A stretch of DNA of 54,384 bases, counting the filler, from Jimgerdemannia flammicorona (lineage: Eukaryota): the NCBI GenBank assembly GCA_003990765.1. It is 2 parts of 2 records of this genome, joined end to end, with 100 filler letters (N's around TTAATTAATTAA, not from the genome) between each part and the next. Parts side by side here need not be neighbours in the genome. Positions count along the whole stretch, not along the records: positions 27,248 to 54,384 come from RBNJ01000659.1; 1 more part is not named here. One strand, given 5' to 3'. Position numbers and translations under genes: made by a program. How positions within the stretch are numbered: the first letter of the stretch is position 1; each line of letters begins with the position of its first letter. Shown here in pieces: positions 1 to 54,384 of this stretch. The notes beneath the pieces are model-generated. The model was not told the DNA's origin. It was given only the letters and a program-made list of their open reading frames with translations, and made no database searches.

Positions 1-833
1 TTTCTACAAATAAAGCTTATAATATATACTATAATAGCCAACAATATATGGGAGATATTATATAATTAGTATTTAAAAGTATTCTAATTATATTAATAAT
101 CTGATAAATCTGGTGAATTCTCTAAGTATACTAATAGAGTATATCAGTGATAAAGACAAGATTCTGATACTTATAAAAGATCTCTCCAAGATATATAATA
201 TTATAGTAATAGTTATATATAAGAGTGAAAAAGTCATAAACAATATTTATATAATAATAAGTCTTATTAATGAAGAGATATAATAAGAAAATAATAGTAA
301 CAATAATAATGAGAAATTATTTTACAAATTATATAGATAAGATAAAAAATACTAATAAGATCAAAAATGTGAAAGGTTCAACAGAAACTACCATTACTAT
401 GATAAGTATAGATATATACAAAATGACTGCTATTATATGAATAAGGAAGATAATAAAAATAAGTATAAAATTTAATATTGATAATATAGGAGCAGTAGAA
501 AGAAATGTGATAGTAAAGAATAATATAATATAAATACTACTAAAACTAATGAAACCCAGAGTGGAGATATATTTTATAAATAAGTAATATATACTGAGTA
601 TTTAGAAAAAATATCATCTATATATATCTATATCAAAGTCATGTTCTTTTAAGCTAGTAAAAAGTAATAATATAAATAAAGTATATATACTAATATAGCT
701 AATGATAATAATATATAGCTTATAGATTTAGATATCATAATATATGATAGTTTATTAAGAATAGTTCTCTACATATGAGTTCTTTAAGTATCCAGTACCA
801 ATTAAATTATATAATAATAATATTATATATACT
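1..833 (+). mobile_element. Highly degenerate Ty1/Copia gag-protease remnant (left part of Copia host 1)
   Basis: Very TpA-rich. ~760-833 translates E*FSTYEFFKYPVPIKLYNNNIIY, like the region after the Copia protease motif. The frame continues at 11206 once the MITE and Gypsy A are removed. The gag part is not clearly readable. Confidence 0.6.
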
Positions 834-1153
834 TAGAGATCACAGATGGCTGGCCATATGGCCAATGGCTGGCCAGAATGACTCAGTCTTAAATTTATAG
901 CCAACTGGTCTTAAATTTAGTCTGGCCAGCTAGCCAATCCATAAATTTAAGGCTGAACCACCCTGTCTCAGCCTTAAATTTACAGCTAACTGATTAAGTG
1001 ACATTTATAGACCTTTTATTTAATTTGAAAAATTTGGAAATCAAAATAGCCAAATAAGACCTAGCCACTTGATCAACTAGCCAATTTATAAATTTTAAGA
1101 CTAAGCCACTCTGGCCAGTCATTGGCCATAAGGCTAGCTATCTGGAATCTCTA
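834..1153. mobile_element. hAT-like MITE, ~320 bp, ~65-bp imperfect TIRs, 8-bp TSD
   Basis: Left end TAGAGATCACAGATGGCTGGCCATATGGCCAATGGCTGGCCAG matches the reverse complement of the right end, TAGAGATTCCAGATAGCTAGCCTTATGGCCAATGACTGGCCAG. Flanks are TATATACT (826-833) and TATATGCT (1154 + 11206-11212 after excising Gypsy A). Subterminal CTTAAATTTA is repeated. Confidence 0.8.
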
Positions 1154-1154
1154 T

Positions 1155-2432
1155 TGTAATGTGCCTGGTACAATGAAGGCAAATTACAAGGTTGGGGGAT
1201 TGATGTAGTATGGCTTAAGCCCTCAGTTACTTTATCAAAAGTAATAAAATATTCTAAGATTCCTGAGGTTCTTAGTATTTAGTGGTATAATAGTTAATCT
1301 GGATATAATAGTTAGTTTCATCAGGTTTCCTTATTGGGATAGTTCTTTGGGTATAGTGGTGATTTGTATGTCTTTTCTTCTTAGGTCAACTGAGAATTAG
1401 TAGAATTTCATATATAGTGCAATAATTTCCAAAAGTATGTAATTTTTATATAATGATCTCTATATAGTATAGCAGATACCTTATGTGATTTCTGAGTAAC
1501 AGTCTTGTATAGCAGGACAAGTTCCTTATATGGAGTAGTCTGGTAATTTGGTGGATTCCTTATGTAGTTTAGTGGACAACTTGGTTTGAGTACAGATTCT
1601 CCTGAAATAGCTCACTGAGAATTATACTAGTGGCAGACTCTTCCTAAGTCAGTGGTCTACTGGGAATAATACTAGTAGTGAATTCTTCTATATTAGGCTT
1701 ACTGGAAACAAATGAATAACTTAGATAATGCAGAAGGCAGATAATCTAATAACTCAGATAACTTGGATAACTCAGATATCACAGATAACTCAAATAACTC
1801 AGATTCTTGGCAAGTTATATCAAAGACTGGCTTCATTTGTATAAATAGATCACTGTGAAGTTACATCAAGAGACTGGTTTGTGGTAAGGTTCCTTAAGGG
1901 TTCTCTAGAAATGCAGATTTCTCTTCAAAAGATGGCAAAGTTCTTCCTTAAACTTTGGTGACAAATCTTCAGGCTTAGTCTGATAAGTGTACCAATCAAT
2001 CTTTATATCAGAAAGTGGACTGGAGTGGAAAGAGGACCAATGTCAATCTTTAGAGGCTTCTTTAGTATTTGTATTTCAGACTGAGGTTTATTCACTCTTA
2101 TCTCTAGGGTATTTTATATATTATGGTTGCTATCTGGTTGCTATGTAGCTAACTATAGATTTGTTACTTATGGTAAGTGTACTGGTTTAGCATAGATGTG
2201 CAAGTCTATCATAGGTGTGCAACTCTAGCACATATGTACAACTCTAGCACAGGTGTACAACTCTTGTATAGATGTATCTTATCTGGTAGTCTGGTTATTT
2301 ATACAGTTTTCTGTAGCAATGATTGCTGTGTCTAGTTATAATGCTATATATTCATATCATCTGGCTAAGTTACTAATTGTTCATATCATCTGGCTAAGGT
2401 ATAATTCAGGTAGTATGTTTTGGTTTATCACA
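1155..2432 (-). repeat. 3' LTR of Gypsy A
   Basis: TGTAAT...ATCACA on +. Direct repeat of 9975-11201. Adjacent PPT reads AGTGGGGGCTGA on - at 2433-2444. Confidence 0.93.
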
Positions 2433-2472
2433 TCAGCCCCCACTAAAGGATGGTCTATCCTTAGACTGTCCT

Positions 2473-2992
2473 TTAGTCATCATCTCAGTATGGGTAGGCA
2501 TCTTCTTCATCAATATCTGTTCTACATATCATCTTTATCATCTATATCATAGTTGCTCCATTCCAAGAGTTCTTCTTCTTCTTCTAGGAATAGGATTTCA
2601 ACAGCATTGATAGTGCTCAGATAGGTGGCCAGGTTCATTTTTTGTACATCATACCAGGGAACTTATGCTTGTAACAAGGCTTCAGGATTTCATTTATAAA
2701 GGGTATAGAGCCTGTCTGTAGCTATGATATCTCTTCTTAATAGTCCTGTAGTGTTTCTGATATATATTTGTTCTGGGGCTTAGAGGTTTTGCAATTGTTC
2801 TCCAATTATATAGTGGGCCTGAAGTTGATGGATCTATAATAATTATCTGACCAGAACAAGATTCTCTTAATGAATCTGAATTTTCTGGAGAATATTCCCA
2901 TTGACTTCTCAGAATTGGGATAGGGGAACTGGTAGTGATTGAAATGAGCTGAGGATAAGAGTCTGAAGGCAGTTGTCAACTCTCTGATTCAT
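2473..2992 (-). pseudogene. Gypsy A ORF4 (accessory ORF between integrase and PPT), degenerate
   Basis: MNQRVDNCLQTLILSSFQ...IGEQLQN...VEILFLEEEE... Homologous to the same region in B and D. Confidence 0.7.
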
Positions 2993-5869
2993 GATATAGA
3001 GAAAGGTATATCTTGAGGTAATTGATGTGTACTGGTGTCTTCAGGATTCATCCATCCATGCTTCTTAAATAGATGAGATCCAATGGTAAATTTGGAATAC
3101 CCCTGCTGCCTCCACCAAACAAAAGCCATTTGAAATAATGTTTGCCAAAAGGACCAGAACTGCCGATCATGAGAACCTCAGAGATCTCCTCAAGAAGACA
3201 GAACAGTTATGTAATCAGGCCCAAGTTCAGATTACCAAAGCTCAAGAAAGACAAAAGAAGTACTATAACCAGAAACAAAAAGACAAGAAGATCAAGATTG
3301 GAGATCAAGTACTAGTTTGGAGAAGCATAATTGAAACAAACTTTGCCACCAAATTGGAGCCCAAATGGGAAGGGCCTTATCTTGTATATAACATCAGAAA
3401 AACCAGCAGATAAGCAGAGGTCCCAGTTGGTAGGATTGACTCAGACAAGTTCTTTCTTGATGGTCTGGTTCATTCTTTCTATCATACCATTGGTCTGGAA
3501 GTGATATGATGTGGTTCATTTGAGGCAGATCTTGTGAATTCAGGCATAACTTGTGATTATATTATTGATAAATTCTGTGCCTCAGTTAGAGATGAGTTCT
3601 TCTGAGGGTCTATATCTGAGTGTGAGTCTATGGAAAAGGCCTACAGGTTAAGGCATCTGTGATTTCCATTGGGAAATCCTTGGGCCACTTTGTCAGATAT
3701 TCTACAAATATAAGAATATATTTATTTCTTCTTAGTGTAACTGGTAGAGGTCCAATTACATCTACTCCCCATCTCTGAAAGATGTTGTCTAGTAGTGTGA
3801 TTGGTTGCAGTAGTGCTTGATAGTTCTTTCTTCCTTAGTACATCTGGAAAGTGTCACATTTCTTAAGTATGTCCCAGACTTGTATTCTGAGATTGAGTCA
3901 ATATTGATATATTGTTCACAACTTTTATTCTATGTTTGCTTATCCTTGGTGAACTTTCTGATGTTCTTTTTGAATGAGATCTTCTTGTGCCTTGATGGTC
4001 TGAGGAGCTTCCTTTAGGGTGTAGTTCCTTGGAACACCCTTCTTCTGGTTCATTAAGGCTGGTGGGAAAGTACATTAACATTGTTGTGAGCTTTCCCTGC
4101 TTTGTGAATGATGGTGATTTTGTAATCCTGAAGGATAAGGATCCAGTGGGCTAGAATTCTGATGAGTTTCTTGTGGTTGAATAGCTATTTGAGGGCTGTA
4201 TGGTCTGTGATCAGGGTGAACCTTTTTCTGATGAGGTAATGCTTGAACAGAGTGACTGCCTATATGACTGCAAGGTATTCCAGTTTGGTACTGCCATAGT
4301 TCATCTGCTGCTGATTGGTAGCTCAGCTTGCATAAGCTATCACATAGTTATTGGTCAGGTCCTTCTTGGGCTAGAACAGCTCCTAGGCCATCTTTGGAAG
4401 CATCTGTGTACAAGATGAATGACTTCTGTAGATTGGGGCACACAAGGATTGATGCTGTGGTCATGCAGTTCTTGAGTTCTTTGAAGGCTTTCTCTTATGA
4501 TTCTGTCTATTTGTAAGATACTCCTTTCTTGAGAAAGATTCGGATTGGGGCAGCAATTTGGGCAAAGTCCTTGATAAACCTTCTGTAGTATGATACTAGT
4601 ATCAGGAATAATAATGTTTCCTTTGGGGTCTTGGATCTGGCCAATTGTTGATCTTCTTGGTTTTCTTTGTATCTGTATGAGTTTCTTCTTTCAAAACTAT
4701 AAATCCAAGGAATTTAAGTTTCTGTTTTCCAAAGTAGCATTTCTTTGCATTTAGTCTCAGATGGTTCTTGCAGGTGAGCTTAAAGAATTCCTCTAGGTAG
4801 TGCAGGTGTTCTTTGAAATTTGCTGAATAGATATTGGAATCATCTATGTATACAATCAGGCAGTAGTGGATCAAGAGGGCATAGACTGAATTCATTATCC
4901 TCTGAAAGGTGTGGGGTGTATTGCAGAGTCCAAAGGGTATTCAGAGGTATTCAAACAGTTTTCCTAGAGTAAGAAAGGCTGTCTTTTGAATGTCTTTGGG
5001 GTTCATGGAGATCTCATGAAATCCTATGAAAAGGTCTATACTGCTGAAGTATCTGGTATCTTGTAACTGATCCAAAAGGTCATTGATTCTGGACAAAGGA
5101 TAGGTATCCTTTTCAGTAACTGAGTTGAGTTTCCTGTAATCTACACAGAGTCTCCATCCTCCTTTCTTTGGTACAATAAGTATAGGGCCGACCCAGGGGC
5201 TGGTAGAGGGTCGGATAACTCCATTGTCTAAAAGTTCTTAAATGTGCTCTTTTTTGAATTTTTTTAGGTAATGGGGTATTCTATAGGGTTTCTGCCAGAT
5301 GGGTGTTGCATTTCCTGTATTTATGCTATAGTGATATGATGGATTGTATAGTAGGTTGCTATAATCAGTAGTGAAGATATCTTGATATTTTTTAAGGAGT
5401 TCTACTAGTTGTTGCTGTTGCTGGGGAGTCCATTCTTCTCCAATATTGGTAGAAGGCTTCACATCTTCTGGGTTACAGAGAGGTCTTTCCTTTCTTCTGG
5501 GACTTTTTTCATTTCCTGATAAGTTTAGTTTATAAACTTCTCTATAAGTTCAGTTGAGAAAAGGCACCAGATATCCTATAATGGTTCTTTTTGGCAAGAT
5601 GATGGTCTCACAACTTTGGTTGGTTGCTCGGGAGTGTACCAGGTTCATCTTGTCAGGGAATATATATCCTTCTATATTCAGGTGTGAGATATCTTCATTG
5701 GGTTCAAAGAAAAGGTTTTTGGAGTCGGGTGGTGCAAAGATTTTGAAGGCAGTTTGTTCTCCAGGCTCCAGGATGAGGTTCTTGTGCAATTTGACTGGTT
5801 GGTGGCACACTTGCTGGGGGACATTCCTCTTGAGGTGGTTAACTTGAAGGAGGTGTACTTCCTACTTAT

Positions 5870-6270
5870 CTGAACTTCTAAATCTATTGGCTTGTCTTAT
5901 TCCTTCAGTCAATTCAAGGACTTCTTGTAAATGTGGGGTCTTGACCTTCATGAAGACTGCTTGGGCAATCTTCTGTCCTCTAATGATTCAGTGCTATTCT
6001 GTACTACTATTGTATAGGATGACCTTGATTTCACCTATATATTCTGGGTCAATAGTTCTACCTTCTATAGATATTTCTTATCTGGCAAGTTCAGACCTTA
6101 AGATTAATTGTATATAAGTTCCTTGAGGTGGATGCATGGTTAGTTTAGTTCTGAACATGAATGTTTTTTCAGGCTTGATGGATTCATCCTCCAGACTGTA
6201 AAGATTATATCCTATATCTTCTGGGTAGGCTTTGGTCATGGATTTGGCCTTGAGATGTAGCAGGGCATAC
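5870..6270 (-). pseudogene. dUTPase domain of Gypsy A
   Basis: EDIGYNL, RSELA, TIDPEYIGEIKV and KIAQAVF motifs on the - strand, colinear with B and D. Confidence 0.85.
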
Positions 6271-9200
6271 TGGGCAATATCCTTGCTAAGTTCAGGCTGT
6301 CCTTAGGATGAAGCTCTACTAGCAGAGAGTCTCCAGGCTCTGAGGTTGAGATGTGGCCATTTGGCTCTGGTAGAAGGGTCTCAGAGATAGTTGATCCCTC
6401 TTCTTCCTGTAGGGTCTAAGGCTTCCATAAAGTTGGTGGCATCTTCTATCTATCCTTGGCAGGTTGCATGTCTGATGAGGGCCAGGATGTCTTCTTCTAA
6501 ATCATAGATCTTGAGGATCCTTCTTCCTGGCTTCTTCATCTGGCTTTTTCAAATCTGGCTTCTGTTATCTCCTCTCTTCAAGGTGTGAATTACAACATCA
6601 TAACTGAGGTAAATCTTCTGATGTCTACAGTCTCAGCAGTCTGGGTGTCTTCCATAGTTACAATATTCTATTGCTCAGAAATGATATTCTCAGTTGTTGA
6701 TTTCTTGTTGTCTTGGGAATCAATATCTATCTTGGTCATAAGTTGGAGGAAGAGTAGACAAGGAGTAGACTTCTGTTTGGGTAAAGAGACCTTATTCTCT
6801 GAATCTACTTTGCAACTTAGTAGTAATCTCTTGTAAGATAGTTGACTGTGTAACTATATTCAGGAGTTCTAGTCTCTGGGGTCTCTGTCTCTTCTATTGG
6901 TCTAGTAGATAGCACTGATAGTAGTAATCTTAGAGAGAGTGGAAGACCATTTGATGTGGACATCTTCCTAGCTGAAAAGCCCTTTCTTGGTAAGTTTCTT
7001 TCTTGGGAATAATGAGAATTGTACTGGGTCCTTCTTCCATATTCTAAGGGTCATTATCTTCAGATAGTACTCAGCAAGAGTTATCTCAGAGAATGAGTTC
7101 AGAGACCTCTTCTTCTTTGGGTGCTTCTTGCTCAGGAACTTCTTGCTTCTTCCTCAGATGATTCTTGACCCCAAATTGCTTATACTTCTGCAGCTTCAGC
7201 TGCAGGTGTTTCTGGAATATATCTGTATTTCTTCATCTTTCTTCTGCACTCAGGGCAGGGTGTACCAGGCGAATTCCTTGTCCCAATGATCTTGGAGGAG
7301 TGCTTAGTACACTTGTTTCTTTTGAGGCAGGTGGAGTATCCTATGATTTCTCCTGCAATGGCTCCAATGGTAATGGAGACAGTGTTCTTGATACATACAT
7401 TCTCTTCTGGTCTATCATCCACTATATTGATTCTGGTATTGAGTCTGGGATCATTTCCATCTTCAGATTCTTCTTCTTCCTCTGTAGTAGACTCTTCACT
7501 GCTGGCATATTCTTCCTGGATAGTGACCTTCTTCTTCTTCTTTGATTGCTCATAGCTGGTCACCTTAACTCTATACTTCTTGCCTCAGTAGTCAAACTTG
7601 AGTACTTGTTGACTGATATCAACAACTGTATTCATTTCCTTCATCTAGTTAGTGCTAAGGATCATATCATAGATAACAGCTTTGGTAACAATAGCTTTTG
7701 GGATAGAGAACTGAATGTGTCTAAGAGAAATAATAATATTTCATACTTCTCCAAGGGGTTGTGTTTGGGCTCCATCTGCTACTATGATGCTGGGGTTGGA
7801 TGGTCCATCAATGGGCCATTGGAGGGTATTCAGAAACTATTTGGTAATGAAACAGATTGCTGCTCCTGTGTCTATAAGGATTTTCACTTTTTGTCCTCCA
7901 ATATCTCTGTATAGATAAGTGCTGATATGTCTTTCTGTAGCTTGAATAGAAATAGAAGCTGGCTCTTGCTGTGGAATTGGAACTTGGCCAGTGCTAGATC
8001 TGGTAGTTCTTAGTAATTTGTTTTGAACTCTGGCTAGTATCAATTGCAGGAACTGCAGAAGAGGGACCTCTATCTTAATTTTTTAAATCTTCTATCAGGC
8101 TTTATTGTAGATGTCTCTAGATATGATCTTTGGGATATACTTCTTCTTAGGCTTTGGGGCAGTAGGTTCTGTTCTTCTTATTCCATTTCTTCATCCTCTG
8201 GTGACAGCTCATTTTTTTTAGAGACAAATGGTGAGGGGGTCTGGGGAGGTATTTCTACTTACACTTCTTCATGCTCTTCATCTTCTTTTTGGATAATTCC
8301 TCTGCTGATATTCCTGGATGGTCTTCCTACAGGACTCTTCCTTTTCTCTACTGGGTAGACTGTTTTTCATATAGTAACCTTGGTAGGATATAAGTCCAGA
8401 TTACTATAGTCTTTACTATTACTTACTTCCTCAAAATCTTCAATAGGATAGACTTCAGTCTTTTTGTACTGAGCATCATTCCTTTGGTTTGATGGTTCTG
8501 AGTCCCTTCAGTCACTTCTTTTATTGTTATATTCAGTGGCATAGTATCCAAATTGTCCACAGTAAAAGCATTGGACTTGGGCTCTGTCTTGGACAGAGTA
8601 TCTCCTTTCTTCTTGCTGATAGTTCCTATTATCTCTTGGTGGATAACCTTGGTTTCTTTGTGATGGGTATCCTCTGTTTTCTTGATAACTCTGATTTTTA
8701 TATATGGTGAGTTTTTCAATCTGTCCTATCAATCAGTCCAACTTGGAGCTGAGATCTTGAATTTTACTCCTATCCTTCTTTTCTTCTTTGACTGGCCTTC
8801 TTTCTTCAGATCTCTCTTGTCCTTGAAGGAGTCCTTATAGAGCTTTAACCAGGGTGTCTTCTTTATCTTTATTCTTATCATGATTACTCCAGGTAGTCTC
8901 TTGTCTGATATCAAAGAATCCTTGGGCTACATCAACTTGCTCTTCAGACCTTCTGATGCCTAGGGTGTGGACATATTGGACAATGTTTGGAGGAATCCCT
9001 TTCATGAAGGTCATTGGACCTATGATGTCCTGGTTGGTGGCATTGAACCCAGCAGCATGCATTCTCTTCTGGATTCTTGTAAACAAGGCTCTGGGTGATC
9101 ATTTTCATCTCTATAATAGATTCTTGAACCTTGTAGTGGGTTTCATTTCCTGCATATTTTTCAATGAGCCCGTGGACCATGGCTACATATTCTAGCTCAT

Positions 9201-9955
9201 AAGATGCTGTTTCTTGTATTTGTCTTACCAGTTCTGAATGTGGGTCATTTGCTATTTAGTGGAAAATTCCTCTAGCTGGTTCTCTGAGCTGGGCCTTGTA
9301 GATGGTGATTTTTCTTTCATCTGAGAGATTCCTCAGGGCTGTGATTCCTTCAATTCCATCATGAAATTCTCTGGGGTCTTCCTCTGGATATCCTGCAAAA
9401 GTTAGTAGTAAGATAGCTATTTTATCATCACTTTCTTCTGATTCTGGTTCTAGTCCAGATTCTGATTTAGATTTGATTCTGATTCACTTTCTGAACTGTC
9501 ACTGGAGATGGGAGTGCTTGGGTATCTTGAGAATAGTGTTCTGGACCTTGGACAAAGTGGAATGAGCCTAGGTATTCTTGTAGGAGCTACTTCCAATTCT
9601 GCAAGAGTTGGTAGTAAAGGTTCTATGGGTGAGATTGATGGGACTAGTATGGGGTGTCTAGCTCTAAGATCTCAGGCTTGTGTAATGAGATCTTCTAGTT
9701 CTTGTGAAAGTTCTTCAAGTTGTCCAGCAGAGCCACCTGTATTGTCTGGTTGATCTGCTTAGGGATCTCTGGCTGTATTGGCTTCTGGTTGGGATCCTTC
9801 TGATGCTGGATAGTTGACAAGTCTTGAGGTGATTACTTCTCTTCCTGTCCAGATATTAGTTCTCCTATAGTAGCAGAGATTGGTATTGTATCAAATGTAT
9901 CCAGTTTGACTGTGGGTTCTTGTGAGCTGAAAAGTCACATCAATTTTAAAAATCC

Positions 9956-9974
9956 TCCCAGTTGAGCCCCCAAA
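9956..9974 (-). promoter_or_regulatory. Primer binding site, tRNA-Pro-like (Gypsy A)
   Basis: TTTGGGGGCTCAACTGGGA directly follows the 5' LTR. It resembles the tRNA-Pro PBS TGGGGGCTCGTCCGGGAT with CpG-type changes. The same motif occurs in B and E. Confidence 0.75.
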
Positions 9975-11201
9975 TATAATATACCTGATTCAATGGAGGC
10001 AAATTACAAGGTTGGGGGATTGATGTAGTTTGGCTTGAGCCGCCAGTTACTTTGTCAAGAGCAACAAAATGTTCTATGATTCCTGAGGTCCTTAGTGTTT
10101 AGCAGTATAATAGTCAATATGGATACAATGGTTGGTTTCATCAGGTTTCCTTATTGGGATGGTTCTCCAGGTGTAGCAGTGATTTGTATGTCTTTTCTTC
10201 TTGGGTCAACTGGGAATTGGTAGAATTTCATGTGTAGCACAACAATCTCCAAAAGTATGCGATTTCTGCATGACAATCTCTGTGAGCACAACAATCTCTG
10301 TGTAGCGTGGCAGGTTCCTTATGTGATTTCTGGGTGACGGTCTTGTGTAGCAGGATGAGTTCCTTATGCAGAGCAGTCTGGTAATTTGGCAGATTCCTTA
10401 TGCAGTTCGGCGGACAACTTGGTTTGGGTGTGGATTCTCCTGAAATGGCTTACTGGGAATTATGCTGGTGGCGGACTCTTCCTAATTTGGTGGCTTACTA
10501 GGAATATACTGGTGGTGGATTCTTCTGTATTGGGCTCACTGGGAATAAATGAATAACTCAAATAACTCAGATTCTTGACAAGTTACATCAAAGACTGGCT
10601 TTGTTTGCACAAACAGATCACTGCAAAGTTACATCAAGAGACTGGCTTGTGGCAAGGTTTCTTAAGAGTTCTTAGGGAATGTGTATTTCTCTTCAAAAGG
10701 CAGTAAAGTTCTTCCTTGAACTTTGGCAGCAAATCTTCAGCCTTAGTCTGACAAGCATACCATTCAATCTTTGTATTGGAAAGTAGACTGGGGTGGAAAG
10801 GAGACCAATGCTCAATCTTTAGAGACTTCTTTGGTGTTTGTATTTCAGACTGAGGTTTATTCACTCTTGTCTCTGGGGTATTTAATACATTGTGGTTGCT
10901 ATATGGTTTCTATGTAGCTAACTATAGATTTGCTACTTATGGTAAGTGTACTGGTTTGATATGGGTATACAAGTCTAGCACAGGTGTACAACTTTAGCAC
11001 AGGTGTGCAACTCTTACACAGGTGTGCAACTCTTATACAGATGTACCATATCTGGTAGTCTGGCTATTTATACAGTTTTCTACAGTAATAGTTACTGTAT
11101 CTGGTTACTATGCTATATATTCATATCATCTGGCTAAGTTACTAATTGTTCACATCATCTGACTAAGGTATAATTCAGTAAGTATATTTTGGTTTATCAT
11201 A
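9975..11201 (-). repeat. 5' LTR of Gypsy A
   Basis: Termini mutated to TATAAT...ATCATA. Aligns with 1155-2432. Followed by TSD CTAT. Confidence 0.93.
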
Positions 11202-11205
11202 CTAT

Positions 11206-13272
11206 ATATGCTTAAGAGAGAGAAACTGTTGATATATATCTCTATAGAAATATTATCAAGCCCACTGATAATTTCCAGAATATACTATATACTCTAAAGA
11301 TAGGAAAAAATCTCTTTTCAATTAGTAAAATGATGGCTTATAGTAATAAATAAATATATATACACTTAATGAAAATAATAGTATATAGTTTAAAATATGA
11401 TAAAGAGATTATGATGGTATCAAAATAAGGCAATCTTTATATAATTAATAATATGCTGAGTAGTATAAGAATCTATATATATATAATAACTATATCTAAT
11501 GTATCTAATATATAGTATCAATACTTAGAACATATACTTAGAAAGAATAATTTTAAATAGATCTATATATAGATTATTAGCAATATATTCTGATAATAAT
11601 ATTTACAAAGATTGTATAATAAATATAGTATTCTGGTATCTATTTAAGGAATGGATGAAATATATATTCATTATACTTGATTTAATCAATATAGATATAT
11701 GTAATCTGATACATACTACTTTCTATAGAGAGAAGAGATATTTCATTATATTTATTAATAATAATATATATATATATATATTTGTTTTACAGACTCAAAG
11801 TCCCACAGATTTTTATTGAAAGAGAAACTAGACTATATAGGCCAAAATCCTCTTCCACCACTCTTCCAGTACTGTCTCCCTATTAATCTAGGCTAGCTAT
11901 TATCCAGCAGCTTGACCATGCCAGGCACAGTAGGGCCTATAATAGCCCATATCTCATTCTGCACACCATGCTCTCCCTACTACCAGGGGGAACTCAGCCA
12001 TATGCTAACAACTGAAAGTGTATACCTGAAATCTCAATATATGTATAAGGCCATGTTCAAGCCAAATAGAATAGCCCCTGCCACCACAAGGAGAATGACA
12101 GATAAAGAAAAACCCTTATCAAAGTATGTCACAGTAGATAGGGCCTGATTCTCCTAGATGAGATGAGTAAAGAACTTATATATAAGGTGGAAGAAGACTT
12201 CCAATATCTCACTACTCAATCCTATGGGTCTTAATCATGTTATCATATCAGCTCTCAGTTCCAGTTAAGTGTAGCCAAGATGTCTGAAATAGGTATCCTC
12301 AGGCCTCTCAACTCTCTCCAATAACTGGGGCCCAATCCCACATATTGCCAAAAGAAGCTATAAGTGATATCTACTACTTAACTACTCTGCACCAATCAAA
12401 AGGCCCCACTGAAGCAGTACCCACCCCAGCCTCAATGACCACCCCTAGCCTGGCACCCTACTGATTCACCATAATCACCCTTCCTCCTATCTGTAATAGT
12501 CATCTCCTCTCCCATTCTAACAATACCTGAAAAACAGTTACCTATATCAGAACTATGCTCACCAAGAAGCTCACCAAAGCCAGAGAGTCTGATCACAGAA
12601 ACTGAGGATCTACAGATAACCTATACTGGGCACTTGATGCCCAAGATCAGCTAACTTCCTATATAACCTATGATATATCAAGACAATATCTTGTTGGTAA
12701 TAACAAAAGGAAGAAGGCACCTCACCAAAATGAGTACACCCCAGATGTAGCTGAAGATATCAGAAACTGCAAAAAGTGGAGAAGATACTGATCAGATACT
12801 GATAAAGGGCAACTCATCACCATTGTCTCTCTCTCACTATTCTGCAATAGGTACAGCAAACCAACCTGAGGTAGAGGGGATATTAATTATGGAAAATGGA
12901 CTTGGAAGATTGCCTATCAAATCATTGTGACTAGTAAGATAGTGGAAAATGGGGTGTCAATAATAATATATATAAGATATATATATATTTCTTATTAGCA
13001 AAGATTGAAGCTTTGGAGAAATTCAAAAAGTTCAAAGCAATTATAGAGAATAAAACAGAATATCAAATATATGCTATATATTCAGATAATAGATATGAAT
13101 ACATCAATGGTGCATCCAAGCAGCACCTGAGGAAGCACAGTATATGTCATCAGACAACAGTACTATATATGTTACATAGCTGAGCAATTTAACCATATGG
13201 CTGTGGAAATGGTGTATACAATGATTAATGTGACCAGACTATCATTTTCTTATTGGGCCAAGGCCATCAAAC
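11206..13272 (+). mobile_element. Degenerate Copia pol remnant (post-protease, GAG-pre-integrase, integrase core), interrupted at 11773-12958
   Basis: Translates NILYTLKIGKNLFSISKM, NI*YQYLEHI (WHxRLGH), LDLINIDIC...KRYFIIFIN, EALEKFKKFKAIIENKT...SDNRYEY and AEQFN...SYWAKAI. Confidence 0.85.
11773..12958 (-). mobile_element. Insertion in the Copia integrase, probably a 5'-truncated non-LTR retrotransposon fragment
   Basis: Higher-GC block that splits the Copia IN frame. Candidate TSD AATAATAATATATATA at 11757-11772 and 12959-12974 is low complexity. AATAAA on - near 11812 and an FRHLGY (RT motif 7-like) near 12275-12295. Confidence 0.45.
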
Positions 13273-14631
13273 TCAACATCCCCAGTAACTTCATAGATTT
13301 CGGTTTTGATGACGTTTTTTGTTTCTTTAATCAGAGCCATTTCAGATGGCTCGAAAAGTGTTTATATGGCTGGTGTGGTGAGTAGATCATTTGATTGAGG
13401 GCATCTGTGTTCAAATGATCGTGATATTTTCCATGTGAGATCACCAATCATGGGACCTAGTTATTACAGCATCACGCATTAGTACCTTAGTGTAGTCCAC
13501 CAGTTGAGGTTTTGCGCCATATAATAAACGGCATGCTGGAAAAGATGGGCCTCTTACAGGTTTTGTGAAATATACTTCTCATTCGTAGAACAGGGAAGTG
13601 GATTGATTTGATATAAAAAATATAGGGTGCCATTTAGTCCACATAGAAAGTTACTCAGAAAGACCAGCATGATTGCCTTAATCAAAATCATTTACTAAAT
13701 ACAGTTGTCAATTTTCTCCATTTCAGACATGTCCAAGAGCGTCCCGACATTACCACGCCAATCTCATGCCATTCCTCTGCGACTTCTACTCACTATGAAA
13801 TCCTTCCGTGAACTTCTTTCGGTCTCGACCTCATTACAATAGGTACGTGGCGAACTTGTGCGTATTTGTCAAGTTTAAATAATTACAGTGTAAAGCGGTG
13901 GACGTGAGAGTAGGAAATCACCATATTTTCATTCGAGTGAAAAAAAAATAAATAAAATAAAATAAATCAATGCAAGTCGCGTTCGCACTGTACTGACCAA
14001 GAATTGATCAAGTTAGTCAGTCCGTTAACCCCGCCTGCACCTCCGTTGCACATATGTCAAAAATAATACTTCAGGTCAGAGGGCCCGCTTGACGTGCACA
14101 GCTTTTGGCCGCTCCTCTTTTATCAAATCGTCTTCGCGTCAGAGGAGGGTGCGGCTTGCCTGATGAAGAGGGGTTTTCGTCTCGGCAATAGCAAACGTGG
14201 TAAATGAATTGCGCCATCTATAGCAAGTTTTGGAGGTCTCCGCAGATATTTGAATATATGTATATATGCAATACAAGGATGCAGATGAGCTTATGGACCT
14301 CGATGCAGTTGGAGTTCAATGTAGGCTGGCCTCTATGCAATATAATGGCTAGTAGAATTTTAATGCATTGGAATATATAGTCTGAACCCATCGGTTATTA
14401 CCATTTCGCTGGATGTCAATTCAGTCACTGGATACATATACAAGCCCAAACAGTCAAATTTTAGACCTCCAGATATACAATCTAGAACAAAACATCTTTG
14501 ATCTGCTAGATACAGATGCTTAAATAATTTTGTAATGATTAATATAGTAATAGAAGGAAGAAAATTGCTAAGCTTCAAAAATTAAATAAAATTAAATAAA
14601 AATAAAAGGTGATATCAACATGCTTCATAAA

Positions 14632-14634
<3 letters not shown>

Positions 14635-14679
<45 letters not shown>

Positions 14680-14680
14680 C

Positions 14681-14715
<35 letters not shown>
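14635..14715. repeat. Interrupted poly(A) tract, ~80 bp
   Basis: Seen directly. Confidence 0.9.
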
Positions 14716-14716
<1 letters not shown>

Positions 14717-14809
14717 CCAACATTCTCTTTCAAAATTTGGATGGCCATGATGTGCTGACTAATCTATCTGACTTGTTGTTAACCCAAATGGTATGTAGGT
14801 CAGCCAGAT

Positions 14810-16190
14810 GATTTCGATACAATGATACTCAGATCCCAGCACTTTCTCCCGAACCGCCAGAGCCCGTTTGCAGAAGAATCTGCTTCATTGAGTTTGCCAA
14901 GGTGGTGGTAGAATTCCTGCAGTTACTTGGTGTTCTGGTCCCAGTACCGCCTCCCAAATCGCAATCGCCCGTTGGAACAGTGGCTTCACCTCGTCGCAAT
15001 TTTCTTGGCAGCGCCGCAATAGCCCTAACATTTTCATCATTCCTTTGATGGCCTGCCCTGGCGGTCGTAGAGCCTAGCCAGATTGTTTAGAGTTACCACT
15101 GTGCCCGTCCAAACGCCTTCTTGCGGATTGTCATCACTCGTTGGTACATCCGCTCCGCGTTGTCGTACTTTCTCTACTATTGTAAAGTACAGCCTGACTA
15201 TTAATAGTTGCTTCTGCGTCCAGGAGCTTTTGTTCCAAAGCCTTTTTGCGGATCGCCAGCGCCCTTTGGCACAGCGACACCGCTTCTTCGTATTGGCCTT
15301 TGCAATTGTAGAGCCACGCCACACCATCCAGGGATGCTGCTGTGTTGGGGGCTGTTTCACATATATTTTTTCTGATATGGACACCATCATCTGCGTGAAT
15401 TCTATTGAAATCGTAATGGTGAAGAGGGGGCACTTTATTGATAACACAATAATTCGCTTTTACGCGTGTTCATTTTTGTGACGTAAGTCACAAATGGATG
15501 ACGTAGAATAATAGATGTCGAGTTGTATATCCCAACAAATTCTTCGATACCTTGAAAAACCCTACTCTTTATCAAATATCCGACCGTTTGTGTGAGCAAG
15601 AGCCTAAGACGATTTTGGAACTCTGTGTCCATCTAATCCTGATCCAATCGTTCGGTTGTGCGACAATGTGTCGGACATGAGGAAGGTGCTTTTCGTTTGT
15701 CTTTCGGACTTGAAGATTATGATACTCAATAGAGACTACTTCCCTACTCAATACAGCGACGATGCGTGCGGACGATCATTGCTCTCCATTGCACCACGAA
15801 CGACAGTTTGAACCAAGCGATGAATTGCCAGGTGTCGGTAGATGTTTCTGAATTTTCGCTGGAATTCATATTATGGGTGCATTTAATATTTTCTGAGGTA
15901 GTTTACCGAACACGGAAACTCTGCCAGCACACCTATCGCAGAGAGCACATCGTCAACTGGTTCAAGAGGTTTGCTCACTTGTTCTGGAAAGAGCGCTAGG
16001 GCATCATGCTGGCATTGGAAAATGGACGTAGGTATTACGTCTGGTTGGAGAAACGCTAAAGCTTCAAGAAACCTCGTTGCCAACGGATTCTGCTCCTTGA
16101 TATTTTTGAAGGGTAAATTACATATGGTAGCCACTGTTCTTAGGGGCGGCATCGTCGCATGTCGTAAGGAGTCGGTCTGGTTTTCGTCGA
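14810..16190 (-). pseudogene. NLR-like (NB-ARC winged-helix + TPR) pseudogene fragment
   Basis: Contains TVATICNLPFKNIKEQNPLATRFLEALAFLQPDVIP, HRLVQTVVR and LPHVRH. TPR_10/12-like repeats follow: NTAASLDGVAWLYNCKGQYEEAVSLCQRALAIRKKAL, TLNNLARLYDRQG, PLFQRAIAIWEAVLGPEH, KRALAVREKVLGSE. Frameshifts and stops present; no P-loop seen. Confidence 0.8.
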
Positions 16191-16756
16191 ACTAATTTCA
16201 GATAGGATAGATCAAGTCAGATCGGATCTATCTTAAACCATATAATCAGCGTTTGGGTGATTAACTATGGAATGTAATCAATCACCGAATCATGACATTT
16301 AGCGGCAGGCCGATAGAACGACAATAAATTACAGATTGAAGAACGACGATTAATCGACCACAGAGCAATTATTATGCAACTATGATTATCAACGATGACT
16401 AACAAAATAATGACGAAAACCACAAAGTAAATATTAGCCCCAGAATTGGGCAAGAGTGGCTTCTCTGATAACTCAGGTAACAGATTCTTAATGCTCAGCC
16501 AGGTTGCTAGGATCCTTTCGGAAATTTAACTGTACATCTGAGTGACTCATGCCATCCAAGTCCTTGTATGACTGCCATGCAATCCACAGGTTGTGGTATC
16601 TGACCTTCGTTCACACACATTTCTTTATGTGGTCAGAACATACACATACATATATATTGTGTGTCAGGCACATTAATTTATTCGCATGCAACGTAATCTT
16701 TTTAATGTGAATTACACAACAGGGCCATCATAGGCCCCCTTCATAACTACTACAAT

Positions 16757-17297
16757 TTAGTGAAGAAAATCGCCTGGGACAATACCCCACATGGGAGTAA
16801 AAGTGACCGTGATCTTGACACCTTTGTAAATGGCTTGCTGGTATTTTGCCAGGATTAATGGATTGTAATCTGCTTCACTGTAGACAGGGAAAACCCACAA
16901 AGCGTCACCGTCCCAGGCCCAATGAAGGATACCAAAGGCAGTCACGTAATGTCCCTTCTCGTTGTGGATCACGACCTGGAGGAAAGAGGATGATTTAATA
17001 AATTACTCCGTGGGATCGAAGGGCATGCAAATTCAAAATGAAGATTGAACCTGGCCAATAGCTCCTGTCTTGTCTTCATCCTTTTTGGCAATGGGGATGG
17101 AAAAGCGGGGGTGGCCCCTGGAGGCGGATATGTAATCAAAAATATGTTGAGTGTGGAGGAAGGCGAAAAACGAGAAATACTGATTCTATCAAATACCAGC
17201 CAAGTCCATGGTAAACAACATCTCCAGTAACTTCATAGGTTTCGGTCTTGACAACATTTTTCATTTCTTTCCACTGAGTCACTGTCCAATCACCCAT
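16757..17297 (-). CDS. Intact 3-exon gene, 128-aa protein of unknown function (exons 17297-17197, 17117-17051, 16975-16757)
   Basis: ATG in AAAATGG context. Two GT-AG introns (79 and 75 nt), both ending CTCCAG. Splicing gives an open 387-nt CDS: MGDWTVTQWKEMKNVVKTETYEVTGDVVYHGLGWGHPRFSIPIAKKDEDKTGAIGQVVIHNEKGHYVTAFGILHWAWDGDALWVFPVYSEADYNPLILAKYQQAIYKGVKITVTFTPMWGIVPGDFLH. Lies in CpG-normal DNA. Confidence 0.75.
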
Positions 17298-17678
17298 TTT
17301 GGACAGTTCAGAAAGTTGGTGTGGTGAGTAAGATGAAAATAATTATTTATTATTTTGATTGATACGTAATATCAGCCACACATTTTGGTCACATGATGTG
17401 GCTTATAGTCCTATTGGATATCACGATACAGATAGTCACATTTAGACTACTAGATATAGGGTACCAAATAATAGCAGGCAAAAAAAAAAATATGATGACA
17501 TAGGTGGTACCCTAGAGTACCATGCCTTTTTACCTTTTTGGATCTATTGAACAGTCTCTGTATTGCTTCCAGAGGACAGTGTGGTATAGTATATAGAGAT
17601 AGAGAAGTAATTTAATATATAATTAATTTGATACTTAAAATAAATTATATTAAGTTATTCACTTTGAAACTATAGATT

Positions 17679-17870
17679 CTACTCCTATCTCTTCTACTCC
17701 TATCTCTTCTATTTCTATCTCTTCTACTTCTATCTCTTCTACTCTTATCTCTTCTACTCTAATTTCTTCAACTTCTAACTCTTCTACTTCTATCTATTTT
17801 ACCCTTATCTCTTATACTCTTATAGATCTCTTTTACTTTTATCTCTTCTACTCTTATCTTTTCTACTTCT
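17679..17870. repeat. 15-bp tandem repeat (CTACTCCTATCTCTT)n, ~12 degenerate units
   Basis: Seen directly. On - it can be read as (DRSRR)n. Confidence 0.85.
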
Positions 17871-17938
17871 ACCTCATCTTCAGCTACTATAGTTATATTC
17901 TCTATCTCTGTCTTTTCTGCACTATTACTGTTTGCTAT

Positions 17939-17940
<2 letters not shown>

Positions 17941-17982
<42 letters not shown>

Positions 17983-20122
17983 GTTACTTAGACTTCAGCT
18001 TTATTACTCAACTAATCTATATAATACAATATATCTAAGCTCTACTCTCTATCTAATCTCCTCACAGAGACTACTCTAAATATTATCTCAATTGAAAGTA
18101 ACCTCTCTCTCAATTACCTGAATTCTCCCCCCACTCTCTATATATATCTTTTCTACTAATCTATAGTATAGACTCTCTCTGAGTCTCTACTCAGACTACT
18201 ACCCATTCAACAATTCCAACAACAGTCACTCCTATCTTATACCCTCACTCTCAGCAACAATTACTGACTATTCTCAAAGATATACAGCTAAGTCTACTCT
18301 ATAGAAAGCTATTTATTATTAATCTCTCTCTATCAGTTATGACTGAAGGATATCTTACCATCTCTCTCTCTTTCCTTCTAAAGGCTATATCTCTAACTAG
18401 CTCTCAATTACTAACCAGAAATCTTTCAGTATCTCATACTTATCCAGTCAATGTTCTGAGATCTGTATCATCTTCCCCTCTTATCTAACATTAAAGCATT
18501 CTTCACAGTTGAAAAACCCCCTTTTACCAAATAGTCTGATCTAAAGTTTAATATTATATTCTGATATAGAAGTCATATACTATTCAGATCTTGGAAGGAA
18601 GCTATATACTTTAATATCCTCTCACTTTATAACTAGACTCCTGTTCAGTCCTATATCTTACTGATACTTATTATCTGTCAACTCTTTAGTCACAGATCTC
18701 TTCTTTATTCTCTCTGATACTTCACACTATTCTCAAGCTAAAAATCAATTATTAGAGAGAGAGTCACTCAATAGAAGATGATCTCAATATCATATTTCAG
18801 GTCTCTAGACTGTCTCTCTCTCATCTCCATACTAGTGAATTTCTATCTAATAAGTGCTATCTACTATCTCCTATCAGAAATCTCTATAATATATTTGATG
18901 ACTCTTCTCTAGTACTATCAAGAATAGCAGATCACTAGAAGTTTCTCTGGAAGAGAACTATATCTCTCAAATCTATTATAAGAGAGATATCCAATCTTAG
19001 CCCTCTAACTTACTGATCTATTTCAACCACCATACTCTCAAACAATACAGATACTTAGTAAAGTCAATAAGACCTAGTTCTTCCCAAATCATCAGTACTG
19101 TCAATATATCCCAATCTATCTAACTTTATCTCTTAGTCCAAATTCAAGACCTAACTATCTTTAAAAGTCTCTTCACTACTCATGCAGAGAAGTCCAGATA
19201 ATATCTCAGATATTATAGCTTAGGCAATCAGTATATATTTAGCATTATAACCCTCTCTATTAATAAGAGAGTATTTCTCCATTATGCTAGCTTTTACCTC
19301 CACTATACTCTGGGAAACAATAAGTCATATATATACTAAGAAATAAATTTCCAAATATCAGACTATCTCTTCTACTGAGACAATTGTTCCAATTATATTC
19401 TCTTCTATTACTTCACTACTAAATACTAAGATCTCACATTTGTACCAGTTTATCTTAGCCACTGAACATTCTTTATACTACTCTACTATCTTCTGCAATA
19501 TAGCCATATCTTCTATAGAGTCCAGTCTAATCACTATATTATCTACAAAAGCTCCTACCTTCCAATTCACTCTCAGTACTATTAACCTATCTACTCTATA
19601 TCTGATTCTATCTAGCAAGAGTTCTAAAGAGAAAATATAGAGGATAGGTAACAACAGATCACTATGCAGTATCCCTCTACTCAAAGAGAATGATATCTCA
19701 TTATAACTATTAATCAAGATAGCCACTCTACTCCTCTCCAATAAGCTGACCAAGAACTGCTAAAAGCCTTGAGAAATTCCAATATATTTCAGTATCCTAT
19801 CTAACCATACTCTCTGTATCTGGTCATATGTCTTCTCTTGGTCTAGAAAAACCAGCTATCTATCAATTTCCACATCTTTAGTCCCTTCAATGATATCATA
19901 AATTCAGGGTATTCAATTCTGATCAAACAGCCCCCAATGAAGCTCTATTACTCCTCACCTAGTACTCTTTAAGCTATATACTATAACTAAGTAATAATGA
20001 ACTTTGTGACCAGCTTATGATCTATATTCAGAAGTATAATTAGCTACTAATTCTTTCACTTCTCTCTTCTCTCTTTATTTTTAAATAACAGAGCCACTAG
20101 GCTTAGGCATTGATCTTCTATC
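17941..20122 (-). mobile_element. 5'-truncated or interrupted L1/Tx1-like LINE (RT plus 3' end, poly(A) tail)
   Basis: T39 at 17941-17979. RT motifs FLDQEKTYD, RGILHSDLLLPILY and GAFVDNIVI. The 3' end matches that of the LINE at 20123. Confidence 0.85.
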
Positions 20123-23100
20123 TTTTTTTTTTTTTTTTTTTTTTATCTACTCCGTCTTTTTTTTTTTTTTTATAGCTACTCAGACTTTTATTTATTACCA
20201 ACTATCTATAAATAATAATATATAAGACCCCCAGCCCCATTCTCCCCCTTTCCCTACTGAAGGACAACCCAACCACCCACTACCTGAACTCTTCCTCCAC
20301 TCTTTCTACAAATATAATTTACCAATTTCTGATGGCCCCCCCCACTCAGATCCCATCCTCTCTACCAACCATTCAAAATGTCAAGTATCAACCATTCCCA
20401 ATATGCAACTCTAGCCCCAACCTCAACCCACTGGCCCTTCTCAAAAACATGGAGCCAATGACCAGCCATCTCTACCCAAATCACCAGGGCCCACCCCAAA
20501 GTCAACCATTCATCCCCAACCCCACCCACTAACCTTTGCCAAAGGTCCCCCCATCTCTCTCCTTCCCCCCCCCCACCAGGGGCCATGAGCCCAATCTATC
20601 CATAATACTGTGCCAAAACTCCCCCAGAACTTCACACTCTCTGAGCTAATGTTCAGGCATTTATACCACTCCTCCCACTTGACTCACATCCATATATTCC
20701 TCACCTTCAAACATGCCATCTGCCACCAAGTCTCCTGACCAGTAGTTTAGCATTACATTCTGCCTGAAGAACCTCCACTATACTATCCAGAACTTGGGAG
20801 GAAGCTATCTCATCACCTTCTTGCTCTAAGGCCAAACCCCAATCCAATTCTACTTCTCACCAATCTCCTCCCTTTGCCATGCTTCCAGCCATATATCCCC
20901 CCCAGACCCCTGCAAATATTCCATTCCATCACCAAGCTGAAAATCCTCCACCAATGAATCTCCCAGCAGTAACTTGTCCCATCACCATATCTGTAGTCCC
21001 CAGTCCTCCTCTCCCTCATCACCCTGCTACCAAAGTCTGTTCTTTTAGCACTATCTACCACTTCTCACCAAAAGCCTTTGTACTATATCCTCCTACTCCC
21101 ATCCATGGCCACCATTGTAAGCAGGTTATCCATCACTCTATGGGGGAAGTACCAAGCTTCCCACAACCTCTGTATGAGCAGCACCCACTCCTGGCCCCTC
21201 AACTTACTCACTCTCTTCAGCCACCATACTCTCAGACAATAAAGAAACTTAGTAAAGTCTACCATCCCCAGCCCACCTCTGTCAATAGGCAGAGTGAGAA
21301 CCTCCTAGCCTATCTGACTTCACTACCCAGTCCAAATCTATAATCTAGCCATCTTCAGAGATTGCTTGACCACCCATGCTGGAAAGTCCAGACAGTATCC
21401 CATATACCACAACTTTGGCAGCCAATATACATTCAGCACCATCACTCTTCCTGCCAAGGATATATGTCTACCACCCCACCTCAAGAGAACATTACCCCAT
21501 ACTAGTAGCTGCTGTTCCCACCATGCATGGAGCAGAAGGAATCTATACTGAAAAGTATATCCCTAAGTACTGAACTGGTTTCCCTGTGGGAACTACTATT
21601 TCAATCATATCACCACCAACTATTCCACTACTGAGCACCAGGGTCTCATATTTATGCCAGTTGAGTTATACACCAGAGCCCCTCTCATACCATTCCACTG
21701 CCCTTCTCAATTCTCCACATCCACTAATAAACCCAGTCCTACTACTATATTATCTATAAAGGCCCCAACCTTTCAGTTAATCCCCAAAATGTCCAAACCC
21801 CCAATTCAATACTGAATCCTATCCAATAGGGGCTCCAAGGAAAGGGTATATAGGATGAGTGACAGAGGATCTCCCTGTGGCACTCTATGCCCTAGTAGGA
21901 ATGTTATACCTCTATACCTATTCACTACCAATGCTGCTTGACTGTTCTCCAGTAGACTGATTAATGACCTCCTGAACTCTGGGGGAACTTCCACTCATTT
22001 CAGCACTCTCTCCAGCCAGACTCTCCTCATTCTATCATATGCCTTCTCCTGATCCAGAAACACTAACTGTCCATCAACCCCTGCTGCCTGAGCCCCTTCA
22101 ATCACCCCATGGACTCAGGCAGTTCCATCTCAGATCAACCAGCCACTAACAAATCCCTTCTGCTCTACGCCTAGTACATATCTGCTGAGTAACTCCCTGC
22201 AGCCTAGTTACTAAGATCTTTATCAACAGCTTGCAGTCTATGTCAAGGAGCATGATTGGCCACCAATTCCTCCAATCTTCTCTTCTCCTCTTATCCTTAT
22301 AGAGCAAGAAGACCAGCTCTAGGCACTGGCCCCCAATCTAATCTCCAGATTGAAGTACCTTATCATACATCACCATCATCTCCTCCAATACTACCTCCAC
22401 CCCAGCCATCTTCTTTCAAAAATCCCAGAAAAGCCTATCTTCACCTGAAGCCATTTCCTTATGTGTTGAAGTCAAGACCCTATATACTTCCTCTCTCTGC
22501 ACAGATTCACTCAAGATCCCCAGGCTCAGTACTGGATCTGAATACCAATCCTCCAACTGCCATTCAATGTCCAGAGTATCCTCACCCTCTCCTTTGTCCC
22601 TCTATAAGTTCCCCCAGCAATCTCACAGCACTCTCAGAATCCTAGGAGTCTCTACCACCATCTCTCCATCCTCCTTCAGAATACCATCCCACTGCTGTCT
22701 AGTTCTCCAAGCTTGGAGTATCCTCAAAGAAACTTAGTGAGCCTCTCCCCCTCCTCCAACCCCTGCCACCACAACCTTGCCACCATCCCTTTCAACTGAA
22801 CCTCCTCCTCCATTTGCAGCACATCCTTCAGCTTATCTACTTCCTTTTGTATCTTCCTAATTCACCAATCAACTGCCCCCAAATCCTCCAGCAATCCCAC
22901 CCACCTTCCTAGAAGCATTGCCAATCTTTGTGAAGTCCATTATACTCACCACCTCAGCTGGGCACTCCTTCCCCTCCCTGTCTCTCTCCAATACCTCTGA
23001 GCACTTGATTTTAGCTGCTGCCAGCAGTCCCTAATCTCCAATCCCTGCTCCCACCATCTGCTAATCTTTTCCACAACTTCTACCTCCCAGTCAGTCCACA

Positions 23101-24872
23101 ATAAACCCTTCTCCAACAAGAAAGAATTCAGTCACCAATGTCCAGGCTCATCCCCCCTTCCCCCAAATCTCCTGCACCCTATTAGACCCCAGTGATCTGA
23201 TCATGGACACCTGACCACTTTCAGCATCTCCCAGACATTCACTCTCCAGCACTCTGCCATCAATATCCAGTTAATCCTGGAGCCCAGTCCCACCATCCAG
23301 TGGGTATAAATTTGATGATCCACTCAGAACTGTTGCTCTGCATCAACCAAAGAGCTCAACTTCTCTATCTCCATCCAATCATCCAACCCACCACTTCTTC
23401 TACTCATATCTCTCCTACCATCAGTCCTGTCTATCCTGCTATCATGAACTATGTTGAAGTCACCCCCCAGACAATCAATCCCTACCTCACCCATAACTCC
23501 AGCCTCTTGTAAACCTCTAATCCAATCTACATGTTCTCTCCTCTCAGCTGGACAGTAATATGACCCAATATCAGGGGGTCCTACCCTGGCCTCTTCCACA
23601 CTCTCTACACCAGTCTACTCTCCCAATGTCCAATATCTCCAATATCCCCCATCCCTTTATGAACCAGAATGCCCACCCACCCAATCCATACTGCTGTCCC
23701 ACCCCATTCCCTAGTCCAGTCCTGAAAATTAACATTGGCCTCAAACTGCATATCCTGTAGCAAGAAAGGATCTACATTCAGCCCCTTCAACTAGCTAAAG
23801 AGATTCCTTTGCCATGCCACACCCCTCAACTCATTCACATTCAGAGAAAATATTCTAGTTGTACTGTTCATATTGAAAAAATGTTTGATATTGAGATCCC
23901 AGTCTAGAATTCCATGCTCAACTCATCACTAGCAAGATCTGCCTGTCTCTCTGCCTCCAACTCATCCTCTGTGACAGCCTGAGTTTCCAGTGCTTCCAAG
24001 ATTTCCTGATACTCCACCCTATCCACAACCTCTATTTCAGCCTGATAATCTGTACAAACTGCCTTCCACTTCTCCAACCCCTTCCTCAAGCCCCACAAGT
24101 ATGCTACCCAGTTATTTACAATCTCCCAAAGGACCTCCTCTCTCTGATCATCAACTTGATATTCCTCTGACTCCAAGAGCACTGCCAGGATTTCATTTCT
24201 AATCTTTCTCGGCACTTCCTCCTATAAAGAATTTCCTTCCAATACCTATCACTTAGTACCCAGAAGTCCTCACCCCTAAGCTCCTCAGCTGCTACCCCCT
24301 CCAGAGTCTTCCACAGCTACTTCTCTTCATCTACTGCCTCAGCAATACCCTGGGCAACTCCCTTGACTCCCACCACAGGGTCCACCAAAGTGCTCCTCCT
24401 TCCTGACTCATCCCACTCCTCCTCCAGTATATCCAGTAGTTCCTCCTCTCCCCCTACCCCACTCAGGACACTATACTGAGAGCAAACTTCCTCCTCTATT
24501 TCAGCATCCTTCACACCATCCAGACCCACCTTGTTTGATCCATCTGGAGCCATATTTGGAGCCATCCTGTGCTCTCCAGCCCAGGTGCTCTCCCTCAGTC
24601 CAGTACTCCCTTCTTCTATCCTACCATCTGCTACACCCCCTCCCATCTTTGCCAATAACTCTTTCTGGATTCTCCTCTCCTGTATCTTCTCCCAGGTCCC
24701 CTTATCCATCCTGATCCTTTTGCTATCTACAATCTCCACCACTGTCTTGGCCTCATATTTCTTCTGAGTCAGTCTCCTCTTCTCAACCACTCCTGTCAGA
24801 TCCTTCAAAGCCTCCAGCAAGTCCTCCTCTTCCTCAAGTATCCCCTTCACCCTTGAAACCTTGCACTCAACT
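20123..24872 (-). mobile_element. L1/Tx1-like LINE (ORF1 C-terminal part + ORF2 APE-RT), degenerate
   Basis: T tracts at 20123-20171. ORF2 begins at ATG 23871 (MNSTTRIFSLNVNELRG). APE motifs GGDFN and SDH; RT motifs FLDQEKAYDR, VPQGDPLS, AFIDN and YLGI. Acidic/coiled ORF1 remnant at 23904-24872. Confidence 0.9.
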
Positions 24873-26613
24873 TGTAAGCGCACAACCTCCAAGCCACCGA
24901 AATTACATGCGACCTCTGAACAAATCTGGAAATCACCTGCCTGATCACAAAGCTGAGTCAAACCAAAGTCACAGCGCATAAAGCTGAGTCAATACAAAGT
25001 CACAGAACATAAGATCTACACAAACGGAACCTTACTAATCAGGACCAAATGCATATATACTGAGCACCAAGACACATTGAATCAGAGAACCAAAACAACA
25101 ACAACAACTTCCAAACACACAAACATGACCACTGAGATCTACAACTGCATCCGTGCTGACATTTGGAATGCCATTGTCAACCGAGCCACACCCCCTCTGC
25201 CCCTCATGAATATCCATAGTCTGGCACCCCTCTACTTCGTGGAAACCCGATGGAATGCCCTGAACATGCTTAGCGAGGCCCACCGAATAGGACAAATCTC
25301 AAGCTACTACCAGATCAGCTGCCTCTTAGAAGACATGGTCGAACACCACCACGATACAGACATGACCCAGATGTCTCAACACCAGAAGCTCATCGCCTAC
25401 AAACATTGAGAACTCTTCTATGAGTACAATACCTTTATTCCCCGCCTCCGAGTTACTACCAGCGAAATGGTTGCTATCCTGTCCTACGGCCAAATTGATG
25501 ACATGATACAAGAAATCAACCACAAGTACCTCGAGTATGTCGAAACCATAGACAGAACCTTCCTGCACCCCGACGACCATATCCTGCAAATGCCTCAAGT
25601 CGGATACGCCATGAAGGATGTCTACGATATAATCCACTTCGATGAAGATGAAGCAGAAGACAACGACCCCTCTGATGCCGACATGACCTCTAGCCAAGGA
25701 TCTCTGCCAACCCTGATCACTCCGCCAACCTTGCCGATGAACTTACAACAGTTCATAACTGCATATGAGACTTATTGGGACAATGACCACTGGCATGAAT
25801 ACCAACCTGCGTTCACCCCCGATTACTTCAATTACAATGAAGAGACTGGAGAACACAACCTGTACCTTCAGACAATCCTCGAGATCGAACCAACCACTCC
25901 ACTACCCGAGTACGAGCAACATGAACCACAGCCGCCAGCATACTATAACCCCGCAACTCATAGTGCCGTAACCTATAGAAGGTATGCAGACAGCGAATCC
26001 GATGAAAGCGAAGACAGTACACCCATCCTTCGCCCAGCAATACCTTATCTAGCATACGAAACAGATGATACTATCCTGTGGGACGGAGATGAAGTCCCAA
26101 TGTATTACTACCTCAGCCAACAAGAAGAAGTAATCCACGAACCATTATTCCTAGATGACTACTTCATCAGAGATGATGCAATCGATGGTGATGTCATCGA
26201 GGACTACCCAGATAGTGCCTAAACCTTTAAATAGTCTAGCAGTCATAGTATAGATAGATTAGTCTTGTACGACATGACTGTGAACTGACTCAGCAGTCAG
26301 ACGATCTCTTGACATGTCAGATCACACTTGTACTACGTGACTGCATTCCGACTCAGCAAGGCACTTAGTGCTATATCCATATTCAGCATAGTCCAGATAG
26401 CCCCTCACTAGTATAAATACCCCCTCCCCCAGACCTCAGAATCTCAGACTCAAACACACAAGAACATTCTTGAATACTTCCCTACAATATCCCTTCACAC
26501 AAATACTCCTAGTATAGCAATACCATGAATAGCAAATAAACCTATTCCATAACCCACAAACCACTCTTAAGTAAATCTGCTCTCTGTTAGGTCCTACTCC
26601 TAACCCCGTCACA
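24873..26613 (+). mobile_element. Putative long LTR (1741 bp) of a third, younger element inserted in LINE ORF1
   Basis: Abrupt switch to CpG-containing DNA at TGTAAG (24873). TATAAATA at 26412-26419, AATAAA at 26535-26540, ends GTCACA (26613). The partner LTR and TSD are not visible because of the gap, and no canonical PBS was found. Confidence 0.5.
25125..26222 (+). pseudogene. 365-codon acidic (D/E/Y/P-rich) ORF with one in-frame TGA at 25407-25409
   Basis: Track ORFs 25077-25409 and 25467-26222 are in the same frame and the 19 codons between them are open. ATG at 25125 (AAACATG). The stop is compatible with CGA->TGA. No family recognised. Confidence 0.7.
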
Positions 26614-27147
26614 AAATTTCCTAATTGGGTATTGTCTGCAGCGATATACCAATTCAACTAAGCTGGTCTTAGTTTCTTGAACTTCCTGAAATACGGAAAA
26701 TCCTGAACATCCAGAACTAGTCCGAAAAAGGACTTTGGTTGAGACGTCAACCCGATCTAGAAATCAATAAGCATAGAGGATGTACTCCATATGAAATTGA
26801 TCTGGACCATAAGAAAACAGTCTTCCAGAATATCCAGAACTTTCAGAAAACCCTTCCAGAACTACGTAACGGTTACCCTAAAAAGCAACCTTCTTACAAC
26901 TTGGTAGCAGTAGTTTACAATCCAATTCCGCTTCAAGACGCTTCCTCACCCCGCTACAAACCCCTCTGTGAATTCCTACAAGTTGGTATAAAGTCCAACC
27001 TCTGAACTGAAATTAATCCGAACCATCTGACAATCTGGAGAGAATTGAACCTGACGTACAAGGACAATTTGACCTCCACACCTGCAACAAGTGGGACAAA
27101 CTTCATTCAAAGAAAGAAGTACTCCGATTAAACCAGCAAATAGGCGA

Positions 27148-27247
27148 NNNNNNNNNNNNNNNNNNNNNNNNNNNNNNNNNNNNNNNNNNNNTTAATTAAT
27201 TAANNNNNNNNNNNNNNNNNNNNNNNNNNNNNNNNNNNNNNNNNNNN
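27148..27247. other. Assembly spacer: 44 N + TTAATTAATTAA + 44 N
   Basis: Symmetric 100-bp gap with an all-frame stop linker; artificial. Confidence 0.97.
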
Positions 27248-27478
27248 CTCTGCCCCCTCCTCCACCCCTCCCTCCCACCAGCAAGCCCCTCATACTTCCC
27301 CCCAGGCCTGGGCCTCTCCCCACTTGCTGCCATTCGAATGCTCCAGGGCCACCCTGCCCAGTACACGCCTCTGGATGCTTGTTGGTTGCCATGATACTAG
27401 TAGTTTTTCTCTAGAAACTGTGTTGAAAGTGTTGCCAGAAGGTTGTGTAACCTGAATGTTACTGGAGAAAGATGGTAC
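27248..27478 (-). mobile_element. Probable 5' UTR and ORF1 start of an L1/Tx1-like LINE
   Basis: ATG at 27392 opens a Gly/Arg-rich ORF (MATNKHPEACTGQGGPG...GGRGGGGGR). Same strand and C-rich + strand composition as the LINE at 20123-24872. Abuts the truncated gag of Gypsy E. Confidence 0.45.
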
Positions 27479-29823
27479 TGACTAAGATGTCTTCTTTATC
27501 TTCTTTCTTATTATGATCACTCCAGGTAGTTTCTTGTCTAACATTAAAGAATTCTTGGGCTGCATCTACTTGTTCTTCAGACCTTCTGATACCTAGAGTT
27601 TGGACATGCTGGGCAATGTTTGGGGGAATTCCATTCATGAAGATCATTAGACCTATTATGTCCTGATTGGTGGCATTGAATCTGGCAGCATGTATTCTTT
27701 CAGAATTCTTGTGAAGAAGGCTCTGAATAATTCTCTAAGATTCATCTTCATCTCTATAATAGATTCTTGAGCCTTGTAGTGGGTTTCATTTCCTGCATAT
27801 TTTTCAATGAGCCAGTGGACCATGGCCATATATTCTAGCTCATAGGATGCTGCTGCTTGTATTTGTCTCACTAGTTCTGAATGTAGGTCATTTGCTGTTT
27901 GGTGGAAAATTCCTCTGGCTGGTTCTCTGAGCTGGGCCTTGTAGATGGCAATTTTTCTTTCATCTGAGAGATTCCTCAGGGCTGCAATTCCTTCAATTCC
28001 ATCAAGAAATTCTCTGGGGTCTTCCTCCAGATATCCTGCAAAGATTGGTAATGAGGTGGCCATTTTATTATCACTTTCTTCTGATTCTGGTTCTGGTCTA
28101 GATTCTGATTCAGATTCTGACTCTGATTTGCTTTCTGAACTGTCACTAGAGATGGGAGTGCTTGGATATCTTGAGAATGGTATTCTGGACCTTGGACAAA
28201 GTAGAATGAGCCTAGGTATTCTTATAGGAGCTACTTTCAATTCTGCAAGGGCTGGTGGGGGGTGTCTGGCTGTAAGATCTCAGACTTATATAATGAGATC
28301 TTCTAGTTTTTGTACAAGTTCTTCAAGTTATCCAGCAGGGCTGCCTGTGTTGTCTGATTGATCTACTTGGGGATTTCTGGCTATATTGGCTTCTGGTTGG
28401 GATTTTTCTAATGCTGGATAGTTGACAAGTCTTGAGGTAATTACTTCTCTTCCTGTCCAGATGCTGGTGATAACTGGTTCTCCTGTAGTAGCAGAGATTG
28501 GTGTTGTATCAAATGTATCCAGTTCAACTGTGAGTTCTTATGAGCTGAAAAGTTATATCAATTTGAAATATTTCCAGTTGAGCCCCCCAAATATAATGTG
28601 CCTAGCTCAATGGAGGTAAATTACAAGGTTGGGGGTTAGTGTAGTTTGGCTTGAGCCCCCAGTTACTTTGTCAAAAAGCAACCAAATGTTCTAAGATTCC
28701 TGAGGTTCTTAGTGTTTAGTAGTATAATAGTCAATCTATATAAAGTAGTAGTTCCTCTGTTCACATAGTAGTCAATTTATGTAGATTTTCTTATTGAGAT
28801 AGTTCTCTAGATATAGTGGCAATTTGTGTGTGAATGGGTTTCCTTCTTGGGTCAACTGGGAATTGATAGAATTTTGTATATAGCATGATAATCTTGTGTA
28901 GCACAATGATCCCTTGTGTGGCATAGTGGGTTTCCTTATATGAAGTGAAGTTTTTTTATACAGTTTTGGCAAATGACTTGGTTTGGTACAGATTTTCCTA
29001 AATTAGCAGTTTGGGAATAGGAGATGACATGGATTCTTCCCGAATCAGCAGTTCTCTGGAAATAATAGCTCAGGTTCTTGATAAGTTATGTTAAGACTGG
29101 CTTTGTTTACATAGAGTTATATTGGTAGACTGGCTCTACTACAAAGTTGTATCAATAGACTGACTTATGGCAAGAATAGTGGAATGTGGGTTTCTCTTTA
29201 GGCTTATCTGGCAAGTGAACCAAAAACATAGCAGCTTATTTCTTAAGTAGTGGACTTCTCTTCAAAGGCAGTGAAGTTCTTCCTTGAACTTGACAGCAAA
29301 CTTCAGGCTTATCTGGCAAGTGAACTAAGGCTTTGTATCAGAAAGTGAACCAGAGTGGGAAAGGGGCAAAGCTTACAATCTCCTAGTAGTGGCTATAGAG
29401 CAGGTATTTCTTCTAAGTATTGCAATCCTTCCTAGATCAAGTAGCTTTTGGCAGGCATATATCTTGAAGTATAGTAGACAGACTTGTCTTTTGCTTTATA
29501 TTTCAGAACTGAGGTTTATTCACTCTTGTCTCTGGGGTATTTTATATATTATAGTTGCTAACTGGTTACTATATGGCTAACTATAGATTTGCTATTTATG
29601 GTAAGTTGTACAGATCTAGTACAAGTATACAGGTCTGGCACAGGTATGCAGGTCCTATACAGATATACTTTATTTGGTAGTCTGGCTATTTATATAGTTT
29701 TCCATAGCAATGGTTGCTGTGTCTGATTACTATGCTATGTATTCATGTCATCTGGCTAAGTTACTAATTGTTCACATTATCTAGCTGAGTTATAATTTGA
29801 GTGATATGTTTTGGTTTGTCACA
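27479..29823 (-). mobile_element. Partial Gypsy copy E: 5' LTR (28592-29823), PBS and gag 5' half
   Basis: LTR TATAAT...GTCACA homologous to the A/B/D LTRs. PBS at ~28573-28591. Gag MATSLPIFAGYLEEDPREFLDGIEGIAALRNLSDERK; truncated at ~27479. Confidence 0.9.
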
Positions 29824-30009
29824 ATAAAATAATCTATTAGTAAGAGCTGTCATACCTATAAGTCAAAGTTATATATAAATACTATTAGGATATATTATAT
29901 ATAATTTGAATATTAAAACTAATTATTATAGTACTGATATAATATATTTTCTATTTGTATAATATTAAATTAATCTAAAAATATATTAAATATATTAAAT
30001 AAGATATAT

Positions 30010-30451
30010 TGTAATAGTAGATCTAAATTAGAAAGTATAATCAGAGAATAGACATTTGATTATAATATCTGAATCTGAATTATAATATATAGTTAGCAGT
30101 TACTTAATCTCTCAGTTATATAATTTGTATAGCTATATAAAACTCATAATTATATAGATCATATGATATACAGATCTCTCAACTGTAAAAAATAACTTAT
30201 AGGAAAATAAGTCTTAAATTAGCTACTATATAGCTAGTAAACTTATATATATAAATATCTCTAGTATTTAAAGTAAATAAACTATATATCAAAATAGTTC
30301 AAGAAAAGAGATAAAGAACTAGTAAATCTGTAGGTAAATATACTTCAAACTTACTCACCCCTCTACCTAAGGTCACTGAGGAGTCAAAGATCAAGTATTC
30401 AAGATATAGAAATCTATTATACTTTTGCTAGTATATATCTGCTATATTATA
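30010..30451 (+). repeat. LTR related to the small-element family (element C), followed by a PBS-like leader
   Basis: Reverse-complement similarity to 45517-45887. Followed by ATTTAGTGTCCATTAGTTGGTAATTTAAGATGAAT, as in element C. Confidence 0.6.
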
Positions 30452-30789
30452 ATTTAGTGTCCATTAGTTGGTAATTTAAGATGAATCTCTCACTTTTAAG
30501 CTAAATAACAAACAACCACTACCACCTGAGTATATACTCAAATTAAATCAAAACACCCAGATAAAATAAATATAAGATTATCAGTATTCTATAGATATAT
30601 CTTAGATGAATCAATCATTATCTTTCTTGATAATTTTGAGCAATATATATATATCACAGATTGACAAATTATATATTATAGAATGGCTTCCAGACTTAAT
30701 AAGTATGGGTAATAGATTATATAAGTTATTCATTATTTAGCTTGAAAGTGAGAGATTCATCTTAAATTACCAGCCAATGGGCACTAAGT

Positions 30790-31190
30790 TATAATATAAC
30801 AGATATATAACTAGAGAAATGCAGCAGATTTCTATTACTCTTCTTGACTCCTCAAAGTTATAAGTGGTATCTGTCTGATCTTATCAGACTACCAGAGTGA
30901 GGCTTAAACTCTTTTAACCTAAGATTTATTCACTCTAGATACTGGGATATTTATACAAGTTTGCTAGCTATGTATAAGATAGCTAAGTTATGACTATATT
31001 TTCTATAAGTCACTCTTTATAAGTATGAATTCTCTATATCTGTAAAATCTCTATATTTGTAAAGTTTCTATATTAGTGAAAGTAATAATAGTTTTACTAA
31101 TAATATTTTAGATATAATATCTACAGTAAAGATAATTTCTATACTATAATAAATTCTATTTTCTATTTCTATTTCATACTATATATTATA
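30790..31190 (-). repeat. Second family-C-like LTR with PBS-like leader, opposite orientation
   Basis: CCAGCCAATGGGCACTAAGT|TATAATATAACAGAT and GATTTATTCACTCTAG...GCTAAGTTATGACTATATTT are shared with 45497-45710. Confidence 0.65.
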
Positions 31191-31965
31191 ATATAAGAAT
31201 AAGTCCCTTGAGTAGCTATAGTTATAGAAGAAGAGTGATATTATTACTTCTGCTATAAAGAAATTATAATTTCTCAATCATAGTATAACTAAGCAAAAGA
31301 ACAATTGAAAGACTTCTTGATATATATATATATATATATCAAGTCTCTAAGTAGTATCTTATTATCTAAGTTATCTAAGAATAAGCTTGAGATAGTAATA
31401 AGTATTATTATATTAACTTATAAATTAATCTGATGGATAATAGACTAAAAGATATATAATATAAACTCAAGATACTATCTCTATTATAATTAGTACTATT
31501 GTTAGACAAATTAAAAGATAAACTACTTACTTTAAAAAATATAAATATCAGAAACTCTCTTCTAAAATTATTAAAATAAGAAAATTCTCCAGGACTATAA
31601 ATTTAAAATATAGAGAAAAAAAAGAAATAGTATTATTTTAAAATATCTGATCTTATAGCTAAGGCTGTAGAAGTATAAGCAATCTAAGGCTAAAAAACTA
31701 AAAAAAAAAAGATATCTTTAAATCTGAAGAACTCTCTGAGCTAGTCTCTTAGAATGATCCATATTATATATTATCAGAAGATAAAGATAATATACTCTAA
31801 GATACTGAAGTAGAACCAAATATAGCAACTATTATTTTAAGATAGAAAATAAATCAGAAAAGAGTCTTTTTAGTAGAAAGTTATTAATACTAAGTATAGA
31901 GATTGAGTTCAGTGTTGAGTTTAGAGATTAGGTTTAGAATCAGATTAAGAGTAAACAATAGTTTA

Positions 31966-32165
31966 GATTAAAGATAGATTATGTTTTTTCTTAGGTCAGA
32001 TTAAAGATAAGTTATATTTTTTCTCAAATTGAGTTAAAGATAGATCATATTTTTTCTAAGATTGAGTTAAAAATAGGTTATATTTTTTTTCAGATTAGAT
32101 CAAAGATGGGTCATGTTTTTTCTCAGATCAGATTAAAGATAGATTATATATTATCTCAGATTAGC
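31966..32165. repeat. 33-bp tandem repeat, ~6 units (AGATTAAAGATAGATTATGTTTTTTCTTAGGTC-like)
   Basis: Seen directly. Confidence 0.85.
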
Positions 32166-32224
32166 TATTTTTCAGATTAGGTTTTGAGTTTATTAAGTTG
32201 GGTTTGTAGAGTACTATGTATACT

Positions 32225-33612
32225 TTTTCCTATAATAGAAAGAGATATTTTATTATATTTATTGATAATTATATATATAAAGTATATATATACTTTCTAT
32301 TAGTAAAGAGTGAAGTCTTAGACAAATTCAAAGAAAGCAATTACTAAGAATAATACAGAATATAGAGTATATACTATATACTCAGGTAATGAATATAAAT
32401 ATATCAATAATATATTTAAGCAGTTTCTGAAAAAATATAGTATATATTATCAAATAATAGTTTCTTATATATTTTAATAAAATAGTATAGCCAAGTGATT
32501 TAACTATACTAGTATATGATAATTAATATAGATAACTTAAAATACTTCTATTAGGCTGAATATATCAATATAGTAGTATATATCTGCAACTATTATATAT
32601 CTCAAGTATTGAGTAAGAAATCTAACATTAGTGACAAATATTCCAGAGATAATAATTTAACTTCTGAGAAATTATAAAGTAAAGTTAAGTCCAATATATC
32701 ATATATATATATTTAAATGTAATATATATATATATCCTTAATAAAAGCAATACTAATTAATATATATTTAAGCTAAAAGCTAGCAAACATATATTCCTTA
32801 GATATTCTGATAAGATATATAGGCTCTGAAATATTAAAAAATAGTATATAATCATTTTGTATAATATATAGTTTAGAGAAAAAGAAAATCAAGAATTATA
32901 CATTAATGTATCTATCAGAACTTCTACATCTCAACCAGTATAACAGCCAATACCAGTTTTCCAACTAATATCTACTTCTCTAGTAGTAAATTAAAATTAT
33001 TTTCAACCACTATATATATTTAAACTAAGAATAATAGAGATCAAAGATGAAAATTACAGTGAACCCTCTAGTAATGAGAGATCTATAAAGGGTAAATAAA
33101 TGTAAAAGCACTCTAATATTTATCAAGAGACTTATTCTGATTTAGAAAACTATTAAAATATATCAGTAGGTCCCAAATACTGATAAGAATATAAGGACTA
33201 CATAAGCTATACTAATAAATATGGTATATATATATATATTATAACTTCTGATATGCCAAATATATACAATAAGGCTGTAACTAGTTCTGATAGTGAGAAA
33301 TAGAAGTAAGCTATAAATGAAGAATATGATTCACTTATCTGGAATAGTATATGGGATTTAGTATCTCTTCTGTCAAATTACTAAATAATTAGATCAAAGT
33401 GAGTCTATAAAATTAAGCAGAAGTATAGAGTAATATAAAACTCATTTTATTACCAAGAGATATTTGTATAGATTATAATAAAACCTTTTTTCTCATATTT
33501 AAGCTTACTTTGCTAAGAATACTTTTTATAATTAATGTACTATATGATCTAGAAATTCACCAGATAGATGTTAAGACAGTCTTTCTCAATTATGATATAG
33601 ATACTAAGCTAT
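32225..33612 (+). mobile_element. Degenerate Copia integrase-RT remnant (Copia host 2, left part)
   Basis: Translates FIIFIDNY...KSEVLDKFK, EK*K*AINEEYDSLIWNSIWDLV, SK*VYKIK and HQIDVKTVFLNYDID. Confidence 0.9.
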
Positions 33613-34760
33613 TGTGAAAAACCAAAACATACCACCCAAATTATAACTTAGTCGGATGATATGAATATATAGTATAGTAATTAGATACAGTAACCATTGC
33701 TGCAGAAAACTATATAAATAGTCAGACTACTAGATAAGGTATACCTGTATACCTATGCTGAACCAGTATACCTGTGCTGAACCAGTACATCTGTGCTAAA
33801 CAAGTATATTTATACTGAACTAGCACATCTGTCATAAATAGAAATCTATAATTAGCAATATCATAACCAGATAGTAACCACAATGTATAAAATATTCCAG
33901 AGACAAGAGTGAATAAACCTTAGTCTGAATTTGAATTCAAAAGCAAAAGACAAGTCTGCCTACCACACTTTGAGAGGAACTCTATAGCTACTGCTAGGAG
34001 ATTGTGAACAAAGCATTCCTTTTCTACTCTGGTCTACTTTCTGATATAAAGAAGAGTCTGTTACATTTTTGGTTTACTTATCAGATAAGCCTGAAGAAAT
34101 CTGCCAAGTTTAAGGAAGAACTTTGCCACTATTTGAGTTATTCACTATTCCCAGAGAACTCTTAAGAAATCTTGCTACAAGCCAGTCTCTTGACACAACT
34201 TTGCAATAGAGCCAGTCTATGACATAACTCTATGCAAATGAAGTGAGTCTTTGATGTAACTTGCTAAAAATCTGTGTTATCTATGCTATCTGCTGTTTTC
34301 AAGTTATTTACTATATTCTCAGAAGAATCCTGCTGATTCAGGAAGAATTTGCGATATCTGAGTTATTCAAGTTATTGAATTATCCACCTTCCAAGTTATC
34401 TGAGTTATCTCTGTCATCTGAGTTATTTATCCATTCCTAGTGAGAAGAATCTACTACTAGTATAATTCCCAGTAAGCCTGATTCAGGAGAATCTATACCA
34501 AATTAAGTTATCCACCAAATTGCCAGACTATCATGCATAAGGAGATCATTATACTATATCAAATTACCCATGCCACACAAATCACTGCTATACCCAAGAA
34601 CCATCCTAATAAGAAAATTGACTATTGTATCTAGATTGACTATTATACTACTAAATATCAAGAATATTTTGTTGCTTTTAACAAAGTAACTGGGGGCTCA
34701 AGCCAAACTACACCAAACTCCAATCTTGTAATTTGCCTCTATTGAGCCAGGTACATTACA
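33613..34760 (+). repeat. 5' LTR of Gypsy B
   Basis: TGTGAA...ATTACA. TATAAATA at ~33713 and AATAAA at ~33912, implying a short U3 and long U5. Confidence 0.92.
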
Positions 34761-37700
34761 TTTGGGGGCTCAACTGGGAAGATTTCAAAAATTAATATGA
34801 CTTTTCAGCTCACAAGAACCCACAGTCAAACTGGATACATTTGATACAATACGAATCTCTACTACTACAGGTGAACCAGTCATTACCAGCATTTAGACAG
34901 AAAGAGAAGTAATAACTTTAAGACTTACCAACTACACAGCATCAGAAGGATCTCAACCAGAATCAGAAGCTAGTATAGCTTGAAATTCCTAACCAGATCA
35001 ACCAGATAACACAGGTGGTCCTGCTAGAAATTTTGAAGAGCTTATCCAAGAACTAGAAGATCTTATTGCACAAACTTGAAATCATACAGCCAGATACCCC
35101 ATAGCAGTTTCACCAATCTCACTCATTGAATCTTTACCACCAGCTCTTACAAAATTGGAAGTAGCTCCTTCAAGAATACCTAGGCTCATTATACTTTGCC
35201 AAGGTCCAGAACACTATCCTCAAGATATCCAAGTACTCCAATCTCTAGTAATAGTTCAGAAAGTAAATCAGAGTCAGAATCTAAATCAGAATCTGGACCA
35301 GAACCAGAATCAGAAGAAATTGATAACAAAATGGCCACCTCACTACCAACCTTTACAGGATATTCAGAAGAAGATCCTAGAGAATTCCTTAATGGAATTG
35401 AGGGAATCGCAGCCCTGAGAAATCTCTCAGATGAAAGAAAATCACCATCTACAAAGTCCAGCTTAGAGAACTAGTCAGAGGAATTTTCCACCAAACAATA
35501 AATGACCCACACTCAGAACTAGTAGCACAAATATAAGCAGCAGCATCCTATGAGTTGGAATATATAGCCATGGTCCACTGACTCATTGAAAAATATACAG
35601 GAAATGAAACCCACCATAAGGCTCAATAATCCATCATGGGGATGAAGATAAACCTTGGAGAATCACCCAGAGCATTCTTTATAAGAATCCAGAAGAGAAT
35701 GCATGCAGCTGGATTCAATGCCACCAATTAAGACATCATAGGTCCAATGATCTTCATGAATAGAATTCCTCCAAACATTGCCCAATATATCTGCACCCTA
35801 GGTATCAGAAGGTCCAAAGAGTAAGTAGATACAGCCCAAGGATTCTTGATATCAGATAAAGAACTATCTGGAGTGACTATGATAAGAAGAATGATAAAGA
35901 AGACATCCTGGTTAAAGCCCTATAAGGACTCCTTCAAGGACAAGAAAGATCTAAAGAAAGAAGGCCAGCCAAGGAAGAAAAGAAGGATAGGAGTAAAATC
36001 CAAGATCTTAGTTCCAAGTTGGACCAATTGGTTGAACATATTGAAAAACTCACTATATGTAAAAATCGGAATTATCAAGACAACAGAGGATATCTACCTC
36101 AGAGGAGCCAAGATTATCCACTAAGAGATAACAGGAGCTACCAGTAAGAGGAAAGAAGATACTCTGCCTGAGACAGAGCCCAAGTCTAATGCTTCTACTG
36201 TGGACAATTTGGATACTATATCACTGAATGTGATAACAAAAGAAGTGACTGAAGGGACTCAGAACCACCAAACTGAAGGAATGATACTCAGTATAAGAAG
36301 ACTGAAGCCCATCCTATTGAAGATTTTGAAGAAGTAAGCAACACTAAAGACTATAGTGACCTAGACTTATACCCTGCCAAGGTTACCACCCGAAAAACAG
36401 TCTACCCAGCAGAGAAAAGAAAGAGACCTGTAGGAAGGCCATCTAGGAATATTAGCAGAAGAATTCTCTAAGAAGAAGATGAAGAAGATGAAGAAGAACA
36501 AGTAGAAATACCTCTCCAGACTCCCTCACCTTTTGTCCTCAAGACAAATGAGCTGCTACCAGAGAATGAAGAAATGGAGCAAGAAGAATGGGAACCTACT
36601 ACCCCAAAGTCTAAAAAGAAGTATACCCCAAAGATCATGCCTAGAGACATCTACAATTAAGCCTGGCAGAAGATTCAAGAAGCTAAGCTGGAAGTCTCTC
36701 TCCTGTAGTTTCTATAACTAATACTAGCAAGAGTCCAAAACAAATTGCTGAGGACTACTAGGTCTAGCACTGACTGGGTCTCCATTCCACAGCAAGAGCC
36801 AGCCCCCACACCCATCTAGGCTACAGAAAGATATGTTAGCACCTACCTACATAGAGATATTGAAGGATAAAAGGTGAAAATCCTCATAGACACAAGAGCA
36901 GCAGTCTGTGTTATTGCTAAACAATTCATGGATACCCTCTAATGGCCCATTGATGGACCATCCAACCTCAGTGTCCTAGTAGCAGATGGAGCCTGAACTC
37001 AACCTCTTGGAGAAGTACAAAATATCACCATCTCTCTTAGACACATTAAGTTCTCTATCCCAAAAGCTATTATCACTGAAGCTATTACCTATAATATGAT
37101 CCTTGACACCAACTGGATGAAAGAAATGAATGCAGTTGTTGATATTAATCAACAAGTACTCAAGTTTGACTATTAAGACAAGAAGTACAGAGTTAAGGTG
37201 ACCAGCTATGAGCAATCAAAGAAGAAGAAGAAGGTCACCATCTAGAAGGAATATGCCAGTAATAAAGTATCTATCACAGAAGAGAAAGAAGAATCCAAAG
37301 ATAGAAATGATCCCAGACTCAATCCCCAGATCAGCCTAGTAGATGATAGGCCAGAATATAATATATGGGCCAAGAATACTATCCCCATTACCATTGGAGC
37401 CATTGCAGGAGAAATCAAAGAATGCCCTATCTGCCTCAAGAGACATAAGTGCCTCAAGCACTCCTCCAAGATCATTGGGACAAGGAATTCACCTGGTATA
37501 GCCTGCCCTGAGTACAGAAGAAAGAAGAAGAAATGTAGACATATCTCAGAGATACCTGCAGCTAAAGCTGCAGAAGTATAAGCAATTTGGGATCAAGAAT
37601 CATCTGAGAAAAAAGAAACTCCTAAACAGGAGGTTCTTAAACAAGAAATATCTGAGGAAGAAGAAGTCCCCAAACTCATTCCTTGGGATGACTCTTGTTG

Positions 37701-38499
37701 GATACCACCTGAACGTAATGACCCTTGGAATATAAAAGAAGGATCCAGCACAATTCCCATTATTTCCAAGAAAGAAACTCACCAAGAAAGGGCTTTTTGG
37801 CTAAGAAGATGTCCATACTAAATAGTCTTTCACTCTCCCTGAGACTACTGCTATCTGTGCCATCTACTAGATCAGCAAGAAAGACAGAGACCCTAAAGAC
37901 CAGAACCCCCAACTATAGTTGCACAGTCAACTATCTTCTAAGAAGTTACCACTAAGTTGCAAAGTCAATTTAGAGAATAAGATCTCTTCACCTGAACAGA
38001 AGTATATCCCTTATCTACTCTTCCTCCAACTTATGATCAAGATGGATACTAATTCCTGAGACAATAAGAAATTAATAATCAGAAACAGCATTTCTGAGCA
38101 ATATGATATTGTAATCATGGAAGACACTCAGATTGTGACTGCAGACATCAGAAGATTTATCTCAGTCATGATGTTGTGATCCACATCTTGAAGAGAGGAG
38201 ATAACAGAGGCCAGATCTGAAAAAGTCAGATTAAGAGGCTAAGAAGAAGAATTCTTAAGATCTATGATTTAGGAGAAGACATCCTAGCTCTTATCAGACA
38301 TGCAACTCACCAAGGATAGGTAGAAGATATCATCAACTTCATAGAAGTCCTAGACCCTATAGGAAGAAGAGGAATTAACTATCTCCAAGACTCCTCTACT
38401 GAAGCCAGATGGCCACACCTCAACCTCAGAGCCTAGAGGCTCTCTGCCAGTAGAGCCTCAGTCTAAGAATAGCCCAAACTCAGTAAGAATGTTGTCCAG

Positions 38500-38900
38500 T
38501 ATGTCTCGCTATATTCCAAGGCCAAACCTCTGACCAAAGCCTACTCAGAAGATATAGGATATGATCTTTACAGTTGGGAGGATGAATCCATTAAGTTTAG
38601 AAAAATATTTATGATCAGAACTGGACTAGCCATACAGCCACCCCAAGGAACTTACATCTAACTAACCTTAAGGTCTGGACTTACCAGACAAGGAATAACC
38701 ATAGAAGGAGAAACTATTGACTTAGAATATACAGGTGAAATCAAGATCATCCTATATAACAGTAGTACAGAATGGCACCAAATCATTAGAGGACAGAAGA
38801 TTGCCCAAGCAGTCTTCATGAAGGTTAAGACCCCATAATTATAAGAAGTTCCTGAACTGACTGAAGGAATAAGACAAGCCAAAGGATTTGGAAGTTCAGA
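38500..38900 (+). pseudogene. dUTPase domain of Gypsy B
   Basis: EDIGYDL...RSGLTRQG...TIDLEYTGEIKIIL...KIAQAVF...RQAKGFGSSD covers motifs I-V of trimeric dUTPases. Confidence 0.92.
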
Positions 38901-41768
38901 TAAGAAGAAAGTATATCTCCTTCAAGTCAACCATCTCAAGAGGAATGTTCTCCAGCAAGTGTACCACCAGCTAGTCAAACTGTACAAGAGTCTCATTCTG
39001 GAGCCTGGAGAGCAAACCACCTTCAAAATCTTTGCACCACCCGACCCCAGAAATCTCTTCTTTGAACCCAATGAAGATATCCTATACCTGGATATAGAAG
39101 AATATACATTTCCCAACAAGATGAATTCAGTATGCTCTCAAGCAACCAACCAAAGTTGGGAGACCATCATCTTGCCAAAAGGAACCATCATAGGACATCT
39201 GGTACCCTTTCTCAACCAAACTCATAGAGAAGTTTATGAACTAAACTTATCAAGAAATGGCAAAAGGTCCCAGAAGAAAGGAAAGACTCCTCTGTGATCC
39301 AGGAGATAGTAAAGCCTTCTACCAATATTGGAGAAGAATTGATACCCCAACAATAGCAACAACTAGTAGAACTCCTCAACAAATATCAAGATATCTTTAC
39401 TACTGATTATGGCAACCTATCATATAACCCATCATATCACTATAGTATAAATATAGGAAATGCAACACCCATCTGACAGAAACTCTATAGAATACCCCAT
39501 TACCTAAAGAAATTTGAAAAGGAGCACATTTAAGAGCTTTTGGACAATAGAGTCATCCAACCCTCAACTAGCTCTTGGGCTAGCCCTATACTTATTGTAT
39601 CAAAGAAAGGAGGATGGAGACTCTGTATAGATTACAGAAAACTCAATTTAGTCACTGAAAAGGATATCTATCCTTTGCTCAGAATTGATGACCTCTTGGA
39701 CCAGTTATAAGATGCCAGATACTTCAGCAATATGGACCTTTTTTTGGGATTCCATGAGATCCCCATAGACCCAATAGACATCCAAAAGACAGTCTTCCTT
39801 ACTCTAGGAAAACTGTTTGAATACCTCTGAATGCTCTTTAGACTTTACAATATACTCCCCACCTTCCAGAGAATAATGAATTCAGTCTATGCCCCCTTGA
39901 TTTACTACTGCCTAATTGTATATATGGATGATTCCAACATCTATTTATCAAATTTCAAGGAATACCTACACTACCTAGAAGAATTCTTCAAGCTTACCTG
40001 CAAGAACCATCTGAGACTCAATGCCAAGAAATGCTATTTTGGAAAACAGAAACTTAAATTCCTTAGATTCATAGTTTTGAAAGAAAGAACTCATACAGAT
40101 CCAAAGAAATCCAAGAAGATCAACAATTGGCCAGTACCCAAGACTCTGAAGGAAACACTACTATTTCTGATACTAGTATTCTACTACAGAAGATTTATCA
40201 AGAACTTTACCAAAATTGCTGCTCCAATCCAAGTCCTTCTCAAAAAAGAGTACCTTACAAATAGACAGAATCACAAGAGAAAGCCTTCAAAGAACTCAAG
40301 AACTGCATGACTACAGTACTAATTCTGGTACACTCTAATCTATAAAAGCCATTCATCTTGTATACAGATACTTCCAAAGATAGCCTGGGAGCAGTTTTAG
40401 TCTGAAGGACCAACCAATAACACCATATAATAGCTTATACAAGCTGAGCTATTAATCAGTAGCAGATGAACTATGGCAGCACCAAATTGGAATGCCTTGC
40501 AGTCATATAGGCAGTCACTCTGTTCAAGCATTATCTCATTGAAAAAAAAATTCACCCTAATTACAGACCATACAGTTCTTAAATGGCTATTCAACTACAA
40601 AAAACCTACCAGAATCCTAGCCTACTGAATCCTTATCCTTCAGGATTACAAAATCACTATCATCTACAAAGCAGGGAAAGCTTACAACAATATTGATATA
40701 CTTTCCTGCCAGCTCCAATGAATTAGAAGAAGGGTGTCCTGAGGAACTATACCCTAAAGGAAGCTCCTCAGACCATCAAAGCACAAGAAGATCTCATTCA
40801 AAAAGAACATTAGAAAGCCCACTAAGGACAGACAAATATAGAGGAGAAGTTACAAACAATATACCAATATTGGCCCAATCTCAGAACACAAGTCTGGGAT
40901 ATACTCAAGAAATGTGACACCTGTCAGAAGTACCAAGGAAGGAAGAATCACCAAGCACCACTAAACCAATCATACCACCAAACAACATCTTTCAGAGATA
41001 GAGAGTAGATGTAATTGGACCCCTACCAGTTACACCAAGAAGAAATAAGTATATTCTTATATTTGTGGAATATCTGACCAAGTGGCCCAAGACTTTCTCA
41101 ATGGAAATTACAGATATCTTGACTATTATAGGTCTTCTCCATAGACTCACACCCAGATATGGACCCCCAGAAGAACTTATCTCTGACCAAGGCACAGAAT
41201 TCATCAACAACATAATCATAAGTTATACCTGAATTCACAAGATCCATCTCAAACAGACCACATCATACCACTCTCAGACCAATGATATGACAGAAAGAAT
41301 AAATCAAACTATCAAGAAAGGACTTGCCCAAGTCAATCCTACCAACTGAGACCTCTGCTTACCTGAGATCCTATGGGAAATTTGGAACACCCCTGCTGCC
41401 TCTATCAAACAAAAGCCATTCAAAATAATATTTGCTAAGAAAACCAAAACTGCTGATCATAAGAATCTTGGAGACCTCCTTAAGAAGGCAGAATAATTAC
41501 ATAATCAAGCCTGATTCCAGATTACTAAAGCCCAAGAAAGACAAAAGAAGTACTATGACCAGAAACAAAAGGACCAGGAGATCAAGATTGGAGATCAAGT
41601 ACTAGTTTGGAGAAGCATGATTGAAACAAACTTTGGAGACCAAATGAGAAGGACCTTATCTTGTATACAATATCAGAGAAACCAATATCTATTTAAGAAG
41701 TATAGATGGATAAACCCTGAGGACACCAGTACATATTAATCACCTTAAGATATACTTCTCTCCACATC

Positions 41769-42280
41769 ATGAATCAGAACAACTGCCTTCAGACTCTTGT
41801 CCTCAGTTCATTTCAATCACTGCTAATTCTCCTACTCCAATTCTGAGAAGTCAATGAGAATATCCTCCAGAGAATTCAGATTCATCAAGAGAATCTTGTC
41901 CTGACCAAATAATTGTTACAGGTCCACCAACTTCAGATCCATTATGTAATTGGAGAACAATTGCAGAACCTCCCAGTCCTAGAACAAATATATATCAGAA
42001 ATACTACAAGACTACATATCAAGAAGAGATGTCACTGCTACAGATAGGCTCTATACTCTTTACAAATATAACTCTGCAGCCCTGATGCAAGCAGAATTCC
42101 CCTGGTGTGATATGAGAAATGAACCTAGCCACCTATCTGAGTATTATCAATGCTGTTGAAATCCTGTTCTCAGAAGAAGAAGAAGAACCTCTGAAATAGA
42201 GTAACTATGGTACAGATAATAAAGATGATGGAATAGATATTGATGCAGAAGATGCTTATCCACACTAGAATGACAACTAA
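41769..42280 (+). pseudogene. Gypsy B ORF4, degenerate
   Basis: MNQNNCLQTLVLSSFQ...LQVHQLQIHYVIGEQLQNLP...VEILFSEEEEE... Homologous to A and D. Confidence 0.7.
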
Positions 42281-42320
42281 AGAACAGTCTGAGGACAGAC
42301 TATTCTTTAGTAGGGGCTGA

Positions 42321-43564
42321 TGTGATAAACCAAAACATACTACCTGAATTATAACTTAGTCAGATGACATGAATATATAGCATAATAACTAGATACAGCA
42401 ACTATTGCTGCAGAAAACTGTATAAATAGCCAGACTACCAGATAAGATATATCTGTGCCAAACCTGTATACCTGTGCTGAATCAGTATATCTGTACTGAA
42501 CCAGTATACCTGTACTGAACCAGCACACCTACCATAGATAGTAATCTATAATTAGCAACATGGTAATCAAATAGTAATCATAATGTATAAAATACCTCAG
42601 ATATAAGAGTGAATAAACCTTAGTCTAAAATTGAATCCAAAAGCAAAAGACAAGTCTTTCTACCATACTTTGAGAGGAACTCTATAGCTACTGCTAGGAG
42701 ATTGTGAGCAAAGCATTCCTTTTCCACTCTGGTCTACCTTCTGATACAAAGAAGAGTCTGTTATATTTTTGGTTCACTTGCCAGATAAGCCTGAAGAAAT
42801 CCACCAAGTTCAAGAAAGAACTTTACCACTATTTAAGTTATCTGCTATTCCCAGAGAGCTCTTAAGGAACCTTACCACAAGCCAGTCTCTTGATGCAACT
42901 TCACAGTGGAGCCAGTCTATGACATAACCCCATGCAAACAAAGCCAGTCTTTGATATAACTTGCCAAGAATCTGAGTTATCTGTACCATTTACCATTTTC
43001 AAGTTATTTACCACATTCCCAGAAGAACTCCACTAATTCAGAAAGAATCTGTAACATCTGAGTTATCTAAGTTATCTCCATCATCTGAGTTATTCATCTA
43101 TTCCTAGTAAGAAGAATCCACTGCCAGTATAATTGCCAGTGAGCCGATTCAAGAATCTATACCATTCTCTATTTTCAGCAAGTCTGATTTAGAAGAATCT
43201 ATGTCAAATTAAGTTATCTACCAAATTGCCAGAATATCATATATAAATATCACTGCACTATACAGAGATCATCATGCTATATAAGGAATTATTATACAGA
43301 AATCACATAAGAAAACCACTAAATTGCCAGACCATCATACATAAGGAGATTGTCATACTACACCAAATTGCTCATACCATACAAATTACTGCTATACCTA
43401 AGAACTATCCCAATAAGGAAATCAACCATTGTATCCATATTGACTATTATACTACTAAATACTAAGAATATTTTATTGCTTTTAACAAAGTAACTGGGGG
43501 CTCAAGCCAAACTACACCAACTCCCAATCTTGTAATTTACCTTTATTGAGCCAAGTATATTATA
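42321..43564 (+). repeat. 3' LTR of Gypsy B
   Basis: TGTGAT...ATTATA, following the PPT AGTAGGGGCTGA. Confidence 0.92.
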
Positions 43565-43738
43565 CTATATATTTATTAACCAGAAGAATATAAACTATAT
43601 AATAGTCAGAATGGTAACTTTATATATAAATTATATAAAGAATTATATAGTATTAAGTAAGCAATATACCTATAGAATAAAAGAATTGATAAAAATCTTC
43701 TTAATAATAGATTTATATATTATGAAGTAGATAACTGT
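43565..43738 (+). mobile_element. Continuation of the Copia host 2 RT
   Basis: KLYKELYSIK*AIYL*NKRID...YEVDNC matches Copia LxKxLYGLKQAxRxW...ExDxC. A further 10 bp lies at 45888-45897. Confidence 0.88.
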
Positions 43739-45887
43739 TGTAATGTAGTAGATATATATATAGCAAATTCTGAAATTCATATAAAGGAAGAAAGAGTATA
43801 TAAAGAAGACTTGTTTTTTGAAATTGAACTGACTGAGATTTATTCACTCTAAAATACTGAGTTATTTATATAGATTTATATACTATAATATGGCTAAGTT
43901 ATGACTATATTTCCTGTAAGTTATTTTTTAATATTTGAAAAACTCTAACATTTGCTAAAACTTTAACATTTGCTAAATGAACACTATTTGTAAGGCTATA
44001 CTATATTTGGGAATCAGATTCAGATACTATGATCAAATATCTATTCCTCTAGTTCATATTCCTAATAATACTATATATCATATCTTCTCTCTGAATAGAT
44101 TATTTTTAACATAAAAATATCTATTCAAATTCCTATATTTCAATGTTTGTATATTTTTTCCCTCTATATGGACATATTTGTGATATATCTAAGTAATTGT
44201 AAAAGTCTTCAAACAATTAATTTGGGTGATAGTATATATATTATCAAAAGTGATTAATTCTTATAACTTTGTCCCTCAAACTAAGGAGTGATCTGACTAT
44301 TAACTCAATAATATGGTTCTTTGCAGAGCATTTATTGTTCAATACTGACAGTTTACAGAAATAAGACTGATAACTAGAACAACTAATTAATAGCAGATGA
44401 TGCAGACAAAACAATGTCTGTATAGTAGTCTATTCATATATTGGGCAGCATTTGTATGTTGTCAAATATTATATAATGGTATCTTTAAAGGTTAAGTAGC
44501 AGCAAATTGTATTGCAGGATAGCTTCCAGACTCATTGAGTATAAACTTTGAGATAGATTATATCTTCAAAAGTTGGGTTGTGACAAATTATATATTACAA
44601 AATAGATTATATCTTCAAAAGTAGTGAGTGACAGCAGTCTATTTATATGTTGGATAGTATTTGTATATCATCAAATATCAGATGACAGCATCTTCAAAGA
44701 TCAAGTAACAGTAAATCATATATCATAAGACAGCTTTCAGACTTATAAATTATATGTTGTAGAATGACTTTTAGACTTATAAATTATATATTATGGGATA
44801 GCTTCCAGACTCATTGAGTATAGACTTTGGAGTAGGTCATATCTTCAAAACTCAGATAGTGACAAATCATATATCATGGAATAGGTCATATATATCTTCA
44901 AAAGCAGTAGGTGATAGCAGTCTTTTCATATATTAGACAGGATTCATATGTTATCAAAAGTTGGATAATGATATCTTCAAAGGTCAAATTATATATTGTA
45001 AGATGGCTTCCAGACTCATAAATTATATGTTTTAGGATAGCTTCTATGCTCATAAATTATATATTATGGGACAGCTTTTAGGCTCATAAATTATATATCA
45101 TGAGATAACTTTCAGACTCATCAAGTATGAACTTCAGAGCAGGTTATATCTTCAAAAGTTGGGTGGTAGTAAATTGTATATTGCAGGACAGGTTATATCT
45201 TCAAAAGTGGCAAATGACAGTAGTCTATTTGGTATAATGGTTTATTCAGTATTTTTCAGTAATTAATTCTTATAAGATTATTTCTTAAACTAAGAAGCAA
45301 CTGGGCTATTAACTCAATAATGTGATTTTTTGTAGAGTGTCTATTTTTCAATACTGATAATAGTTCACAAAAATGAGACTAACAACTAGAACAACTAATT
45401 AACAGTAGATGGTACAGAGATAATCACCATATATAATAGTCTATATATTGTAGTTGTTTATTTTTTAGCTTAAAAGTAATAATTCATTTTGAATCACCAA
45501 CCAATGAGCACTAAGTTATAATATAGCAGATGTGTAACTATATAAGTATAGTGGATTCTGAAATTCATATAAAGGGAGAAAGAGTATATAAAGAAGACTT
45601 ATTTTTAGAATTGAACTGACTAAGATTTATTTACTCTAAAATACTGAGTTATTTATACAGATTTGTATACTATAAGATAGCTAAGTTATGACTATATTTT
45701 CTGTAAGTCATTTTTTAATATCTGCAAAAACTTTAACATTTGCTAAAACTTTAACTTTGCTAAAACTTTAATATTTGCTAAATAACTACTATTTGTAAGA
45801 CTATTCTATATTTGGGAATCAGATTTAGATACTATGATCAAATGGCTATTCTTTTGATTTATATTTCTAATTATACTATATATCATA
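43739..45887 (-). mobile_element. Small non-autonomous LTR element C (2.15 kb)
   Basis: Direct repeats 43739-44082 and 45517-45887 (TGTAAT/TATAAT...ATCATA). PPT-like AGAGAGAAGA on - at 44083-44092 and PBS-like motif at ~45497-45514. TSD CTGT (43735-43738) / CTAT (45888-45891). Interior is tandem repeats with no pol. Confidence 0.85.
44400..45230. repeat. Higher-order tandem array inside element C (33-bp AAATTATATGTTGTGGGACAGCTTCCAGACTCAT-like units plus ATCTTCAAAAG units)
   Basis: Seen directly. Also a ~160-bp direct repeat at ~44251-44408 and ~45259-45419. Confidence 0.8.
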
Positions 45888-47237
45888 CTATATATATTGT
45901 AACATGCTGGCTCAATGGAGACAAATTACAAGATTGGGGGTTGATATAGTTTGGCTTGAGCTCTCAGTTACTTTGTCAAAAGCAACAAAATGTTCTAAGA
46001 TTCCTGAGGTCCTTGGTGTTTAGTGGTATAATAGTCAAGCTGGATATCTGTAAGTGGTTTCCATATTGGGACAGTTCTCTGGGTGTAGCAGCAATTTGTG
46101 TCTTTCCTTCTTGGGTCAACTGAGAATGGCAGAATTTGTATATAGCATGAGTGGTTTCCTTCTTGAGTGACAATCTCTGATTTCTGCATGATAATCTGGC
46201 AATTTAGCAGTTCTCCTTATGTGATTTCTGCATGATAATCTCTGTGTAGTGTGATGATCTCTGTGTGATGATCCTCATATAGCATGATGATTTCCAAAAG
46301 TATGCAATTTCTGGCAGATAGCTTGATTTGGCTTGCTGGGAATTGTATGGTATGGATTCTTCTATACCAGGCTCACTGAGAATGCAGATAACTTGAAAAT
46401 GGCAGATGATGTGGATTCTTCCAGATTCGGCAGCTTCAACTGGGAATACGGCAGTTAACTTGGAGATGGCGGATGATGTGGATTCTTCCTGAATCAGCAG
46501 ACTTCTTGAAAACAGCGGCTTAACTGGGAATAACTTGGATGACATAAATTCTTCCAGATAGGGCTCTTCTGGAGAATACAAATAACTGGTAGCATTCTTT
46601 GGAAAAGAGTCTCTTGGCAAAGTTACATCAAAGACTGGCTTCATTTGCATGGGGTTATATTGTAGACTGGCTCCATTGCGAAGTTGCATCAGAAACTGGC
46701 TTGAGCAAGGCAGCTTTCTTGGGAAGGTGGAGGATAATCTTGAAAACGGCAGCTTATTCCTTAAGTGGCAGGTTACTCAAAAGACAGTGAAGTTCTTCTT
46801 GAACTTAGGTGGCAAATCTTCAGGCTTATCTGGCAAGCAAACCAATCAATCTTTGTATCGGAAAGTAGACTGGAGTAGGAATAAGGGGATCAATTACTCA
46901 ATCTTTAGAGGCTTCTTTGGTTTGCACTTCAATTCAGACTGAGGTTTATTCACTCTTATCTCTGGAGTAATTTATACAAGTTGGTTGCTATCTGGTTACT
47001 ATGTGGCTAACTATAGATCTGCTACTTATGGCAGGTGTACAGAGTCTGTACAGATAAACAGACCCTTTCTGGTATGTCTGGCTATTTATACAGTTTTCTA
47101 CAGCAATGATTGCTGGTTACTAAGCTGTGTGTTCACATTATCTTGTTCACGTCATCTGGTTAAGATATGATTTGGGTGGTATATCTTGGCTTGTCACATC
47201 AGCCCCCACTGAAGGGTAGTCTGTCCCAGACTATTCT

Positions 47238-47753
47238 TCAGTCATCATCCCAATAAGCATAGGCTGCTTCTGTATCTACACCTGTTTCAGCATCTTCATT
47301 GTCTGTACTGGGGTTACTCCATTCTATGGGCTCTTCTTCTTCTTCTGGGAATAGGATTTCAACAGAGTTAATAATGCTCAAATAGGTAACAGAGTTCATT
47401 CCTTGAATATCATTCAGAGAGAATTGTGCCTGTGTCAGGGCTGTGATATTTTATTTGTAAATGGTATATAGTCTGTCTGCAGTAGTAGTGTCTCTTCTGG
47501 TCAGACCTGTGGTGTTCCTGATGTAGATCTGTTCTGGGGCTGGGAGGTTCTGCAATTGTTCGCCAATTGTATAATAGGCCTGCAGTTGGTGGACTTGTAG
47601 TAGGCATCTGGCCAAGGTGAGATTTTCTTGATAAGCCTAGATCCTTTGAAGGGGACTTCCATTGGCTTGGCTGAATTGGGGTAGAGGGACTGGTAGGGCT
47701 TAGAAGGAGCTGAGGATCAATGTCTAGAGGTACTGATCAATCCTTTGGCTCAT
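47238..47753 (-). pseudogene. Gypsy D ORF4, 171 aa, four internal stops (CAR->TAR type)
   Basis: MSQRIDQYL*TLILSSF*ALPVPLPQFSQANGSPLQRI*AYQENLTLARCLLQVHQLQAYYTIGEQLQNLPAPEQIYIRNTTGLTRRDTTTADRLYTIYK*NITALTQAQFSLNDIQGMNSVTYLSIINSVEILFPEEEEEPIEWSNPSTDNEDAETGVDTEAAYAYWDDD. Confidence 0.75.
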
Positions 47754-48817
47754 AGTGTAGAGGGGAAATATAGTTTGAGGCGATTGATGTATACTGGTGT
47801 TCTCAGGGTTCATCCATCCATGCTTCTTAAATAGGTGCTGGTTCCTCTGATATTGTGTACAAGATAAGATCCTTCCCATTTCGGTTCTAGTTTGGTGGCA
47901 AAGTTTGTCTCAATCATGCTTCTCCAAACTAGGACTTGATTTCCAATCTTGATCTTCTGATCCTTCTGTTTTTGGTTATAGTACTTCTTTTGTCTTTCCT
48001 GGGCTTTGATAATCTGTCCTTGGACTTGATTACATAGCTGTTCTGCCTTCTTGAGGAGGTCTCTGAGATTCTCATGGTCAGCAGTTCTGGTTCTCTTGGC
48101 AAACATCATTTCAAATGGCTTTTGTTTGGTGGATGTGGCAGGGGTATTCCGAATTTCCCATAGGATCTCAGGTAAGCAGAGGTTCCAATTAGTAGGATTG
48201 ACTTGGGCAAGTCCTTTCTTGATGGTTTGGTTCATTCTCTCTATCATGCCATTGGTCTGAGAGTGGTATGATGTGGTCCTTTTGAGGTGGATCTTGTGAA
48301 TTCAGGTATAACTTGTGATTATTTTGTTGATAAATTCCGTGTCTCGGTCAGAGATGAGTTCTTATGAAGGTCCATATCTGAGTGTGAGTTCATGGAGGAG
48401 GCCTACAATGGTTAAGGCATCTGCAATTTCCATTGGGAAAGCCTTGGGCCACTTGGTCAGATGCTCCACAAATACAAGGATGTATTTGTTTCTTCTTGGT
48501 ATAACTGGTAGAGGTCCAATTATGTCTACTCTCCATCTCTGAAATATGTGAGTGAGTGGGGGAATCGGTTGCAGAGGGGCTTGATAGTTCTTCTTTCCTT
48601 GGTACTTCTAGCAGATGTCACATTTCTGAATAATATCCTGAACTTGAGTTCTAAGGTGGGGCCAATGTTGATATTGTTTTCGAATCTTGTCTTCTGTACT
48701 TGTCTGTCCTTGGTGGGCTTTTTGATGTTCTTGTCGGATAAGATCTTCTTATTTCTTAATGGTCTGAGGAGCTTTCTTTAGGGTGTGGTTCCTCGGGACA
48801 CCCTTTTTCTGATTCAT
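47750..48817 (-). pseudogene. Gypsy D integrase as a separate ORF
   Basis: ATG at 48817 (MNQKKGVPRNHTLKKAPQ). HHCC zinc finger EHQKAH...CDIC; DDE core VDIIGP / ISDRD / GMIERMN; C-terminal PKWEGSY...INRLKLY. No chromodomain. Confidence 0.88.
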
Positions 48818-50286
48818 TGGGGCTGGCAGAAAAGTACATCAACATTGTTGTGGGCTTTCCCTGCTTTGTGAATGATGGTGATTTTGTAATCCTGAAGGAT
48901 AAGGATCCAGCAGGCTAGGATTCTGGCTAGTTCCTTGCAGTTGAATAGCTATTTGAGAGCTGCATAGTCTGTGATCAAGGTGAACCTTTTTCCAATAAGG
49001 TAATGCTTGAACAGGGTGACCACCCATATGACTGCAAGATATTCCAGTTTGGTGCTACCATAGTTCATTTGCTGCTGATTGGTAGCTCTACTTGCATAAG
49101 CTATCACATGGTGCTGTTGGTCAGGTCCTTCTTGGGCTAGAACTGCTCCTAGGCCATCTTTGGAAGCATCTGTATACAAGATGAATGGCTTCTGTAGATT
49201 GGGGTGCACAAGGATTGGTGCTGTAGTTATGCAGTTCTTGAGTTCTCTGAAGGCTTTTTCCTGTGATTCTGTCTATTTGAATGGCATTCCTTTCTTGAGA
49301 AGGATTTGGATTGGGGCAGCAATTTGAGCAAAATCCTTAATAAACCTTCTGTAGTAGGATACTAGTATCAGGAATGATAGTGTTTCTTTTGGAGTCTTGG
49401 GTACTGGCCAATTGTTGATCTTCTCAGTTTTCTTTAGGTCTGCATGAGTTTCTTCTTTTGAAACCATGAATCCCAAGAATTCAAGTTTCTGTTTCCCAAA
49501 GTAGCATTTCTTTGCATTCAATCTCAAGTGATTCTTGTAGGTGAGCTTGAAGAATTCCTCTAGGTGGTGCAAGTATTCTTCAAAATTTGCTGAATAGATA
49601 TTGGAATCATCCATATATACAATCAGGCAGTGGTGGATCAAGGGGGCATAGACTGAATTCATCATCCACTGAAAGGTGGGGAGTGCATTGCAGAGTCCAA
49701 AGGGTATTCAGAGGTATTCAAACAGTTTTTCTAGAGCAAGGAAGGCTGTCTTTTGAATGTCCTTGGGGTCCATGGGGATCTTATAGAATCCTGCGAAGAG
49801 GTCCATACTGCTGAAGTATCTGGCATCTTGTAACTGGTCCAAAAGGTCATCGATTCTGGACAAAGGATAAGTATCCTTTTCAGTAACTGAGTTGAGTTTT
49901 CTGTAATCCACATAGAGTCTCCATCCTCCTTTCTTTGGTATGATAAGTATAGGGCTGGCCCAGGGGCTGGTAGAGGGTTGGATGACTCCATTGTCTAAGA
50001 GTTTTTAGATGTGCTCCTTTTTGAATGTTTTCAAATGATGGGGTATTCTATAGGGTTTCTGCCAGATGGGTGTTGCACTTCCTATATTTATGCTGTGGTG
50101 ATATGATGGGTTGTATGACAGGTTGCCATAATCGGTAGTGAAGATATCTTGGTATTTGTTGAGAAGTTCTACTAGTTGTTGCTGTTGTTGAGGTGTCAAT
50201 TCTTCTCCAATATTGGTGGAAGGCTTTACTGTCTCCTGGGTCACAGAGGGGCCTTTCCTTTCTTCTGAGACCTTTTGCCATTTCCC
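48814..50286 (-). pseudogene. Gypsy D RT-RNaseH ORF
   Basis: PIWQKPYRIP, DYRKLN, YMDD, FILYTDAS, LITDYAAL, HNNVDVL. Ends in TGA at 48814-48816. Confidence 0.92.
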
Positions 50287-53200
50287 AATAGGTTTAGTTC
50301 ATAAACTTCCCTATGAGTTCAGTTGAGAAAAGGCACCAGATGTCCTATAATGGTTCCTTTTGGCAAGATGATGGTTTCCCAACTTTGGTTGATTGCTCGG
50401 GAGTATACTGGGTTCATCTTGTCAGGGAATATGTGTCCTTCTATATCCAGGTGTGAGATATCTTCCTTGGGTTCAAAGAAAAGGTTCCTGGGGTCAGGTG
50501 GTGCAAATATTTTGAAGGTAGTTTATTCTCCAGACTCCAGGATGAGATTCTTGTGCAGTCTGACTGGTTGCCAGTATACTTGCTGGGGAACATTCCTCTT
50601 TAGGTAGTTGACTTGAAGGAGATATACCTCTTTCCTCTCTGAACTTCCAAATCCCTTGGCTTGTCTTATTCCTTCGGTTAGTTCAGAGACTTCTTGTAAC
50701 TGTAGAGTCTTGACCTTCATGAAGACTACTTGGGCAATCTTTTGTCCTCTAATGATTTGGTGTCATTCTGCACTGTTGTTGTGTAGGATAACCTTGATTT
50801 TACCTGTATATCCAGGGTCAATAGTTCCTCCTTCTACAGTTATCTCTTGTCTGGCAAGTCCGGACCTTGAGGTCAGTTGAATATAAGCTCCTTGAGGTGG
50901 CTGCATGGCTAATTCGGTTCTGACCATGAAGGTTTTTCCAGGCTTGATAGATTCATCCTCCAGGCTGTGAAGATCATATCCTATATCCTCTGGGTGGGCT
51001 TTGGTTGGGGGTTTGGCCTTAGGGTGCAGCAGGGCATACTGGGCAATGTCCTTGCTGAGTTCAGGCTTTCCTAAGGCTGAAGCTCTACTAGTAAAAAGCC
51101 TCCAAGCTCTAAGGTTGAGGTGTGGCCATCTGGCTCCAGTAGAGGGATCTCAGAGGTAATTGATTCCCCTCCTTCCTATAGGGTCAAGGGCTTCCATGAA
51201 GTTGGTGGCATCTTCTGCTCATCCTTGGCAGATTATATGTCTGATGAGAGCTAGGATGTCTTCTTCCAATTCGTAGATCTTGAGAATTCTTTTTCCAGGC
51301 TTCTTGGTCTGGCTTTTTCGAATCTGACTTTTTTGGATCTGGCTTTAGTTATCTCCTTTCTTCAAGGTGTGCACTGTAACATCATGACTGAGGTGAATCT
51401 TCTGATGTCTGCAGTCTCGGCAATCAGGGTGTCTCCCATGGTTGCAATATCCCATTGCTCAGAAATGATGTTCCCAGCTATTTATCTCTTGTTGTCTTGG
51501 AAATTGGTACCCATCTTGATCATAGGTTGGGGGAAGGGTAGACAAGGGGTATATTTCTGTTCAGATAAAGAAGCCTTGTCCTCTAAATCGACTTTGTAAC
51601 CTTGTGGTGACTTCTTGAAAGGTGGTAGACTATGCAAGAGTAGTTGGGGGTTCTGGTCTCTGGGGTCTCTGTCTTTCTTGTTGGTCCAACAGATGACACT
51701 GGTAGCAGTAGTCTCGGGGAGAGTAGAAGACCATTTGATGTGGACATCTTCCTAGCTAGAAAGCTTTCTCTTGGTGGGTTTCTTTCTTGGAGATAATAGT
51801 GATAGTACTGGGTCCTTCTTCTGTATTCCAGGGGTCATTGTCTTCAGGTGGTATCCAGTGAGGGTTATCCCAGGGGATGAGTTCAGGGACTTCTTCTTCA
51901 TCAGGTGCTTCTTGTTCAGGAACTTCTTGGTCAGAAGTTTCTTCTTCCTCAGATGATTCTTGACCCCAAATTGCTTGTACTTCTGTAGCTTCGGTTGCAG
52001 GTGTTTCTGGAACATGTCTGCATTTCTTCTTCTTTCTTCTGCATTCTGGGCAGGCTGCACCAGGTGATTTCCTTGTTCCCATGATCTTGGAGGAGTGCTT
52101 GGGACACTTGTGTCTCTTGAGGCATATGGGGCATCCTTTGGCTTCTCCTGCAATGGCTCCAATAGTGATGGGGATGGTGTTCTTAGCCCACACATTGTCT
52201 TCTGGTCTGTCATCCACCAGGTTAATTCAGGGATTGAGTCTGGGATCATTTTCATCTTCGGATTCTTCTTCTTCTTCTGTGGTAGATTCTTCACTGCTGG
52301 CATATTCTTCCTGAATAGTGATCTTCTTCTTCTTCTTTGATTGCTCATAGCTAGTTACCTTAACTCTATACTTCTTGCCTTGGTAGTCAAACTTGAGTAC
52401 TTGTTGGCCAATGTCAACAACTGCATTCATTTCCTTCATCCAGTTGATGCCAAGAATCATATCATAGGTGACAGCTTCAGTGACAACAGCTTTGGGGATG
52501 GAGAACTGAATGTGTCCAAGAGAGATGGTGATATTTCGTACTTCTCCAAGGGGTTGAGTTTGGGCTCCATCTGCTACTATGATGCTGAGGTTGGATGGTC
52601 CATCAATGGGCCATTGGAGGGTGTCCAAGAATTGTTTGGCAATAACACAGATAGCTGCTCCTATATCTATGAGGATTTTCGCTTTTTGTCCTCCAATATC
52701 TCCATGTAAATAGGTGCTGACATGTCTTTCAGCTGCTTGAACTGGGATGGAAGCTGGTTCTTGCTGTGGGATTGGAACTCGGCCAGTGCTAGACCTGGTG
52801 GTTCTCAGCAATTTGTTTCGGACTCCAGCTGGTATCAGTTGTAAGAACTGCAGAAGAGGGACTTCCATCTTGGCTTCTTGAATCTTCTGCCAGGCTTCAT
52901 TGTAAATATTCCTAGGCATGGTCTTCGGGGTGTACTTCTTCTTAGACTTTGGAGCAGTAGGTTCCCGTTCTTCTTGTTCCATTTCTTCATCTTCTGGTAG
53001 CAACTCGTTTGTTTTGGGCATGAAAGGTGAAGGGGTTCGGGGAGGTGTTTCAACTTGTTCCTCCTCATGTTCTTCATCTTCTTCTTGAATAATTCTCCTG
53101 CTGATGTTTCTGGATGGTCTTCCCACAGGTCTCTTTCTTTTCTCTGCTGGGTAGACTGTCTTTCGGGTGGTAACCTTGGTAGGGTACAAGTCTAGGTCAC

Positions 53201-54384
53201 TGTAGTCTTCACTGTTGCTTGCTTCCTCGAAATCTTCAACAGGATGGGCTTCAGTCTTCTTGTACTGGGTGTCATTCCTTCAGTTTGGTGGTTCTGAGTC
53301 CCTTCGGTCACTTCTTTTGTTGTCACATTCAGTGGCATAGTGTCCGAATTGTCCACAGTAGAAGCATTGGACTTGGGCTCTGTCTCGAGCAGGGTACCTT
53401 CTTTCTTCTTGCTGGTAATTCCTGTTATCTCTTGGTAAATGACCTTGGCTCCTCTGTGATGGGTATCCTCTGTTGTTTTGGTAATCCCGATTTTCATGTG
53501 TGGTGAGTTTTTCAATCTGCCCAACCAATCAGTCTAACTTGGAGCTGAGGTCTTGAATTTCACTCCTGTTCTTCTTTCCTTCCTTGGCTGGCCTTCTTTC
53601 TTCAGACCTTTCTTGTCCTTGAAGGAGTCCTTATAGGGCTTTGACCAGGATATCTTCTTTATCTTCCTTCTTGTCATGGTCACTCCAGGTAGTTCCTTGC
53701 CTGACATCAAAGAATCCTTGGGCTGCATCTACTTGCTCTTCAGACCTTCTGATGCCTAGGGTGCGGACATACTGGGCAATATTTGGGGGAATTCCATTCA
53801 TGAAGGTCATTGGACCTATGATGTCCTGGTTGGTGGCATTGAACCCGGCAGAGTACATTCTCTTCTGAATTCTTGTGAAGAAGGCTCTGGGTGATTCTTC
53901 AAGATTCATCTTCATTCCCATGATGGATTCCTGGGCCTTGTGGCAGGTTTCATTTCCTGCATACTTTTCTATGAGCCAGTAGACCATAGCCTGATATTCT
54001 AGCTCATAGGAGACTGCTGCTTGTATCTGTCTTGCTAGTTCTGAATCTGGGTTGTTTGCTGTTCAATGAAAAATCCCTCTGGCTGGTTCTCTGAGCTGAG
54101 CTTTGTAGATGGCGATCTTCCTTTCATCTGAGAGATTCCTCAAGGCTGCAATTCCTTCGATTCCATCAAGGAATTCTCTGGGGTCTTCCTCCAGGTATCC
54201 TGCAAAGATTGGCAATGAAGTGGCCATTTCTTCGTCACTTTCTTCTGATTCTGGTTCGAATTCGGATTCTGATTCTGATTCACTTTCTGAACTGTCACTA
54301 GAGACCAGAGTGCTTGGGTATCTTGAAGATGGTGTTCTGGTCCTTGGGTGAGGTGGAGTAGGCCTAGGTATCCTTGTAGGAGCT
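50241..54384 (-). pseudogene. Gypsy D ORF1: gag (CCHC ~53324-53365), protease (~52360-52720), Cys/His-rich domain (~51360-52150), dUTPase (~50640-51035), pseudo-dUTPase (~50323-50570)
   Basis: Track fragments starting at 53987, 53528, 53189, 52217 and 50720 share one frame. Motifs CFYCGQFGHYATEC, ILIDIGA, YDMILG, IGYDL, RSGLA, IDPGYTGK and GFGSS. Confidence 0.88.

Follow-up and report, generated by a model that had tools for sequence, protein, structure and literature searches.

A protein gene under purifying selection in the U3 region of a fungal Ty3/Gypsy LTR, and its possible role as a transcription regulator

The window analysed here, a stretch of 54,384 nucleotides from Jimgerdemannia flammicorona made of two joined parts, contains a block of CpG-retaining sequence in which an open reading frame (ORF A) precedes a TATA box. 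The locus raises the question of whether an LTR can hold a gene of its own inside U3 and, if so, what such a gene would do for the element. The coordinates of all features are collected in Table 1.

Table 1. Features of the LTR, its surroundings and related ORFs in the window
Feature	Position	Strand	Basis
Decayed LINE-like element hosting the LTR insertion; left end approximate	19900..24872	-	Motifs by eye
Left flank CAACT, expected 5-bp target duplication; partner beyond contig end (27147)	24868..24872	+	TSD length from other copies
5' LTR, 2,026 bp, Ty3/Gypsy chromovirus; terminal inverted hexamers TGTAAG...CTTACA	24873..26898	+	Copy divergence points; paired LTRs elsewhere
31-bp tandem repeat; two reverse-oriented 19-bp motifs TGACT-N7-GACTCAG (24953-24971, 24984-25002)	24946..25007	+	
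TATA-like box CATATATA, 66 bp upstream of ORF start; putative ORF promoter	25052..25059	+	Activity presumed
U3 ORF A, 365 codons; premature stop at codon 95 (25407-25409) in window copy	25125..26222	+	Frame reading, copies, selection
N-terminal all-helical domain, aa 1-150, distantly common to X2/X3/X4	25125..25574	+	Profile comparison, model
Acidic-aromatic tail, aa 151-365, predicted mostly unstructured	25575..26219	+	Composition, model
63-bp-spaced repeat; two forward 19-bp motifs (26275-26293, 26338-26356)	26256..26358	+	
Main LTR TATA box TATAAATA; U3 probably ends shortly downstream	26412..26419	+	
Poly(A) signal AATAAA; putative R region	26535..26540	+	
PBS complementary to host tRNA-Met 3' end; 10/12 here, 12/12 in less mutated copies	26902..26913	+	tRNA match
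Internal region start, ended by contig end	26914..27147	+	Continues at 92-95% in other 5' LTR copies
ORF X2 of another dUTPase gypsy family, 171 codons, lying between its integrase and PPT; this copy decayed	47238..47753	-	Distant ORF A relative
Further X2 copies	near 2480-2992; 41760-42280	-; +	

The organism's own genome (231 Mb) encodes a chitin synthase (PF01644), which marks it as fungal. A DNA search of it returned 5,542 first-look candidates, which are not copy numbers, and the 40 that were scored comprise the window's own copy and 39 others, with identities of 93-96%. When 30 loci were sorted, 10 had the PBS behind the block (the window copy included), 10 had a PPT in front of it, four were solo LTRs with an exact 5-bp target duplication (TSD), three had unique flanks with no exact TSD and three were cut. 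Comparison of loci showed that both LTR ends are the exact points where copies start to differ. The left end is the TGTAAG at 24873 of the original prediction, which had put the right end near 26613 with a GTCACA terminus. That end is rejected: all 27 of the 30 loci with more than 100 bp of downstream sequence run past 26613 without a break, most copies differ at GTCACA, and the loci split 285 bp further on, at CTTACA. As predicted, the block is a multicopy LTR, and the repeat spans the ORF. The paired copies expected elsewhere in the genome were also found, as complete elements with two LTRs and a 5-bp TSD on three of five contigs examined (of the others, one was cut and one carried two 5' LTRs). 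Their LTR pairs differ at 121, 97 and 115 sites, and 329 of these 333 differences are transitions.

The window itself holds only the 5' LTR and 249 bp of internal sequence of this element, which is cut before its coding domains. A Pfam search of another copy (L031) identified gag, zinc knuckle, dUTPase, PR, RT, RH, IN and chromodomain sequences in the order gag-PR-RT-RH-IN, with the chromodomain (PF00385, E=1.7e-18) at the integrase C-terminus. The block is the 5' LTR of a high-copy, tRNA-Met-primed Ty3/Gypsy chromovirus with a dUTPase, and the window copy belongs to a truncated element rather than being a solo insert. The same tRNA-Met primer site was seen in an unrelated LTR family (L138, L141, L144). 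The gag frame seems to reach back to the PBS, beginning roughly 330 codons before the likely first Met of gag; this leader (window 26899-27147; L031:5375-6709, L163, L172) has no obvious ATG, is helical and then acidic, and has no Pfam match.

The LTR was predicted to interrupt a LINE ORF1. The insertion at TGTAAG stands; the LINE identity amounts to motifs recognised by eye (GDFN, LDQEKAYD, QGDPLS and an A-tail), a Pfam search of the interrupted element having returned nothing. The block was rightly described as less mutated than its neighbours, with a CpG observed/expected ratio of 0.64; the ratio is 0.01 for the LINE-like element and 0.03-0.13 for two gypsy copies nearby. Once inserted, copies decay almost exclusively by C>T changes, at rates of 0.22 per CpG, 0.08 per CpA, 0.04 per CpC and 0.03 per CpT, and because copies still lose CpG at this rate, the low mutation load reflects recent insertion, not protection. 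Repeats across the whole window likewise decay nearly by C>T only, most strongly at CpG and also at CpA, CpC and CpT, a pattern that looks more like methylation-driven deamination than classical CpA-specific RIP. Among them are three decayed copies (about 1150-11200 on the minus strand, 34574-43560 on the plus strand and 45900-54384 on the minus strand) of another dUTPase gypsy family, which has a different integrase type and an ORF, X2, before its PPT. A CpG-rich island (o/e 0.84) at 13300-17400, with TPR-like short coding fragments near 15037-15459 on the minus strand, is possibly a host gene remnant.

ORF A is, as first described, a frame of 1098 nt with one internal TGA. It lies wholly in U3, starting 252 bp after the LTR start and ending 190 bp before the main TATA box (the U3/R border is a predicted one), and it forms a cassette between a TATA box upstream and the LTR poly(A) signal downstream. 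Its place in the LTR means that each insertion carries two copies and each solo LTR one. A set of 125 copies was assembled from 140 by removing 15 duplicate extracts. In answer to the question of what other copies have at 25407, codon 95 is a sense codon in 113 of the 125, so the stop in the window is the minority state, and the final stop is common to all 125. A start, a stop-free frame and no gap are combined in 7 of 75 copies selected by DNA, in the single PBS-selected copy not at all (0/1) and in 22 of 49 selected by protein. An origin as a duplicate of gag or pol was considered and rejected, tblastn giving no match outside the LTR.

Among 30 loci picked by primer site, several carry a sister element, type B, with an LTR of 1.5 kb (2,207 first-look candidates, again not copy numbers). 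Its LTR shares the first ~80 and last 730 bp with that of the element described above (type A) and has a separate 680-bp U3 segment instead of ORF A. In six of seven regions (the seventh being cut short) the protease is joined directly to the 3' end, and RT, RH, IN and the chromodomain are missing. The 680-bp segment has 12 indels common to at least three of 37 extracts, which does not support it as a second intact gene. Since type B multiplies without ORF A, having lost it alongside genes whose products can be borrowed, ORF A is not needed in cis, which suggests that its protein acts in trans. Type B (L152, L154, L159, L207-L213) has the same termini, PBS and PPT and has kept gag-dUTPase-protease, and at the end of its U3 segment the final 16 codons of ORF A persist. 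The two types are often inserted in each other's LTRs (L002, L013/L038, L036, L108, L121, L126, L186, L190).

Selection on ORF A was judged from transversions common to at least three of the 125 copies, which were taken to derive from replicating parents; shared transversions were used because decay after insertion is almost entirely C>T. Silent changes make up 19 of 34 such sites, against 14.9% expected (p=4e-8, omega ~0.14), and the 15 non-silent ones are mostly mild (I/L, Q/E, N/T). The 76 copies not chosen by protein search give 17 silent sites of 31, while the other forward frames give 4-5 of 34 and the antisense shadow frame 13. The post-insertion control, in which LTR pairs were compared, behaved neutrally, with 38 of 106 changes silent against 36.7% expected; it left out one of the three pairs, used single-difference codons only and includes one pair that probably has a late frameshift. 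Indels common to at least three copies number 0 in the 1,098-nt ORF and 20 in the 863 nt of flanking LTR; across the 125 copies, ORF A shows no inherited frameshifts. Singleton transversions give an omega of 0.43, not 1, which makes transversions an imperfect neutral baseline. Outside this genome, only two near relatives came to light, with identities of 64% and 93%; the query of the first homologue search covered aa 1-338, and a search of 1.84 billion representatives gave three matches, namely two near relatives and one unrelated repeat protein. A metagenomic relative that is 63% identical over 250 aa has a matching end position and in-frame gaps only. A scan of metagenome contigs for ORF A loci confirmed 0 of 28 pattern matches. 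It is almost certain from these data that U3 holds a real protein gene, kept by purifying selection while the family replicated.

The selection data bear directly on the view that ORF A is a passenger, that is, a functionless stretch either open by chance or captured from the host. Such a view would sit well with the replication of type B in its absence and with the lack of any family for the protein: searches of ORF A or its domain gave nothing significant in Pfam, in PHROGs or among PDB sequences (best E=0.035), and ORF A had no usable match in the ESM Atlas. It does not account for the excess of silent sites, the zero inherited frameshifts beside a neutral control or the open relative elsewhere, and the U3 segment of type B shows, by contrast, how many shared indels such a stretch can gather. 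The selection tests largely refute the passenger reading, which we regard as very improbable.

What the protein might do has to be judged from its composition and predicted structure. It is strongly acidic (net charge -43, pI 4.4), and the tail, residues 151-365, includes 46 D/E, 9 K/R and 29 W/F/Y in copy P0002. The N-terminal domain, with 19 D/E and 13 K/R, is not basic overall and has a short basic helix. No transmembrane segment was detected in ORF A (highest 19-residue hydropathy 0.86), no clear nuclear localisation signal was seen and no arginine-rich motif is present. The full-length model is poor (pLDDT 35, with the tail below 50), and that of the domain, although all-helical, is weak (pLDDT 63). 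Foldseek searches with the domain model against PDB and viral structures gave nothing at E<=0.001, a DUF3102 protein at E=1.7 being at noise level, and the best VIA-align hit, a bHLH at Z 5.3 (rmsd 2.7, 58 residues aligned), is within background.

One function that might be read from these features is a post-transcriptional one, in which the protein would serve as a Rev-, Rem- or CERV-like export or packaging factor for genomic RNA. An accessory nuclear export protein is described for a Ty3/Gypsy element, CERV of Cer1 (PMC10309623). ORF A lies at the 3' end of the genomic RNA, like retroviral accessory genes, and the short basic helix of the domain would suit such a role; the lack of an arginine-rich motif argues against it. 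A long acidic-aromatic tail is also not known to be typical of export or packaging factors, and we consider this function quite unlikely.

The domain has distant counterparts in this genome. X2 matches ORF A by BLASTP at E=2e-5, a score reached in 0 of 2,000 shuffles, while HHalign gives a probability of only 6.6%. Two further ORFs, X3 and X4, were picked up at weak E-values in fetched loci by a profile of A and X2; by BLASTP, X3 matches ORF A at only E=0.08. First-look candidates, again not copy numbers, amount to 6,032 for X3 and 1,792 for X4. The four families align end to end over ~140 residues, centred on Y-x-[IL]-G-x-x-L and A-x-x-I-x-x-[LI]-F, and profiles that leave one family out give that family 20.6-35.6 bits, where shuffles reach 10.1 at most. 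This comparison is not fully independent, as a related profile had led to X3 and X4. On this sequence evidence, the N-terminal helical domain of ~140 residues appears to be distantly common to the extra ORFs of three other repeat families. X2 matched only unnamed or implausible ESM Atlas clusters with low shared counts. Diverged relatives of the domain (X5 and X3-like) were also seen in flanking repeats (L180/L208 flank, L196:2240-2662, L183). X3 is located in a U3, where a purine tract and a TG start precede it and a TATA box follows. With X2 internal and both A and X3 inside U3, relocation of the PPT to a point upstream of a 3' ORF would be a simple route by which a gene could enter the LTR. 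In all four families the tail is acidic with W/F/Y and ranges from 18 to 215 aa, that of X4, at 18 aa, having no activator-like window.

The acidic tail invites a second alternative, which the original prediction named beside a transactivator. Here ORF A would be an anti-silencing factor that shields elements in trans, its acidic part imitating DNA or serving as a decoy for a methyltransferase, chromatin protein or RNAi protein of the host. The strong acidity of the protein would suit this role. The pressure is real, as the host wipes CpG from repeats, and the families bearing ORFs of this kind reach very high abundance (first-look candidates: 5,933 and 6,032); the loss seen in non-autonomous copies is compatible as well. 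The copies, however, are unprotected, as their C>T rate at CpG shows, and the acidic part is the variable, unstructured portion of the protein, whereas known DNA mimics are compact folded proteins. We judge this role unlikely, if the least unlikely of the alternatives. The abundance of these families bears also on the idea that the protein restrains its element or competitors, through repression or by limiting copy number, and is a self-limiting factor spread by solo LTRs. The retention of a complete cassette in solo LTRs and the multiplication of type B without ORF A would both be expected of a restraint. Type A and X3 families are nevertheless among the most abundant seen, and purifying selection along replicating lineages fits a benefit to the element better, which leaves restraint slightly less probable than an export function.

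A role in transcription would be in keeping with the layout of predicted promoter signals in the LTR. The 31-bp direct repeat proved to be a tandem one, and the TATA-like sequence, the downstream TATA box and the AATAAA all lie where they were predicted. The TATATA core of the upstream box is present in all eight commonest variants, together 119 of 125 copies, and its interpretation as a deamination artefact is not supported; AGTATAAATA is present in 110 of the 112 copies with sequence at its position. The window has four occurrences of the 19-bp motif TGACT-N7-GACTCAG, all of them in the LTR and two before each TATA box; the pattern was defined after being seen, so that a shuffle count is no fair test. 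At the two motifs of the 31-bp repeat, 109 of 121 copies and 112 of 122 retain the TGASTCA core. The core alone occurs three times, a count reached by 43 of 2,000 simulations, and the X3 LTR has the core and lacks the full motif. We take the core to be an ordinary AP-1/Gcn4-type site, which a host factor could use alone. In two sequencing runs that are only guessed to be RNA, contigs cover 26 and 24 of 30 bins, with most depth at 26469-26898, although contig depth cannot rank parts of the element; loose contig ends at 26898 in both agree with the LTR end. In run X19, one guessed to be RNA, a high-depth 9.6-kb contig (record 13) starts inside a diverged ORF A relative and could be the whole active element of a related family.

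A trans-acting activator of transcription fits best, because of the small conserved domain, the variable acidic-aromatic tail, the lack of a membrane segment, the loss from type B and the motifs at two promoters. Under this proposal, a little transcription from the U3 promoter would yield the ORF A activator, a nuclear protein that would regulate transcription in trans. Its conserved helical domain would recognise element DNA, possibly at the motif pairs before both TATA boxes, either unaided or together with a host bZIP factor bound to the TGASTCA core. Coactivators would be brought in by the acidic-aromatic tail. By raising both its own transcript and the genomic transcript, the activator would close a loop like that of Tas. 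The whole statement, of a real selected U3 gene whose product is a putative regulator in such a loop, we put at somewhat short of an even chance. More tentative is the wider proposal of a new family of putative DNA-binding transactivators, each a helical domain with an acidic tail, which would be found in several distant fungal gypsy lineages and would have moved from an internal position into U3.

The selected U3 gene belongs to a family with thousands of matches and has relatives in three or more further repeat families of this genome. Should the protein activate transcription or counter silencing, it would provide a testable explanation of how these elements outpaced a host in which almost every CpG of repeats is deaminated, and a new protein domain would be gained. 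If the activator loop exists, solo LTRs in their thousands would each serve as a complete activator cassette. Fungal retrotransposons would then possess positive feedback in the style of complex retroviruses, exploited in trans by non-autonomous copies.

Among fungal chromoviruses, Tmt1 is known to have long LTRs. Fungal chromoviruses bearing a dUTPase include Tmt1 (Tuber), PosPlaTy3-3/4/5 (Postia) and Phanerochaete elements (PMC2864245), and are also covered in PMC12581995; they share with the element here the Ty3/Gypsy order, the chromodomain and the dUTPase. The legend of Figure 3 in PMC2864245 marks an 'add. ORF' with no assigned function in some fungal elements. In the element here the extra ORF is in U3 of both LTRs. 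A fungal retrotransposon with a gene inside U3 was not found in the text of the literature searched. What the present data establish is a real selected gene, from an unnamed protein family, in U3 of a fungal chromovirus LTR. Genes in U3 get masked because retrotransposon LTRs are annotated as non-coding.

The MMTV sag gene is located inside U3 and is present in both LTRs. ORF A shares this arrangement with sag. The Sag protein is described in PMC12789967 as a type II transmembrane superantigen, whereas ORF A has no hydrophobic segment and no detected similarity to it. The same source describes foamy-virus Tas/Bel1 as an accessory activator made from its own promoter and acting on that promoter and the LTR. 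This two-promoter logic resembles the one proposed for the putative activator ORF A; the Tas promoter lies in env, not in U3, and no similarity in sequence or fold to ORF A was found. In C. elegans, the Cer1 protein CERV comes from a spliced mRNA and is required for RNA export (PMC10309623); like ORF A it is a novel accessory protein of an LTR retrotransposon. Additional ORFs of LTR retrotransposons lie mostly between pol and the 3' LTR (PMC7264820, PMC5408684 and PMC12786077), with plant Grande gene23, RIRE2, Retand, fungal Boty and the bdelloid ORF3s as examples (PMC7264820; PMC5408684). Such aORFs or ORF3s resemble the present genes in being family-wide extra genes, conserved like other element genes and sometimes common to distant lineages, and X2 occupies exactly their position between pol and the 3' LTR. 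The described aORFs and ORF3s, however, belong to the internal region, whereas ORF A and X3 sit inside U3 and survive in solo LTRs.

What the first reader, a model, noticed from the sequence alone, without database searches (positions are those of the whole stretch)
48814..48817. Integrase translated separately via a conserved AUGA stop/start overlap
Seen in all three copies: RNaseH ends ...CAG CCC CAA TGA in D (minor variants in A and B), and the ATG inside AATGA opens MNQKKGV(P/L)RN, in frame with the HHCC and DDE domains (D 48814-48817, B 40718-40721, A 4050-4053). The usual RH-IN linker is missing. Established: AUGA overlaps drive termination-reinitiation in caliciviruses and fungal victoriviruses. 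Inference: the same mechanism supplies IN here, which raises the question of how a free IN is packaged.
Basis: partly seen in the sequence, partly recalled or inferred. Interest (0 to 1): 0.8.

Follow-up and report, generated by a model that had tools for sequence, protein, structure and literature searches.

The report
Retrotransposon integrase with its own start
A group of Ty3/gypsy jumping genes, probably from soil fungi, does not make integrase as part of the usual Pol polyprotein but as a separate gene whose start codon sits on or beside the previous gene's stop, which suggests ribosomes restart there and raises the question of how the free enzyme reaches the particle.

Summary
Observation confirmed. 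In three decayed LTR retrotransposon copies of the window, RNase H stops on a UGA that overlaps the integrase (IN) AUG. The overlap is inherited, not decay: 40 of 45 family copies keep AUGA, none has an indel or a CpG-type variant. A second AUGA joins IN to a 171-aa ORF3. Three further families in this genome have AUGA or AUGAAUAA, and an intact metagenome element has AUGA. The split IN marks a wide group, but the overlap does not: 8 of 20 junctions are tight (-8 to +5 nt), 12 are spaced by 18-524 nt. New here: RT-RH itself is reached only through a conserved GGGAAAY -1 frame change, and a hairpin ending 8-10 nt before AUGA is kept in two families in different coding contexts. No slippery site and no shared splice acceptor lies at the RH/IN junction. 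Best reading: termination-reinitiation in this subclade (0.6), inferred, not shown; no RNA run was listed. A subgenomic IN mRNA is the main rival. I found no description in 7 literature searches. This scan noted the same split earlier on four other pieces of this genome.

The parts
50226..54227 (-). Copy D ORF1: Gag (CCHC), aspartyl protease, Cys-rich region, dUTPase; one frame, several decay stops; 5' end of the element lies beyond the window
   Evidence: start; end counted from the sequence
50280..50286 (-). Slippery heptamer G GGA AAT in the dUTPase frame; RT lies in the -1 frame from here
   Evidence: same frame change in 17 of 17 aligned rows, GGGAAAY in 12 of 17 rows (D counted twice); also family 2 and L060
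48814..50280 (-). RT and RNase H frame, ending DVLFCQPQ* (DVLSRQPQ* in less decayed copies)
48826..48864 (-). Predicted hairpin ending 8 nt before the AUGA (weakened in D: z -0.55; z -2.5 to -3.2 in copies with the CGC codon)
48814..48817 (-). First AUGA: RNase H stop / integrase start (the finding)
47750..48817 (-). Integrase ORF (HHCC, DDE core, C-terminal domain), with decay stops
47750..47753 (-). Second AUGA: integrase stop / ORF3 start
   Evidence: ATGA in 23 of 24 rows (D counted twice)
47238..47753 (-). ORF3, 171 aa, acidic C-terminus, no known family
47199..47210 (-). Polypurine tract
45898..47198 (-). 3' LTR of copy D (TG...CA)
40718..40721 (+). Copy B RH/IN AUGA
41769..41772 (+). 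Copy B ORF3 ATGA
33613..34760 (+). Copy B 5' LTR (86% identical to its 3' LTR near 42321-43564), followed by a primer-binding-site-like stretch at 34763-34779
4050..4053 (-). Copy A RH/IN ATGA (an extra TAA directly before it)
2989..2992 (-). Copy A ORF3 ATGA

Best explanation
The element is a Ty3/gypsy LTR retrotransposon whose single genomic RNA is read as a chain. Ribosomes make Gag-PR-dUTPase; a fraction slip -1 at GGGAAAY into RT-RNase H (inferred from the motif and the conserved frame change); those that terminate at the RNase H UGA are partly held, probably helped by the hairpin just upstream, and restart on the overlapping AUG to make a free, full-length integrase; a second stop/start overlap gives ORF3. 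The AUG replaces the protease cut that frees IN in ordinary elements. Shown: separate ORFs, conserved overlaps, conserved Met, no slippery site at RH/IN. Inferred: restart, the role of the hairpin, the frameshift. This applies to the tight subclade; spaced relatives need scanning after termination or another route.
For: Overlap kept in 40/45 family-1, 21/21 family-2 (AUGA), 14/14 family-3 and 6/6 family-5 copies (AUGAAUAA) and in intact L061, whose Gag-Pol frame is open for 1577 aa. All 6 members of one IN subclade (SH-aLRT 98; 95 on RT-RH for the 5 included) have the AUG within -5 to +5 nt of the stop although the RH tails differ in length and sequence. The same design recurs at IN/ORF3: AUGA or AUG-n11-UGA in family 1, AUG-n5-UAA in 14/14 family-3 copies. 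These spacings match those listed for coupled termination-reinitiation (PMC5972666, passages). Hairpin: best z of 185, 218 and 174 windows in L060, L049, L030; same base stem at the same distance in families 1 and 2 though it lies in the RNase H motif in one and in an 18-aa tail in the other; HvV190S needs AUGA plus an upstream structure (PMC6631646, passages). Weak scanning context (-3 purine 3/8 tight vs 11/12 spaced, Fisher p 0.018) fits direct placement on the AUG.
Against: No expression or reporter data. 12 of 20 junctions are spaced by 18-524 nt, in all three frames, and spacers are not depleted of AUG (17 seen, 21 expected), which a pure scanning restart would predict. The hairpin is absent from L061, L062, L072, L085 and family 5; its window size was chosen after seeing it, and it is a simple hairpin, not a pseudoknot. 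In families 1 and 2 IN would need a frameshift and then a restart (4-20% in viruses), so IN and above all ORF3 would be scarce. The Kozak test is post hoc and ignores kinship. Ty3 and Ty1 IN supplied apart from RT did not rescue cDNA synthesis (PMC5371799, passages).
Confidence: 0.6

Rival explanations
1. IN (and ORF3) are made from subgenomic mRNAs, spliced like retroviral env or started from an internal promoter; the overlap is only genome compaction.
For: Would explain spaced and tight members alike and escape the low-yield cascade. Family 1 has a pyrimidine run and CAG 5 nt before the AUG. Spaced members have strong start contexts (11/12) and AUG-containing spacers.
Against: The CAG is missing in L060, whose IN is 88% identical to the family-1 query; L060, family 2 and L076 have no YAG in the 120 nt upstream. 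Compaction alone does not predict repeated overlaps within 5 nt after RH tails of different length. An internal promoter was not testable.
Confidence: 0.22
2. An RNA structure upstream of the AUG recruits ribosomes internally (IRES-like), without need for upstream translation.
For: Hairpin in families 1, 2 and L060. A sister subgroup (L064, L067, L069, L074, L082, L095) has a covarying stem-loop 3-12 nt before the IN AUG: 92.6% of cells paired, 6 of 9 pairs with two-sided changes, 0/500 shuffles as high, slid controls 24-63%; no Rfam match.
Against: The two structures are unrelated and small; several members have none. An IRES does not need the stop to overlap the AUG. The structure counted was read from these same 6 sequences.
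Confidence: 0.1
3. A frameshift or readthrough at the RH/IN junction makes an ordinary RT-RH-IN fusion, and the Met is incidental.
For: 4 of 9 tight junctions with AUGA and L062, L072 put IN in the -1 frame; 5 spaced members are in frame 0. Two annotated fungal proteins score inside the group and are joined (P0122, P0123).
Against: No slippery heptamer in any of the 8 tight junctions; both frames are open for only 22 nt in family 1 and 1 nt in L072; offsets of 0, +1 and -1 all occur. The same element shows what its frameshift site looks like elsewhere. Met at profile position 1 in 91 of 120 stand-alone hits (51 of the 75 not used to build the profile) and 0 of 120 long hits. P0122 and P0123 lack the RNase H DxLSR motif and the Met, as expected of gene models bridged by a predicted intron (inference).
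Confidence: 0.04
4. The split is a dead, shared lesion amplified in non-autonomous copies.
For: All window copies are heavily decayed (LTR pairs 85-86% identical).
Against: Intact elements with open frames on both sides (L061, L067, L072), four families in this genome, wobble pattern switching at the AUG, conserved Met across proteins 30-60% identical.
Confidence: 0.01

Closest known systems
Ty3/gypsy LTR retrotransposons (Metaviridae), e.g. yeast Ty3
   Same: LTRs, PPT, Gag-PR-RT-RH-IN order, HHCC/DDE integrase; best solved-structure sequence match is Ty3 Gag-Pol 7Q5B, E 6e-58; model of L061 IN aligns from residue 2 with Ty3 IN (Z 24.3, rmsd 6.1, 387 aligned) and foamy virus IN (Z 26.7, rmsd 6.6, 357 aligned).
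   Different: Ty3 IN is cut from the Gag3-Pol3 polyprotein (PMC5371799, passages); here IN has its own ORF and Met, and an ORF3 follows. Fungal surveys describe one fused or two ORFs with IN inside Pol (PMC2864245, PMC3248453; passages).
Victorivirus HvV190S stop/restart (AUGA plus upstream pseudoknot); hypovirus CHV1 (UAAUG); caliciviruses
   Same: AUGA, UAAUG (L072) and AUG-n2/n5-stop spacings; structure just upstream; fungal ribosomes.
   Different: RNA viruses with two cistrons; H-type pseudoknot or TURBS. Here a hairpin in only part of the group, up to three linked cistrons, and an upstream frameshift.
Non-LTR retrotransposons SART1 (overlapping stop-start) and LINE-1 (63-nt spacer)
   Same: Retrotransposons that make a downstream ORF by termination-reinitiation, with or without overlap (PMC5972666, passages); mirrors the tight and spaced members here.
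   Different: They couple ORF1 to ORF2 and have no integrase or particle; SART1's structure lies downstream of the overlap.
dUTPase-bearing fungal gypsy elements (PosPlaTy3-5)
   Same: dUTPase between PR and RT (PMC2864245, passages).
   Different: No split IN is mentioned in the passages seen; kinship not tested; supplements not read.

Membership tests
Ty3/gypsy (Metaviridae) | LTRs with TG...CA, primer-binding site, polypurine tract | tested here: met
   the tRNA matching the primer site was not identified by a call
Ty3/gypsy (Metaviridae) | Domain order PR-RT-RH-IN | tested here: met
Ty3/gypsy (Metaviridae) | Integrase of Ty3/gypsy type | tested here: met
Ty3/gypsy (Metaviridae) | IN encoded inside Pol and released by protease (typical, not the phylogenetic criterion) | tested here: not met
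Ty3/gypsy (Metaviridae) | Placement in a named lineage by RT phylogeny with reference elements | not tested
   trees hold no named reference elements
Coupled termination-reinitiation (victorivirus type) | Overlapping or adjacent stop and start | tested here: met
   (tight subclade only; 8 of 20 junctions)
Coupled termination-reinitiation (victorivirus type) | H-type pseudoknot directly upstream | tested here: inconclusive
   hairpin found; the folding program does not predict pseudoknots
Coupled termination-reinitiation (victorivirus type) | Downstream translation depends on upstream translation and stop position | not testable with these tools
   needs a reporter
-1 programmed frameshift at RH/IN | Slippery heptamer in the overlap of both open frames | tested here: not met
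   0 of 8 tight junctions
Ginger-type DNA transposon (stand-alone gypsy-like integrase; recalled) | Integrase without RT/RH and without LTRs | tested here: not met
   RT-RH lies upstream in the window and in 17 group loci with a junction; 28 of 80 loci had no RT/RH in the DNA held and stay open

The most novel reading that the evidence does not exclude
An old, undescribed group of fungal Ty3/gypsy elements has moved integrase out of Pol; in one branch a single RNA is read by a cascade of a -1 frameshift and two hairpin-assisted termination-reinitiation steps, while sister branches use a different structured RNA in front of the IN start. Free IN must then join RT or the particle without a Gag tether, which Ty1 and Ty3 cannot do.
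Probability: 0.45. Interest if true: 0.85.

Novelty: new variant of a known kind. Interest (0 to 1): 0.68.

Why it matters
In LTR retroelements and retroviruses integrase reaches the particle as part of a Pol precursor, and in Ty1 and Ty3 IN given apart from RT fails to support reverse transcription (PMC5371799, passages). A natural, successful lineage with free IN shows that rule can be broken and gives a natural system for asking how IN is recruited. It would also add LTR elements to the short list of eukaryotic termination-reinitiation users and supply small fungal cassettes for reporter tests. Practically, gene predictors appear to hide the split by bridging it (P0122, P0123) or by naming the IN a stand-alone gene.

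Tried and rejected
Viral contigs: no relative with the single query, only distant ones with the alignment (12 loci; 4 of them examined). ORF3: no Pfam family for 5 ORF3-like proteins, Atlas hits 0.83 only, below significance. Rfam: nothing at the junctions of 11 loci. No stable structure upstream of the ORF3 AUG (-3.8 to -13.6 kcal/mol, not consistent). AUG depletion in spacers: not found. Strict monophyly of all split elements: not shown; RT-RH tree needs 2 changes and does not reject one clade (p-AU 0.233), but on both IN trees three fused elements (L086, L092, L098) fall inside the wider group. Of 31 metagenome loci auto-called split, 14 were set aside as probably broken fused elements because they score low on the profile and show no N-terminal Met; only two of these (L087, L121) were read by eye. 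CpG decay as origin of the stop: rejected. Literature: 7 answered searches listed no paper describing an LTR element with a separate IN ORF; most hits were seen as listings only and subscription journals are not covered. No complex prediction was run, since no binding claim is made.

Full report
Setting. The window lies in a 231-Mb, CpG-poor eukaryotic assembly and holds three long copies (A, B, D) and one partial copy of an LTR retrotransposon. Copy D reads Gag-CCHC, protease, dUTPase, RT, RNase H, integrase. A and B have LTR pairs 85-86% identical, a primer-site-like stretch and a polypurine tract. All copies are decayed. The host is probably a soil fungus: the only named stand-alone hits among the 120 listed are Rhizophagus proteins at 34-35% identity; I did not test the host directly.

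Observation. ATGA is present at all three stated places. Among 45 distinct family-1 copies gathered from the best-scoring own-genome hits (40 of 1128 candidates scored), 40 have ATGA, 4 ATAA, 1 AAGA, and none has an indel within 40 nt. Nearby CpG sites are mixed CG/TG/CA, the AUG is never CG or CA. G>A at the AUG (4/45) is somewhat above background (28/899), as dead copies allow. Wobble differences against relative L060 switch frame at the AUG.

A second overlap. IN ends on another ATGA that opens a 171-aa ORF3 (D 47753-47238); ATGA in 23 of 24 rows. In some copies the IN stop lies 14 nt past that AUG instead (6 rows at -1, 4 at -14, 1 misread). ORF3 has no known family.

An upstream frameshift. 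In families 1 and 2 and in L060, RT is in the -1 frame relative to dUTPase, at G GGA AAY. RT-RH is thus probably reached by programmed frameshifting (inference). L061 and L067 have one open Gag-Pol frame instead.

Other families. In this genome family 2 has AUGA (21/21) after an 18-aa longer RNase H tail, families 3 and 5 have AUGAAUAA (14/14, 6/6); family 3 also has AUG-n5-UAA at IN/ORF3 (14/14); families 2 and 5 show no clear ORF3 overlap. Family 4 (L170, L173) is fused, with a linker of about 28 aa. A protein search gave 1092 stand-alone-sized IN hits; of the 120 listed, 91 have Met at the same profile position. A search among longer proteins found nothing above 37% identity (weak evidence by the tool's own note); the two that score inside the group lack the RNase H end motif and the Met, which I read as intron-bridged gene models. 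Of 80 metagenome loci kept (of 270 confirmed), 21 were fused, 31 split, 28 without RT/RH in view; 17 split loci have the group's Met and were analysed, 14 were set aside. With families 1-3 that gives 20 junctions: AUGA 4, AUG-n2-UAA 1, UAAUG 1, -8 and +5 one each, and 12 spaced by 18-524 nt.

Kinship. Families 1, 2, 3, L060, L061, L062 form a subclade (SH-aLRT 98 on IN; 95 on RT-RH without family 3), all tight. The wider split group is clustered (2 changes on RT-RH, one clade not rejected, p-AU 0.233) but three fused elements nest in it on IN trees. These are quick trees without named references.

Mechanism. No tight junction has a slippery heptamer, and family 1 has only 22 nt with both frames open. 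The candidate splice acceptor of family 1 is absent from L060 and family 2. A hairpin ends 8-10 nt before AUGA in family 1, L060 and family 2 and is the best window by z of 185, 218 and 174 tested (size chosen after the fact). Between family 1 and L060 the codons of the 5' arm change while pairing is kept. It is absent in L061, L062, L072, L085 and family 5. Tight starts have weaker scanning context than spaced ones (3/8 vs 11/12). A sister subgroup has an unrelated covarying stem-loop before the IN AUG. The predicted L061 IN (pLDDT 89.7) aligns from residue 2 with Ty3 and foamy virus IN, so the AUG sits about where mature IN begins; family 1 has lost about 40 aa of that N-terminal extension. 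I therefore favour termination-reinitiation for this subclade (0.6), over subgenomic RNA (0.22), internal entry (0.1) and frameshift or readthrough (0.04). The weak point is yield: a frameshift followed by a 4-20% restart leaves little IN and less ORF3. Packaging is open; co-translational capture on its own RNA or binding to RT are guesses.

Literature. Passages read: PMC5972666, PMC6631646, PMC2864245, PMC3248453, PMC5371799; no supplements were read, and the element tables of PMC2864245 could bear on novelty. Seven searches listed no description of a split-IN LTR lineage. Four earlier notes of this scan report the same split on other pieces of this genome; I treat them as leads, not support.

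Verdict. Mechanism untested. Interest 0.68.

Noticed in passing
L067:4466-4503, L064, L069, L074, L082, L095 (just upstream of the IN AUG): Conserved, covarying stem-loop with an 8-nt loop and a GNRA-like side loop; no Rfam match; candidate initiation element of a sister subgroup.
   Followed up: partly
window 50286-50280 (-): The -1 frame change lies between dUTPase and RT, not between gag and protease, so protease and dUTPase would be made at Gag level.
   Followed up: partly
window 3074-3408: A roughly 335-bp piece of copy A's integrase is inverted relative to the rest of the copy.
   Followed up: no
window 34763-34779 (+) and 9971-9956 (-): Primer-binding-site-like stretch that resembles the complement of a tRNA-Pro 3' end (recalled, not tested), unusual for gypsy elements.
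   Followed up: no
L140-L143, after the family-2 IN stop: The IN frame stays open for about 85 codons past a TGA shared by all copies seen; possible readthrough or a separate ORF.
   Followed up: no
L067:3520-4441: Pol continues about 300 aa past RNase H before its stop, then a 65-nt spacer and IN.
   Followed up: no
window 52300-51100 (-): Several Cys/His-rich motifs between protease and dUTPase with no Pfam match.
   Followed up: no
window 19478-24221 (-) and 25410-26222 (+): Fragments that look like a non-LTR element (endonuclease- and RT-like words) and a 270-aa acidic ORF; a TPR-like host gene remnant near 15000-16500 (by eye only).
   Followed up: no
window 31935-32195: 33-nt tandem repeat, 6 or more copies.
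   Followed up: no
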